NCBI GenBank assembly: GCA_973895155.1
Contig: OZ316891.1
Span: forward strand, 8,185,875-8,249,874
Reading direction: 5' to 3'
Origin: Marsupella aquatica
Lineage: Eukaryota; Plantae; Marchantiophyta
Length of the DNA: 64,000 nt
In this document: piece after piece, positions 1 through 64,000 of the stretch
Numbering within the stretch: the first letter of the stretch is position 1
Layout: every line of letters starts with the position of its first letter
Program-made: the position numbers and the translations under genes
The notes under the pieces: model-generated
Databases searched by the model: none
What the model saw: the letters and a program-made list of their open reading frames with translations, nothing else
What the model was told of the DNA's origin: nothing

Positions 1-1987
1 GGGTCCTTGCTGGGTGTCATTTGATTCCATCTTCTTTCGACCGAAGAAATCTTCGTTGTTCTCTAGGGTGTCCCTCGATGAACGTTGTACAGTAGAGGGC
101 ATGCTTGTGAAACATCTGAACAGGGGTGAACCATTGGCCAATCGAGGTTTCAAGTATGTTCATTTCTAGCGCTGGATCCAACGGAGTATGTCGAGGAGAG
201 ATCTCAACTCCCGCACGAGAATTGTGTCTTTGAGCCGTTAATAGTATCTTTCCAGGGAGTAATTCTCAAATCCCGTCTGTTGGGGGACTATCGTTGTTGA
301 TTTGGACGATTGGCCCTATATTTGGAGCCTCCCAAGGGATAGCTACAATTTAAAGTAGCTCTGAGCTGATTACATTTAAGAGATGTAGCGGGAGCGGTAG
401 TTGTGAGCCCGCACCGAATTTAAACATCTGCATACATAGCTCTACTGATTCACCTCGTATTAGGCTGCCTGTGGGTGATATTATCAAGTCGGTTCTCTGA
501 ATCGCAACAGCAATTTTCATTCGGAGCACTTACTTGTAAATCATACCTGTTATTGGACACTCATTTGATTTGTGCTTCTCAGAGACGCATTCTGCTGTCC
601 AAGCAATAGTTAAATCCTGTCCCACATCCTCATGGATATTCCACGTCTCATCTACCGCAAGTGTTTTGAATGTCAAGTGTCTTCATTTCGTATTTTTACC
701 ACTGATAGAGAACATAAGTTCAGTACTATCGAGTCCGGACATACTAACAGAGAACTAATTTTCTTGTGTCACACTGAAATGCCCCGATGCGTAGATCAAA
801 CATAACGGTATTCCATGTCACGGTTCCATACAGCTGGCCCAAGTCTTAGCTGCAGTTGCGACCAGAATATGCTCGAGTGTCTATCTCACACAGATCCTTG
901 GCAGTTGTTAGCCGGCACTCCGTAGTTCATGCCAAGCTTTTGAAATTGTCTTTCTGAAATTGCAAGCTCAACTGTTGTTTTCCGACTAAAGGAGATCTCC
1001 ACTGCTGGGTCAAGAAGCTGGGTTATGCAAGGCTTTGGTCTTTGGCCCGTTGAGTGGCGACTTCCGGCTGTTCTTGAGAAATTGATGGGAAGAGAGGTTT
1101 AATAGAGCAAATTCTAGTAGTGGTAACGGTGGCCCAGCTCCGCACTCGAGAAAGACATCATAATTGCCCTTCAATAATCGATGTGATTCAAATGTTTAAT
1201 TGATCCGGTCACCAGGAGGATAGTGGAGGATCACGAGTCCAGCAGGCTCTGGATGATTCACGACGCACTGAAAGAACCAATTTGTTGCTTTCTTTCGGCA
1301 TAGGCTGAGCCACTATTCCCAAGCTTAGCTCAAGATAGCCAAAAAGGCTGGTTGTCAGTCTGGTGCGCCACCAAGCCGACTATGCTCTGCGGCCATCAAG
1401 CCCACTATGCTTATATGCGATAAAACATCTTCTCATAGAATGCACTGTATGAAGTTTTCTTCGTTAGGCGACCACAGAATCTATAATACGGAGCGTGATT
1501 CAAAATAAGAAATCGTTAAAGAAATATAACTATATTAATTAACTAATAGCAAACCAGGGCCCATTTCTCTGTAGAGATCCACGCTTTTGAGTTACAATTG
1601 ACAGTAGGATACAGCTCATAGCCATGATTAGCTACGCCAAAACAATACGCGAGCTGAACCTCAGAAAAGACAAATGTCATAAGGCCATGAAGAGAACACA
1701 ATAGCGCCCTTTTCATCCAGCCTTGCTGGTACCAACACCTATACTACTAAGCGTGACAAAGACTACTATAGCAGGCGGAGTAGCGTTTGTGTGGGCATAA
1801 AGTGTGAATGCAATTTTCTTCACGGGTTGCTTCAGATTCTGCTCTTTGTGAGCAGAGCTCAAGCAGTCAGGCCAGTGTTGACAAGTACCCAAACAAACAT
1901 TTGTAAAAGTTGCAGTGGGAATTGATTCTCTCGGCGACCCTCCTATGCAATTTTCTTTGGAGCTTTATCAGGTATTTACCAGTCAGT

Positions 1988-2173
1988 AAGGCTTTTTAGT
2001 TCCTTTGCAATTGTTAGGGAATCTCGGTGTCTTTTTTGGCTCTTTGATGGTCTGAGTTTTTCCCTTGTTTTTCCCCTTTATTAGGCTTTTTAGTTCCTTT
2101 GCAATTGTTAGGGAATCTCGGTGTCTTTTTGGCTCTTTGATGGTCTGAGTTTTTCCCTTGTTTCCCCTTTATT
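1988..2173. repeat. Tandem duplication, about 94 bp x2, T-rich
   Basis: The unit GGCTTTTTAGTTCCTTTGCAATTGTTAGGGAATCTCGGTGTC...TTTTCCCTTG occurs twice in tandem. Confidence 0.8.
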
Positions 2174-5100
2174 GGGCGTCCTACCTTTTTGGGACTTTTT
2201 GTTCTCGGGCACATATATTCTCAGAACCCTGTTGTTAGTTTCCAGAGATAATAATAATTATTATTTTGAGATAATTATTGCCCAGACATGGAGTACTTCC
2301 CTGTGTGGGTCGGCCCTGATTGGGTCAGACTTGTGTCTTTCAGTTTTCGTATTATTCGTGGCATACTTTGAGCCAGATGTAGTCCAAATCTGTGGGTAAC
2401 TTGTGGCTTGGCGCTGGAGAATCTTCGTAAAGGGTACGAATTGTGAGGTTGTCCGACTGCCTTGGTGTCTCTGATTTATTGATTTCTCTTCTTTTCAGTG
2501 GACCGGCTCCATGATTTGTGACCTTTACTCCTTCAGGTCAAACAGTCAGGTATCTCGTTAGTTGTCTCGCATGATTTCTTTCTTCTCTGTAGTGACAGAA
2601 ATTTTTTCTCTTTAGGACCTGTAGTGTTATTACTTAATTAGTAGTGTTATTACTAGTTTAGTCCTACACTAGGATGGATAACATTCCTTCCTTGTTTTCT
2701 TCACCTTTAGCGTTACAGGTTCACTTGAATGTGGTACTTTGCTGGGGCCACCAGCTCACCTTAGCCACCTTGGAAAAAACACATTGAAAAATAGACTTGC
2801 AAGGACAACAGAGCTGTAGGGTACTAAGATGGTTGAGTGTGGAACAATGGAGAGTTGGAGAGATTGGGAGTTGCGGAACTCGACTACCTTAACACTTAGC
2901 TCCGGCATTGTTGACTCCGATGCCAAGTTCCCCTATGGTCCAGGCCCAGAACGGCCATCCGGGGAGGACTTAGCATGAGGAGACTTGTGGACAATGGGCA
3001 TGGCACCAGCAAAGGCAAGGTGCTAAGTTGGTTGGTGACACACACTAAGGACTTAGACTAGCTAGCTAAGGGCTGGTCGGGTAAGGGGAAAGGGCTGGAC
3101 TCAAAGTCAACCATCCGGACCCCCAGACAAACTTTGAGTTCTGAAGGCTTGAGTCAGAGCTCCTGTTGGGCCCAAGGCAAATGGAGTTTACTCCATGTGC
3201 AACAGACGCTTGGGGCACAAGTTACGGCCCGACCCAGGTTTGGCCGATTGGGGGTCCCGGGCGATGATGGGTTCTGAGGGCCTAGGCATGAGCACTGGGT
3301 CGGCCCGATCACAACGGGCTAAGGCACTCTGCCTACGGACCCTAACTAGAAAGTTATGGGTATATGCAATTGGTGGTGTGCCCAGACATGCGGGTTGGGG
3401 TCCAAGTGGGGGGCCAAAATTTGGGGACCAAAGCAGGTCCTGGGTGGCAGGTCTCCAAAAGCATATATGAGGGCGAGCCAAAGTCGTGAGCCGCAACGAT
3501 CACGCCACTAAGGGAAAATGTCATACGGAAACAACGATAATTTCCCAACGGGAAGTCCATTGGAGGACTTTGTGGGTGCGTTGGAAAGCTCTCAAGGAAG
3601 ACTACATCCTCCTTAGCTCAGTTTGGTCTAGGGGTGCCATGGGTTCTTGGGGTTTGCGGGGGCTATACCGCCCACTTGCCAAATCTTGCCGAAATAGTAG
3701 CCAAACCTCGTTCAGTCTCCTAAGGGAGCTTGCGTTGGGGAAACAAGGCCAAGTAGGCATGGAGGTTGAGTTCCAAGGGCAATTGGCTCCTAGGCTATCA
3801 ATGAGGTGAGAGTCAAGAGTTGGTTGCTAAAGTCGGGGCCATCCTGGTCCTGGCGTGTTGGGACAAGCTTTAAGACAAGTTACGCTATTTGGGCGTTTCA
3901 AAATTGTGGAAGCCTCTCGTCGATCCTTCATTCCTTTCTCCCAGCAGGTGTGCGGTTCTTGTCCTTGGGGTAGGGTGGTCAGTTGGTGATGGATAGGTAC
4001 AAGGGAGAACCGGGCCGCACCCAAAGAGGGTTGTTGTAGACGGACAATGGATGTCAACTTTGGTTCCAGCTTATGGCAATGGGAGGACCTATCGCTAACC
4101 TACTTACCAATGTTTGTGGGCTTGATTTAGAATGCTAGACTTGGGGAGATCTAGATCCTGTGGGTTACTTAGAGGTACTGGTTGCTTGTGCAAACAGTTA
4201 GGACCGCTGAGCGACAGTCGTGTTAGGAAGTAGGTGCGGCTTCATATAAGAGTGGTCGCAAACAGTGCAAGAGGCATCAAGTTGCTTGCTCAAGGAGTTA
4301 TGTGGAGACATTTGGGCACCAAGGGCACTTAGGCATGGGTGCTGAGATTGGTGAGGGCGTTGGGTGGCAAGGTCCACCACTCTGGATTGCAGGGGATATG
4401 GAGCAGCTGCAGGAACTACAGGTCCCACCAAGTCACTTTCAAACAAATGGGCCCACTGCATTGTCTTCCCCAGAATGCAGCACCATGGCATTGTATTCAA
4501 ATAGTGGACCAGGGTCCCTCTAGTCTTGGCCCACTATCTGAATAGTGAGCCCTGGGCATTGTATCTGAGTTTTGAATGGAGGTTTGGATTTTTTACTTGC
4601 GGCATTCATTGTGTTCAAATTTTGGCACTCAGTGGGAGACCAGGTTAGGGTGTAAGCAAGAAGCAAGAATGATAGTAAGTGAGACGCAAATTGACATCTA
4701 AGTGGTGAGATAAAGAGAAGTGTTTGGGAATGCATGTGTAGCTAATTCAAACATTAAAATTCCACAAGGGAGGGAACAAGTTTGTAATACAAACCAAGAC
4801 ATTACATATCATAAGTATCAAGTCTACTATTATCTCTTGGTAAAACAAGTAAACGTAACATATATGTTTTTATGACATAGAAGTGTTCACCATGTGAGCT
4901 ATATAGAGAGTGTAACTCTTTTAAAGTTAGCTCCATTTGAATTAACTGGTCACTATTGTCAACTCCACATTTTACATTTCCCATAAACACAAGTGTTTTG
5001 TTGCCCCAAAATAAATACACTTCTAGTTGGAAGCACAATAAACACACATAACAACGGAGGCTTGGACAAATTCACATTTGGTACCTATGAGAGTTACATA

Positions 5101-5349
5101 ATTTGACTCTCATTAATGGAAAGCAATCCAAACATAAATCTCATAACTCTCATTACACAAGTTACACATGCCCAAGAATATTGTCACCCAACAAGGATTA
5201 TATGCAAACATCTAATCCTCAATCATGTTGTAAAGGCAAACTCCCTCATTTGAGTTATCTGAATGAAAATTGTCAAATTGTACTGCCTCAATGTTGAATG
5301 TGGTTGAATTGAGAGTTTGACCAAGTTTCAATTTTCATGGTCATTATCT

Positions 5350-5681
5350 TGTTAAGGATTGCTCTTAGTCTTGTGACTCATAGGTTACAGTACTTGGGCT
5401 AATCACAATTAGGATCTTAGCTGAGATTAGGTTAATTGTGTATGACCTTGTATATACCAGGGCTAGTGTAAACCACTGGTGTCTAGTGCTTGCTCATTGT
5501 AACAAAGCAACTTGAGGAAGAGAGAGAGCGTGTGTGTTCATCTACTCTTGAAGTAAAGTTGATGTGTTCGTGTGGATGTAGCCTTGGAGAAGAGGTGAAC
5601 CACATAGAGATTGTGTCGACTACGTGTGCATGGTATGAGTACTGATTGGATCATCATAAAGGAAGACATCATAGTTCAACA
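5350..5681 (+). mobile_element. Solo LTR of a Ty1/copia family related to the element at 59191-64000
   Basis: TG...CA ends with 5-bp TSD TATCT (5345-5349 and 5682-5686). The 5' part resembles the U3 of the 59191-59534 LTR (TTGCTCT.AGTCTTGTGACTCAT). The 3' part has the shared GTGGA.GTAG...GAGGTGAACCAC block. Confidence 0.8.
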
Positions 5682-6496
5682 TATCTTCCATGTCATTGAA
5701 TTCATCTCAATGTCACATTTCATGCCCACTTCAATGTGGTTATAGAAAAACTTTCAAACACAGCATCACTCTTTATACTCAAACACATGACTCCCTTTCA
5801 AGTCATTCAAGACATGTCATTAATGACTAATGTGTATATTTATGTGTCATCTCCCAATTGAACCACATGCTCCAATATGACTTGTCTATAATGTAGTCAT
5901 TTTGGACAAGTCTTAAATGACCCAAACTTATTGCCACGTGGTGAATACCCTTTGAGCCACATGTCACTACTTGATTTGTTACATATTGTATGTCATTATG
6001 GACAAGTCCAAAATAACAAATGATTTTTGTTGTTTAACTGCCACATGGAATTATGTAATTGGGTACGGAGACCGTCAACGCGCGGTGAACGGCAATTGAT
6101 CATTGACGGTGGTTTTTTGGTCATTTTGGACGTTCACCATTTATGACCAAATTGTAAATTAAGTCATTTTGGACAATATAAAATAACCACACATTTCTTG
6201 CATCATTTCTCCAAAAGGACCGTGACCCAAATGTCCGTTGTGACGTGTCTGGAAAGACCAAAAACAAATGCGTCATTGTTAAATTGTTGAAAAGACCATA
6301 TGAATAGTCATTTTTGCGGTCATAAACAACCTTGTTTCCTACTAGTGCTGCAACCTCATACTTTAAACTCAAACACAATGCCAGGGCGATGTGTTAAATT
6401 GGCGCTATCTTAGAAAAAACCACTTTTTCCGCATAATATCTGTGTACGAGGGAAGGTGGTTGGGAAGATGGTAGTAAGGGTTTTTTTTCTCCTGGA

Positions 6497-6817
6497 TGTG
6501 GGGAGAAATCAGATCAGGAAAAACACTCCAAACATACACGTGCTCAATAGCCGTGGTTCGCCTCAAGGTTGACTACGTCCATGGGAATACAAAGCTTTAT
6601 AAACGGTTATGTGTGTACTCAAGCATCACCATAGCTCTCATCTCTTCAAGCTCTCATCTCTTGCTATATCCCTGTGTTCTCTCTTGAGAACTCTCTTGTG
6701 TGTTCTCACACCACATACAAGTTGAAGAGATAAGGACCAATCTCTTCAACTAGGGTTAGAGCAAACCGTAGTTAATATACGGCCATAGTTTAACCCAAGA
6801 CTGAGTTAACCTCTACA
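6497..6817 (-). repeat. 3' LTR of copia-1
   Basis: TG...CA ends; matches 27776-28099; adjacent PPT AGGGGGAGTT on the minus strand. Confidence 0.93.
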
Positions 6818-7059
6818 AACTCCCCCTTGACTCAGACACGTCTTGGGAGGGTTCATAACATTGTCTTTTCCTTACAAGTTCCTCCGCAGGAAGTTCAAGA
6901 CAATAGGGCCAAAAGGCCCTCCCCCTAATGCAAGGGTTAACTAGAACTAAGCCGTAGCCGATAAGCCATCGGATGGAGTACTCATATAGAGATATTTTCT
7001 TGGTTAACTCTATATTTACAATATTTGTAAATAATTACAATGCCTTGAAAAACTATTGG

Positions 7060-9903
7060 AGTCTAATACTTTGGTAAAAGCATCCGTTGGATTAAGCTTT
7101 CCATAAATCTTGACAAGCTCAAATTCATCATCCAATAATGTCTGTCGGATGAAATGATAACGGACATCAATGTGCTTTACCCTGCCATCCATCACATGAT
7201 TCTTGGCAGTGTAAATTGCACTTTGACTGTCACAATGAAGATATACACACTCTTGTGATTAACCCATCTCTGTGACAAGCATTTTCAACCAAATGGTCTC
7301 TGATGCTGCTTCTGTTGCCGCTACATACTCGGCATCCATAGTAGACTTTGCAACACACTTTTGGAGAGTAGACTTCCAACTAATGCATCCACCAGCTAGT
7401 GTAAATACATATCCAGTTGTTGATCTCTTCTTATCCAGATCACCTGCGTAGTTTGAATCCACATAACCTTGAAGCACTTTCATATTGTTTGAACTTGCAT
7501 CAAACAATAAACCCTTCTTAGTGAAACCTCTGATGTAGCGCAAAATCCATTTCACTGCTTCCCAATGAACTTTTCTTGGATTTGCCATGTATCTGCTTAC
7601 CTTGCTCACGGCATAAGCTATGTCTGGTCGGGTGTAAACCATGAGATACATTAAACTACCCACAACACTTTCATAAGGAACTTTGGACATCAAACTTTTT
7701 TCTGTCGCATCCGATGAACAAAATGCTGCAGAAATATTGAAATGTCTTGCCAAAGAAACACTCATAGCCTTAGCATCTGCCATGTTGAATTTTGAGAGCA
7801 CCTTCTCTACACATCTTTTCTATGTCAGACAAAGTTTGGCTTTGTTCACATCCCTGATAATCTCCATGCCTAGGATCCTCTTGGCTGTGCCAAGTCCTTC
7901 ATCTTAAACTCAAAACTGAGTTGGGCCTTAAGCTTGTCAACTTTGCCCCTATCCTTTGCTGCAATGAGCATGTCATCAACATAAAGTACAAGGATGACAA
8001 ACTTAAAAACTGTGCTATTCACATGCTTGATGTAAACACATGGATTGTACACGCTTCGCACAAATCCAAGCGATTTCAAAAATTCATCAACACTGCCTTG
8101 GGCTCTACTTTAATCCATACAAGGATTTTAGCAATCTGTATACCAAATTTTCCTTGCCCTTTTGCACAAAACCCTCTGGTTGTCTCATGTAAATCACCTC
8201 ATCCAACGATCCGTATAAGAATGCCGTGACAACATCCATTTGATCTAAAATCAGATCAAATAAAACTATAAGAGCACATAGCAAACATATTGTTGAATAC
8301 TTTGCTACGGGTAAAAAACCTCATTGTAGTCTATACCTTTCTGTTGAGTAAAACCCTTGGCTACCAATCGAGCCTTAAATATCTTCTCAGCATCCTCTGT
8401 GGGTCCATCTTTCTTCCTATACACCCACTTGCTGTTAACAGCCTGCTTGTCACTAGGTAGACTTGTGAGTTCCCAAGTCTTGTTATCATGAAGTGATTTC
8501 ATTTCCATGCACATCACCGCCTGCCACTGTTGCTTCTCCATAGAAGCTAGGACCTCTCAAAATGAGGATGGATCTCCATCTTCTGTCACCAATGCATCAA
8601 TAGATTCTTCATCCAAATCCACTTGATCAGAAAGGAAGCCAAGTTCCATACCTTTCCCGGGCTTGACGTTTGCGAGTTCCTTTTCGCACTGAAGACTATG
8701 ACTGATCTGATTGTAGTGTGCTTTGCCTTATAGTGGTGTCATCATATTCTTCATCTGACACATCCTTTCCCCTTAAATTCTCTAGAGGAGGAGATTGTTT
8801 TTTGTTAGTAGTAGGGAATTGATGTATCTCCCCCTCCTTCAATGATTTTTCTTCATTGAAGGATACATCCCGACTAACAAGTAACTTGCAATCAACTGGA
8901 TCCCACAATCGATAACCTTTAACTTCATGCTGATAACCAAGAAAAATGCATTTCTGGGCTCTAGGATCTAGCTTAGTCCTATTGTTGCTAGGAACATATG
9001 CATATATTTCACAGCCAAAAACCCTAAGCTTTGAATAATTAGCAGGTCGATTGTGCCATAGCTCAAAGGGGGTTTTGTAAGTGATTGCCCGACTAGGAGA
9101 GAGATTTACTAGATAAGCAACAATGTTGACAGCTTCCGCCCAAAAGATTTTTGGCAATTTAGAGTGGCTCAACATGCTCCTTGCTTGCTCCAACAATATG
9201 CTGTTGAGTCGCTCAGCAACACCATTTTGCTCAGGAGTGTACACAGTTATGAGATGGTGAGTAATTCCCTTATTTGCACAATACGTATTGAACTCGCTAG
9301 AGGTATATTCACCACCATTATCAGATCGTAGATATCTCATATTCTTTGCAGTTTGTGTCTCAACTTGAGCTACCCATTGTTTGAAGATGGAAAGCACTTC
9401 AAACTTATGGGCAATTAAATAAATCCAAACAAACCTTGAGTAATCATCAATCAACGATACATAGTATTGCTTGCCTGAATGTGAGGAAACTGGAGTAGGA
9501 CCCCACACATCGGAATGAATATACTCAAGTACAACTTTAGAATGATGAATAGCAATCGGAATTGGAGTTCTTGTTTTCTTGCCGACAATGCAATGATCAC
9601 AAAAACTCAACTTGCATGCTTGCAATCCTGGTAGGAGATGTTGCGTAAGATTTCCAAACTTTTTTCACTCATGTGTCCAAGTCGAGCATGCCATAAATTG
9701 ATTTTCTCCTCCTGAGATGTGACCAAATTGACTTCGGCAAGAAGGGTGGTGCCTTCCAAGACATAGATGTTTCTTTTTCTCTTATCAATAATAACTTCAT
9801 TTAATCCATGTGTGACTGTTAACACCCCATCAGTTGCACTCCATTGATAACCCTTCGCATCGAAGTAGTCAAGAGAAATCAAATTCTTACACATTTCTGG
9901 AAT
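7060..9903 (-). pseudogene. Copia-1 pol 3' part (GAG-pre-integrase, integrase, RT, RNase H), frameshifted
   Basis: Motifs LWHARLGH, HSDVWGP, LRSDNGGEY, PEQNGVAER, KARLVAKGF, LYVDDM, GYVDSNYAGDLD and KHIDVRYHF are spread over several broken ORFs. Confidence 0.92.
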
Positions 9904-12699
9904 AACACGATTTCGGACCGAACGAGAACTATTTCCTCTAAACGAGAAGTGTATTTTCATTTTCCGCCGAATCTCGCAAAATCGGCAGTTTTTTCATCAA
10001 AAAACAGCAAATTTAATAATGATCAAAACCAATGAAATTCATGCTAACAAACATTCATATTATCAAGGAACAATTAGATCCGAAAAACTTTCTCCTCAAC
10101 CTCATATTCACGCTCTCCGAAGATATATGAAAGGTCTTATCTATAAATCCATATCCATGTTTCGAGCCAAGTGCGATAACTGTATCAGACTCCGGATTTG
10201 AGCCATGAAAGCTCCGACCCAATCTCAGTTTTCTCAGTTTTTGGATATTTACCAAAAATATTTTACATCATAGTCGATAAGAATTACTGCACGGTTCGTC
10301 AAACTTACCTTGTAGTTACCTCCGCAATTGACCAGTTACCTCTGCAAGTGACCATAGTCAACATGCCATTCTTTCAACAGCAATGCGCAGTCCGATAAAA
10401 TTATCGCGAAAACTACGGGCGACAAAAATACTAGTCGATAATACTAAGATCCTTCGGTTCATTGGTTAAATTTCAAAATTCCTATCCAGATGAAGAAAAC
10501 TCTTCGCAATACCAACATCAGATAAATTTATCGCTTCAATTTCAAAATTGCAACTTCCATATGAAGGAACCACTTTTGCAATACCAACATCAGATAAATT
10601 TATCGCTTCAATTTCAAATTGCAACTTCCATATGAAGGAACCACTTTTGCAATACCAACATCAGATAAATTTATCGCTTCAATTTCAAAACTATATAATT
10701 TTGCCACGATGCACGTGTGAGAATGAAATTGGAAATCCAAGAAATATACCTTTTTTTGCTATTTTGTCGTTTAGGGTGACAGCCAATCAAAAGTGGACAC
10801 GTGGGCCAACCCCTCAACAGACACTATAAAAGGGCTACAATTTTCATCCAACTTTACAGTACCTTGTATAACGGGCTGTGAAGCCAATGCACTTGTCAGC
10901 TAATCGTCCGAAGAGGCGCAAACAAATACACTCTGGACCACACAACCCGAAGTCAGGGGAGGCAGAGTCAATTACATTCAAAGTGTTTCTTTACAAGCTC
11001 TTCTCGAGCAAACCTTAGAGCACCCAAAATTGACTAGAGGAATGAGGAGTGCGATAAATTTATTGGATGTTCGCAGCAATGCCTCATCCACTCAGACTCG
11101 TCCATGCCATGCAAGAATTGTCCGCTTCCCGCTTTCTCCAAGATTTATCCAAACTCTACGAAACTGATCTAACTGCTCATACGGAAAGCACCCAAGCATA
11201 TCTATGGGAGGGAGGAAATGAGTTTCCTCTCGGAAGACCCTAGCAATATGTAAGTTTGAGAGAAGGTCGGCATTAGGAATGTTTGCGAGCATTTTGTTTA
11301 TGTCATTGATCTCACGGACTGCATATTTCAATAGCGCCCAAAATCGTGTACCAACAACAAGATGGTTCCATTTCTTTGAGGTGGCTCCAAGACAAATGAT
11401 TGTTCTCATTCGAGTCAGTCGTTCTTATGGTAGAAGTTTTAGGTCAAGGCCAAGGTGTTCATCTTGTGTGCAAGACAAGGCTAGGAGGGGCCAAATGTGA
11501 GATCCAACATCAGATAAATTTATCGCTTAAATTCCAAAACTACAAACATCCATATGAATAAAATCTATTTTGCAATACAAACATAGATATATTTATCTCT
11601 CAAATTTCAAAACTACGTAATTTTGCCAAGATGCACATGTAAGAATCAAATTGGATATTCAAGAAATATACCCTTCTCTGTTATTTTGTTGTTTAGCGAG
11701 ACGGTCAATCAAAAGTGGCCACGTGGGCCAACCCCTCAACAGACACATACTATAAAAGGGCCACCGCCGATGAGTTTTTGGCGTCATTATCTAGAGTAGA
11801 GTTTTTTTTGGAGTTGTGTTCTTGGAGCAACATTTTGTCTGTTGAGCCATTCATTTTCCCTGATTGAGGGGAGGTATGCAAAGCCCCATAGTGTCTCGAA
11901 TAACCATGTCTCAATCAGACACAGATTCACCTTCAAGTTTAGTTAAAATCCTCTCCTAATATTGTCGCTTGCTCTTTGCCAAGTCGCATCCCTAAAGCTC
12001 TACCTCTCGCATAGTAGATTGTGCCTGAAATCTTTGACTTTGATTGGGATTCTGATGCAAGTTCTGGTCCTAAGCCCAGTTCTTACTATGTGTTGCCTAA
12101 TAAACCTGAGAAGCATCGTCTCTTGAGCGTTCCATCGCCAAGAATTGAGAAAATTCAATCCCACGTTTAGGTCTGAGACGTCGCTTCAGGCCATCTATCC
12201 CGAGTTATGGAGAGGGTATTCGGCAATTGATATGCGTATCGCACTCGGCATTCGAGTCGCCACATTCAACTCACATTCAATGACGGATTTTTCAGTCTCC
12301 GGGTGAGGAACATGAAGCAAAAAAGAGTAAGTTTCTAAATCTGTGTGTAGTACCCGATAATTTTATTGGGTTGAGGATTCCAATGCTTCTTCTTTGGTAA
12401 TTGTGTGTGAATATATTGTTTGAATAGTTTGAATACTTATCCCGATAAATTTATCGCTATCATGGTTTAACATTATGGTAATCGAATCAAGTGTTTGAAT
12501 ACTGAACCCGATAAATTTATTGCTATCAATCCAGCAAAGTTCTAAACTTTTTTATTATTGAGGAAAATTCTCAACATTGCTAAACGAGCATCGGAAGGCA
12601 TAAGCATTGGAGAGGGAGAAGTTAGCAAAGCACCGGAGCAAATATAATAAGAGTTCTGAGAAATATTTGGAACACGAATTCGGACCAAAGATAACATGG

Positions 12700-13460
12700 A
12701 CAACATAACACCACTATTAGACTTGGCTCATTGAGGGCTTCAAAATGAATCCAAACATGACTATCTATAAACACCCACAAACAACATGTCAACCATTCTT
12801 AGTTTTGTAACTTTCTATAATGATAACACAATATCAATCTTTGGAATACAAACAATGATAAATTTATCGCAACTTTCATTCCTCTTTATATTTTAGGTAC
12901 TCTTGGTTGGTCTCTCAAGGTTAGATCCATTAGTACAGGGTTTTGAGGAACAAATCTTGTCCCTATTATTATCTTGTATTGAAAGATAATATGGAAAACA
13001 TAACGCCACTAATAGATTGGGCTCATTGAGAGCTTCAAAATGAATCCAAACATGACTATCTATAAACACCCACAAACAACATGTCAACTATTCTTAGTTT
13101 TGTAACTTTCTATAATGATAAAACAATATCAATCTTTGGAATACAAATAACGATAAATTTATCGCAACTTTCATTTCTCCTTATATTTTGGGTACTCCTG
13201 GTTGGTCTCTCGAGGTTAGATCCATTAGTACAAGATTTTGAGTAACAAATCTTGTCCCTATTATTATCTTGTATTGAAAGATAATATGAAAAACATACCA
13301 CCATTTTTAGATTGGGCTCATTGAGGGCTTCAAAATGAGTCCAAACATGACTATCTATTTACACCCACAAACAACATGTCAAGCATTCTTAGTTTTGTAA
13401 CTTTCTATAATGATAAAACAATATCAATCTTTGGAATACAAACAACGCTAAATTTATCAG
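12700..13460. repeat. About 295-bp tandem repeat, roughly 2.5 copies, within the TIR element
   Basis: GGCTCATTGAG.GCTTCAAAATGA.TCCAAACATGACTATCT recurs near 12725, 13020 and 13314. Confidence 0.85.
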
Positions 13461-14478
13461 AACAAAAGTTTATCGAACAAAGGAATCCAGAATGTGATAA
13501 ATTTATTGCATGTTTGCTGGAATCTTGAATCCAACAGAGGAATCACTACAACACTATCGGCCGGTTTTGCGAAGACAATCTCATCGCAACTAACAAGCCC
13601 CTGATTCTCATAATTCTGGCTATTGCGAACATACGCGCATCGCACCCCCTTCGCACTTTGCGAACCTAATAACTTCGCACGCGGACCATCGCAATGGCAT
13701 CGCAACATCATGGCAAACTGAGAAGCTGAGAGGTTCGCAATATTCAATACTTCTGCGATCCATTATACGTCGCATAAGGTTCGCAAACATACACGCACAT
13801 GTCCCGCGCGGGCGTCAATATTTGAGACGGATTTACCATCGCATCATATTTGCGATTGATACTGGTTCAATTGTTTTGATGGGGATTGTATGACAAAGAG
13901 CGATACCGGTGATTTCAGAAGTTTGTGAACGGTTGCGATTAGGAAAGTGCGATCCTAGAAGTATCACAAAAACCCGACATATTTGGATCTGAAGTTCTAA
14001 AGTTAATTGACTCAAAAAGTGCGACGCCTTGGGGTTAATATTGTGCGATGGGAATGAGTTCTTAAAGGGTTCGCAAAATTATGATCACACAGGATTCAAT
14101 ACATTATTTGCGAGGGATTTTCCTTGGAACCCAATGTGGAAGGCAAAATTGTTGTTTTATAAAATGGAAAAGCATGAACAAAATGATAGGGCTTCAAAGA
14201 ACCCTATACATGGACAAGAGGGGGGAAATATCTGATGCTAGGTCCGCCCTTCTAAACCTATGCTGCCTCTTCCTACCCTAAGCTCCGGCATGACAAGTCA
14301 CTCTCATGCATGTATCTCTACAAAATAACTAGAATGGGCTCTTGCGGCTCCTCTTGGTTGGCTTCTTGGCTGGCTTCTTGCCCTTATCCTTCCGGGGATC
14401 CTGTTGGTGACGGGTGCGTGATGGCCGTCGGCGCTCCTGCTCCTGCTCCTGCTGCTCCTCTGGCTCCTCCTGCCCCTC

Positions 14479-16375
14479 TTACTCCTCCTCCTCATCCTCA
14501 GGGTCCTCCTCCTCCCCCTGGTCATCAACGTGTGCTGATGACACACGACTACCACCACTACCACGGTGGGAAGAACCTACCTCACGACTACTCCCCCCCC
14601 GAGCACCACTAGTACCAGGAGTAGCCCCCTCATCGTCATCACTACTGGTCACATCAGCACCCGACCCCTCAGGCTCATCCGAATCCTGCATCCATTACAT
14701 ATCATTAGTTTCCGCAAGACATAAAGGGTCACTCACAATGTTCGCATGCTAATCATATGGTTCACACTTAGACACTTACAGTAGCCAACTCGGCATCTAC
14801 CATCGCAAAGAGGTACTTTCGTCCATGCTCTATCGCCACCTCAATATGCTTTTTTGATATCTTCCTTTTGTACCTCCGATACTGCCATGCATAAAACCAA
14901 TTAAAATTGGTTAAATTTGCCCTTAAGCATACCCTATAGCCACAAGTGACGCCTAAATCCTCAACTACTAAACATGACCCAAAAAAATTTTAAAATTCAA
15001 ATTTGCGAACCTATAAGCATAGCAACTTGCGAACCACCTTTTTTTGCGAAGGTGTTGCGATGGAGTTTGCGATGCGCATTTGTTCGCAAAGGCATCGGAA
15101 AATTGAAATGGAAAAAGTCTATGATAGACTTTGCGAGGGGTTTGCGAACAAATACGCATCGCAACACCTTCGCAAACTGTGTTCCCGAGAGTTTTTAAAA
15201 ATTTGCCAGAAATTCTAAGTGTCAGAGTTGCCCTAAACTAGTAACCAAGCAAGCATGCACAACAGCAAGAACCTTCGGGGATGTCATTCACTTGCATTGC
15301 ACAACTCTGAAAGGAATAGAGAGGTTAGGGAGGAGCAAGAGGCACTCACAAAGTGTGACTTGAGGCCGGGGAGCCCGCCTTGACCCAACTTGTGGACTGG
15401 ATTGGGGGTGGATTTCACTCGTTTGGCTGCATCTGTGAAACGCTTGGGTGGCTTTCCCTCCTGGTCGGCCACCTTCTGCATCTCAGCTACCTTCTGCTCA
15501 AGTGGCTTCAGGTCGTGGTCAGGGGGGAGCTTCCCGGCCTCCTTTGCTTTCAAGGCTCGATCTAGATTGCCCTTCCACTCTTCCAACTCGTGAGCTGCCT
15601 TAATTTGCACCTCAATCTTGTAAAACGAATTCCAGATGTCCTCGGTGAAGTGGAGGGGTCTGCGCAAGTTCCTGTATGATCTCAAGTCTTTCAGGTGGGC
15701 TCTAATCTTCATCCTGTCATGGTATCGCATTTGAGACATAGAATTTGAAATCTTATCTGCCAACCATTGCTCATCTATGTCAGGCCCATTGCGAAATGCA
15801 TCCTTGATTTGGTTGATGACCCTCTTTCGCTCTGCCTTCTCAATCTTCCCCCACTGCATGCCTCATGAGAAATTGCTTGTGATAATTTGCTTGATTGTGC
15901 TCTTAGCCCCTGCATATGCTAGCTCAGTTGGAGTCCCACTCGTCTCCAAGGCAATGAATGGAAGTTTTTTTCTTGCTTCCTCTTTCTGACGTTGCTCCTC
16001 CCTCTGTTTTCGAATTGAATCTCTCTCCTCTCTTCTCTTCTGCTTCTCTAGGGCTTGAGGAGAGGCAACTCCCGACTTAGTTCTTTCCTCTCTCTTCCTT
16101 TTTTTCTCTCTAGTCTTCTCTTCAGCTGCGGCCCTCTCCTCCCCCTCTCTAGTAGCTTGTCCTGCTACAATCCCAGTTTGCAAAACCTGTCCAAGAATGG
16201 CACTCAAAGAGGCAAGCCCTGCTGGAGAATTGAGATTCACTTCTCCCAATTGTGCAACACTGAGATGTTGGGCCACTAAGTCTGCCCAGGCATTCTTCTC
16301 TTTCTCTGGATTTCCCCCATTGCCACTACCACTACCACTACCACCTTGCCCTCCACTCCCCTCACCGGTAGCCAT
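14479..16375 (-). pseudogene. CACTA accessory (TnpA/Ptta-like) gene; predicted exons 16375-15350, 14881-14780 and 14685-14479; one in-frame TGA at 15863-15865
   Basis: Two in-frame ORFs separated by a single stop; charged coiled-coil segment; RPLHFTEDIW...HKLGQGG resembles the Ptta/En/Spm (Transposase_24) signature; phase-0 GT-AG junctions; acidic C-terminal tail. Confidence 0.6.
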
Positions 16376-16789
16376 AGCTCCCCTCTCTCACAGTCTCCCT
16401 CGTACTGTTGCGCGCGCCCCGGCCCTTCTCGTCTCGCTCAAAAACTGAAATGAGCCCAAATGCGAGCTCCCGCCAATGTTTACACCGTTCAAAAACGGGT
16501 TTGCGATGACATACACATGGGAAACTGCAAAGTCCGCGCCCTCGCAAATAGTCTCGCAACTTGCGAGGCACTTCCGAATCTATTCCCTTCGCAAAGCCAT
16601 CGCAACCCGCAGAAGACCCAAAAAATTGTTCTCGGCCTCTGTTTTTGCGAAGCAAGTGCGAAGGTCGTAGGTTCGCAAAAATATTCTCTAACTTGTGAAA
16701 TAATTTGCGAGGCAGGTCTTATCGGTTTAGGGTTGGAAAACACTTTGGGGTGTCAAACGGCTATTAAGGTTTGTCAAACGACATTTAAG

Positions 16790-17665
16790 GTATGTTAAGT
16801 GCCCATAAGTTAACATGGAAGGGGTGTCAATGGATGTTTGGGTTGTAAGGATAACTAGAATATAAGTTAACAAAGGTTTGGGTTTAATTAAAGGTTAGGT
16901 TTATATTTGGTTTTAATCTAGGAGTATTTGGTTTAATTAAGGGGGTTAAAACTTGGGTTAGGTTGGAATAAAAGGGTTGGGTTTAAATTAATGGGTTTGG
17001 CTTAGGGTTCAAGGTAGAGGTTTGCATTAGGTTGTGAGTAATTACAGGGGTTGGGTTTGGTTTTAGTTGAGGGGTTGAATTGTGGTTGTTTTTTAAAGGG
17101 ATTGGGTTTGGTTTTTAGTTGGGGGGTTTAATTGTGGTTTTTTTAAAGGGGTTGGGTTTCTAATGTAAGTGTTTGGGTTGGGGTGTAACATGATATAGGG
17201 TTGGATTTGGTTCTAATTGAGGGGGTACAATTTTTGCTTAAGTTTTAAAAAAGGGCCTCAATTTAGGGGTTAGGGTGAAGTTTAGAATAACTATAGGGGT
17301 GGAGGTTGGCCTATATAGGTAAAGTAAGGTGTAGATAGGGTAAGAGTTTTATATGTAATTGGGGGATTTGGGTTGGGTTTAGGGTAAAGGTTTGAAATTT
17401 TAATGAGGGATTTGGGTATTGGTTAGGATAAGGGTAAGGGTTTAGGGTGCTTGAGGGATTTGGGTTAGGTTTTAATGAAGGGTTTCATTTCATGGTTTGG
17501 GTTTAGGGTAGGGGTTTGGGTTTAGGGTAAAGGTTTGAATTTTTAATGAGGGATTTGGGTATTGGTTAGGATAAGGGTAAGGGTTTAGGGTGATTGAGGG
17601 ATTTGGGTTAGGTTTTAATGAAGGGTTTCATTTCATGGTTTGGGTTTAGGGTAGGGTTTGGGTTA
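16790..17665. repeat. G/T-rich, telomere-like (TTTAGGG/GGTTTGGG) low-complexity tract with a 143-bp tandem duplication (about 17375-17665)
   Basis: The plus strand is strongly C-depleted, with many GGTTTAGGG units. AGGGTAAAGG recurs at 17381 and 17524. Confidence 0.85.
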
Positions 17666-18096
17666 CTTATATTTATTTGTCTATCTCATTAACATGGAGA
17701 GGAAAACTCTTTGGCGTTGTAGGGCACTTCCCCATGTTTTTTAAAGTTTTGGCTAATGCATGATAATGCCTTGCGAGAGCCCGGGCATCTGAAAGGTATA
17801 ACATTTTCTCATGCATTTCTAGTCATTGCTGTAAATATGGAGGGTTACAATCTATCATCCTTTTTTTCTGGTTCACCATAAGGCATGGCTTAATTCATTG
17901 TATATTGGCAGATTTTCCCCTCCTTCCAGATTTGGTTCATGAAATTTGAGCCACAAGATCCGTCAAGGCATTGCTAAGCCTGGGTCTCATAAAGGTATTT
18001 TTCTGTCAATTCTTTTTAATATGTTTAGGTAGGGATTATCAATGATGGTTTTGGTGAAGTTTTTACTAATCGCCTTCCAATTGCTATACTTGTCAG

Positions 18097-18330
18097 ATGT
18101 CTTCATCCTCTACAACTTCCACCACATCAGATTCCTCTTCCGATGAAGAAAGTCATCCTCCTCCTCAACCTGAACCAACCGTACGTCGACCTAGTGGTCC
18201 ACCACGCCAACTTTGTGGTTGTAAAAAATGTGTGGGGATGGTTGTCCAAAAGTCATATGTATGTGCGGAGCACATTGCTCGATATGGCCAACATCGAGGT
18301 CTTACACCGGGAGCTTCTTCATCCCGTATG
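18097..18330 (+). CDS. CACTA first coding exon: Ser-rich leader plus transposase-associated Cys/His domain
   Basis: ATG follows an AG acceptor; CGCKKC...C..HIARYG resembles the En/Spm transposase-associated domain; phase-0 donor ATG|GTGAGT at 18331. Confidence 0.7.
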
Positions 18331-18442
18331 GTGAGTTGTAAACTTACTGTGATTTCCATTTTATTTTGTAAATCTTGCTAGGTAGCATAAAATAAAATTT
18401 GGGAGGTTCATCACACTCACTTGGTTCCATTTCTTCCTATAG

Positions 18443-19257
18443 GTATCCAGTAGGCCTACACCCACTACACCAACACCCTATGTTCCCTCACAAGGAGTTC
18501 TAGATGCTATAGGCTCGGCACTTTCACAAGCTTTTCGTTTAGTGGCAGCAGGGCAAGGTAGTGTTGGGACAATTAAGGGTGACGGTATTGTTACAAGAGG
18601 GAAAAAAAGTCAAAAAGACAGCCTAGAGGGGAAGTGGATCAGTACACTTGTAGGGTTGATGGTAGATGGGGCCCTTGTACCTTCACAGGGAAGTGTGTTC
18701 CTATCATAAAGGATTGGAATCCGGAGTGCCTTGGTTTGCCATGTGATATAACCTATGGTGAGGAGATAGAAGTTTGGGGAAGACGTTGGGTTGTCAAGAG
18801 TTCGACCCTAGGGGAGAGGCATGGGTATGGGATTTTCTCTTGTCAGGACATTATTGTGGATGATATGGGTGGAAAAGGGCGCTCTTCAGATGGACCAACG
18901 TTGTTCCCGTATGGTGGACCCATTTACAAGAGGAGACATTTGAACATGATCCTTGTTCAACACCCTGAGTGGAAGACTTATGCATTGGACATGGATACTT
19001 TTGATGGTTGCACCAGAAAGTATTGTGACCAGCGTATAATTGATGGTGATCCCATCCGTAGTGGGAATATTGCCGGTTTCATCAACAGTACTGTGGGGAC
19101 CCGGCCTAAGCGTAGGAAAAACTGTGAATGGGTTTTTGTTGATGGTCCCCCTCCAGCCCCTTATGGGCAGAGATATCATCATGACCATTGTCTAGTTGTA
19201 GCTAATAGGACCATTCTGGTTGGAGAGGAGTTGTTTACACATTATGAATGGGATTAG
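18443..19257 (+). CDS. SET-domain (lysine methyltransferase-like) exon inside the CACTA; -1 frame offset at the A7 run 18602-18608
   Basis: ORF 18634-19257 has the four SET motifs in order: VKSSTL..HGYGIFS.QDI, PYGG, IDG...GNIAGFINST...NC, and VVANRTILVGEELFTHY. Phase-0 acceptor TTCCTATAG| at 18442. Confidence 0.8.
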
Positions 19258-19407
19258 GATTACTTTAGGGACATGTATTATACGTTCATCGTATGTGAAC
19301 GTATGTTTTGTAATGACATGTTCTTTTTATATTGTTAATAATATGTTTCGAGCACTACTATATTTGGCGTTAATTTCATTGTGAATACTTTATTGTATTT
19401 TCTATAG

Positions 19408-22400
19408 AATGTGCGGCCTAGTCAAGATATATTGCCAAGGAGGTTGAGAGCTACATATCAAGAAATGGGCTTGCCACAAGACGGGGAAACATCATCAGCA
19501 GATTCCTCATCAAGTGACAATGATAATGACAGTCCAGATGAAGGGGCACCTCGGACAGATTATGAGGTCATGCAAGACCAAGAGTCAGCCATGGATGACT
19601 TCATGACAGATTGGTTTGGTGTAGACATTGGTGGTGAAGGAGGTGTCCCACCCAATGAAGGAGACCCTCCACCAAATGTTGCACATGATCCAAGCCTCAA
19701 CGTACACCTGAAGGACAAAAACAATGGGAAGAAGCTGAGGCACATGCTAGAACACCTATTTATGGGGGTGCTCGTTTGAATAGACTATCTGCCATCTTGG
19801 CATTGATGAATCTTCAGGCAAAACACAAGGCAAGCAATGCGCTACTATCGGATTTGTTTGCAATTTGCCATGATCTCTTGTTACCTAGTGAAAATGTGTT
19901 GCCAGGAACTTGGAAGGAGGCAAAGAGGGTTCTATCATCCATTGGCATGGAATACCATATCATTCATGCTTGTGTGAATGACTGCATTCTCTATCATGAG
20001 ACCAATGTCAGCGCAACTGAGTGTCCAATTTGTCAAGAGCCTCGATATGAAACCAACATGTTGACCTCAAAGGTGCCTAGAAAAGCTGTTCGTTGGTTTC
20101 CTATTATTCCTCGATTGTTGCACATGTACCGATGTTCTGACTTGGCAGAATTGATGGTATGGCATAAGACACATCGATCAGAGGCCGGTGTCATGCGGTT
20201 GCCAGTTGATTCCCCTGCTCACAAGCATGTGGAGTCACAATGGCCAGAATTTGCACGTGACCCTCGTCATGTGAGGTTGGGGTTGGCATCAGATGGGGTA
20301 AGCCCACACTCCCTTGGAGGGAAAGGGCGCCCTACTTCGGTTTGGCCGGTGGTTGTTATGAATTACAACCTTCCCCCATGGTTGTCCATGAAAAAGGGAT
20401 TCTTATTGCTATCATTGATTATCCCAGGTCCATCTAAGGTAAAAAACATGGACACCTACTTGGCGCTCTTGGTTGGGGAACTCCATAAATTATGGGGGGG
20501 TGTATGGGCATATGATGGTCGGACAACTACAGGAGGGTTACCACGTGTCTTCCAATTGAAGGGAATCATTATGTGGACCATGCATGACTATCCAAGTGAG
20601 TGGTATGGATTTGTATTTTTTTCATGTATTGGAGATCAAGTTTGTTTGGAAGGAAGTCCCTCTTTAATTCTATGTACATGAACTTTTCAATTCCTTTGAC
20701 TCTAATTGAGAATGTTATTTTGTGAGCAGGGTTTGGGTTTGTTTCTGGGTTCCAAACTCAAGGGTACAAGACATGCTCCACTTGTGGTCCAAGCCTTCAC
20801 GATATGGCCAAGTACTCAAAATGGCTGCACAAGATAATCTACCTTGGTCATACCAAGTTTCTTCCACTTGGGCATCACATGAGGTCTGACCCCCTTTTGT
20901 TTTCAGACTTTGACATGATCAATGGTGATGAGCGTGAGATACCTAACCGCACAACATTTTCGTATTGGAAGTCCATAGCTGATAGGGTGGCAGACCCTGA
21001 AGATGCCATGGGATTTGATGGTAGTGGATTGACAAGGTGGGGTATACTGGCCACTTTGCCCTATTGGCCTGAGTTGAAGATTCATCACTTGTTAGACCCC
21101 ATGCATATAGAGGGAAATGTTGGGAAGGCTTTGATCAAGCACTTTTATGGGGAAAAGAACATTAATTTTAGGGAGGCATGCCAGGATCTAGAACGACATC
21201 CAGATGTATGGATAACAGTTGATGAATCCACAGGGATGGAACATCGTCCTTCAGCTCCATGGGTTTTGAGTGTTGGTGAAAGAAGAGAGTTTCGACAACG
21301 CATAGGGCAGATGCGGTTTCCTACAGGCTATGGTGCCAATCTACGTAAGGCTTTTGGGATGGAGGACAGTCATAAATGGCCAATGTATCTCAAGACACAT
21401 GACTATCATCGTTTACTACAACATATACTTCCTATGGCAATCATAGGTTTGGGGAGTGAAGAAGTGCAAGACGCCCTTTGGTCACTGGGCACTTTGTTGA
21501 GATGGATATGCTCAAAGAAAATATATGAAGAAGAGATACCATGGATGGAGGTATTGGCAGTAGAGGTGGTATGCAAGTTGGAGAAGGCCCTCCCTCCTTC
21601 CTTCTTTGATTGTCAGGTGCATCTTCTCGTTCATCTTGTGAGGGAGGTTGCCATTGCCGGTCCGGTGCATTGTAGGTGGATGTATTGGCTGGAAAGGTAT
21701 ATGGCCGTGTTAAAGGCTTATGTACGGAACCGTGCACGAGTGGAGGGGAGCATGGCAACTGGATACTTGGCAGCTGAGAGTATGTTTTATTGTAGTAACA
21801 TCTTAGCTACCATTGATCCTAGTTTTCCACGCACTTGGATGGAAGAGAGGGAAGTGGAGGAGGACCGTTTAACAGGTGCAAAAAAAACACGCTTACTAAC
21901 CGCAGTGGAGTTGACACAGGTTAGTACTTTCATGTTGAGTAACAGCAATGTGATGGAAGATTGGAGAGAGTTTTATGAGGATGCAAAGAGGGAGAGTCGT
22001 CGCCCAAGGATCTTTCCAAAGTTCCTTGAGTATATGAAGGAGAAAGTACTTCAGTTGGATGCTATGGTGGCCCAAGGTGAGAATGTATCACATTTTCCAG
22101 ATATGACTCCTGAGGTTCGAACAATTGTTCATGGTCCTTTAAGACTTGTTCAAACCAAAACAGCAATGTGGACACAAGGGAGGCATTTCAGGATTTCTGA
22201 CCTTGATGAGAAGAGGGGAAGAACTTTTGATTGTGGAGTTCAAGGGCAGTTTATGCAAGATTCACAAAGTAGCCGTCATGACACTAATGTGATCAGAGAT
22301 GTGGTGCCTCACTATGGGAAGATTGAGGAGATCTTGATCATATCCTATGATGCCGATTCCAAATTTGAAGAGTATGTCTTCAAGTGTAAGTGGTTCAAAA

Positions 22401-22675
22401 TTCACCTGGTTGGTGATAATCGCACGGTACTTCTTGATGAGTGTGGGTTTACTCGACTGAAGACATCAGCAACTAGCTTTCAACCATCTCATTGGCAAAT
22501 ATCTGAACCATTTACATTCCCAAGTCACCTTGAGCAGTGTTTCTATATTCCGTACCCACTAGACCTAGAGTGGTCAGTTGTTATACCGTATGTGCCACGG
22601 TCCCGTTCCATTATCTCGGAAAAACCTGACGTTATTATTGTGTCAAATGGAGGCAAGGATGAGGACCAGGTTTGA
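19408..22675 (+). pseudogene. CACTA Tnp2/TnpD-type transposase; exons 19408-20595 and 20730-22675; frameshift near 19690
   Basis: Motifs IHACVNDCILY, CPICQEPRY, RHVRLGLASDG, YNLPPWL, WTMHDYP, LDPMHIEGNV, LKTHDYH, PPSFFD, RWMYWLER and FKCKWF; GT-AG intron 20596-20729 restores DYP-xFG...CSTC. Confidence 0.92.
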
Positions 22676-24184
22676 TGCACTAGTAGTAAAACTTGTTGTG
22701 GGCCCAGAATTTGACCCTAAACTAACTATCATGGTTTTATTTATATTAACATATTACTTTTCTTCTTTTGTTTTACAAACACTTAATTGGACTTTGAAAT
22801 TTCATCTCACTGTTATATATGCAACCTTAGCCGTTTCCAAAGCTATCCTCATGCATGCCACCTTTTTGAAAACCCTAGCTGTAACCTAAACACATGCATT
22901 CTCCATCTTGTAAAGAAACTCTCTCAAACATTTCCATTCTACAAAATTTTCAAACAACTCTCTTTGCAAAACATTTTCAAGCTTGTCAAGAAGCAACTTC
23001 TGAACACTTTGTGAATAACACACCATCGGTAATTGTGATGCCAATGTGTTCTCAACTTTGCGAATCAACTGGATTCGGTAACTTGCGACTATTTATGCTT
23101 CACAATATTGTGCGAAGCTAATAGGTTCACAATATATATTTGAGTACATTATTATCGCTAAATTATGAAACAAAAGAGATCCAAATGCAGTCGCGATGGT
23201 CGCGGATCCACAAATACTTTGCGAGATGAATAGTATCTGAAAGAGTTACGAATTCAATCCGATCTCAAACAAATTGCGAGGTATTTAGCTTCGCAACACC
23301 ATGTTGCGAACCTGTGAGCATGGTTTATTGTGATGCGTGTTTGATCACAAAATATCTTAAGTCGATGACATCGCAAGACCATCCTGGCGTCAAAAAAAGC
23401 TTCGCAAAAGGGGCCAATATGTAGTAGTGAATGCAAACTATGATAAAATTGTCGCATGTTTGTTGAAATCCTGAATCTAACCAAGGAATGCAGACTACGA
23501 TAGTTTTATCGCATGTTTGCTGGAATCCTAAATCCAACAGAGGAATGCGGATTGTGATAAATTTATCGCATGTTCACTGAAATCCTCTCACATTGATAAT
23601 GAATGAATAACAAACCTTACATAATTGATAATACTCAAACCGGAATGCAAGTTCCGATAAATTTATCGGGTTTTTGAGAGAAAGATTCAAATCTCCTTAT
23701 AGGAATGTAAGACTTGATAGGAGTTTGGTATTTTCTTTAAGACAAATGTTGTTTGATCTGACGATCAAACTAAACTTTTATGGCCATCTCACTCCTCCTT
23801 ATATAGGGAATGCTCTAACCATGGTTACTATTTCCCACAAACCATTTTTGAAAGTTACAAATCTAAAACCCAATGCACGTATCGCTGCCTAAATTCTTGC
23901 GATGATGCAATGTCCAGAACTGATGTTTTTTTGATTTGACATCCATTTTATTGGAGTTTGCATTGCCTTAGAAAAAAATAGAGTCGGGCTAAACGAGAAG
24001 TGTGTCACACTTCTTGGTCGGTCCGAAATTGTGTTGCCATGAGGATGCAATAAGTTTATTGCACTTTGCATTCACCTAGAAGACATGACCCCATCAAACA
24101 CCTAAGCCCTGAATCCATCATAGGAATGCGCGCTCTGATAATTTTAGCGGATGTACTTTGAACTATCTGACTTCAATCCATTAA

Positions 24185-24497
24185 AGGAATGAAGACTCCG
24201 ATAAAATTATTGGAGTCTCAAATAATCTTCAATCAATCACAGGAATGGAGACTCCGATAAATTTATCGGAGTCTCAAATAATCTTCAATCCTTTAGATGA
24301 ATGAAGACTCCAATAAATTTATCGGAGTCTCAAATAATCCTTAATCCATTACATGAATGGAGGCTCCGATAAATTTATCAGAGTCTCAACTAATCCTCAA
24401 TCCGTCAAAGGAATGAAGACTCCGATAAATTTATCGGAGTCTCAAATAATCCTTAATCCGTCAAAGGAATGAAAACTCCGATAAATTTATCGGACCT
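24185..24497. repeat. About 59-bp tandem repeat, 5-6 copies, each with a palindromic core
   Basis: Perfect 28-bp palindrome GAGACTCCGATAAATTTATCGGAGTCTC at 24248-24275; variants occur in neighbouring units. Confidence 0.85.
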
Positions 24498-25153
24498 TGA
24501 ATATAGTCTATGGAATGAATGCTCATTCCTATAATTCTATTTGATGTTCTTCAAACATATTCAATTCTTCGAAATAATGTAACTGAGGAATGCAGAATGC
24601 GATAAATTTATCGCAATCCGCTCGGGTCAGGACATTGACACCAAATGACAAGTCAACATTACATAGATGTTACTCAAACTGGAATGGTAGTTCCGATAAA
24701 TTTATCGGGTTCTCTAGAGAAAGAGTCAAGTCTCTTGTGAGGAATGTAAGACTTGATAGGAGTCCAGCATTCACTCTGAGTGAGGTGTTGTTTGCTCCGG
24801 CAAAAATAAACTTTTCATGGGCAGCCCGCTCCTCTTTATATAGGGGATGCTCTAACCATGGTTACTTTTTCTATTAACCATGGTTACATTTGCACTAACC
24901 CGGGTTAGTGCATGGTCGACCCTCGATTACGTGGTTCGGACCAATTTACTCGTAGTTTGGACTTTTTCACAGACCGAATGTAAAACCCGATGCACGTATC
25001 GCTCCCTGCATTCCCGCGGCGATGCAATGGAGGAAAGTGGCGTTTCAGAGAGTTTTTGCCAGTTTTATCGGTCATTGCATTGCCTTAGAAAAAAAATGGG
25101 ATTGGGCTAAACGAGAACTCCGACACACTTCTCGGTCGGTCCGAAATCGTGTT

Positions 25154-26262
25154 GAATGTGTCTGACATTTGATAGAGTACAGTACTTGCCACCGGGTAGT
25201 TGAATCTTTACGGATCCAATCCCTAAAACTTTGCAAGAATAATTATTTCCCATCAAAATAGATCCGTTGATAGGAGTGTAGGATGAGAAAAGTTCACGCA
25301 TATAACACATGTGATAGGAGCAAGTGGAATCCAAAATCCATTGACAATCCTCAACTTGGGAAGTGGTACACAATGCAAATCCTTCACTATCCTCTTCTCG
25401 AACAACTACTTGGGCTGAAGAACCGACAACTTCCTTGAATGTGTCTTTGAAGCGACAATCCTTCTTCATGTGGCCCACTTTGTTACACTTCCAACACTTT
25501 ATCTCACGAGTAGACTTGGATGGTGATTTGGATCGAGATCTAGATATAGATCTAAACCCCTCCTCCTACCAAATGATCGCTCCTGGAACCTTCCTCGCTC
25601 CATGGAAGGTGGGTTAAACCTTTCATTTTCATGAAATGACTCCCTTGTCTTGCCTCTTTCTACCAACAGTGTTGTTGATGATGAGGTTGAGATAGGATGA
25701 GCTGAAGAAACCAACTTAGATTGCATGTCATCGGTCAACAGGGCACTCACCACATCATTGTAGGATATAGTTATCTTATCACGGAATAGAAGATTTTGAG
25801 ACAAAGATTGGTACAAAGGTGGTAGAGAGCTCAAGAGTTGTAAGGCTTTCTTTTCTTTGCTCAAATGCTCTCCCAAATTCTCTAGGTCAACCACAAGATC
25901 ATTAAACTAATCGATATGATCTTGAATCTTGACTCCATCAGCCATTTTGAATTGCATGAGCTTCAGGCTTGCATACATTCGGTTTGACATCTCCTTCTTG
26001 TAGTACTTGTTGCATAATGCTTGAAACAAGTCCGTCACCGTTTGTGTTGATTTTTCCTTGAACATGCCAACAATGCTTACCGCTTGATCCTGGAGATCAT
26101 GCCAATCATCATCTTCCATCTCCTCGGGTTGAGATCTTAGTACCTTGCCTAGGCCCATCGCCCTAAGTGCATCCCTCACATTACGTTCCCACATTGTAAA
26201 GTCCATTCGACCATCAAATATTTCCACTTAAACCTTTGACCTCCAATCCTAGTAGTCGTCAT
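25154..26262 (-). pseudogene. Copia-1 gag and protease remnant
   Basis: EIFDGRMDFTMW, KALQLLSSLP, zinc knuckle (GHMKKDC) and protease QWILDSTCSYHM; stops and frameshifts present. Confidence 0.9.
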
Positions 26263-27775
26263 CGCTGGAATGTCAAATGTTGTGTTGAGTTGCCTTCCGC
26301 AAGAATTAAACGTCAAATGCTCAGATGTGGGGTGTGAAAATAAGGCCAAAAATAAAAGTTGGTGAATTTTGAAACTGATCACTCCTCTGTGTAGCCCACA
26401 AGGTAATGCTCCAAATTTTGAAAACGCTTTGTCAAATGGACTCTCGAGTGCCAATAAATTTTACTTCGACCGGAGGGGGGTAAAAGATGAAATAATTACC
26501 CCTCGAGGGAATCTATTATACCAAAGATTCCACTAGTATACTTTTTCAAAATCAAACGCACCAATACTTGTCTAGCCCAAGTGGCCATACACAGGCTCAG
26601 ACCTTGGCACTCCGCGGGAGCCTGTTTTTGCCCACCCCAAAGAAACCCTACTCTTCTTTTATCTGTTTTTGTTCTTTTCTCACTAATCAACTCCTCTGCC
26701 CACTAATCAGCTTCTTTGCCCTTTTGCCATTGGTACCAATTTTTCTTCGTCTTCTTCTTTGCCTTGAAAGATCTTTTGAATTCCATTCACAAAGACAACA
26801 TACAACAAGGCAACCCAAAGGGCAACACCAGGGGAGACCAAAATTTGCAAGGCTTTTCCCTTTTTCACTGGGGTGTGGCAAATGTCACCTGGTTCAAGGC
26901 AGCACAAGATGCTACAATAACATTATTAATATATTCCTCTCCAAAAGTTGCAGTTGATCCGATTTTGGTTGCCGCTCGGAATCTTTGACCTTCGGTAAAA
27001 ATTTAAGCCTCTGGAAAAGAATCTTTTTGGGAAATTCCATCCGCCCTTGTACAGCCCCTGTGGGGGACTTCACAGGGGGCACTTCCCCTTGCCCGAGCCC
27101 TGTTGAGCCCTAAAAGGCCTCCTCAAACTTTTTGACCTCCTCGCGCGCCCACGCAAGTCGCAACTACTCGTAGTAGAAAGTACCCCTCGGCGGATTCACT
27201 CAAATTCCTGTCTCAGTTTTTGACGAAATCCAATTATGATTTCAGATTCATAAACTAGACTGTGAGGGCATCAAGATCAATATAAAGAACTAGCAAAAAG
27301 TGGAGTAATGAGGGAGAAACAATTCGGTGAAAGTGACTGATATTAAATTATCCGCCATATCCAAAATTTTGAGCTCAAAAAACAAGAATTGAAATTAAGA
27401 TTGCTTCTCAACCGTTTGACAGACTTCAACGATGTTGATATCAAAACGTCTAGAAAGACAAGGCGCTCAAGCGTATCTTAGTTTCAAGTCTCGATAGAAC
27501 AATCAAAAAGACTGATCTGTGAAATTGACCTTATCTCTTGCCCGATAACATAAATTGAAAACCGTCACTTACAATTGTTTTCACTTCTGACCTCAGGCCT
27601 TCATTCTTCACTGAAATGAGCCCCTGGTTGTGTGCTCCACACTTGTGAGAAGATTGAGTCCGATGTTCTTCCAATAGCTCCGCTTCGAAGAGGAAATCAT
27701 CCGTTGTTCGCTTCGCTTGAAGCAAGTTCTATGGAGTTCCTAATCGACTGAAAAAATCTCAGCTCTGATACCAAT

Positions 27776-28099
27776 TGTGGGGAGAAATCAGATCAGGAAA
27801 AACACTCCAAACATACACATGCTCAATAGTTACGTGGTTTGCCTCAAGGTTGGCTACGTCCACAGGAATACAAAGCTTTATAAACGGTTATGTGTGTACT
27901 CAAGCATCACCATAGCTCTCATCTCTTCAAGCTCTCATCTCTTGCTATATCCCTGTGTTCTCTCTTGAGAACTCTCTTGTGTGTTCTCACACCACATACA
28001 AGTTGAAGAGATAAGGACCAATCTCTTCAACTAGGGTTAGAGCAAACCATAGTTAATATACTGACCATAGTTTAACCCAAGACTGAGTTCACCTCTACA
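27776..28099 (-). repeat. 5' LTR of copia-1
   Basis: Matches 6497-6817; adjacent to the PBS; followed by TSD CTGGA. Confidence 0.93.
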
Positions 28100-28422
28100 C
28101 TGGAGAGGCCCCATCAAGTCTTTGAGTAAACTTGCATGTGGGTGGGTGTATGTCTTTTTGGCACTCCCTAAGAATATTTTTTGCAAGAATACTCCTCGTC
28201 GGATAGGGCTTATTTCATACAAAGTGCAGAACCAAGGGCAAGGATAGGAAGCTTTCAAGCCCTGAGGTATGATCACTTGAATTTGAGATAAAACAACATT
28301 TTTGTCATGCATAATCTGTATTGGGCAACCACAAAGAACCAATCCAAGGGCAAGGGCAAGGGCAATCATCACAAGTAGCAAAGACAAAATCTACTGTTTC
28401 TCAAAATGGGCACAAGTACTTA

Positions 28423-29485
28423 GGGCTACTGTCTTCCCCCGAACACAACGTTGTGTTCAAATATGGTCAAAACAGGGACTTTAGTCAAAAAATATGTTTT
28501 CACTCAAACACAACGCCATATGAACACAACGCTCGGGTGCTGTGTTTGAAATTGACTTTGTGTTCAAAAATGTGCACAAGTGACTATAGGAGAAAGGTAA
28601 CCGGGTTGCAACTACAATATGTTACTTAAAATTTTCTCACACATCCGCTCTTTCTGAAACTTACGAAATCCATAGTCCTTTGAGAAATGTAAACTAATTT
28701 CAAAATCCTTCATTCTCGGAGAAGTGTGTGCTGTTTCCAAAATGTTAAGCAACAATCCAGAAGTATAGATATTTTTCTGCTGTGTAAACTTTCAACGGAC
28801 TTTCACATCAACCTCTGACTGATGCCACGGCGTCTCGTCAAAGAAACCCATAGTGCCTATGTGCATAATTAGGTCTGACGACTCACTTTCTCTATTTCCC
28901 ATTTTCCATTGCCCTCAAGATTGAGGCACTCCAATAGAAACAAAGCAGTCTCACGAACATTCAAGACTACATGAAGAACGATTAAATAATATAAACGAGC
29001 TAATTGACCACAATTAACCAAACAACTTTGAAAAGTGGAAGAATGTGTTTTACTAAGAGATATTAATACACTTGGACGTATGGTTTGTCAGGTTTTGTTT
29101 TCTATTGCAAATTTGATTTCTCCCCTTGTGTGATTTCAGTGGTTCAATTATTTAGTTACACATCCGATCCCTTGACCTGAGCAAATATTGTTGGGAAGTC
29201 AAAAAACCTAAACTTGAACACAGTCCTCTCTAATACACATAACTTCTATGCCTATCATTCCTATTTACACCCTCCATGCATCTCACAATGCCAAAATTCA
29301 AGCACATTACCTTAAATTTGAACACAGTGTCACATTTTGAACATAGCGTCACAAATCCAAAAAATGAAAACATTGACTTCAAACTCAAACACAGTGCCCT
29401 GGACTCTATATTTGAATAGAGTACCCCTTGGCTCACTATTCGAATGTAGCAGTCGGGCCTTGTGTTTGAGGGAAGACAGTAGAGC
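28423..29485. mobile_element. Degenerate TIR element or MITE, about 1.06 kb
   Basis: CTACTGTCTTCCC..AACACAA at about 28426 is inverted at about 29460-29482, with further inverted subterminal similarity. No clean TSD. Confidence 0.4.
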
Positions 29486-30157
29486 TGCATTCTTCATGAC
29501 TCATAGAGTCATATAAGTTGGCCCTTGGGCTCACCAAACCACTCCAACATTTTTGTCCCCATACGAATGATCGATCGTGAATTGTCCACATGAAGGCCCA
29601 CTGGTAACTCCGTAGCAGCACCCTGTCTGCCACGACGGTGGGAACGCACCGTAGTCAAACTACAGTACATGCCGCAGTCCACCACAGGCCAACATAAATA
29701 AACACGACTACAGCGGGACACAAAAGGGCGATGACGCGCACTTTTTGTGCAAGAGTCCGATTCACCTTCCATCAACGGCCAGATCTTCTTGTCCCGAGCG
29801 AGTGGTGGGTCCGACTTGGTGGCCTACACCCATACCTGACCACTGATGTAGTAAAGCACTGCCGTGACGAAAGAGAATATATACGGTTACTCCCTTGTTG
29901 CTGTTTTTTAAAATTTTGTACGTACGAATATCTATAAAAGCTCACAAACATGGGAATTGTGGTGTACAGTAAGACCTCGATAATTGTAGCCTTTATAAGC
30001 GAAAATACTCTGTGCGTGCAGGAATGTAATTTAACAATAATGTTCACATATAAATCGTGGTGGCCCTCAACCACCTGATTAACGTAATAAGTCCGACCAA
30101 TGACAGAAAAATAAAGGCATTTGAAACCAAGTTTTGGCTAATGCTAGCCCAGTGATG

Positions 30158-30303
30158 GCTATTTAGGCGTTTTTCTTGTGTGAGAATAAGGCTATTGCTA
30201 AAAGGTATTTGCCTCACAACAGAAAAACAAGGCTATTAAGGCGTTTTTCTTGTGTGAAAAATAAGGCTATTGCTAAAAAATATTTGCCTCAACAGAAAAA
30301 CAA
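30158..30303. repeat. About 73-bp tandem duplication upstream of SAHH
   Basis: GGCTATT.AGGCGTTTTTCTTGTGTGA.AATAAGGCTATTGCTAAAA...CAACAGAAAAACAA occurs twice. Confidence 0.75.
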
Positions 30304-30880
30304 CAACCTTCTTTGCTGGCACGGTGGTCACCCTCAAGCAAGGTTAATCAATTCCACTCATTCATCAATCACGGTATTCCATAAGTGCCAACAGCCAGCT
30401 ATAGCCGAGCCCCTTGCACTTACCTAGGTTTCGCTCTTTGGTATTCTTGGTCGCAGTCCGTCGGATACAAAATCTGACGGTTGATGTACAACAAAAACCT
30501 ACGTCGAGAGAGAACAAAGAAACTGGCTTCACGTGTCAATTACTACCTGTAGAGTATAATTGGTGGCCCAGCGCCGATACGGTATTTCGACAGCGTACTG
30601 ATTTTCCCTTTTGCGCCAATCAGGTGGCATCTCCACTACAGTTGAGGCGCCGTACATCCCAACACCGTTTCTTTGTTTTTCCGGTCCGCAACTCCACGAG
30701 GGTTTTTATACTCCACCCTTCGAAGCTCGAGCACTGTGTGTGACGATCGATCTCTCTGTGCTTCCGTTCTTTCCTGCATCTCTTGTGTCGTCGACTTCGG
30801 GAGCTCCTCGAACGATCTTGGAATCTGAGCTCGAGCTGAGGAGAGGAGAGGAGAGGGGTGAGAGATCGATTGAGGCGAAA

Positions 30881-32872
<1,992 letters not shown>

Positions 32873-34244
32873 GCGGCTTCTTTTTGGAATCTAGCTTATA
32901 GGGTTTCTGTCTGCAACATAGAAGCCGTAGTGGTAATTCTAGGCATGCCACATCTTGTAATTTGATCCATTTCAGGTCACAGTGATGTGGCCTAATTTTA
33001 GAACTTGGTCAAGGTCCACTATGAACCGAGATGATGTTATTTGATCAGAACACACATCAATTGTGATGACGGTGAGGGAGAGATTGATTTTCAATGACTG
33101 AGGGAGAGATTGATTTTCAGACAACCCGTCTTGTAGAGAGAAAAAGTCTGTGAGATGGGTTCGCGGTGAGAGGGTGAGATTGAAAACGGGTTAACAATGG
33201 ACTTACAAGGAAAGCATCTCTTATACCCACTAATTATACGAATCAATTCAGTCCAGAAACTCGGGATTACAGAAGGAGTGTAAATCAATTGTTTTCCATG
33301 AGAATGAATGGTGAAGATTATTTTGGATTCGACCTACTTTCCAGATGAAGATTTTTGGATCTTACAACAAATTTCCAATTAGAGAGATTCAACAGCCACT
33401 TTAATTTGAATGAGTAGAAGCTCCGTTAGGCCATGACAACAACGAAGGATACGGTACTGAATATAGAATTAATTCAAGTTTGACTTAGAATCCAATGAAA
33501 TGGACTTTACTCCATGTCTATTCCAAGTTTCCGTTCAGCGAGATTATCGGCCACGATAACAATCAAGGATTTCGTATGGGCGTACAGAGTCAATTCATGT
33601 CTTACTGACGTACATTGCAACGAAAGGGAAACAATCTATCAAGTAGATTTGTAGGGAAAACTGCTCCTGACCACCACTTTCTCCTGGCATGATTCTCCAC
33701 CGAAACTATCCTTCTTCCACCGAAAGACGGGTTCCTGTCATCTCACCGGGAAAAATCCTTACTCGTTATTCTAGCAGAATGATTGAACAGCTTGTCAATC
33801 CACCGAATCATGGACCAGTCTGTCAATTTATCGAATGATTGAACAGTCTGTCAGTCCATCGAGCAAAAGTCTTGGGAACTGCAGAAAAGTTCCAGCAGAA
33901 ATGTTAAATCACATGGCGTTGAATTAACGAAAAAACAATTCAACATCAGAACCAATTTCAATGGATGCCCTGATAATATGCCGTCAGTCAAGACAGTATG
34001 CCCCACTGTGAAATGTTGCAAAGCGTGATTATCCTCCACTACAGAAGCTACTTGCATTTACACTTTACTTATAATTTATATTTACGAAAGTAGTTTCCTT
34101 TGTCTCGGCTAGTTTCCACACCAATATCCAGCCCCACATCGTCAATTTTATAATGACATCCTATCATCTGTCTTGTAAATATGGAAAATGACATCTTTTA
34201 TTTTTATGTTATTATTAGTTGACCTCTTCCCCCCAAGGCATGAA

Positions 34245-34317
34245 GCACCCGTGGCCTAATGGATAAGGCATCTGACTTCTAATCAGGGGATTGTGGGTTC
34301 GAGTCCCACCGGGTGTG
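34245..34317 (+). tRNA. tRNA-Arg(UCU), nuclear, intronless
   Basis: 73-nt cloverleaf GCACCCG...CGGGTGTG; A-box TGGCCTAATGG; anticodon loop CT-TCT-AA; B-box GTTCGAGTCC; TTTT terminator follows. Confidence 0.93.
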
Positions 34318-35312
34318 CTTTTACATCCCTGAACTGTTCCTTGGTCGTTTACTCCCGAGACACCATACTTTCTATTCTCGCTCCTTTTGTTTTGTAGTAC
34401 TCGCTCCCTCCTTTGCGGTCTTCAGCATTATATAACTAAGTGGAAAGTCTATGAATATCATCATCGTAGGGGTGCGTTTCAAAGCACAAATTCTTCTATT
34501 CGAACAGTGGGTGAAGTTACTGTAGCTTATTCGAGTATAGTTGGTTTAATAGGGCACTATGGGGCAGTTGAGCTTATTTGCCTGGCTCCTCAAAGTTGGC
34601 AAGGGAATGATGAGCTGGTCCTCAACGTCTGAAGCATAAATAAAGAGTGAATTTACATTGTTTGCAGGCTAGAGAAACCCTGTACAGATTGTTCATAGGT
34701 CGAAGAACCTCCACCTAATTGGTGACATACAATTCCAACCAGATGATGAGGGTCCAAATTGTTTCTCAATGTCAAAAAGTAAACATGTCTCCTGAGTCTA
34801 CGGTGTTTGGAATTCTCCATCCTCCTTGCTCTTGCAGACTCCCATGTCCTGAGGTCCTGGTTAAATATCTTTGACCAGATGCTTGTGAACGAGGCAGAAT
34901 TCGCAATGTGCAGGTAGTACAATAGCAAGCCCAATATAAATAGATGTTTGGATCATTTCACGATGATGGGCTTTGTATCAGTGCAGCTTGTTTAAATGAC
35001 AAATGTAGAGCAATGCCAGGCAGGAGGGGATGGGAACTGTTGTTTGACCTGAAGATAACTCTAGCAAGATAAGTGCACCTTTCATCGTTTGTAAGGAGTT
35101 CCAGATGCAAAGAAAGCGAGAGTACACTGGAGCGAAGGTCGACACATAATGTAGAAGACTAGGGACGGTTGAGGAATTGGGTCTCCTCTAACTGATTTAC
35201 TGTTGATCTACTAAAATATATGTTCCAATACCTGCTCTGTTAGGAGGTTGAAATCCACTGGAAATCCCAGAGCACTGTTTATGGTCGATCAAGTTTTGGA
35301 GCTACAGAAAGT

Positions 35313-35615
35313 TTAGTTGCCCCTTTCTGAGGCTCAGCTTCTCCCTTGGGACTGGCTCCACGGTTTTTTAGCACATAGACCTTCAGTCCTCTAGGGTGTG
35401 GCCCTTTTGGTGGGCTCCCCTTTTCTTTGTATGTTGACTATTTGAATGAAATTCACTTGTTTTTTTTGAGGCAAAAGGTGGGCTCCCCTTTTCTTTGTAT
35501 GTTGACTATTTGAATGGAATTCACTTGGTTTTTTTGAGGCAAAAGGTGGGCTCCCCTTTTCTTTGTATGTGACTATTTGAATGGAATTCACTTAGTTTTT
35601 TTGAGGCAAAAAAAG
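35313..35615 (+). mobile_element. Short retroposed-type insertion with three ~63-bp tandem units and an A-rich end
   Basis: Flanked by the 20-bp direct repeat GTTTTGGAGCTACAGAAAGT (35293-35312 and 35616-35635). Paralogous sites near 41372 and 47179 are empty. Confidence 0.75.
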
Positions 35616-36967
35616 GTTTTGGAGCTACAGAAAGTACCCCAACGACCATCAACGGCTCGACTCTATCTTTTCTTTTCCAGAGCATGTCTCCAAGTATTCT
35701 GTTTGTTATTGATTTTCTCACCACCTCCTGACGTGTCTGGTCTAGCAAAAAGGATAGCTTTGTACATTATGTACTCAAATTGTGACAGAATTTCTGAGGT
35801 CCACACATCCCTATTTTCAACTTCGTTCCGTGACATGTAAAACATTCCTCCTACTCAGTACCCTGAATTTATCGAGTCGTCACATGTCTCCATATGTCAA
35901 GGCCAATTCATACGTTTGAGGTGGTTTCTTGGATCATGCCGTCAACTCCAACATCTTTTCTCTTTCTAAAGGTCAGGTAGACCACTAAGTTTTCACGAGT
36001 CCATCTTCGTGTGCTTTGCAGTAATCGGTCAGAATAAGATTGATTCAAAGTAGGATGGATTGACGCCCTTCACTCCCTGTAAAATATCCTTAAAACCAAG
36101 CGTACATATTGCCGAAACAATCTTATTTTCGCCTTCAGTAAAGATTACTGTCAAGCTATGCATATTGCTTTTGTTTCTCCTTGCATATATTTAAGGACAT
36201 TGACTTATGGACAAGTTTTCTGTACATCAAATTGCCAAACTCATATACTTTCCTCCGGCCTCTCACCGTGTCTAACGTGACTGATTTGCATCAGATACAT
36301 GTTTCAACTTCAGAACCATCCTGATTAAGAAGTACATTCTTCCTTCGAAAATGTCTTACAGAAGGCATAAATTAGTGCCTGAATTACATCAGGCCGTCTT
36401 GCAAGAGTTGACTAAGTACAAGAGTTCGTCTCCTGTAACTATTACAGCAGTAATGGAAACCGTTCCAGTAATGTAGTTTCTTTCTAAAAACAAAGATACT
36501 CGAACCCACGTCAAGGAGCTGCAGGTTATAACACCCCGTGTATACAAGTCCCCATCAGTTTAAACCCGTATCCTGGAAATAGAAAACTCTCGAGATAACA
36601 AGTTATGCCGTACGATAAACCACATCCAACAATTTCCTCCCGAAGGCCATGTATGATTGGTAAATTGCAGGCACCGTCCCCAAGGATGCATTGACAAGCT
36701 TAAGTCAGAGCTTTCGCGATTACAGTTCCTTCCAGACAACCTTCAACTCCTAGGTCACTCCGTGTTCCTTCCCAGTTCAATTTGCGCTCCAACCCTAAGG
36801 TCAAAATCCCCTGATCTCCACTATAGGCATCATCGGTTCGAAAGTTTTTCCCATCTCACTCCCCCTCACCTCAGGCTTACTTGATGTGGAGGATAATTTG
36901 GGTCAGCCTTCTGTCTTCTCTGAAAATTCTCGGTGACGACAGAAAGATCACTGCCTAATCCATCAAT

Positions 36968-37951
36968 CTAGCCCTCACTATATTCGTTGACATGCCCATG
37001 ATATCTGTCACCCCTCACGGCATGGACATCCAAGATAGCGTTGATGTCCTTCGCCTCCTCATCTGTAAGTGTGATATCGTTGGTATTTTCGTTCACTCTA
37101 GCCTCAGTAGTAGCCCCAGGAATTGGAATAATGACGGGCATCCCCGGCTTCTCGCTGAGATACTTCACCCACGCAAGGGCCAGCTGCGGCAACGTGCACC
37201 CCTTCTTCTTTGCGATCGCCTCCACCATCTCAACCAACTTCATATTCTTCTCCAGAACATCAGGTTGATACTTGGGATAGTGACGCTCTTCTGGGGAAAG
37301 ATCCTCGTACTTTTTAACCTGCCCCGTCAGCGCACCACGACCGAGTGGTGAGTACGCCACAAACGGAATCCCGAGTTCAGCACAAGTGCTGAGAACACCA
37401 TTCTCGATGTTGTCGATGGCCCAGAGCGACAGCTCTCCTTCCACAGCAGCAATCGGAGCCACGGCAGCTGCTCTCCGAATTGTCTTGGCACTCACTTCGC
37501 TCAGGCCGATAGCGCCAATCTTCCCCTCATCAACCAGCTTCTTCAAAGCGCCCACTGTCACCTCAACTGGAGTCTTCGGATCCACGCGCGCACACTCGAA
37601 AATGTCTATCGCCTTCGTTCCGTCCAAGACCCTCAAACACTCTTCCACGCTCGCCCGGACATTCTCCTCACTCCCATTCGGCTTCAACCCGGCGCCCATA
37701 CCACCCTTGATGCTCAACACCACCTTTTCGGCCGCTTCGGGATGCTCCTTGAAGTAAGCATTCAGCACATGGCAGGAATTCCGATCCGGAGGCCCGTAGA
37801 ACTCTCCCCCATTCCAGCAATTGGCGCCTCTCTTCAACGAGGCCGTCATGGCCGCGAAGGCCTGCTCTAGCGATGGGGGCTTCTCCCGCGCTGTCAGCCC
37901 CATCAGGCCGTAGCCTGTGTGGCCTACTGGTTTCTCGACGAGAGACGGCAT
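36968..37951 (-). CDS. Aldo-keto reductase, fungal pyridoxal-reductase-like, copy 1 (327 aa, intronless)
   Basis: Motifs GYGLMGLT, WNGGEFYG, VVLSIKGG, IDIFECARVD, GKIGAIGLSE, AYSPLGRG, QLALAWV and IIPIPGATT..RV.EN; ATG at 37951. Confidence 0.9.
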   Translation of the reverse strand: MPSLVEKPVGHTGYGLMGLTAREKPPSLEQAFAAMTASLKRGANCWNGGEFYGPPDRNSCHVLNAYFKEHPEAAEKVVLSIKGGMGAGLKPNGSEENVRASVEECLRVLDGTKAIDIFECARVDPKTPVEVTVGALKKLVDEGKIGAIGLSEVSAKTIRRAAAVAPIAAVEGELSLWAIDNIENGVLSTCAELGIPFVAYSPLGRGALTGQVKKYEDLSPEERHYPKYQPDVLEKNMKLVEMVEAIAKKKGCTLPQLALAWVKYLSEKPGMPVIIPIPGATTEARVNENTNDITLTDEEAKDINAILDVHAVRGDRYHGHVNEYSEG

Positions 37952-37974
37952 TTTCAATTCGGTGCTGCTCGTGA

Positions 37975-38270
37975 ATGTTCAACCGATCATCGACGATTTG
38001 TGAACTCTATTTCCTCTAGTGGGAGCTCGACCTTCCCTTGACGGCATGCACTTTACACAACAGCGATCGTTCCTCAGTGGAGTGGAAAGCAAAGTGCCAA
38101 TTGGTTACACAAAACCAATCAACCGATCATTGACGACTTGTGAACTCTATTTCCTCTAATGGGAGCTCGACCTTCCTTTGACTACATGCGCTTTAGACAA
38201 CAGCGATCAATTTCCTCAGTGGAGTGGAAAGCAAAGTGCGAATTGGTTCCCCAAACCAATCAATCTCCTC
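37975..38270. repeat. About 140-bp tandem duplication in the upstream region of AKR copy 1
   Basis: AACCGATCAT.GACGA.TTGTGAACTCTATTTCCTCTA.TGGGAGCTCGACC recurs at 37981 and 38121. Confidence 0.75.
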
Positions 38271-41200
38271 ACTCGAGAGGGAATCGAGGTATTGGAAAGG
38301 ACCAGACCTCTGAATGAAGTGGGATGCTTCGCAAGTAGATTGCGCGCTCCTTTTAATAGCCCATCAAATATACCTGAGTGCTGCTCTATCCACGAGATTC
38401 CGAAGCAATCCCCCTCTGAGGCTGTGACCTTCCTCAGGGGAATCTTGGAATCGACCCGAGAGTGTTACATGTCAGTGAATGACACCCTCCAGCTTGTTTT
38501 TTACGGATTTACTCTTTCGCCATAGTGGCGACTGTAAATTTTGTGAAGTTGAAGATGCTCAAAAGATTCACTATTCAATTATTGTACCTAGGTCAAATCT
38601 CCCTAGATTTAAGGCTGACAGTTAGATTCTGGCTAATGGGGCCTGGGATTAGGTGGAACACTCGCTAATTAGACAACAAAATAGTGGGGAAAGATGTTTA
38701 GGGAGGTGGAATTTAGCAAATTTTGGCCACTAAAAAAACACTGCATCCCTCTATACCATGATTAGTCTGGTTATTTTCTATAAATTAATGAGTGCACAGG
38801 GTATATTACCACATTTTGATGTGTGATTACAGGCAGAGCAGCGGGACGAGGACGTGAAACTGATTTTATATACGGTCCTGGCCCCAGTGCTAAAGAGATG
38901 AGTCTCAGGAAGTTATATATGAAATTTTGTTGTGCCCGCCAGAAAGAGGTAGGCTTGGAAAGTCATTTATGGAATTAGTAGCCTGATGCCCATGCCTTGC
39001 ACAAAAGATAACTTGTGGAAATTTTTAGTGTTGATAGTTTTAGTGTTAATAGAGTGTCAATAACTTATTAACTATGAAAATTTTCAGTTTCAGCTGGAAA
39101 GGGATGACTCTTTGGAACGTTATTAATGGAATTATTAGCCCATGTGTTGCACAAAAGATGTTGAGGAGAAGTCACACAGAAATGATTGTGACCGTTTGGT
39201 CGTTGCAGGTCAAGCTAAAAAATAAATGTGAGTGAGACAAGGAACTTGTTTAGAAATCTTATGTGTCCTTGTGGTAAAGTTGTCATTGGAGCTATGATGT
39301 TGTTACCATACTTGTGTGTTATTAAGATTGTTACAATTGGGTAACTTAGTGTAAGTATCTTTCCTCTCTCCCTCCTTTTTCTTGTTGCCCAAAAATGTCA
39401 AGCAAGGTAAAGAATTGCAAGGGAGACAAAGAAGTCTTATTCCAACTGGGCCAGTTGTGCAATCACATTTGCGATTGCAAAATTTGGGTTAGGTGCTTGT
39501 TGTGAAAATGTCATCAATTCAACCATATGAAAATATTGTTTCCGGGGAGGGCAAATGCGAGGGAGTGGGGACACAATACTGGCCACCTCATAGCAGAGTC
39601 CAAGCACAATCCACTGACAGGGAAATCTTTTATGTTTCAAAGAATTAAATATTTTAAAATATTTCATTTATTATTGAATATTTATATTCAAAGGTATTTT
39701 ATTTATCTTGAATATTTTTCCAATTCTCAATTTCAATCATTTCAATAGTTTATAACTTGTGAACCATTAAAGGCACACTATCTCTACTCACAAATGAAAA
39801 GTCACAAAGGTTTCCTTCTCTCGATACAACAAGTTTTGAAAGAGCCAAAAACAATGTTCAATCAAGATAGACATAAATATTTTTGTACCAACTGAACGAA
39901 GAGAAATAACTTAGTTCAAGCAATTAGTTCAATTAGATTTTTGCCAACTTTAATTACCAAGATTAGTTACTGGACCACGTACTTATGTAATTTTTTAATG
40001 CTTGTAAGGAACCTAATTCCCCTTATATTTTAGTTTTAAGAATAATGCATACAGAGCAAAGTCAGTGTTAATACATATCCTCTTATTCTAGTTGTTTTTT
40101 AGTTGAAAAAATAATGCATACACTGCAAAGTCAGTGTTTACATCAAAATGCTCAGACCTTTCTAGAATCTTCAGTATTGAATTAGTTTGAGGCTTCCCCA
40201 GTAGTGCCCACCTTAGTTTTTCTATCAGGCAACACCCGATTGTATTCTCACCATCTGATCACCAAAGAGTGTTCCTAGCTCTCCGTTATGTCTGCTGGAC
40301 CAAGTTGTAGTCTCCCCTTCTTTTGCTAGGACAACGGCAGTAAATGGAACGACTGTATCAAGAGAGATATACTTAGTGGACCTCCAAATGCAACTTTTTC
40401 TCTTATTGGACCAAAAGTTGCACACGCCCTCCCAGTGGACCCCAACGTTTAGATTCACTCCCAATGGACCCCGGGCCCACTCCAACAAGCATGTTCTTCT
40501 GAAACACCTTACCGCACAGTTCAGGTCCACTACGTACCCTGTGGACACCGTGGCTGGTCATGTGTAGTAGACAGTCGATCCACAAGCGTCGTAGCCCTGG
40601 CCGCAATTGAGTGCCACAGCACCATGGCTTCCTAGTTTTTGTGAATACAATATGACTATTGTATTCAAAATTACAATAGCCGCAATCTAGAACAATCGGA
40701 AGAATAGAGCATTGTCAATGTATTCACTCTACGTATGCAATGACACGTTGCGATTCTAGGTTGCGCTTGCTTTGCTAGTTCATTGTTAGGGATGAGGGCA
40801 CGATAATTTGCGTGCGTATGCCTTCTCATTGGCGAGGGTTTAGGATTTTAGGTGGCAGTCGATAGGAATGGTGATCGAGAGAGGATGATTGTTTTAGGGA
40901 TTTGACTATTGGAGACCAGGCAGCTCGTAGGCAGATCAAAGGCCTGTCGGGCTGAAGGAAGACTGCAAAATGAATTGGGACGGCCTGTCGGGCAATTTGG
41001 AGTGAGTGCAGAGAGATTCAAGGAGATCAAAATTACGAACCAACTTTCGGTAGTAACTCACCCTCATCCCACCTCTGCTCAGATATCAAGTTTTCAGCAC
41101 AGCTCAGTACTACTGGTTTGGCAAAGCACAGCTACTACTGTTGGCCTTGGTGAGTGTGACTAGAAGAGACATCATCTGAACCCGGGGCTGGCTACGAGGA

Positions 41201-42171
41201 GAAATTCCATTCCATAATTCTCCACAACTGCGCAAATCATCGCCCGGCACAGCCTTGAGTTCCACGATGACTTTTGTGGAACTCCCTACATCATTCTGTA
41301 TACATCAGTTTGGCTCTGTTGGCAGGTTGAAATCCACTCGAAATCATAGCGCATTGTTTGTGTTCGATCAAGTTTTGGAGGTACAGAGCGTACTTCAACA
41401 ATGATCGAAGGAAAGTAAGTCCATCTTTCGTCTTCCAGACCACGTCTCCAAGAACTTGCAGGTTTGTCAGTGACTTTATCACTACCTCCTGACTTGTTTG
41501 GTCTTGGCACAAACGATAGCGTTCTACATTGTGGACCCAAAATTCTGACCGAAATCCTCAGTAAGATCCAAATATCCTCAGGCCATTTTCAACTTGATCC
41601 CGGGACCTGCAAAATACTACTCCTACTCCTACTCCACAATCTGAAGAGGTTATCCTTACATAAATTTATCGAGTCAAGGCCAATGCATACGTCTCGTAAG
41701 TTTCTTCCATCATTCCATAGATTCCCACATGATTGTGCTCTTTCTAGAAGTCAGGTTGACCAAAAAATTTACAGAAGTCCATCTTCGTTGACTTGCTTTA
41801 ACCGCTCAGGATGAGATCCTGTGACAAGAATGATTAGAACTCGGATGAATTTACGGCATTCCTCTTCAGATCGACATATATGTTAATTTCAAGTTCAAAG
41901 CCATCCCTGTTAAGTAGTACATTCTCCTTCGAAAATCTCTTACAGAAGGTAAATGTTACAAGATTACATCAGGCCGTGTTGGAAGAGTTGACTGAGTACA
42001 CGAGTTCGTCGCTTATAATTATATAGTAGTACTGGAAACCAGTTTCCCATCCCACTCCCCCCTGACCTCTGGCTTAATTCGTTGATCTGGAGAATATTTG
42101 GGTCAGTTCTCTTTATTCTCTGGAACCGCCTTCTCAGTGACGACAGAAACATCAGAGCCTAATCCATCAAT

Positions 42172-43155
42172 CTAGCCCTCACTGTATTGTTGGACATGCC
42201 CATGATATCTGTCACCCCTCACGGCATGGACATCCAAGATCGCGTCAATGTCCTTTGCCTCCTCATCTGTAAGTGTGATATCGTTGGTGTTTTCGATCAC
42301 TCTAGCTTCCGTAGTAGCCCCAGGAATTGGAATTATGACGGGCATCCCCGGCTTCTCGCTGAGATACTTCACCCACGCGAGTGCAAGCTGCGGCAACGTG
42401 CACCCCTTCTTCTTTGCGATCGCCTCCACCAGCTCAACCAACTTCATATTCTTCTCCAGAACATCAGGTTGATACTTGGGATAGTCACGCGCTTGTGCGG
42501 GAAGATCCTCGTACTTCTTAATCGTCCCCGTCAGCGCACCACGACCGAGTGGTGAGTACGCCACAAACGGAATCCCGAGTTCAGCACAAGTGCTGAGAAC
42601 ATCATTCTCCATGTTGTCGATGGACCAGAGCGACAGCTCCCCTTCCACAGCAGCAATCGGAGCCACGGCAGCTGCTCTCCGAATTGTCTTGGCACTCACT
42701 TCGCTCAGGCCGATAGCGCCAATTTTCCTCTCATCAACCAGCTTCTTCAAAGCGCCCACTGTCACCTCAACTGGAGTTTGCGGATCCACGCGAGCACACT
42801 GGAAAATGTCTATCGCCTTCGTTCCGTCCAAGACCCTCAAACACTCCTCCACGCTCGCCCGGACATTCTCCTCACTCCCATTCGGCTTCAACCCGGCGCC
42901 CATACCACCCTTGATACTCAACACCACCTTTTCGGCCGCTTCGGGATGCTGCTTGAAGTAAGCATTAAGCACATGGCAGGAATTCCGATCCGGAGGCCCG
43001 TAGAACTCTCCCCCATTCCAGCAATTGGCGCCTCTCTTCAACGCGGCCGTCATGGCCGCGAAGGCCTGTTCTAGCGATGGGGGCTTCTCCCGCGCTGTCA
43101 GGCCCAGCAGGCCGTAGCCTGTGTGGCCTACGGATTTCCCGACCAGAGACGGCAT
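42172..43155 (-). CDS. Aldo-keto reductase, fungal pyridoxal-reductase-like, copy 2 (327 aa, intronless)
   Basis: Close paralog of copy 1 with an intact 984-bp ORF; ATG at 43155. Confidence 0.9.
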   Translation of the reverse strand: MPSLVGKSVGHTGYGLLGLTAREKPPSLEQAFAAMTAALKRGANCWNGGEFYGPPDRNSCHVLNAYFKQHPEAAEKVVLSIKGGMGAGLKPNGSEENVRASVEECLRVLDGTKAIDIFQCARVDPQTPVEVTVGALKKLVDERKIGAIGLSEVSAKTIRRAAAVAPIAAVEGELSLWSIDNMENDVLSTCAELGIPFVAYSPLGRGALTGTIKKYEDLPAQARDYPKYQPDVLEKNMKLVELVEAIAKKKGCTLPQLALAWVKYLSEKPGMPVIIPIPGATTEARVIENTNDITLTDEEAKDIDAILDVHAVRGDRYHGHVQQYSEG

Positions 43156-45825
43156 CCTCAATTCGGTGCTGCTCGTGAATGCTCAACCGAACATCGACGA
43201 TTTGTGAACTCTATTTCCTCTAGTGGGAGCTCAACCTTCCTTGAAGGCATGCAATTTCCACAACAGAGATCACTTTCCACAGCAGGGATCAATTTACTCC
43301 GTGGAGTGGAAAGCAAACTGCCGATTGGTTCGACAAGATGACTCAATCTCCTCACTCGAGAGGGAATCGAGTTATTGAAAAGGACATCTCTGGATGCAGT
43401 GGAATGCTTGGCAACTAGATTGCGCGCTCCTTTAATACTCCATCTTCGAATTTGAAAGTAAAAATATACGTGAGTGCTACTCTATCCACGATTCCGAAGC
43501 AATTCCCCTGTGACCTTCGTCAGGGGAATGTTGGAATCGACTCGAGTGTTTCCCCATCATGCAAGCCGATGCTGATTCAGCGAGACGATGAACAAGAAAC
43601 TCATTTAATATGGGTGTCCTGGCCCGAGTGCGAACGGGATGAGTACTTAGAAAGTCATTTGTGAAATTCTCTAGTGCGCGTTGGAAAGAGATGAGTTTGT
43701 GGAATGTTATTAATCTACAACTATGATAAGGGATCCCATTTTTTTTTGTGCTTCATCTCAATACAAAAAAACTCCTGGGCGGGAGAGATACACAATCATT
43801 GGATTTGTTTGGCTGTTTTTTCTGACCATTGATGGAAGAAATGGACACCCCTGGCGCATATGTGCTTCCCCATGCTGTCCCATAAATGCCCCGGGCCGAC
43901 TCCCTATGGCGGGCCCTCCTTGCGCCGTGCAATGCACGGGCATAGGGCTGGTAATGTATAAAATCACTAGCCCGGTGCCTTTTTGCATGACAACTAGAGA
44001 GGCAAATATCTCTAGGTGAGGCAAATATCTCTAGGTGAGGCAAAGATTCCAGGTAGAAGGAGAGATAACAATGTTTTGAAGTGAAACAAAAATAGTTGTG
44101 GCCATGATGTGGAGCTAAGGCAAAGAAAATGCAGGTGAGACAAAGAAGTTGTTGATATATGTATTATGCCCTTGCGATAATGGTGTCATTGTGGCCATGT
44201 TGTTGTCATGACCATAGTATCAATGTTAGAGTGTTCCATAAATGTCTTTGCAATTGGGTAACTTATTCAAACTGGGTTTCCCCTCTCCCTTCTCTTTCTT
44301 GCTACACAAAAATGTACAGGTAAAGCAAAGAATTGCAAGTGAGACAAAGAAATGTTATTGTTCCCACTGGGTCATCTATACAGTAACCATTGTGATCGTA
44401 AATTACAGAAATCATGATTTTTGGTTAGTGTCAAAAGTTTCATATGAAGCCCAGTTTTGGTGGGGTTTGTGTTAAATCACAACTGCCCTTATGTAAAGGG
44501 GAGGTGTCCAATGCTCCCTTTTTCCATATTCCTCTCACTTCTGTCCTCTAATGTTTGCTCCACAATTATGGGAAGAATTTATTATTAATAGTGAAATTTG
44601 GATCCTGAGGGTAACCTGTAACTCTTGAAGAAGCACCTGTGGTTTAAAAGCACTATACGGTTTAAAAGCACTATGCCACAGGGAAGTTTCCAACCTTGCA
44701 CTTCCACCTCCCCAGATGCACTACCAGAACACCCATAGCCTGCTAGACTAACCAATGCCTAATTCCTGGTATTGAACTTGATATCGTTGTATATTGTTTT
44801 GGCAGCAACTGGTGGGCAGCAAGCTAGGACAGCCCTAAATGACTTCCATGGATTGGTCGCCCCAAATGTGTTTCCCCACCATGGAGGGCGGGACGCCCAG
44901 GAGCTTATACGGTGGTGTAGGTCCAGGAGGCACAATCCAGCTCTCACAATTCCTTTGCTATTCAGGGGGCCTCCAATGAGAGAAAAAGAGAGAGCATAGT
45001 TTCTGTTTTTGTATTTAGACCTAGAGACAAAATACAACGCAAGACTGTGGACGATACTGACAGTCTTGGAACATAATTCACACTCACCTGAATACTTTGA
45101 AATAAATTTTCAATTTCTTGGACAATTGACCCAAAACATCATGCATGTTATTTTGTGATAACAAAACGTACATATCCTTCATGTTAAATTTGCAAAAGCT
45201 CCTAACAAATGAAGTATCTTTCTCCACCTAATCAAAATAATTATTTATTTTCATTATTCATTTTTCAAGTAACATTTTATAACTTGTGAACCATTGAAGG
45301 CACAACAGGTTTCCTTCTCTGCTTACAACAAGTTTTGAAAGAGCAAAAAGCAATGTTCAATCAATTAGAGAGAACAAACATTTTTGTACCAACGGAATGA
45401 AGAGAAATAAATTAGTTCAAGCACCCCTTGGTTATGTAATTTTTGCTTCTTTAAAATAAAAGCTATTGATAAGGTGTGTATTTTTTGGGTGACTTGTACC
45501 TCCAGGTATAATCTGTTCCACTTCTGTTAGCTTACTTATTTCCTTCTCGGAAACTTTTCCCTCTCCCAATGTTTTCAATATTACTTTTCTCCAGTGGATA
45601 TTTTCAATTTTTGTCTCTTCATTGAATATTAGAATACTTCAAAATCTTTGCCAACATATATACCAAGATTAGTTACTGGACCCCTACCTATGTATACTTT
45701 AATGCTTGTAAGGAACCTAGTACATATTCTCTTATTCCCCTTGTTTTCTAGTTTTAAAAATAATTCTTACACTGCACAGTTAGTGTTTACATCAAAATGC
45801 TCAGCACATATATAATAAGCTAATT

Positions 45826-45896
45826 GCAGGTATAGTTTAATGGTAAAATTACTCCTTGCCACGGAGAAGACGTGGGTTCAATTCCCGCTACTTGAG
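45826..45896 (+). pseudogene. Degenerate organelle-type tRNA-Gly(GCC), resembling plastid trnG-GCC
   Basis: GCAGGTATAGTTTAATGGTAAAA...CTCCTTGCCACGGAG...GGGTTCAATTCCCGCTAC; GCC anticodon; mismatch in the acceptor stem. Confidence 0.6.
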
Positions 45897-47948
45897 GGTC
45901 TTTGTCGGTCCGAAGGACCTAAAGGCACAATTGACGCATATATGATAGATGGTCTGGGGAAGGCACTAGGATCCTATTTGAACATGAGATGACAACTTCT
46001 CCAATGAAAATAGGGACAGCAGGAAGCTCAGCAAGCTCAGCAGGTTACCTATATTATATTGCAGGTGGTTTCTACAACCTTTGCTAATCTATTTCCCAAT
46101 GACGGAAGAGGAATTACTTAAGGTCAACACACTCTATCACCAATAAGAATCAGTGTAAAGTCTGAACATGTGCACTTATCAAATAGTGCAAACCACATAT
46201 AAATGCAAGGCACTAGCTTATTCGTGAGAGGGTCTCTTAGGAAGACTTCACTGTACATGTTTGGATTGTTTCAGGATGATGTACTTTGCCTCCATGCAGC
46301 TTGTTTAGATGAAAAATGTAGAGCAAATGCCAGGTTGGGGATGGGAACTGTTGATTTACAGGAAGGTAATCTTTAGCAAGATAATTGCACCTTTAATCTT
46401 TTGTAAGAACTACCTGATTTGTACAGTTGTGGAGAATCATGGAATGCAATTATGGGATTAGATTTGGAGAGTAACACGACAATGTTGAACACTGCGGAGA
46501 GTCGAGAAAATGGGTCTCCTCTAACTGATCTACTGTTGTATTGAAGCTTATGGTCTTGTGACATAATAACAACAGATATGCTATTAGTACAGGTTCTACT
46601 ATTTCGAAACACATCGAGCATTGTTTTAGCACAGCAGTCCAGTCCACATGAAAAGATTCGTTCATACTCTTACGAAAGCCTACATGCTCTGTAGTGCCCA
46701 CTTCAGTTTTTCTATCAGACAACAGCAGATTGTATTCTCACCACCATCTGATCGACAGATAATCTTCCTAGCTCCCCGTTATGTCTGCTGCACGACGTTC
46801 GTTTGCTACGACAACGGATGTCAATGGAATGATCAGTATCACAACACTGCGGACCAACTTTCAATAGTCGCTCACCCTTATCCCACCTCTGCTCTGATAT
46901 CAAGTTTTCTGCACAGCTACTACTGTTGGCAATAGTGAGTACGTGTGATTCGACGAAACCTAATCTGAACACGGACTGGCGACGAGGAGAAAGTCCCCTG
47001 GCTCCATAATTCTCCACAACTGTGTGCAAAATCATTGCTCAGCACAGCCTAGAGTACCAATGATGACACGTAATCAGCTGTAGAGTGGAGCTCCCTACAT
47101 CATTCTGTATACATGAGTTTGGCTCTGTGGCAGGTTGAATCCACTCGAAATCCTAGAGCATTGTTTGTGTTCGATCAAGTTTTGGAGGTATAGAGCGTAC
47201 TCCAACAATGATCGAAGGAAACAATGATCGAAGTCTCCAAGAACTTGCAGCTTTGTCAGTGAATTGATCACTACCTCCTGACTTGTCTGGTCTTAGCACA
47301 AAGGATAACATTCTACATTGATTGTGAACTCAAAGTTGGTACAGAATTCCTCAGGAAAGTCCAAATATCCCCATCTTCCACTTGATTCCGGGACATGGAA
47401 AGTACTACTCCTACTGAGCAACAAATTTATCCTTGCACGAATTTATCGAGTCAAGGCCAATGCCTTCGTGTGGTAAGTTTCTTCCATCATTCCATGGATT
47501 CCCACATGATTGTGCTTTTTCTAGAAGTCAGGTTGACCAAGAAATCCATCTTCGTTGACTTGCTTTAACCGCACAAGATGAGATCCGGTGACAGATTGAT
47601 TGGAACTCGGATCAATTTACGGCATTCCCCTTCAGATCGTCATATATGTTTCGAGTTATAAGCCATCCCTATTAAAAAGTACATTCTCCTTCGAAATTCT
47701 CTTACAGAAGGTAAGTGTTACAAGATTACATCAGGCCGTGTTGGTAGAGGTTACTGAGTATTCGAGTTCGTCGCTTATAACTATTACTGTAGTACTGGAA
47801 ACCATTCCAGTAACGTAGTTTCTTTCCCATCTCACTCCCGCCTGACCTCTGGCTTACTTGATCTGGAGAATCATTTGGGTCAGTTCTCTTTATTCTCTGA
47901 AACCGCCTTCTCAGTGACGACAGAAGGATCACAGCCCAATCCATCAAT

Positions 47949-48933
47949 CTAGCCCTCACTATATTGATGGGCATAAGCAGGATATCTATCACCCCTCACG
48001 GCATGGACATCCAAGATAGCGTCAATGTCCTTCGCCTCCTCATCTGTAAGTGTGATATCGTTGGTGTTTTCATTCACTCTAGCCTCCGTAGTAGCCCCAG
48101 GAATTGGAATAATGACGGGCATCCCCGGCTTCTCGCTGAGATACTTCACCCACGCGAGGGCCAGCTGCGGCAACGTGCACCCCTTCTTCTTTGCGATCGA
48201 CTCGACCAGCTCAACCAACTTAAGAGTTTTGTCCAGAACATCAGGGTGAAACTTGGGAACGTGACGCGCTTGTGCGGGAAGATCCTCGTACTTCTTAATC
48301 GTCCCCGTCAGCGCACCACGACCGAGGGGTGAGTACGCCACAAACGGAATCCCGAGTTCAGCACAAGTGCTGAGAACATCGTTCTCCATGTTGTCGATGG
48401 ACCAGATCGACAGCTCCCCTTCCACCGCAGCAATCGGAGCCACGGCAGCTGCTCTCCGAATTGTCTTGGCACTCACTTCGCTCAGGCCGATACCGCCAAT
48501 CTTCCCCTCATCAACCAGCTTCTTCAAAGCGGCCACTGTCACCTCAATTGGAGTCTTCGGATCCACGCGTCCGCACTCGAAAATGTCTATCGTCTTCGTT
48601 CCGTCCAAGACCCTCAAACACTCCTCCACGCTCGCCCGGACACTCCTCACTCCCATCCGGCACCTTCCCCGAGCGCGCCCCACCACCCTTGATGCTCAGC
48701 ACCACCTTTTCGGCCGCTTCGGGATGCTCCTTGAAGTAAGCATTCAGCACATGGCAGGAATTCCGATCCGGAGGCCCGTAGAACTCTCCCCCATTCCAAC
48801 AATTGGCGCCTCTCTTCAACGAGGCCGTCATGGCTGCGAAGGCCTGCTCTAGCGATGGGGGATTCTCTCGCCAGGTCAGGCCCATCAGGCCATAGCCTGT
48901 GTGGCCCACTGGTTTCCCCACAAGAGACGGCAT
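47949..48933 (-). pseudogene. Aldo-keto reductase copy 3, frameshifted by a 2-bp deletion near 48643
   Basis: 985-bp span against 984 bp in copies 1 and 2; GSEE-(AA lost)-VRAS; N- and C-terminal halves lie in different ORFs; retains GLTWR. Confidence 0.85.
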
Positions 48934-49647
48934 CTTCAATTCTGTGCTACTCGTGAATGTCCAACCGATCGTCGACGATTTGTGAAATCTATTTCCTTTT
49001 GTGGGAGCTCGTCCTTCAGTTGACAAGATGCAATTTCGACTGCAGCGAACAATTTCCTCCAACTACAATAGTGGAACGCGAAGTGGGGATTGGGTCGACA
49101 AGAGCAATCAATCTACTCGTTCAAGACGAAATTGGAATTTTGAGCGGTAAGACAGGACCACATTTCGGGATGAAGGGGACAGCTTCACAACCAAATGGGG
49201 GCACGTTTTATACCCCAATTGCGCTTTTGAGAGTACAGTGAACCGCGGATAAGTGCATCGTGAATAAGTGCAGTCCGTGACTTAGTGCAGGCCTTTCGTG
49301 TTGTCCCCTAATATTAGTGGCATTTACTTTGTAAATGCACCAAAAAAATGCACTTTGCATATGTGGAAGCCTACCCTCACTAAATGACAATACTTAATTG
49401 CATTCCGTCTATAAGAGTACATATGCATTTACCAGTTAGTGGATATAGTGCACAAGATGCTTTTATTGATAAGAGGTTGAAAGAAATAGAGACATATGCT
49501 TAGTAGACCCTTCTGGAAAAAGTTTGCTTAATCAACCCCCTCAATACTTTTCTCCAATCTGGACCGTTGATGGACCTTTCGATCTCAGATCTGGACTGTT
49601 GATGGACCTTTCGATCTCAGATCTGGACCGTTGATAGACCTCAGGGG

Positions 49648-52600
49648 TGTTAGGATTTACTCTTAGGTCTAGAGTTACGACTGTACCGTAGTTAAGGCTA
49701 ACCTTAGTTGCAGACTTGGTTAGGTTAGTCATGCTGTGCACACTCTATAAGCAAGCAGTGTTTGCTTGGAGAGATGGAACTCAGGCTCATTCTTACGGAG
49801 CTAGTTGAGAGATAGAGAGAGTTTGTGCTGTGGATGCTTGGTATGGCCGGTCGGCCTAGAGTGCAGTAAAGTTCTTGTGTGTTCCCGTGGACGTAGTCTC
49901 ATGTGGAGGTGAACCACGTATCTCTCTGTGTCGAGTCTTGTGCGTTGGATGGTTCATGGGCTTGTCGTTGCGATTGTCGTCGATGCTCAACAATTGGTAT
50001 CAGAGCATGCCTGGGAGGTGACGAGGTCTTTTTTGTGACAATTTTCCAGCGTTCATTGTCGGTGTTACATTCGGAGTTTTGTCGCATGAAACTTGAATGT
50101 GTGTGGCTGAACGGATACATTAGTGAGAGGGCTTTCTAACGGTGGTTAGAACTTGGTGATCGGTATCCGTGGTGCGGAGGAATCGAAGTTTGCGTCGATC
50201 TGGAGTTTTTTCGTGTTCCACGGTATTTTCGGGGGAGAAACCAGAGATCGTTTTTTCAACGGTTTGAGTTGTGCGGTGCGGGAGGCGTCGCATGTTATAG
50301 CTCATGTTGGAGGTTAGAGCGAGCTATTCATTTTGGTAGTTGAGTTGTTGTCGAATGGTTACCGAGTGCGTCATGACGAGTGAAGGAGACGTTCAGATTT
50401 TTTCACAGGCTATGGAGCTTATTTTCATCTGAACCGGGTTACTCATCGTCACGTCCATCTTGGAGGAAGGAACGCAAAGTGCTATGGCTCAATGTTTTGA
50501 TCGCGTCAAGACGGTCATTTTGAGTCCGGGATTGGCACTTGACGCGAAGTGAGTGTGACATGACGGAAGATTTTTTCTCTGCTGAGCTCGCAGATTGTAC
50601 CTGTGCAATTCGGCAACATTTCCCCGTCGGCAATCATCATTTTTACTCATGGAATTGGCAGCCGCAAGCAACGTTGGATGTTGGCAAATTGTGTTTCCTG
50701 CGGCAACTTTGCGCACCGTAGAGAGGTGAGGTGCGGCGGCGACCTAGGGCACAAGGAAAACGACAAAGTTAGTGAACAGTAACTTTGTCTGGGAATTGCG
50801 GCGGGATTTTCGTAGCAATAGGGTTTCAGAGGGCGACTTAAAGGGAGCCTCGCTCCAAGGGCGACCCAGAGTGACCAGGGGGAGCCTCGTGGACTCCTAG
50901 CCTCGTGGGCTACGCGGCGGTGATTAGTTTTGAGTTTTTTGAGAAATTGTGAAAAACATCATTTTTTCGTGATTTTCTCATATGAGTGATTCAGAGGAAA
51001 TTTTTGAAGACGTGGAACTTGAAGCACGAGGATCACCGCGGCGGTTTGAGGTGGAGAGAGAGGAGCAGGAGGAAGAGCACGTGACACCGGTACCATCACC
51101 GTGCGACGAGTGGTGGAGGAAGCTGTTCTACTACCGGAGCTCACGGTAGTGCCAAAGAAGAAGATGGGTACATTCAAGCTTGGGGGACCCAAGTATGAAG
51201 TGACAAAGTATGATGGGCGCTCTGACTACTTGCTCTAGGAGAAGCAGGTGAAGGGAGTGCTCTATGCTTCAGGGATGGGCCAACTGCTAAGCCCTCGTGA
51301 AGACGATGTTGATGAGAAATAATGGGACTGCATGCAGAAGCAGGGAGTGTGGTGTGTTACACTCTATCTCATGCCTCCCATCATCAAGTAGTTGGGTGCA
51401 CATAAGGACTGCATGTCCTTATTTTCGGAATTGCAGAGCAAGTATCACCGCAAGGAGTTGTCGAACCGGCTCTATACTTCCTACAAACTGATGAGTTTCA
51501 GGATGAAGGAATCCGGTACGAAGTTGCAGGACCATGTGGATGCTTTCAACGACATGGTCGTTGACTTGGAAAACCTTGGGGAGACTTTGAATGATGAGAC
51601 GAAGGCTCTGCAACTTCTCAGTTCATTGCCTCCATCTTACCAATCCCTATCACGGGTGTTGTTGCATCGTGATAGGGATACCATTTCATACAATGATGTG
51701 GTAAGTTCTCTGCTTAGTGATGATCTTCAGCAGAAGATGCACATCACGTCACAGCCTTCATCCTCTGGTGCTGCCCTCAATGTTAACCGTGGGAGGAATA
51801 TGCAGAGACCAACTGGGGACAATAGAACCCAGTTTAGATCTAAATCTAGATCTAAGTCCAAAGGCAAATCCCCTCAGAGAAGGCAGGTGACATGTTGGAA
51901 GTGCAACCAAGTTGGACACTTCAAGCGAGATTGTAAGGAAAAGGCAGCTGAATCTTCATCGGCAAATGTGGCTAGGGCTAATGGAGATGTTGATTTACTC
52001 AATGATGAGTATGTATTATGAAGCCAGGGGTATGCCCTTTGCACGTCATCTAGGAGAGCAGATGATGTGTGGATTCTTGATTGTGCTTGCTCTTTTTATA
52101 TTTGTTACATTCGAGAGTTTTTCAGTTCTTACTCTGTTTCAAACGGTTCAGTTCTGATGGGAAATGATCACTCCTGTCAAATTGAGGGTATTGGGTCTGT
52201 GAAGATTCAAATGTTTGATGGCACTGTGCGCACAGTGTCCGGAGTCAGGTATGTACCTGGCATACGTAAGAATCTGATTTCACTGGGTGTGTTGGATTCA
52301 AATGGTCATCAATGGAGCGTTATTGATGGTGAACTTCAAGTCAGGTCGGGAGAGACAGTGATCTTGAAGGGGAGCAGACAGAAGATTTGTATGTGTTGTA
52401 GGGCAATACTGTATGTGGAGAGGCCAATGTAACCAAGTCTCACGAGGAGATGACTCATCTGTGGCATTCACGGCTAGGCCACATGAGTGAGAAGGGTTTG
52501 GCTATCTTACTGAAGAATGGACTCATTTCTAATTTGCAATCTTGTAAATTAGAGTTCTATGAGCATTGCATTCTTGGAAAGCAACATCATCGTGCTTTCG

Positions 52601-55600
52601 ATGTTGGAACACATCGTTCCAAGGCGGTTCTTGAGTACATACATAGTGACGTGTGGGGTCCATCCCCGACTCCCTCACACTCTGGAAAGTTATACAATGT
52701 ATCATTTATTGATGATTACTCAAGATTTATGTGGATTTATTTCATGACGCATAAGTCTGATGTCTTATCCATTTTTAAGAAGTGGAAGGCCCAAATGGAG
52801 AATCAGACTGGAAACACGGTCAAGTGTTTGGATACAAGGGTGAAGAGTCTGAGGTCAGACAATGGCGGGGAGTACACTTCAGTGGAATTTAAAGAGTATT
52901 GTTCAGAACAGGGATAACTCGCCATCTCACCATAGTTTATATTCCGCAGCAGAATGGTGTCGCTGAGAGGCTCAATCAGACACTATTGCTATTGGAGCGG
53001 TCACGGAGTATGTTGAGCCAATCAAGTTTACCACAAGAATTTTGGGCAGAAGCTGTCAATACTGCAACTTATTTGGTAAATCTTTCTCCTTCTAGTGCTA
53101 TCAATTTTAAAACGCCATTTGAGATGCGCTATAAGCGGCAAGCAGACTATCATGGCTTGGTAGTTTTTGGAAGTGATGCATATGCTCTCACACCGAAGCA
53201 GAATAGGACCAAGTTGGATCCTACATCCAAGAAATGTGTTTTTCTTGGGTACCAGAGTGGTGTGAAAGCCTATAGGCTATGGGATCCTATTGCCTGTAAG
53301 CTCGTTGTCAGTAGGGATATTTCCTTCAATGAATCCAGATTATTGAGGAGGGGGAGAATACTCAGGTCTCCCGTACTGACAAAGGAAAATCTCCTATCCT
53401 GGATCTCATTGAGGGGGAGATTGGTCATGAGGTGCATGATCGGAGAGAAGGAGTTGCTCCAATTATGGAGCTGGTTCCTGTGCCAGAGGAACCAGAGGAG
53501 TTTGTTGATGCTGGTGAGCAGCAAGTGGATGCTGCTGAGCTTCAAATTGTACCAGCTAACGCAGATCAACCAGAGTCATCAGCTAGAAGAACATTTGGTC
53601 GCACTGTACGCGCTCCACCAAGGTATGGAGAGTGGGTTGATTCATCTTAGTTGCAAGAGGAGGATTTTGTTACTGATGATGAGGGTGATGCGTTGATACT
53701 AGAAGAAGGAGAACCTTCTTCATTTCATGAGGCAAGTGCTTCTAAGGAGAAGCAGGAGTAGATTGCAGCAATACAAACGGAGATGTAATCACTAAAGGAC
53801 AACAAAAGTTGGGAGCTTGTCAAGCTGCCTGAGGGACAGCAAGTGCGGGAGCAAGTGGTGGACAGCAAGTGGATATACAAGCTAAAGGATCAGTCCACAG
53901 GAGGTGGATCGAAGGTCTACAAGGCTAGGTTGGTAGCCAAGGGATTCACACATGAAAAAGGTGTGGATTACAATGAGGTCTTCTCACCAGTTGCTAAGTA
54001 CTCAACAATACGGCTATTGTGTGTGCTTGTTGTAATGTTTGGTCTGCTGCTAGATCAGATGGATGTTGTCACAGTCTTCCTCTATGGCACCTTGGAAGAG
54101 GTGATCTTCATGAGACAGCCGCTAGGTTTTGTGAAGAAAGGGCAAGAGGATTTGGTTTGCAGATTGCTGAGATCCTTGTACGGGTTGAAGCAGTCACCAA
54201 GACAGTGGAATAAGCGGTTTGATGATTGGATTCGTGCGCAAGGCTTTCATAGGAGTGTGTTTGACCCTTGTGTGTATCTTAAACCGGTGAAGAATGTTGT
54301 CTTCGGGTTCATTGTTTTAGTACTTTATGTGGATGACATGCTTATTGCGGCCAAGGATAGGTCTGAGATTGTTAAGCTCAAGGCACTGCTTAGTGCAGAG
54401 TTTAAGATGAAGGACTTAGGGCTAGCTAAGAGGATTTTGGGTATGGAGATCACTAGGGACTTGGAGGCTGGTAAGCTATGGTTGACGCAGAGCAGTTATG
54501 CGAGGAAGGTAATTGCAAGGTTCAACATGGGGGATAGTAAGCCAGTGAGTACCCCATTGGCTCCACACTTCAAGTTGTCATCAGCTTTTTGTCCTACGGA
54601 TGAGACAGAGAAGGGGCTGATGTCAAAGGTTCCTTATGACAAGGCAATGGGGAGTCTCATGTATTTGATGACTTGCACTAGACCTGATCTTGCCATGGCT
54701 ATGGGCAAGGTGAGCAAGTACATGTCGAATCCAGGGAAGGTACACTGGGAAGCAGTGAAGTGGATTATTCGGTACTTGAAGGGTACCGTGGATCATGGTC
54801 TATTGTTTGATGCACATGCTGATAATGCTAGATATTTGATGGACTATGTAGATACTGACTATGCATAGGATCTGGATCGGAGGAGGTCAACAACAGGTTA
54901 TGTGTTCACATTAGGAGGTGGATGCATAAGTTGGAGGTCTACTCTACAGAAGTGTATTGCTCAGTCTACTACAGAAGCGGAGTATGTTGCAGTAGCGAAA
55001 GCAGCAAAGGAAGCGATTTGGTTGGATAGACTTATCACTGAGATGGGATTGCCACAGGGGAATGTGAAGCTCCATTGTGATAGTCAGAGTGCGCTCCATC
55101 TTGCTGTGAACCAGGTAATGGACAGCAGAGTTAAGCACATCGACGTCAGGTACCATTTTATCAGGGAGGCTGTGTCTGATAATCAGTTTGAGCTAGTCAA
55201 GATTGACGGTAAACTCAACCCGACTGACGCTTTTACCAAAAGTGATTCCTTTGGAGAGTTTTTCTAGACATCGTGATGCGTTGCAGGTTTTGCAATTGCC
55301 TCACAAGTAGGGTTACTTAACATTTGTGTAGATACTGAGATATGCTCTTGCTCATTCCTTGTATAGGCTACGGCTTAGTCTGGTCTACTCTCGTATAAAG
55401 AGGGAAAAACCAGTTTGGTTTTTCTTTCCAGAACTTCCCGCTGAGCAATCATATAGGTTGCAGTCTTTACCCTCCCTAGACCAGAGTCAAGGGGGAGATT
55501 GTTAGGATTTACTCTTAGGTCTAGAGTTACGACTGTACCGTAGTTAAGGCTAACCTTAGTTGCAGACTTGGTTAGGTTAGTCATGTTGTGCACACTCTAT

Positions 55601-55844
55601 AAGCAAGTAGTGTTTGCTTGGAGAGATGGAACTCAGGCTCATTCTTACAGAGCTAGTTGAGAGATAGAGAGAGCTTGTGCTGTGGGTGCTTGGTATGGCC
55701 GGTCGGCCTAGAGTGCAGTAAAGCTCTTGTGTGTTCCCGTGGACGTAGCCTCATGTGGAGGTGAACCACGTATCTCTCTGTGTCGACTCTTGTGCGTTGG
55801 ATGGTTCATGGGCTTGCCGTTGCGATTGTCGTCGATGCTCAACA
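49648..55844 (+). mobile_element. Full-length Ty1/copia LTR retrotransposon (copia-2)
   Basis: 345-bp LTRs at 49648-49992 and 55500-55844 (about 9 differences by eye); TSD AGGGG; PBS TGGTATCAGAGC at 49995-50006; PPT AGGGGGAGAT before the 3' LTR. Confidence 0.95.
51164..55310 (+). pseudogene. Copia-2 gag-pol with several stops and frameshifts
   Basis: Motifs CWKCNQVGHFKRDC, WILDCACS, LWHSRLGH, HSDVWGP, LRSDNGGEY, LYVDDM and KHIDVRYHF. Confidence 0.92.
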
Positions 55845-56711
55845 AGGGGGTCTATCAAGTAACAAGTTTCATTTTGGGGGTCGATCAAGCAAATACCTCG
55901 AAAGAATTACATATAATACTTACTAGCACTTATCCAACTGAAAATGTTGTATAGGAAAGTTTAGCATACAAGGACTTTAGTGTGTCTTCTGATAGCAGAG
56001 TCATGAGGTTTGCACAAGAGAATGTGTAGCACATAGAGCTTTTAAACTGACATGGTGCAACAGTGAACCAAGGGCGCAGCGCGTGGCAGCACTGTTCTCT
56101 AAAGCATTGTCATCATGGCTGGAAAGAAACTGACAATGTTGAGCCATAAGCAAAAGCTAGAGATTTGTAGGCACAAGCACATGAATGCACGGTTGACTAA
56201 CAAGGATTTGGTTGAGTGGGTGCAAGGCCACATTTGCCAAGTTAAGATCTCATATATATATGCACAGATTTGCCCTTCGATCCTGGTAAGTCACAAGCTA
56301 GGAATGCTTCCAACAGTTCCAGATTGTTTGCTGAGTGACACCATATATCAGCCCATGCTCTTACAACAAGCCTTGCAGCCCTCATAGACATCCATTGTGA
56401 AGGTCACCGAATTGTCAAAGTTTTGCAGCTGCTTCTTGATAAATAGCTTTTGGCACCAACATTTGATGCTCTGAATAATTACAGCATCTATTGGCTGAAA
56501 TTTGCTGGTTTTGTTTGCTGGCAGGAAAAAAAACCTTCTCGGCCTTCAATTGCCTTGCAGCAGGGCCCAACAGGTGGCCATAGGCATTGTCAACGAGAAG
56601 TGCAACATTTGTGCAACCCAAAGCTTTCACAGGATGTTCAAATTGCAGCACCCATTCCTGGAAAATCTTCCCTGTCATCCAGCCTTTCTTGTTAGAGAAC
56701 CATTGGATTCC

Positions 56712-57008
56712 CTCGGGGGTCTCACTATATGGGGACCTCCCCATCGCCTGCGACGTTTTTAGGCCTCGGACCCCCTAAAATGTAAGAAAAAAAATTTATT
56801 TTTTAACCCATATAAAGTTGGAATATTCTTGGAATATTCTAAAATTTGGATTAAAAAGACCCTTATATTCTTATAAGTCTCAAAATTGAATTTAAAAGAC
56901 CCTATTGTTCTTCTACAAAAATTCTTAAGTCTTTCCTTAGAACCAATAAAATGACCCTATCCTTCGTCGCACGTGATATGCCATTTTTGTGGAAGTGAGA
57001 CCCCCGAG
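56712..57008. mobile_element. 297-bp MITE with 15-bp perfect TIRs and 8-bp TSD (hAT-like TSD length)
   Basis: CTCGGGGGTCTCACT...AGTGAGACCCCCGAG; TGGATTCC at 56704-56711 and 57009-57016; inserted in the pogo DDE coding remnant. Confidence 0.88.
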
Positions 57009-59190
57009 TGGATTCCTAGGTTGTCTACTTAGGCACTTGGTCTTGCGTTGTGTGAAGCAGTGAGGGTTCAATCTTAAATTTGTTGATTATCAGTGGTGGG
57101 AGCTTCATACTCCTGTCATGTTTGAATTCCATGCAACAATGATTTTATCCTTGCATTTCTTCTGCCCCTTCACAACTTTGTCCCACAAGGTCTCGTTCGG
57201 CTGTAGCTTATAAAATAGGCCGGTTTCATCCTTGTTGAACACATATCTCACTTTGAAAGTGGATATGGTTACCTTCAGGGCAAGAAATTTCTCCTACATT
57301 GCAGCTGTGACAACACAAGAATCCTCCTCGCCATGTAGAATTCAAATGGGATTGTTGTGTCTTCTCTTGAAGCGTGTCAACCATTTAGTAGAGAATTTGC
57401 ATTCTTTCAGCTCATAATTGCTTACTTATAGGACTGTACATCTGACCTCTACATGAAGGTCGGCTGACTCCAAGTGAACTAATACTCTGGAAGAATATTA
57501 GTTCACTTCTTTTAGCTTTGTAACATAAGATTTTACTTACAAGTGAAAGGAACAAGGGCCCTCCTCTTTGGTCTTCTTGGGGTGTCTTCTTGGGCCTCTG
57601 TGGTCTTCTTTGGGTATTTTCTCTTCAGTTGGGTCATTTTGTCTTTAGAGTCTTTCCCTCTTCCCTCCTGCCTTTTGACTGGGATCCTGTCTCCAGGCTT
57701 GGCTCTTTCTTTCTTTGGTACCAAAGGTATTACTTACAAGTGAAAGGAAGAAGGGCCTATTTGGTCTTCTTAGGGTTATTCCCCATTTCCTTCTCCATGT
57801 ATTGGGTTTTTGTCTTTGGGTCTTTCCCCTCTTCCTCCTTTCCTTTTTTTTTGTCTTTGGGATCCTCACAACAGGTTTGGCCCTTTTGTCCATTGACACT
57901 GTGTTATATATCAAGAAGGATTGTACACTACCAGCTAAATATGAAAACCTACTATATATCTAGGACAGGAAGGTTCTCTGAAAGTTCCTCTTACTAGGCA
58001 TGACTTAGTACGGTTGTAATCCTGTGCTGTCAACCACACCATGATCATTAAGTGTGATTGTAAATGACCATTGATCCTCAACTACTATAATATGCAATGC
58101 CACCAAAAACTTTGTCCTCTACAAAATTGGAAATGGAGGGAACAAACCTCAGTGGTCAGATTTTGTAAAGATTTATGTTGACTCTTGGATTGATTGACCA
58201 GAAGTACAAGTCTAAAAATATACTTATTTTTATATAGAATACATAGTATGTTGTAACTCTTATGTGACATCTGGGAGAATGTGTCTTTTTCTGCAAGTAC
58301 CAATATATGCATGTTGGGATAAGGTTCTTTGGGGGCATGAGAAACTTTTGGGGTTTTTGCATAGAGTATGAGAATTTAGAAGAAGAAAAAAGGGTTGATT
58401 TTTCTTTTTACTCCCTTTTTCCTCTTTATTAAATTGTGCGAAAGGGAAGAAAACTGGGAAGGAACGGAGTGGCCAGGAGTGAAGAAATGGGAAACAAGTG
58501 GAGAGAAACAATGTTTCCCTCAATAACATTGTGTGACCACATCTTGACCCCACAAAGCCCTGGGAGACCATAACCTCTCTTGCGCTCCCTCACACCCTCC
58601 CACTTCCTCACTCTCCTCAACAATATCGGGCTCTCACAACCACATCTTTTTCCAAAATATTAAAATAGAAATGCTAAAGTGAAGGCAACCGTTGTTTACA
58701 TTTTTTGTTTCTTTTTATTTTTTTACCCTTTTGTAGAAAAACAGTCCCAACATTTTTGCCTCGCTTTAACATTTTTGTGTATAATTATGCACATCGCTAC
58801 ACAATGTACATCGCATGTAACACATATACAAATATAAGCACAATCCAATAACACAAACACAAGAGAATGAAATACAAATGGAACTCATGTCCACGCATGT
58901 CCAAAACACACAATAATCTCAACACAATTGAACCATGATTGACATCAATCAAACATCCAATCCCTTCCGAATGATCATATACAGATATCAAGCCAAATGT
59001 ACCTCGCACTCCGAGGAATCCACGTTACGTATACACAAAACTGGTCGGCCGCACCATAGCTGCCAGAGCTCATGCTCAAAGGCTCAACATCAAAAAAGTG
59101 AGGCTTTCGAGCCACAACAAAGGGATTACTATTCCTCACAAACATGAACTAAACCCTATTGGCTCATATAGCACACATACAAAACATATA

Positions 59191-62100
59191 TGTTGAGCAT
59201 AGACGACATTCGTAACAGCAAGCCCATGAACCATCCAACGCACAATAGTCGACACAGAGAGATACGTGGTTCACCTCCACATGAGGCTACGTCCACGGGA
59301 ACACACAAGAGCTTTATTGCACACTAGGCCGACCGGCCATACCAAGCATCCACAGCACAAGCTCTCCCTATCTCTCAACTAGCTCCGTAACAATGAGCCT
59401 ATGTTCCACCAGGGTCTGGCATCAGACCTGGCTATATACACAACAACACTACCGCTAACATTAGCTTAGTCCTAACCTAAGTTAGACTAACTGTGGTTAG
59501 CTCATGAGTCACAAGACTAGAGCAATATCTAACAAACTCCCCCTTGACTCTTGTCTTGGGGACTAAACTAAATGCTACCATATGGAATCCTCAGCGGGAA
59601 GTTCTAGACAATCACCAAACCAGGTCTCCCCCTAAAGACCACAAGGGTTAACTAAGGGTTAACTAGAACTAAGCCGTAGCCTAACAGGAATGAGTAATCC
59701 ATATACAAATAGTCACACATTGTTAAATAACTCTACTTGCACTACAACTGCAAAACCTGCAAAGTAGCACGGTGTCTTGAGAAACTCTCCAAAGGAATCA
59801 CTTTGGTAAAGGCATCAGTGGGATTGAGCTTTCCATCAATCTTGACTAGCTCAAAAGTTTTATCAAACACTGCTTGTCTGATAAAATGGTACCAGATATC
59901 AATGTGCTTCACCCTGCTATCCATCACCTGGTTAGCAGCCAAGTGAAGAGCACTCTGACTATCACAGTTTAGAGACATTTTGCCATGCTTTAAACCCATC
60001 TCCGCGATCAACTTGTCCAACCAAATTGCTTCCTTTGCTGCTTCTGCTGCTGCAACATACTCTGCTTCTGTAGTAGACTGAGATATGCACTTTTGCAAGG
60101 TAGATTTCCAACTAATACATCCTCCTCCAAGAGTGTATACAAACCCAGTTGTAGACCTCCTTGTATCCAGACAGCCTCCATAGTCAGAATTTACATAGCC
60201 AACTAACGTTCTACCTGATTTGTTATCAAATAGTAATCCATAGTCCTGTGTTCTCCTCACATACCTGAGAATCCATTTCACAGTTTCCCAATGTACCTTC
60301 CCTGGATTTGACATGAATCTGCTGACCTTGCCCATCGCTAGGGCCAAGTCAGGCCTAGTACAAGTCATCAAATACATCAGACTGTCTACTGCCTTTTCAT
60401 AAGGAATCTTAGCCATTAGACCTTTCTCCACAGCATCCGTAGGAGAGAAAGCCGATGATAACTTGAAATGTGAAGCTAAAGAAATACTCACTGGCTTACG
60501 GTTTTCCATGTTGAATCGTGCAAGTACTTTCCTCACATACTGGCCTTGACTCAAGCACAATTGTCCAGTCTCAGAGTTCCTAAAAATCTCCATCCCTAAG
60601 ATCCTCTTGGCCTTACCAAGATCCTTCATCCTGAATTCAACACTCAATTTTGCCTTGAAACTGTCAACCTCAGATTGATCTTTAGCCACAATCAGCATGT
60701 CATCCACATAGATAACGAGAATGATGAAACCAAACACATCATTCTTGACTGATTTTGTATACACACAAGGATCATACACCATCCTTGTAAAACCTTGAGC
60801 AAACATGAAATCATCAAACCGCTTGTTCCACTCTCTGGGAGACTACTTCAATCCATACAAGGACTTGAGCAATCTGCAAACTAAGTTCTCTTGGCCCTTC
60901 TTCATAAAGCCTAGTGGCTGTCTCATGAAGATCATCTCTTCCAAATTGCCATAGAGAAAAGCAGTAACAACATCCATCTGATCCATCACCAGATTAAAAA
61001 ACACAACAAGCTGACACAAGATCCGTATTGTGGAATACTTAGCCACCGGTGAAAAGACCTCATTGTAATCCACTCATTTCTCCTGAGTGAACCCCTTGGC
61101 AACAAGCCTTGCCTTGTAGATCTTATCTCCACCTCTGAAGGACTATCCTTCAACTTGTAAATCCACTTGCTATCCACCACTTGCTGACCTCTTGGAAGCT
61201 CCACCAGCTCCCATGTCTTGTTGTCACTCAAAGATTGCAACTCCCTCTGCATTGTTGCATTCCACTCATGCTTCTGCTCTGAAGCACAAGCCTCACTGTA
61301 TGAAGAAGGCTCTCCTTCTTCCAAGATCAAAGCCATGTCATCATCATCAGGTGCAATGTCAATATCATCTAGCTTAGATGAGTCTGCCCATTGACCATAC
61401 CTGGTAGGAGCTCTAGTAGAACGACTAGAAGTTCTTCTAGTAGATGACTCAGGCTGATCTGCTGCTACTGCTGGCTGAATTTGAGGTACCCCAGCAACAA
61501 TCTGCTCCTCTTGTTCCATCACAGGAACTAGCTCCAAGCCTGGAGCTTCTCCATCTCTCTTGTCATGAACAGCATCATGACTAATCTCCCCCTCAACCCG
61601 GTCCGGGATGGGAGATTTCCCCTTGTCAGTATGGGAGTCCTGAGAACTCTCCCCCTCCTTTGATGATATGGATTCATTAAAGGACACATCTCTACTGATA
61701 ATTAGTTTACAAGTTACTGGATCCCATAACCTATAACGTTTCACACCTTTCTGATAGCCAAGGAAAATGCACTTCTTCGACTTGGACTCCAGCTTGGATC
61801 GAAGCTGGGAAGGTGTAAGCACATAAGCATCACATCCAAAAATCCTCAGATGTGAGTAATTTGCTGGACGCCCGTACCTCATTTCAAATGGCATCTTGAA
61901 TCCAATAGAACTGGATGGAGAAAAATTTACCAAATAAGCTGCAGTGTTGACAGCTTCAGCCCAAAACTCATGTGGTAAGCATGATTGACTCAACATACTC
62001 CTCGAGCGGTCCAATAGTGTTTGGTTGAGTCTCTCAGAAACACCATTTTGCTGAGGAGTATAACTTGTTGTGAGATAACGGGTAATCCCCTGCTCCTTAC

Positions 62101-64000
62101 AATACGTTCCAAATTCCCCGAAACTGTATTCACCGTCGTTATCCGATCGAAGATATCTCACTTTTTTACCAGTCTGATTCTCAACTTTGGCTTTCCACTC
62201 CTTAAAAGTGGCAAAAACATCAGACTTATTGTGTAGAAAGTATATCCACACATACCTTGAGTAATCGTTAATGAATGTGACATAGTATAACCGTCTAGAA
62301 TGTGAGGGAGTAGGGGCTGGACCCCACACATCACTATGTACATACTCAAGTACCTCCTTGCTGGTGTGAGTTCCAACTCCGAAGGATTTCCCGTGCTGCG
62401 TCCCTAGCACACAGTGCTCACAAAATTCCAACTTACAAGATAGCAAATTATAAAGTAAACCTTTTTTCTGAAGAATAGCCAAACCTTTTTCATTCATGTG
62501 GCCCAAACGGAAGTGCCACAGCCGGGCCGTCTCCTCATGAGATAAGGTTATATTGGCTTCATCACAAACTACACTGCCCTCCAAAATGTATAGATTGCTA
62601 TGTCTCTTTCCCTTCAATACAACTTTGGTACCAGTTGAAACCTGAAGGACACCATTAGCAGAACTCCATTGATGGCCATTTGCTTTTAAAGCTCCAAGTG
62701 AAATGAGATTTTTCATCATGCTGGGAATATGTCTCACATTCCTCACCGTTCTTACAACACCATCAAACATCTAAAATCTAACAGATCCAAGTCCAACAAC
62801 TTGACATGGGATTCCATTTCCCATCAACACTGACCCGTTGGAAACCGTGTAAGAACTGAAACAATCTCTCCTAGAGCAAATGTGAAAAGTACATGCACTC
62901 TCTAGAATCCAGTCATCACTACCTGGATTTGACACTATGTTGAGAGCATAACCTTGACATCACAATATGTCATCATCATCGAGTAAATCTACCTCATGCG
63001 AGCTCGATGCCGCGTTAGCAGAGGCAGTAGGGACCTTTACTCGACAATCCCTTTTCATGTGGCCAGGCTTGCCACAATTCCAACATGCAAGAGGCTTCCT
63101 CTCTTGCAATTTCCCTCTGGATTTAGATCTCCCCCGTGATGTAGATCTAAACCTGTTCTGCCCGTTCGTGCGCTGCGCTGCTCTTCCCCTGTTCACATTG
63201 AGCGTAGTGCCAAAAGAAGATGTTGTTTGTGATTGACCCAGCTTCTTCTGAGCATCATCAGACAATAAAGAGCTCACCGCCTCATTATACAAAATGGACT
63301 TCAGATCTCTGTACAAGAGCACCTATTTCAAGCCCTGATATGACGGCGGTAAGGAGCTTAGCAGAAGCAAGGCCTTATCCTCATCTTCAACTCCTTTTCC
63401 CAGGTTTGACAGATCCACCGCTAGACTGTCAAATTCATCCAGGTGATCCTGCATCTTGCTCCCTTCCTTGAGCCTGAGGCTCATCAAGAGAGACTTCTTG
63501 TACAACCGATCTGACGCATCTTCTCGGTAGTACTTCTCTCTAAGAGCCTTGAACAGTGACGCGCAATCCACATAATCATCCAGCTGCTTGATGATGTGCG
63601 GCTTAAGATATAGCATCACTGCATTGACAACAATCACCTGCTCCTGTCTCCACTGTCTCACAGATATCTCCTCCTCTCCATCATATTGCTCTCGCAAAGA
63701 AAGCAGATGAGCTAAGCCCATGGCCCGAAGAACACCCTTTACTTGCTTCTCCCAGAGCAAGTAATCAGTACGACCATCGTACTTCTCCACCTCAAACTTC
63801 ACTCCTCCAAATCTAGCCATCTCCCTCTTCTTCCCTAGTACCGACAGTTCTGGTAGTAGTACAACTTCCTCCACTGCACGCCGCACCGGTGATCATACCG
63901 GTGTTACAAGTTCTTCCTCAAACGGTAGCAGCTCCTCCTCAGACTCTCCGTCTGATCATCGCGATCCTAAAGCTCCACCGATGCCAATTCTTCCAGTATC
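59191..64000 (-). mobile_element. Ty1/copia LTR retrotransposon (copia-3); 5' end lies outside the window
   Basis: 3' LTR at 59191-59534 (TG...CA) with adjacent PPT; gag-PR-INT-RT-RH on the minus strand. Confidence 0.93.
59742..63820 (-). pseudogene. Copia-3 gag-pol with stops and a frameshift
   Basis: Motifs MARFGGVKFEVEKYDG, CWNCGKPGHMKRDC, WILESAC, HSDVWGP, PQQNGVSER, IYVDDM and KHIDIWYHF. Confidence 0.92.

Follow-up and report, generated by a model that had tools for sequence, protein, structure and literature searches.

Maize En/Spm and Antirrhinum Tam1 are described as producing tnpA and tnpD from one alternatively spliced unit (PMC2613891, PMC8195511). Both are CACTA elements in which one reading frame is enclosed by the other's large first intron, an arrangement like that of the Marsupella aquatica locus described here. 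They differ in that the transposase frame lies in the tnpA intron, whereas here the transposase intron holds a SET exon, and the candidate TnpA-like gene stands apart in divergent orientation. In soybean Tgmt*, cDNAs show the first 346 bp of transposase exon 1 joined to exons far away, so that a second product shares this 5' part (PMC2613891). That product is TnpA-like and encoded downstream, its junction is non-canonical, and it has no SET domain. The first-pass annotation of this locus had drawn an analogy with TnpA and TnpD, which holds only loosely, the second product here being a SET protein, not TnpA, and a separate divergent gene lying on the opposite strand.

Ends and gene content of the element

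The element occupies positions 13544-23429 (9,886 bp) of the window, the whole 64,000-nucleotide stretch of DNA that was analyzed. The left terminal inverted repeat (13544-13574, forward strand) begins CACTAC and the right one (23400-23429, reverse strand) ends GTAGTG; they match at 26 of 31 positions with one gap in a count made by eye, and at 17 of 31 ungapped. A 3-bp duplication, AAT, stands just before the left repeat (13541-13543) and just after the right one (23430-23432). The left ends CACTACAAC/CACTACAAT were found at new flanks in 14 of the 15 related loci examined. The words TTGCGA/TCGCAA occur at 4.2 per kb within the element vs 0.44 per kb outside it, and cluster at either end and at two internal places. 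Of the features of the CACTA/EnSpm type, terminal repeats starting with CACTA, a 3-bp duplication, a TnpD-type transposase and mostly subterminal short repeats are present.

The divergent gene (15284-16372, reverse strand) contains one stop in this copy, at 15863-15865, and probably has further exons towards 14250. Its frames are 49-63% identical in most related loci. A search of its product gave no significant Pfam match, the TnpA-type Transposase_24 included, and no usable Atlas match; its position suggests a TnpA-like role. The two divergent genes are separated by a G/T-rich spacer (16800-17700, forward strand) in which telomere-like TTTAGGG words and a tandem duplication of 153 bp occur; it is likely a promoter, leader or intron region.

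The transposase is encoded on the forward strand. Exon A (19408-20595), starting NVRPSQDILPRRLRATY, is in phase 0 at its acceptor and encodes an acidic linker and the start of Transposase_21. A phase-1 intron follows (20596-20729), equivalently placed in related loci (L053, L059), and exon B (20730-22675) carries the remainder of Transposase_21, DUF4218 and DUF4216. The Pfam scores are 134.9 bits for Transposase_21, 115.6 for DUF4218 and 28.5 for DUF4216, the last just below its cut-off of 30.6.

The related loci used for comparison are metagenome copies of about 60-80% protein identity. Both exons downstream of the Cys/His exon had been annotated as open, which is not the case in this copy, each being one base short (near 18601 and 19693). 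Read in phase 0 from 18443, the frame closes after 88 codons, the SET ORF (18583-19257) lying in a different frame; from 19408, a stop occurs at 19779 and the transposase core (from 19689) lies in a different frame. Near-identical copies in contigs of four DNA runs carry one extra base at 18601 and at 19693, which accounts for the whole depth at both places in run X1 and for a fraction in X2 and X3. On the evidence of these copies the family is intact and the damage is confined to this copy or its assembly. The first-pass annotation mentioned neither frameshift.

The Cys/His exon and its two acceptors

The Cys/His exon (18097-18330, forward strand, 78 codons) encodes a Ser/acidic stretch and a CxCxxC...C..H module (CGCKKC...H) and ends ATG|GTGAGT in phase 0, with the donor at 18331, exactly as first annotated. 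An AG directly before the ATG, CTAAT at 18066-18070 and, in 51 of 61 related loci, an AG 5 nt ahead of the start codon indicate that this is probably the first coding exon, preceded by an untranslated leader exon. Positions 18066-18096, with CTAAT, a pyrimidine tract and a CAG abutting the ATG, are likely the 3' end of a 5'-UTR intron. The earlier term "first exon" thus probably stands for the coding sequence and is improbable in its strict sense. The donor GT is present in 49 of 49 related loci; since most are copies of one family, these do not count as 49 independent cases, and the comparison at the DNA level covered about three families. The dN/dS of the exon is about 0.12-0.27.

According to PMC8978399, CACTA transposases normally begin with a transposase-associated domain. 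The Cys/His exon matches this domain (PF13963) with E 0.0086 and 16.7 bits, under the cut-off of 27.7, and one distant homologue does so with E 0.031. From these matches the exon weakly resembles the usual N-terminus of a CACTA transposase, a likeness absent from the first-pass annotation. Because of it, the locus is better described as a SET terminal exon within the first intron of the transposase.

The two acceptors were found where they had been annotated, TATAG|GTA at 18442 and TATAG|AAT at 19407, each behind a pyrimidine-rich tract. The near acceptor is kept in 27 of 34 related loci and mutated in five. The short intron leading to it (18331-18442, forward strand, 112 nt) measures 111-118 nt in seven related loci. 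The SET terminal exon (18443-19257, forward strand) encodes a Pro-rich linker and the SET domain and ends ...THYEWD-stop. Its stop codon at 19255-19257 is followed by A/T-rich sequence, again in agreement with the first reading: a spacer (19258-19407, forward strand) of 150 nt and 73% A+T, 136-146 nt long in six related loci and about 220 nt in L011. This spacer presumably contains the 3' UTR of the SET message and the region where it is cleaved, together with the 3' end of the long intron; a search of it for AATAAA found none. Read-through from SET into the transposase was ruled out, spacer length and donor phase not being conserved, as was a phase-0 donor within the SET exon, where none reaches 5 of 7.

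Annotated Calypogeia and Sphagnum models splice the same pair of exons, Cys/His to SET. The exon could nevertheless serve the transposase only, with SET as a nested gene using its own ATG or another leader. Sphagnum-type copies with Met at SET-exon codon 4, SET-only models of 263 aa and the loss of the near acceptor in those five loci speak for such an arrangement, which is very unlikely on the following grounds. The SET exon has no in-frame ATG before 18865, 14 codons beyond the conserved GYG motif, so that its first ATG falls within the domain and the exon cannot initiate alone in this family; Calypogeia P0001 likewise has no ATG ahead of the SET domain. The short intron is constant in length and phase across three families. 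Among distant homologues, three Riccia-type models and one Logan protein have a similar module before SET that an HMM of the Cys/His exon scores at 14.9-24.7 bits; 20 shuffles reached 6.1 bits at most.

The far acceptor is conserved in 7 of 7 related loci, with TAG|AAT identically placed, also at the end of L011, which belongs to a third family. Its TAG is an in-frame stop, and protein conservation of the transposase exon begins right at the acceptor: ungapped identity is 30-37% upstream and 74-79% downstream. Of the 19 codons ahead of the first shared ATG, 15 specify an unchanged residue, one of them a serine that switches between AGT and TCT; placing the 12 changes at random gives P 0.0045. 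A Riccia model has a similar peptide, MYPRRLRET (best score 51, next 32). Together, the stop, the fixed position, the jump in identity, the residue-keeping codons and the Riccia peptide argue that translation of the transposase exon depends on a coding exon further upstream. Upstream of the far acceptor, the window and six of seven loci have a single phase-0 donor-like site scoring at least 5 of 7, that of the Cys/His exon; in L027, the seventh, no site reaches this score and the donor reads GTAAAT.

Alternatively, the Cys/His exon may serve the SET gene only, the transposase starting independently at codon 8 or 20 of its exon, either driven by a promoter within the SET exon or the spacer, or reached through an untranslated leader joined directly to the far acceptor. 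Every annotated model links the Cys/His exon to SET, and among gene predictions carrying that exon 0 of 32 proteins run into the transposase without intervening SET sequence. A leader intron is probable, and a Met at codon 20 is shared. Codon 8 is Met in the Sphagnum-type family and in the Riccia model. In the Sphagnum-type family, conservation over the 7 codons that precede its own first ATG is borderline (P 0.05), and an exon-independent start is possible there and in the Riccia model. For the locus as a whole this alternative is unlikely. The phase 0 of the far acceptor is fixed in 7 of 7 loci and in L011, while the spacing of leader acceptor and ATG varies (0 vs 5 nt); conservation at the protein level runs from the acceptor onward; codon 8 is ATA in this copy; and the Cys/His exon is like the usual N-terminus of a transposase.

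All three splice sites lie at the same protein positions across related families although the intron-side sequence is unrelated, an anatomy beyond chance. The comparative evidence supports well the earlier proposal that one Cys/His exon feeds both SET and transposase, and both junctions are probably used. Five sequencing runs are DNA-like: their contigs run across the short intron, and the matches listed include no GT..AG joint. No intron-less junction was found among 67 loci, the single motif match (L041) being due to chance. A junction pattern had no match in viral contigs either, an uninformative result. No SET-less sister element with the Cys/His exon was found among the related loci, L051 and L067 being rearranged or deleted copies. 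The SET-transposase fusions P0044, P0117, P0141 and P0145 were set aside as gene-prediction joins.

Fold, motifs and conservation of the SET domain

The SET exon matches Pfam SET with 25.3 bits, above the cut-off. Pfam searches of the window ORF and 37 homologues returned SET (or transposase) only, and no N6-adenine methylase domain. The structure model, built from 84 sequences, has a SET fold (pLDDT 91.1, pTM 0.86); with 15 sequences pLDDT was 38 and the profile matched no solved structure. Against solved structures the larger model gave a Foldseek E of 5e-7 and, in a separate comparison, a Z of 11.9 with rmsd 2.5 over 133 aligned residues; across the solved matches Z is 11-12 and rmsd 2.3-3.1 over about 120-135 residues. 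Motif I, GxG, has Gly in 76 of 80 and 79 of 81 rows, and the catalytic Tyr of the C-terminal ELxxxY is present in 67 of 70. The usual SAM-binding motif of SET domains is RFINH(S/C). Here it reads GFINST, with Asn in 75 of 84 rows and Ser replacing His in 81 of 84. A post-SET cysteine cluster is absent downstream of the domain.

The SET product is rather probably an active lysine methyltransferase. It may instead not be a histone writer. Its target could be a non-histone protein, such as the transposase or the product of the divergent gene; or it could be a catalytically dead binder that competes with the transposase via the common module. The family-wide replacement of the NH-motif His makes this a weighty alternative, though the less favored one, and no histone methyltransferase subfamily is preferred by the structure matches (Z tied within 1, identity 15-26%). 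Opposed to it, GxG, Asn and the catalytic Tyr are retained in very divergent members, and the best-matching solved SET sequence (8swi/8sr6, NFS), crystallized with an H3 peptide, likewise lacks that His. The alternative concerns function and is compatible with the splicing proposed here.

Relatives of the SET domain occur in Sphagnum, Calypogeia and Riccia, and the homologues found constitute a SET family of their own (81 clusters, E up to 1e-10). The dN/dS of SET is about 0.15-0.19 vs 0.11-0.14 for the transposase core, values from which SET is under purifying selection. They largely refute the idea that the SET exon is a host fragment captured passively in the manner of Pack-CACTA elements, with leftover splice sites. 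CACTA elements often pick up gene pieces (PMC8978399), and this copy is frameshifted; even so, a captured fragment is hardly credible, as related copies are intact, the homologues form their own family and the position adjacent to the transposase recurs in Sphagnum-type loci and Riccia models. One Sphagnum SET model, matched by locus number, is nearly silent (0.069, then 0 in seven further conditions). The orthogroup of one such SET model, listed among expanded gene families, counts 90 genes in one Sphagnum genome and 44 in another, and 0 in Physcomitrium, Ceratodon, Marchantia and hornworts (PMC9946827 Table S5). Given that listing, and judged from this one orthogroup member, a transposon gene may pass as a host expansion in annotation.

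Proposed mechanism and comparison with known systems

The likely reading of the locus is one transcription unit giving two proteins with a common N-terminal module through the choice of 3' splice site. If the near acceptor is used (exon start 18443) and the message is cleaved, as predicted, in the A/T-rich spacer, the product would be a protein of about 350 aa made up of the Cys/His module, linker and SET. Use of the far acceptor (exon start 19408), removing a 1,077-nt intron, would give a transposase of the usual kind, about 1,120 aa, made up of the transposase-associated domain and TnpD. The choice would additionally throttle transposase output. As to purpose, it is plausible but tentative that the common module recruits SET to the element or to the transposase complex and that histone methylation keeps the element accessible. 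The full proposal, that bryophyte CACTA elements carry a self-targeted histone methyltransferase made by grafting a SET exon onto the transposase N-terminal module, splice choice deciding between a chromatin writer that opens the element's own copies and the excising enzyme, is doubtful when taken whole.

With this predicted lysine-methylating SET enzyme, the element would possess a candidate tool of its own for marking chromatin. If this is true, plant transposons would have a second, enzyme-based anti-silencing system beside VANC, and the transposase-associated domain would be assigned a function. Two questions become testable together, the role of transposon-borne SET domains and the binding partner of the CACTA transposase-associated domain, since the protein of about 350 aa is module and SET alone and lends itself to expression, assay and chromatin mapping in a model bryophyte.

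SET genes on transposons and spliced products of CACTA elements are each known already. A literature search, with Repbase and most subscription papers outside its scope, found no description of a SET exon nested in a CACTA transposase intron. The red-algal Plavaka PAG2 is alike in that an element of the EnSpm superfamily carries a long-retained SET domain; it differs in that PAG2 is described as an accessory gene of its own that includes an N6-adenine methylase domain, and the available part of the report describes no exon shared with the transposase (bioRxiv 10.1101/2025.02.11.637652). The HarbingerS and MuDR families of Phytophthora and the SET-carrying Helitrons also bear a SET gene on a transposon (PMC12730594, bioRxiv 10.1101/2025.02.11.637652), but belong to other superfamilies and hosts, and SET is described there as an accessory gene. 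As a working model, Arabidopsis VANDAL with VANC is alike in that an element-encoded factor acts on the element's own chromatin. That system differs in its MuDR superfamily, its unrelated protein and its target, DNA methylation, and its function is shown, whereas that of the SET product is inferred.

The CACTA element and its surroundings

A complete CACTA element of 9,886 bp occupies positions 13544-23429, with ends CACTAC and a 3-bp duplication, AAT; no second copy was found within the 64-kb window. A divergent gene (15284-16372, minus strand) is followed on the plus strand by a Cys/His exon (18097-18330), a SET exon (18443-19257) and two transposase exons (19408-20595 and 20730-22675). The closest homologues are from Calypogeia fissa (76%) and Sphagnum (62-78%); these, and the adenosylhomocysteinase gene and Copia-like frames described below, indicate a bryophyte host. 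The divergent gene is conserved, encodes both a charged segment resembling a coiled coil and a helical segment, and had no match in Pfam or Atlas. Positions 16800-17700 show a strong G/T skew and plant telomere-like TTTAGGG words; this stretch is much shorter in the Sphagnum-type family (locus L034).

The insertion site is a repeat with many copies of the palindrome GATAAATTTATC (about 10500-13540 and 23430-25100), which forms tandem units near 24190-24500 and adjoins Copia-like retroelement frames. Also near the element is a plant-type adenosylhomocysteinase gene, a host gene with an intron (30602-32531, plus strand). Three apparently intron-less aldo-keto reductase genes lie in tandem on the minus strand (36968-37978, 42172-43182 and 47949-49062), with perakine reductase as best solved match (E 1.5e-48). 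They look fungal-like in sequence, which makes a transferred gene possible.

The probable shared exon and its splice sites

The Cys/His exon, its phase-0 donor at 18331 and the TATAG acceptors at 18442 (SET) and 19407 (transposase) were confirmed as annotated. An acceptor-like CTAAT...CAG stretch directly precedes the ATG at 18097, and an AG lies 5 nt upstream of this ATG in 51 of 61 related loci; what the first-pass annotation called the first exon is therefore likely preceded by a leader and is first only among the coding exons. In most Sphagnum-type copies the presumed leader acceptor coincides with an out-of-frame ATG, 5 nt upstream of the exon's start codon; this extra ATG could dampen translation.

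Scanning with the shared exon gave 67 metagenome loci, mostly of one Sphagnum-type family, assigned by matches to named Sphagnum proteins, plus a third family (L011). The order of divergent gene, Cys/His exon, SET and transposase was unchanged wherever contigs were long enough. Counting loci that are not independent events, the donor GT was present in phase 0 in 49/49 with a match reaching the exon end, and the SET acceptor was kept in 27 of the 34 reaching it, mutated in five and absent in two rearranged copies. The intron between donor and SET acceptor measures 111-118 nt. In all seven loci that include the start of the transposase the second acceptor reads TAG|AAT, the word on which L011 also ends. 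The SET acceptor is changed from TAG to TAA in L015, L021, L024, L053 and L055, of which L053 and L055 reach and keep the second acceptor. An internal deletion in L067 (3300-3340) joins the Cys/His exon to late transposase and removes SET.

Both downstream exons appear to depend on the shared exon. In the family of the window copy, the first in-frame ATG of the SET exon (18865) lies past the GYG motif, so a whole SET domain needs an upstream coding exon. Gene models of Calypogeia and Sphagnum join the two exons, and a similar module precedes SET in distant Riccia-type and Logan homologues. For the transposase, the TAG of the acceptor is an in-frame stop, and identity to the other family rises across it from 30-37% to 74-79%. 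Of the 19 codons that precede the first shared ATG, 15 keep their residue (P 0.0045; first seven codons alone, P 0.05), and a Riccia model keeps a similar peptide. A simple consensus score picks out a single upstream phase-0 donor, that of the shared exon, in the window and in six of seven loci. Counting against this, the Sphagnum-type family has Met at codon 8 of the transposase exon, none of 32 annotated proteins joins the Cys/His exon straight to transposase, and AATAAA is absent from the A/T-rich spacer (19258-19407).

The exon matches Pfam Transpos_assoc weakly (E 0.0086, under the cut-off). This domain opens CACTA ORF1, followed by Transposase_21, DUF4218 and DUF4216, according to PMC8978399; the transposase exons here contain the latter three and nothing resembling Transpos_assoc. 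On the simplest reading, the SET exon lies within the first intron of the transposase.

That one exon splices to either SET or transposase, as the first-pass annotation suggested, is likely on comparative evidence; the accompanying claim that both downstream exons are open fails for this copy. The phase-0 frames from 18443 and 19408 stop after 88 and 123 codons, with the SET and transposase domains in other frames. Near-identical copies (contigs, four DNA runs) carry one extra base at each of 18601 and 19693, which shows that the family includes intact members; the window copy may be either decayed or mis-assembled.

The SET protein and its family

An AlphaFold2 model from 84 sequences has a SET fold (pLDDT 91); compared with solved structures, no subfamily stood out. 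The family retains GxG, the motif Asn and the catalytic Tyr, and the usual His of the SET motif is Ser in 81/84 sequences; the best-matching solved sequence likewise has no His there. With dS near saturation, dN/dS was approximately 0.15-0.19 for SET (against six loci) and 0.11-0.14 for the transposase core.

The family comprises 81 clusters at E up to 1e-10. Named among the 30 looked up were Riccia sorocarpa, Calypogeia fissa, Sphagnum and one weak Ginkgo protein; several Riccia models continue into transposase. According to the Sphagnum genome paper (PMC9946827), the orthogroup of one Sphagnum SET model counts 90 genes in one Sphagnum genome and 44 in another, 2 in Pseudotsuga and 0 in the other 33 genomes; among the expression-table rows listed, the one member found, matched by locus number, is almost silent. 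Distribution among bryophytes is patchy: that source gives the orthogroup no members in Physcomitrium, Ceratodon or Marchantia. Between the window and L011-L059, dS is approximately 1-1.6 and transposase identity 73-76%. Together these values and the patchy presence would fit horizontal transfer.

Proposed expression and known systems

The leader and shared exon are most likely driven by a single promoter located between the divergent genes. Splicing to the near acceptor, together with cleavage in the spacer, would yield module plus SET, and skipping that acceptor module plus transposase; the near site is expected to be preferred, which would hold transposase levels down. Targeting of SET to the element by the module, combined with a histone as substrate, is a tentative proposal; the protein function is directly testable.

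The nested arrangement is a real feature. The literature search found no account of a CACTA transposase that harbours a nested SET exon and shares its first coding exon with it, nor did the parts of PMC4158355 and PMC11982613 consulted; Repbase reports and bioRxiv supplements, outside the search, may contain one. Alternative splicing of CACTA elements is already known from En/Spm, Tam1 and Tgmt*, and SET genes on transposons from HarbingerS, MuDR, Helitrons and Plavaka PAG2. Here the divergent gene is head-to-head with the SET/transposase unit, whereas tnpA of En/Spm is on the same strand. The low transposase expected here would resemble the low tnpD output of En/Spm reported in PMC2613891.

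Follow-up and report, generated by a model that had tools for sequence, protein, structure and literature searches.

A full-length CACTA (En/Spm) transposon of the liverwort Marsupella aquatica carries a true SET domain, encoded in an exon that lies between the first exon and the remaining exons of its transposase gene. Taken as a whole, the reading that this is a bryophyte CACTA family with a selected SET exon, likely spliced into a second protein that is a predicted lysine methyltransferase and likely keeps the element's own chromatin permissive, falls in our judgement a little short of an even chance; its parts are graded separately below. The element is filed here as a CACTA with a SET-fold accessory product, a predicted enzyme and not a proven methyltransferase. 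It lies in a stretch of 64,000 nucleotides that was analysed at full length (the window; contig OZ316891.1, positions 8,185,875 to 8,249,874 of the forward strand, assembly GCA_973895155.1), and coordinates refer to this window.

Structure of the element and state of the window copy

The features of the element are as follows.

13544–23429, no strand assigned: full-length CACTA (En/Spm) element, 9,886 bp, with an AAT target-site duplication (TSD) at 13541–13543 and 23430–23432
13544–13574, plus strand: left imperfect terminal inverted repeat (TIR), beginning CACTAC
13567–14113, no strand assigned: TCGCA(A) clusters of the left subterminal region, with others at 15003–15175, 16501–16710 and 23058–23407
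14304–16375, minus strand: divergent accessory gene with its ATG at 16375 and, in the window copy, an in-frame TGA at 15865–15863; ORF2/TnpA-like by position only
16750–17670, plus strand: G-rich, GGGTTT/TTAGGG-rich spacer between the divergent genes, holding a 143-bp duplication
18097–18330, plus strand: exon 1 (78 aa), a Ser-rich start and a CxCxxC...H domain, with a conserved phase-0 donor
18443–19257, plus strand: exon 2 (terminal, ending in TAG), a linker with a basic stretch followed by the SET domain, with a phase-0 acceptor
18634–19257, plus strand: SET module (207 aa) with a conserved N-terminal extension (residues 1–49) and no post-SET
19258–19407, plus strand: A+T-rich spacer of 150 bp, ending in the exon-3 acceptor
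19408–20595, plus strand: exon 3, an acidic linker and the N-terminal half of Tnp2 (ASDG, WTMHDYP), with a phase-0 acceptor
20730–22675, plus strand: exon 4, the transposase core and C-terminus with an open frame (CxxC, LDPMHIE, KTHDYH, HxxxH, WLERY; DUF4218, DUF4216)
23400–23429, minus strand: right imperfect TIR

The CACTA superfamily is defined by CACTA...TAGTG termini with TIRs (PMC4158355). The present element begins with CACTAC at 13544 and ends with GTAGTG at 23429, and its TIRs of about 30 bp are imperfect. It is inserted in a 57-bp tandem repeat, and excision of the element together with one AAT restores one repeat unit; because the joined flanks rebuild this unit, the duplication is real, and the preliminary description of a CACTA bounded by TIRs and a TSD is borne out. 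Downstream of the SET frame, Pfam profiles identify the Tnp2 domains Transposase_21 (PF02992, E = 2.9e-39), DUF4218 (PF13960) and DUF4216 (PF13952), and the C(2)C and H(3-4)H motifs of the transposase are present in the window copy. Four metagenome loci (L003, L009, L034 and L036) reach a related left TIR, identical at 21–22 of 30 positions, with three different flanks among them, and one (L020) reaches a right TIR identical at 27 of 30. Termini and TIRs, a 3-bp TSD, a Tnp2-type DDE transposase, subterminal repeats and dispersed insertions all agree with CACTA, whereas the Tnp2 transposase and CACTA ends do not agree with an assignment to Harbinger or Mutator. Positions 1–2449 of L020 represent an internally deleted copy that keeps the SET domain, exon 3, the start of the transposase and the right TIR.

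TCGCAA occurs 66 times in the window against 22 expected, and TCGCA 57 times within the 9,886-bp element against 44 times in the 49,400 bp outside it. The clusters, which we infer to be candidate TnpA-type binding sites, lie at both element ends, at the divergent promoter and in the intron region of the divergent gene. All four loci with a left TIR repeat the three clusters of the left-hand side. The divergent gene is conserved at 42–61% in eight of the 11 loci with at least 2 kb upstream, and its product has no match among Pfam or Atlas families. The stop of the window copy recurs in L033 (near 1071) at a codon that reads Arg in L005 and L007, which fits recurrent CpG deamination; the CpG observed/expected ratio is 0.32–0.39 in coding parts of the element and 0.8 in a nearby host gene. 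The spacer between the divergent genes is strongly G-skewed, with 22 GGGTTT/TTAGGG hexamers, compared with 0–8 in the shorter spacer of related loci.

Exon 1 is 52–80% identical to its counterparts in 17 loci and in named gene models. Its CxCxxC...H domain resembles the transposase-associated, predicted zinc-binding profile PF13963, with an E value of 0.0086 that is below the cut-off. The preliminary description had presented the SET domain as a 207-codon ORF. Its motifs are in order as described, but it is not a gene of its own: it forms the 3' part of exon 2. The SET frame spans 18583–19257, with 207 codons counted from a GTG at 18634, and it is not a free-standing ORF, since it starts at this GTG and its first in-frame ATG is at residue 78, past motif I. 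Among 49 matches from 78 candidates, named homologues include P0001 of Calypogeia fissa (77%) and P0005 of Sphagnum (72%). Both begin with a Ser-rich stretch and the CxCxxC...H domain, which in the window are encoded at 18097–18330, and both gene models join exon 1 to the SET exon. The spacer between exons 2 and 3 has a length of 142–155 bp in 20 loci and is predicted to comprise the 3' end of the SET transcript and the tail of the intron skipped in the other splice form.

In the window copy, exon 2 is frameshifted at an A-run near 18601 and exon 3 near 19693, and the donor position at 20595 has A for G, so that this copy would yield neither an intact SET protein nor an intact transposase. Contigs of all six sequencing runs (X1–X6) have one A more than the window near 18601, and those of five of the six have one G more near 19693; one X6 contig carries a frameshift of its own inside the SET domain. 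The best contigs of X1, a run that may derive from the source of the window itself, differ from the window by 0–6 letters in 245–735, and the window copy is therefore recent but broken, or else contains assembly slips. Contig depth in X1 is about 540–620 along the element and is not read as a copy number. The claim of a compact, open SET domain thus holds at the level of the family, in which contigs have the exon open and L007 has an open exon-2 frame of 266 codons, but not for the frameshifted window copy.

The SET domain and its predicted activity

The SET frame contains the motifs HGYGIF, PYGG, GNIAGFINST and GEELFTHY in order and scores 25.5 bits against PF00856 (cut-off 22.4). An AlphaFold model of the SET module based on a 65-row alignment has a pLDDT of 92 and a pTM of 0.87. 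Foldseek returned 304 PDB matches at E ≤ 0.001 (best E value 2.5e-7, probability 1.0), all of the matches listed being SET proteins, and VIA fold comparison gave Z scores of 11–12 (best 12.1) at 16–26% identity to SET enzymes. An earlier model based on 34 close rows was poor (pLDDT 57) and had no significant fold match, and searches of solved structures with a single SET protein or a close alignment likewise found none. The profile and structure comparisons that had been suggested as checks therefore identify a true SET domain, and the details first described are accurate: the motif-IV Tyr is kept, Ser replaces the motif-III His and there is no Cys-rich post-SET.

Host plant SET classes (SUVH, ATX, ASHH, E(z) and ATXR) have flanking pre-SET, SRA, PHD, PWWP or AWS domains. 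None of these was found in the window frames or in 58 family proteins scanned with Pfam; 35 of the 58 have a SET match, three have Transposase_21 and none has a canonical host partner domain. Giant viruses contribute stand-alone SET proteins to the nearest clusters and folds. An origin in viruses or bacteria, hinted at by such matches, was not accepted, as the identities are 14–25% and host-type enzymes score alike; none of 28 SET pattern matches in viral contigs was confirmed.

Of the canonical elements, motif I GxG, motif II YxG, motif III Asn and motif IV Tyr are present. In the numbering of the module the motifs are G64-Y-G66 for motif I, Y93-G-G95 for motif II, followed by Y116, G148-F-I-N151-S152 for motif III and E199-L-F-T202-H-Y204-E-W206 for motif IV. 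In the family alignment (65 rows) Gly66 is conserved in 62 of 63 rows, Asn151 in 60 of 65, Tyr204 in 56 of 57 and Trp/Phe206 in 40 of 57, and position 93 is aromatic in all 65 (48 Tyr, 17 Phe). Few columns of the alignment are better conserved, in rows down to 25% identity, than those of the SAM-side residues (GxG and Asn151) and of both catalytic tyrosines. Alanine mutants of yeast Set1 at Tyr967, Asn1016, Tyr1054 and Phe1056 are null (PMC3585878), and the residues kept here match these positions; the register is backed by the ends of the aligned ranges, which place residue 207 on residue 1057 of Set1 and on residue 338 of SET7/9.

In motif III, Ser replaces the His in 63 of 65 rows, and Gly or Ala the Arg in 64 of 65. 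According to PMC3585878, Set1 H1017A and Y1052V/A remain active or become hyperactive, with H1017A hyperactive, and the corresponding MLL1 mutant (H3907A) binds SAM poorly. The best solved profile match, LegAS4, is an active H3K14 enzyme that also lacks this His. The His-to-Ser change is family-wide, has active precedents and is weaker evidence for a decoy than the preliminary description implied. The Phe/Tyr switch position holds Thr, Ala, Val or Cys in the family, and small residues at this position of Set1 favour or keep trimethylation (PMC3585878). The tail past the motif-IV Tyr comprises three residues in the window, with a median of three in its subfamily and of 5.5 in 56 rows, none of which has a Cys cluster. 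In cofactor-bound SET structures the post-SET helps to form the cofactor site (PMC3868588). Its absence is the main doubt about activity and stronger evidence for a decoy than the His-to-Ser change; the N-terminal extension, an inserted loop (residues 168–185) or a partner may replace it.

Judged from the conservation pattern, SAM-dependent methylation of lysine by the SET protein is somewhat more likely than not. The small residue at the switch predicts that the enzyme could add more than one methyl group, and its cofactor pocket would have to be closed by a partner or by extensions of its own. The fold is about equally near to H3K4, H3K27, H4K20, H3K9 and H3K36 enzymes, so that neither the substrate nor an activating or repressive direction can be read from it.

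Distribution, linkage and selection of the SET exon

A metagenome scan gave 174 pattern matches that collapsed to 37 loci, 36 of which were confirmed. Of the loci in which the SET end is complete and the downstream sequence covers 600 nt or more, all 17 have Tnp2 3' of the SET domain (17 of 20 if three truncated SET copies are counted). Exon 1 lies 5' of the domain in all 16 loci whose SET start is complete and whose upstream sequence is 600 nt or longer (16 of 18 in total). Three gene models of Riccia sorocarpa (P0093, P0116 and P0130) combine a whole or partial SET domain with Transposase_21, at 28–49% identity to the window in the SET domain and 49–50% in Tnp2. The linkage of SET to Tnp2 across diverged CACTA copies, raised earlier as a check, thus holds in all 17 informative loci and in three Riccia models, and the fixed position of the exon confirms, at the family level, that SET is integrated in the transposase transcription unit. 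All loci except L006 (35 of 36) probably belong to one young family with a median dS of 0.06, of peat-moss type as judged from protein likeness; the independent evidence for linkage consequently comes from about three lineages and the automated Riccia models.

A profile search identified 123 SET-family clusters at 50% identity, one of which alone has 360 members. The organism names among the named homologues are Sphagnum, Calypogeia or Riccia only, many of the distant rows being unnamed, and the best named transposase matches are bryophyte Tnp2 proteins. A tree was built from the 60 of 65 alignment rows that cover 125 or more residues of the span. In it, the window groups with Calypogeia P0001 and Sphagnum rows in a 16-row clade (support 100/97), and the four Riccia rows fall outside this clade in two other lineages. 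Elements of the moss Sphagnum and of the liverworts Calypogeia and Marsupella are about 70% identical in protein with a dS of about 1.5, whereas both are farther (30–50%) from those of the liverwort Riccia. This nesting of a moss family with a liverwort family would fit either old parallel (paralogous) lineages or horizontal transfer between bog bryophytes, both of which are possible. A distant member of the SET family in Calypogeia fissa (P0111/P0168, 503–506 aa) has an N-terminus of repeated Cys/His motifs and a 48-residue tail, and may be a domesticated gene or the cargo of another mobile element.

Substitution rates were estimated by pairwise NG86. For the SET domain, the window compared with 18 loci gave a median dN of 0.21, dS of 1.48 and ratio of 0.14; for the transposase, compared with nine loci, the corresponding values were 0.16, 1.44 and 0.11. 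Between families, the SET ratio is 0.11–0.29, about the level of the transposase and below 1, as the preliminary description had proposed to check, and bootstrap ranges for three between-family SET pairs are 0.05–0.20, 0.10–0.26 and 0.18–0.49. Because this ratio resembles that of the transposase, the SET domain is not decaying host cargo. Within the young family dN/dS is 0.5–1.3 in both domains, and stops occur in seven of 18 SET copies and seven of nine transposase copies. Such a contrast is usual where active lineages are under selection and dead copies decay. The spacer beside the SET domain is 56–59% identical, against 52–53% when shuffled, where the SET domain keeps 72%. The SET frame, then, has a profile and a fold match, is multicopy and non-neutral, and has no near-identical host SET gene among the sequences found.

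A neutral captured host-gene fragment (Pack-type cargo) would explain why the window copy and many related copies are broken. It is scarcely conceivable in view of the between-family ratios and their intervals below 1, the fixed position of SET across moss and liverwort elements and the lack of a canonical multi-domain plant SET protein among the 58 proteins scanned, and we regard neutral cargo as ruled out by dN/dS, linkage and the bootstrap intervals.

Two predicted products, proposed function and known systems

The exon-1 donor and the exon-2 and exon-3 acceptors are all of phase 0 in the window and in the loci, and in the window, as in the 20 loci inspected, the SET frame ends in a stop codon. 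The final 400 bases of the window's exon 2 contain no donor-like site. The matching phases suggest two products with a common exon 1. On these splice signals, exon 1 is quite likely to be spliced either to exon 2, giving a SET protein of about 350 aa, or past it to exon 3, giving a transposase of about 1,120 aa; with exon 1 common to both forms, both proteins would carry the CxCxxC...H domain. Of the joints listed in contigs of the six runs, which include no RNA run, none equals a predicted intron, a result that weighs neither for nor against expression or splicing. En/Spm similarly separates TnpA and TnpD by alternative splicing (PMC13547354; bioRxiv 10.64898/2026.08.24.746577). A 423-aa protein from a Logan contig (P0058) has the CxCxxC...H and SET domains in one frame and would fit a spliced transcript or an intronless element.

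A single SETMAR-like fusion protein, in which an internal donor would join SET in frame to the transposase, is improbable. Five automated models (P0050, P0093, P0116, P0130 and P0074) do join part or all of the SET domain to exon 3, but four of them truncate it at varying positions, which is what gene prediction does on broken copies, and both the recurrent stop and the lack of a donor-like site at the end of exon 2 argue against such a protein. Among close relatives, longer fused forms account for one match from 138 candidates, a partial-SET model.

In the proposed mechanism, one gene would give a SET protein from exons 1 and 2 and a transposase from exons 1, 3 and 4. The SET protein would be brought to the element by the N-terminal domain common to both products or, alternatively, be recruited by the ORF2 product bound to the TCGCAA clusters, and would there write a histone mark counteracting silencing by H3K27me3/H3K9me2. 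Clustered CCVTCGCAAA is the target of TnpA-Spm1, an anti-silencing factor of Arabidopsis (bioRxiv 10.64898/2026.08.24.746577), and the likeness of the element's TCGCA(A) clusters to this target makes docking through the product of the divergent gene plausible. Bryophyte transposons carry H3K27me3 or H3K9me2, and many are silenced by H3K27me3 (bioRxiv 10.1101/2022.10.24.513474); a mark opposing these on element chromatin is hence our best guess. Recruitment by either route together with such a mark is a tentative proposal, drawn by analogy, to which we give appreciably less than an even chance. A more specific version is doubtful: an old, bryophyte-wide CACTA lineage would splice its first transposase domain to a SET enzyme that lacks the tail, becomes active solely on docking to partners bound at the element, and thereby places a histone mark on the element's own copies.

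Two other readings of the SET protein have to be weighed against this proposal. The SET fold might have been retained for binding lysine and not for transferring methyl groups; as a reader or decoy, the protein would shield histone tails or titrate the silencing complexes of the host. The post-SET and the motif-III Arg and His are missing throughout the family, as would suit such a pseudo-enzyme, and PRDM and isolated EZH2 SET domains, in which the post-SET is misplaced, are poorly active (PMC3868588); the conservation of GxG, Asn151 and both catalytic tyrosines down to 25% identity and the hyperactivity of Set1 H1017A (PMC3585878) argue the other way, and we consider a pseudo-enzyme unlikely while giving it real weight. 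The protein might also be an active enzyme with another aim. It could methylate the transposase, a silencing protein of the host or the ORF2 product, or it could deposit a repressive mark by which the element or host genes are held in check. Non-histone proteins are the targets of many SET enzymes. The 58 family proteins scanned include no histone-reading domain, stand-alone giant-virus SET proteins are among the nearest clusters and folds, and the common exon 1 could dock the SET protein on the transposase. The top solved folds, on the other hand, are all histone-lysine enzymes, and the other transposon accessory proteins studied so far counter silencing (PMC12730594; bioRxiv 10.64898/2026.08.24.746577), which leaves an enzyme of other aim a rather unlikely reading as well. 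The preferred reading is still a methyltransferase that keeps the chromatin of its own element permissive.

The preliminary description knew of no SET-bearing CACTA family, which does not hold at the level of the superfamily. PAG2 of the red-algal Plavaka elements (EnSpm/CACTA superfamily) carries a PF00856 SET domain and has been proposed to be a chromatin modulator; it is a separate gene, one of a cassette of three in elements of 17–19 kb, and joins SET to an N6-adenine DNA methylase (bioRxiv 10.1101/2025.02.11.637652). Both are CACTA-superfamily DNA transposons with a PF00856 SET domain, but in the present family SET is a terminal exon in a canonical plant Tnp2 gene, joined to transposase exon 1, and the methylase (PF01555) is absent from the window frames and the 58 family proteins scanned. 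HarbingerS and oomycete MuDR elements also encode SET genes, assumed to counter silencing (PMC12730594), and SET-capturing Helitrons are known (PMC12730594; bioRxiv 10.1101/2025.02.11.637652). These resemble the present family as DNA transposons with a SET gene of their own and differ in superfamily, in host and in having SET as a separate accessory gene. In the literature surveyed we found no bryophyte or canonical Tnp2 CACTA with a SET domain, a record of which could be held in Repbase Reports, subscription journals or preprint supplements (the Plavaka tables; 962 Spm proteins); the Riccia sorocarpa genome paper and the main text of the Spm preprint (bioRxiv 10.64898/2026.08.24.746577) make no mention of one. 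The present family differs from these systems in its bryophyte host, the canonical Tnp2 transposase, SET as a terminal exon with a common exon 1, and the tail-less SET subfamily.

The En/Spm elements of maize and Arabidopsis are similar in that one CACTA gene gives a transposase and a regulator (by splicing that is predicted here) and in their clustered TCGCAA-type end motifs. TnpA, reported to be restricted to flowering plants, is a helix-turn-helix protein without enzymatic function that recruits DNA demethylases of the host (PMC13547354; bioRxiv 10.64898/2026.08.24.746577), whereas the alternative product of the present family carries an enzyme fold. VANC of VANDAL MULEs is likewise a plant transposon-encoded, family-specific anti-silencing factor, a role that is demonstrated there and inferred here; it belongs to the Mutator superfamily and has no SET domain (PMC12730594). 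SETMAR/Metnase places SET beside a transposase, as in the present family, but is a single-copy host gene fused to a mariner transposase, whereas this family is mobile and multicopy with predicted separate products. SETD8, the MLL1/Set1 core, Legionella LegAS4/RomA and giant-virus SET proteins have the fold (Z 11–12) and the catalytic tyrosines in common with the window SET, and LegAS4 in addition the missing motif-III His; these minimal SET enzymes, at 16–26% identity, retain post-SET or partner domains, whereas the present family has an N-terminal extension and inserted loops of its own.

In the literature surveyed, the plant anti-silencing factors described, TnpA and VANC, are DNA-binding proteins that act on DNA methylation (PMC12730594; bioRxiv 10.64898/2026.08.24.746577), and SET-carrying transposons are named from algae and oomycetes only, with activity not demonstrated (PMC12730594; bioRxiv 10.1101/2025.02.11.637652). 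If the proposal is true, a land-plant transposon encodes a histone writer targeted to its own copies, the enzymatic equivalent of TnpA and VANC. A small, selected SET protein in bryophytes allows the question whether a transposon can write its own histone marks to be put to the test in transformable plants. Among the gene models of Sphagnum, Calypogeia and Riccia annotated as 'SET domain-containing', hundreds are transposon products, which affects counts of bryophyte chromatin genes, and the tail-less family provides a natural test of SET function without a post-SET segment.

The flanks of the element (10400–13543 and 23430–24550) form a repeat region of 56-, 57-, 71- and 295-bp tandem units with a near-palindromic GATAAATTTATC core in common, probably an older non-coding mobile element. 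Decayed LTR-retrotransposon-like stretches with integrase and zinc-knuckle remnants, in repeated and inverted copies, occupy about 6500–10000, 25100–26500 and 49600–62600. An S-adenosylhomocysteine hydrolase gene (30602–32531, plus strand) lies about 7 kb outside the element. This enzyme removes a product inhibitor of methyltransferases, and its proximity is treated as coincidence. Three tandem aldo-keto reductase genes on the minus strand (36968–37978, 42172–43182 and 47949–49062, the third frameshifted) are without apparent introns and lie in 5.2–5.8-kb repeats; we take them to resemble fungal pyridoxal reductases, and a horizontal origin is worth checking.

Follow-up and report, generated by a model that had tools for sequence, protein, structure and literature searches.

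Transfers of fungal genes into bryophytes are covered by a survey of 123 bryophyte genomes, and in the parts of that survey considered here 1,809 transferred families are given for 49 streptophytes (PMC12513842). Little has been established about the way foreign DNA becomes integrated when genes pass between kingdoms. In section 20 of a 2025 review, transferred genes are described as "invariably" non-syntenic, and a retained context is said to invalidate a transfer (PMC12448838). Gene targeting in Physcomitrella frequently results in insertion adjacent to the homologous target, according to the portion of the report drawn on here (PMC6521618).

The window analysed here, a stretch of 64,000 nucleotides from the liverwort Marsupella aquatica, carries three copies of an aldo-keto reductase (AKR) gene near SAHH, and pairs strong signs of transfer with a donor-side neighbour that is kept as the native orthologue. 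The absence of shared context expected of a transferred gene is not seen, as SAHH neighbours the AKR in both fungi and liverworts. The locus is read as an exception to the synteny criterion because that neighbour is the native orthologue and not co-transferred DNA. In a literature search of mostly titles and abstract openings, no paper was found on this AKR in liverworts, nor on cross-kingdom synteny of donor neighbours, and the supplementary tables of the bryophyte survey (PMC12513842) may list the family.

Layout of the locus

The AKR copies lie convergent to a three-exon SAHH gene, with 4.1 kb between the SAHH end at 32872 and copy 1 (Table 1). The first-pass annotation, which had placed the copies about 4 kb from a plant-type SAHH, duplicated together with their flanks and surrounded by plant transposable elements, is confirmed on each of these points, with Copia, CACTA and DDE remnants flanking the array on both sides. 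The SAHH protein is 96% identical to that of Calypogeia fissa, 89-93% to those of Marchantia and Riccia, and 60-64% to fungal proteins. Among 81 protein columns that distinguish plant from fungal SAHH, 77 are plant-type, three are of other type and one, isolated, is fungal-type. On the SAHH side, a decayed spacer delimits the amplified unit. The Copia element upstream of copy 3 is present at very high copy number in each of the four sequencing runs. The 52 long open frames of the window revealed no further host genes and no additional gene within the repeat unit; four of them matched families, all of transposons.

Table 1. Coordinates of features in the window
Feature	Position	Strand	Details
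SAHH, native plant type, 485 aa	30881..32872	+	three exons (30881-31591, 31935-32471, 32663-32872), GT-AG introns
tRNA-Arg(TCT)	34245..34318	+	between SAHH and AKR array; outside duplicated unit
Decayed spacer copy	34941..36484		70-87% patches against spacer downstream of copies 2 and 3 (self-BLAST)
AKR8/PLR-like copy 1, intact, intronless, 327 aa	36968..37951	-	Pfam PF00248; W21A
Duplicated block: spacer, copy 2 and upstream region	41028..43460		83% to 46842-49235 over 2.5 kb
AKR8/PLR-like copy 2, intact, intronless, 327 aa	42172..43155	-	Pfam PF00248; W21A and E119Q
AKR8/PLR-like copy 3, 985 nt, frameshifted	47949..48933	-	W21 and 328-codon length kept; A121G
Copia LTR retrotransposon, LTRs 97% alike	49648..55845	+	0.7 kb upstream of copy 3

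The reductase copies and their fungal relatives

The window proteins belong to the AKR superfamily by domain and fold. The two intact copies match Pfam PF00248 with E-values of 9e-65 and 4e-61, the AlphaFold model of copy 1 is an alpha/beta barrel with a mean pLDDT of 96.5, and the Foldseek matches listed are all AKR-fold proteins. The canonical Asp-Tyr-Lys-His tetrad, the columns of which are presumed to be catalytic, is incomplete, with Tyr52 and Lys82 kept, Asn47 in place of Asp and Ala/Gly121 in place of His.

AKR family membership is set at no less than 40% identity. The window proteins are 43.7-44.4% identical to the Schizosaccharomyces pombe pyridoxal reductase Plr1 (O14295), and fall with it in a 45-row clade supported at 100/100 against AKR13-like rows, which assigns them to AKR8. 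Tyr52, Lys82 and Ala121 are common to Plr1 and the window proteins, and the change from His to Ala at column 121 fits AKR8 because Plr1 also has Ala there. Plr1 has Asp where the window proteins have Asn47, a residue that is also found in 27 of 27 named filamentous ascomycetes. Identity to named ascomycete proteins reaches 61%, and the nearest Atlas cluster (score 0.97) is an ascomycete pyridoxine 4-dehydrogenase, a name that comes from automatic annotation, as on the other fungal matches.

Perakine reductase, a native plant AKR13, is the nearest solved structure both by sequence (169 bits) and by fold (Foldseek E 1e-22, 34% identity), but it keeps the Asp and His that are Asn and Ala in the window proteins. 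AKR13-like proteins form the outgroup of the tree, far from the window copies. The window motifs are WNGGEFYG and FECAR-type rather than the DT(A/S)D.YG and YYQHR of plant AKR13, and grouping with AKR13-like rows was rejected (p-AU 0.043). The set of fungal-type motifs given by the first-pass annotation was a composite: copy 3 alone matches MPSLVGK...GLMGLTWR exactly, and copy 1 alone matches IDIFECAR.

The three copies had been described as intronless AKR genes, which holds, copies 1 and 2 being intact; copy 3 carries a frameshift in the window haplotype, where 2 nt are lost near 48642. At this site the contigs of runs X2 and X3 are identical to the window, with 30 letters on the short side, one below the bridging rule, and in a copy-3-type contig of run X4 the two letters are present. 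The high GC content noted earlier is no foreign signature, the AKR copies having a GC3 of 0.64-0.65 against 0.665 for the native SAHH. The copies evolve under purifying selection, with dN/dS of 0.32-0.44 between copies and 0.08-0.09 between the copies and L001, a locus considered below.

The copies are predicted to be NADPH-dependent aldehyde reductases, with conversion of pyridoxal to pyridoxine as the predicted ancestral reaction, and activity on pyridoxal is somewhat more probable than not. Vitamin B6 salvage or aldehyde detoxification, put forward by the first-pass annotation, is a candidate role. Columns W21, E119 and A121, invariant in the 27 named ascomycetes, carry W21A, E119Q and A121G in single window copies. 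These changes lie at predicted pocket residues, through which the copies may have diverged in substrate range. A single old paralogue shared by the W21A copies was rejected as a whole-gene clade (p-AU 0.003), and local gene conversion is still compatible with the data.

Of 7,999 candidates scored, the best 120 comprise four C. fissa clusters, 43 named ascomycetes and 73 sequences without a species name. The C. fissa clusters hold 10 proteins of 80-83% identity, followed by environmental and ascomycete proteins. The plant distribution is patchy, since no named plant besides C. fissa occurred among these 120, and the searched collection contains Marchantia, Riccia, Sphagnum and Physcomitrium proteins. 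Two unnamed Logan proteins of 73-77% identity could come from further liverworts.

In a maximum-likelihood tree of 50 rows (IQ-TREE), with five AKR13-like proteins, one of them named as red-algal, as the outgroup and no named land-plant AKR among the rows, the window copies are monophyletic with those of C. fissa. The liverwort clade (100/98) lies inside a 14-row environmental clade (100/99), which is sister to Eurotiales (96/86) within filamentous ascomycetes (99/95). Constraining the liverwort copies to fall outside the fungal group cost 65 lnL, a modest rejection (p-AU 0.043), and a placement of the entire 14-row clade outside the named fungi was not rejected in the AU test (p 0.097). A bacterial origin was discarded, with plasmid matches reaching 41% at most. 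Two of the checks proposed by the first-pass annotation, a phylogeny and the distribution in related plants, bear out its reading of a fungus-to-plant transfer followed by local amplification: the copies nest in filamentous-ascomycete proteins near Eurotiales, in a tree free of named land-plant AKRs, and C. fissa carries the same SAHH-linked arrays. The AKR gene very probably passed horizontally from a fungus to a plant.

SAHH linkage and placement of the foreign gene

C. fissa holds two five-copy AKR arrays, each followed by SAHH at the next accession step, an adjacency taken from accession order rather than coordinates; SAHH and its array lie on equal-sized contigs. The array appears to have been amplified separately in each liverwort lineage, to at least 3 and 10 copies.

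SAHH had served in the first-pass annotation solely as an argument against contamination, and it is also the gene's neighbour in fungi. Locus L001, the closest relative with readable flanks (73% amino acid identity), has an intronless AKR, and it is called a fungal locus because its intron-containing SAHH is 92% identical to Eurotiales and the fungal snoRNA Afu_191 follows its AKR. Fungal SAHH lies upstream of the AKR at 1.15 kb in L001 and ~1 kb in L003, a second fungal locus, in tandem in both and convergent in the window, a comparison of orientation that covers these three loci and leaves the nearest relative, P0007, and C. fissa outside. In five of six named fungi checked, the reductase is adjacent to SAHH or no more than five genes away: Cirrosporium and Peltula have the two genes at consecutive accessions, and in two Thermoascus species and Paecilomyces lecythidis the accession numbers differ by 3-5. 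The two Coniosporium genes are on contigs of differing size. The linkage is not general in fungi, being seen in 2 of 62 metagenome loci, or 2 of the 33 with at least 2 kb upstream. Over the 16 nt past the AKR stop codon, 10-12 positions agree with L001, which is only a hint of co-carried flanks because the stretch was picked after the match was noticed.

The neighbour of the cargo in fungal loci has its homologue beside the cargo in the window, and a rough count gives a probability of 0.7-2.7 x 10^-4 per transfer that a gene inserted at random would end up next to an orthologue of its former neighbour. Homology-guided placement of the foreign DNA beside the native SAHH is the preferred reading, at about even odds. 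Its fuller form, tentatively put a little below even, is a natural cross-kingdom gene targeting in which fungal DNA with SAHH and the pyridoxal reductase was anchored on the liverwort SAHH and the fungal order was rebuilt. A fungal AKR8 gene would have entered the nucleus of a leafy-liverwort ancestor on DNA also bearing a fungal SAHH, and the likeness of fungal and plant SAHH would have anchored it beside the native gene, either by one-ended homology-directed insertion or, at a later time, by ectopic recombination of the foreign SAHH with the native one. The fungal SAHH would afterwards have been lost, and the orientation may have changed by inversion after insertion, unless the donor was already inverted. 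In bacteria, homology-facilitated illegitimate recombination leaves foreign DNA beside an intact homologous target. Plant and fungal SAHH DNA share only patches of 69-73% and no exact match beyond 17 nt, far under the usual need of homologous recombination.

Neither a hybrid junction nor a donor tract was found in SAHH across the 81 diagnostic columns at the protein level, where a plant-fungus chimera was rejected on the same column counts, and no fungal SAHH remnant was found in the window. A 28% match at 43209-43421 was dismissed as chance, since the query frame is mostly fungal intron. No Afu_191 remnant was found in the window by Rfam at E up to 10, and a 10-nt match behind copy 3 was discarded on the same ground.

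The transfer may be real and the landing beside SAHH accidental, non-homologous or transposon-aided, which would make the match with the fungal neighbour a coincidence. This is a genuine though lesser possibility, favoured by the missing recombination scar and fungal SAHH remnant, the opposite orientation and the transposon-rich region. Bryophyte transfers are also numerous and LTR-associated in the parts of the survey considered (PMC12513842), so that a rare coincidence can happen somewhere. Against it stand odds of ~1 in 10,000 per event and the course of the analysis, since the window was chosen for its transfer and the synteny was noticed later, in the first flanked locus examined. Even if the placement came about by chance, one fungal transfer is common to two liverworts and was separately amplified.

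It is improbable that the gene first inserted at another site, subsequently moved to SAHH and was kept there by selection for shared regulation, converging with the fungal order, as a proposed coupling of vitamin B6 and homocysteine/methyl-cycle metabolism might favour. The linkage persists in several distant fungi and two liverworts and is therefore a hint of constraint, but of the 33 fungal loci that have 2 kb or more of upstream sequence 31 are without it, a rare move to exactly the SAHH site is still required, and the two genes share no promoter because they are convergent.

Vertical inheritance of an ancient eukaryotic AKR beside SAHH, in ancestral gene order and with loss in other plants, is scarcely credible: a shared neighbourhood is usually taken as its sign, as put in section 20 of the review (PMC12448838), but the AKR is 73% identical to a fungus when the slow-evolving adjacent SAHH is only 60-64% identical to fungi, its nesting near Eurotiales inside filamentous ascomycetes contradicts such descent, and C. 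fissa is its only other named plant in the best 120 of 7,999.

Equally remote is fungal contaminant DNA mis-joined to the plant scaffold: no short-read contig joins SAHH with copy 1 (run X1 has a gap at 35439-35540) and X1 depth is 14-17 over the array spacers against 23 for the SAHH contig, but the spacers occur with high-copy repeats in all four runs from two studies, X3 depth is 27-30 over them against 39 near SAHH, an X1 contig that begins inside copy 3 (48829) reaches 49537, within the zone of very high-copy repeats that precedes the LTR, and the separately assembled C. fissa shows the same linkage twice with copies monophyletic with those of the window. Physical integration among host genes, which the first-pass annotation had argued for, is thus supported by the four runs and the C. 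fissa accession adjacency.

Comparison with described transfers and gene targeting

If homology-guided placement is true, foreign eukaryotic DNA would find landing pads in conserved housekeeping genes, and filters based on synteny would discard real transfers. The locus gives a concrete test, namely how frequently, among fungal genes of bryophytes, the gene beside the recipient site is orthologous to the donor's neighbour. Parallel changes at predicted pocket residues make the copies a candidate source of novel reductase chemistry among leafy liverworts.

In the parts of the reports considered, targeted one-end gene insertion in Physcomitrella likewise leaves foreign DNA beside an intact homologous target (PMC6521618). 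Laboratory targeting uses near-identical homology, in contrast to the proposed anchor, which is ~70% identical across kingdoms, with convergent orientation. The plant host and the tandem array set the window copies apart from fungal AKR8 genes. Among known fungus-to-bryophyte transfers as far as described in the portions considered (PMC12454661, PMC12513842), with the data tables of the survey outside the comparison, no insertion next to a native orthologue of the donor gene's neighbour was found. The NAS metallophore synthase of mosses (PMC12454661) and the transfers of the bryophyte survey (PMC12513842), as presented in the same portions, likewise combine a fungal donor with a lineage-restricted recipient, and share with the window few introns and LTR-rich surroundings.

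The AKR array in plant DNA

Besides S-adenosylhomocysteine hydrolase (SAHH), the nameable content of the window comprises the tandem AKR8/pyridoxal-reductase-like (AKR) genes, two tRNA genes and remains of copia, CACTA and DDE transposons. The first-pass annotation had described intronless copies duplicated together with their flanks, which holds for the duplication (41028-43460 and 46842-49235 share 83% identity, and degraded spacer copies extend back as far as 34941), although copy 3 is broken by its 2-nt loss. The GC richness also noted there is not diagnostic, as GC3 of the AKR copies (0.64-0.65) resembles that of native SAHH (0.665) and exceeds that of the transposon ORFs (0.41-0.44), so composition is no marker of foreignness. 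A 140-nt tandem duplication (37979-38263, 90%), present upstream of copy 1 only, may change its promoter. A short SET-domain-like ORF (18865-19257, E 2e-5) precedes the CACTA-type transposon and is possibly element cargo.

Features of the window and of two fungal metagenome loci
Feature	Sequence	Coordinates	Strand	Remarks
SAHH	window	30881-32872	+	three exons; sole clear host protein gene
AKR copy 1	window	36968-37951	-	intact intronless ORF, 327 codons
AKR copy 2	window	42172-43155	-	intact intronless ORF, 327 codons
AKR copy 3	window	47949-48933		one extra codon; 2-nt loss near 48642
tRNA-Gly(GCC)	window	45825-45897		Rfam 53 bits (weaker score)
CACTA-type transposon	window	18865-22675		Transposase_21, DUF4218, DUF4216; span includes the preceding SET-domain-like ORF
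Afu_191 C/D-box snoRNA	L001	3391-3485	opposite to AKR	just downstream of AKR
Afu_191 C/D-box snoRNA	L003	11070-11168	opposite to AKR	just downstream of AKR

The region is present as contigs in four public sequencing runs from two studies (X1-X4, X1 possibly coming from the source sample of the window), all four of which hold contigs identical to the array spacers, and one X1 contig runs from within copy 3 to 49537, reaching the repeat zone ahead of the LTR. No contig in the four runs bridges SAHH and copy 1; those of X1 break off at 35438 and restart at 35541, where a short tandem repeat lies. Depth over the array spacers, which hold high-copy repeats, was 27-30 against 39 in intergenic DNA near SAHH in X3, and 14-17 against 23 near SAHH in X1. 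Independent support for the array as real plant DNA comes from a second liverwort, Calypogeia fissa, whose ten AKR proteins have accessions in two series of five (CAM6122399-407 and CAM6124650-658, step 2), each followed at the next step by SAHH (CAM6122409 and CAM6124660, contigs of matching lengths), an adjacency read from accession order rather than coordinates.

The copy 3 frameshift is matched without difference by X2 and X3 contigs (short side 30 letters) and the two lost letters are retained in a copy-3-type contig of X4, so that it likely represents a segregating null allele. One contig each in X3 (depth 35) and X4 (depth 99) omits 1,795 nt within 36273-38069, all of copy 1 included, with 31 other letters in the gap (short side 30 letters), which hints that a haplotype or homoeologue without copy 1 exists. 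At least one additional AKR copy lies outside the window, since a 7,175-nt X1 contig terminates in the 3' end of an AKR, carrying 21 differences from 47907-48129, and has a flank absent from the window. X3 and X4 display two sequence types at many sites of 30000-32520 together with long contigs identical to the window, and SAHH exon depth in X3 is about twice the intergenic depth; these runs would represent a mixed sample or a polyploid that includes the window genome. The tRNA-Gly(GCC), presumably an organelle-derived insert by its likeness, has a loose end that in X1 and X4 leads to a different locus.

Probable fungal ancestry of the AKR genes

Among the best 120 matches of 7,999 candidates scored, 43 are named ascomycetes (up to 61% identity), four are C. 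fissa clusters and 73 lack a species name, seven of these at 64-77%; no other named plant occurs in the 120, the collection including Marchantia, Riccia, Sphagnum and Physcomitrium. Bacterial plasmid matches reach at most 41%, and the top solved relative is the plant AKR13 perakine reductase (169 bits).

Trees from FastTree (94 rows) and IQ-TREE under LG+G4 (50 of those rows, 44 being dropped for run time), whose rows include no named land-plant AKR, were concordant in topology. By IQ-TREE, the window copies and the C. fissa copies each form a clade (both 100/99) and are sisters at 100/98, grouping with P0007 (98/93) inside a 14-row environmental clade (100/99) that is sister to Talaromyces, Thermoascus and Paecilomyces (96/86). 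This whole grouping falls within filamentous ascomycetes (99/95), with the pyridoxal reductase Plr1 of Schizosaccharomyces pombe further out. A tree constrained to group the liverwort copies with the AKR13-like outgroup was 65 lnL worse (p-AU 0.043); one with the whole 14-row clade shifted there was 32 lnL worse (p-AU 0.097) and was not rejected. The fungus-to-plant transfer proposed earlier is thus upheld with high confidence by the nesting of the liverwort copies and by C. fissa being the only named plant in the best 120. P0005 and P0007, relatives without a species name, are 73-77% identical to the window copies, P0007 being sister to the liverwort clade; they are either the closest fungal relatives or additional liverwort carriers.

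The metagenome locus L001, with a 73% identical, intronless AKR, is the only 14-row-clade member with readable flanks. It is fungal because its SAHH has introns and is 92% identical to Eurotiales proteins, and because the fungal snoRNA Afu_191 lies downstream of AKR (59.5 bits, cut-off 60; 64.2 bits in a second locus, L003). As the L001 AKR is intronless, intron absence was in place on the fungal side already and an mRNA intermediate is unnecessary.

Constraint and likely function

The AKR model is a confident barrel (pLDDT 96.5) with the AKR fold by Foldseek. Tyr52 and Lys82 are conserved in the window AKRs; at the column where His is usual they have Ala121, like Plr1 (44% identity), and at the Asp column Asn47, like all 27 named filamentous ascomycetes, the roles of these tetrad columns being presumed. 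Nei-Gojobori dN/dS was 0.32-0.44 among copies and 0.08-0.09 against L001, by which the copies are constrained, yet relaxed since duplication.

Sites variable in both the window and C. fissa copies number 22 of 326 columns against 9 expected (p 2e-6), an excess to be read with loops being more variable in any case. Three columns invariant in 27 fungi are altered in both liverworts, namely W21A (window 2/3, C. fissa 2/10), E119Q (1/3, 3/10) and A121G (1/3, 2/10); E119 and A121 lie at or beside catalytic columns, and W21 in a loop that we assume to line the pocket. W21A would have arisen in parallel or spread by local conversion, since its carriers as a single clade were ruled out (p-AU 0.003). 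Judging from sequence, the window proteins are likely NADPH-dependent aldehyde reductases with pyridoxal as ancestral substrate and a substrate range now diversifying.

SAHH as neighbour on both sides of the probable transfer

The AKR neighbour is SAHH on the donor side and native SAHH in the two liverworts. Window SAHH is 96% identical to that of C. fissa, 89-93% to Marchantia/Riccia and 88% to moss SAHH, with fungal SAHH at 60-64%, by which the host is probably a leafy liverwort akin to C. fissa yet separate from it. The diagnostic columns of window SAHH are plant-type in 77 of 81, other in three and fungal-type only at the isolated V357, which also occurs in C. fissa. In L001, SAHH ends ~1.15 kb upstream of AKR on the same strand, and this order recurs in L003 (59%, AKR with one intron) with a distance of ~0.9 kb, SAHH-AKR-snoRNA being a conserved block in these fungi. 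For the six named fungi with both genes among the matches listed, the two accessions are consecutive in Cirrosporium and Peltula, 3 apart in Thermoascus thermophilus, 4 in T. crustaceus and 5 in Paecilomyces lecythidis, and on contigs of differing lengths in Coniosporium. The linkage is not general in fungi: two of the 62 metagenome loci have it, or two of the 33 with an upstream flank of 2 kb or more, and many of these loci come from more distant relatives.

A fungal fragment with SAHH and AKR would have entered a liverwort cell. Gene targeting in Physcomitrella leaves the incoming DNA beside its target in about half of events, 21% in one experiment, one end having recombined and the other having been end-joined (PMC6521618). 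A one-ended insertion anchored in SAHH would carry AKR to its present site; alternatively, foreign and native SAHH would later have recombined ectopically. The redundant fungal SAHH would then have decayed, and an inversion, or a donor with AKR already inverted, would also be required, the genes being convergent in the window and in tandem in both L001 and L003. At the DNA level, plant and fungal SAHH are alike in patches of 69-73%, the longest identical run being 17 bases. A search of the window for remnants of fungal SAHH or the snoRNA gave none, a neutral remnant not being expected at a dS of ~2 to L001. That SAHH homology guided AKR to its place is an evenly balanced proposition, and natural homology-guided insertion across kingdoms a slightly more tentative one. 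Landing beside SAHH by chance is less probable; such a random event is roughly estimated at 0.7-2.7 x 10^-4 (assuming two donor neighbours with two slots apiece and 15,000-30,000 genes). Selection for co-location is improbable; the pairing in both liverworts speaks for it and its rarity among the metagenome loci against it.

A mostly abstract-level literature search returned nothing on this AKR gene in liverworts, though the tables of PMC12513842 may include the family, nor on donor-neighbour synteny across kingdoms. A 2025 review holds transferred genes to be 'invariably' non-syntenic and retained context to 'invalidate' transfer (PMC12448838). That bryophytes carry genes of fungal origin is well established (PMC12513842, PMC12454661); the AKR transfer adds to these, and the donor's neighbour retained as its native orthologue is a new variant.
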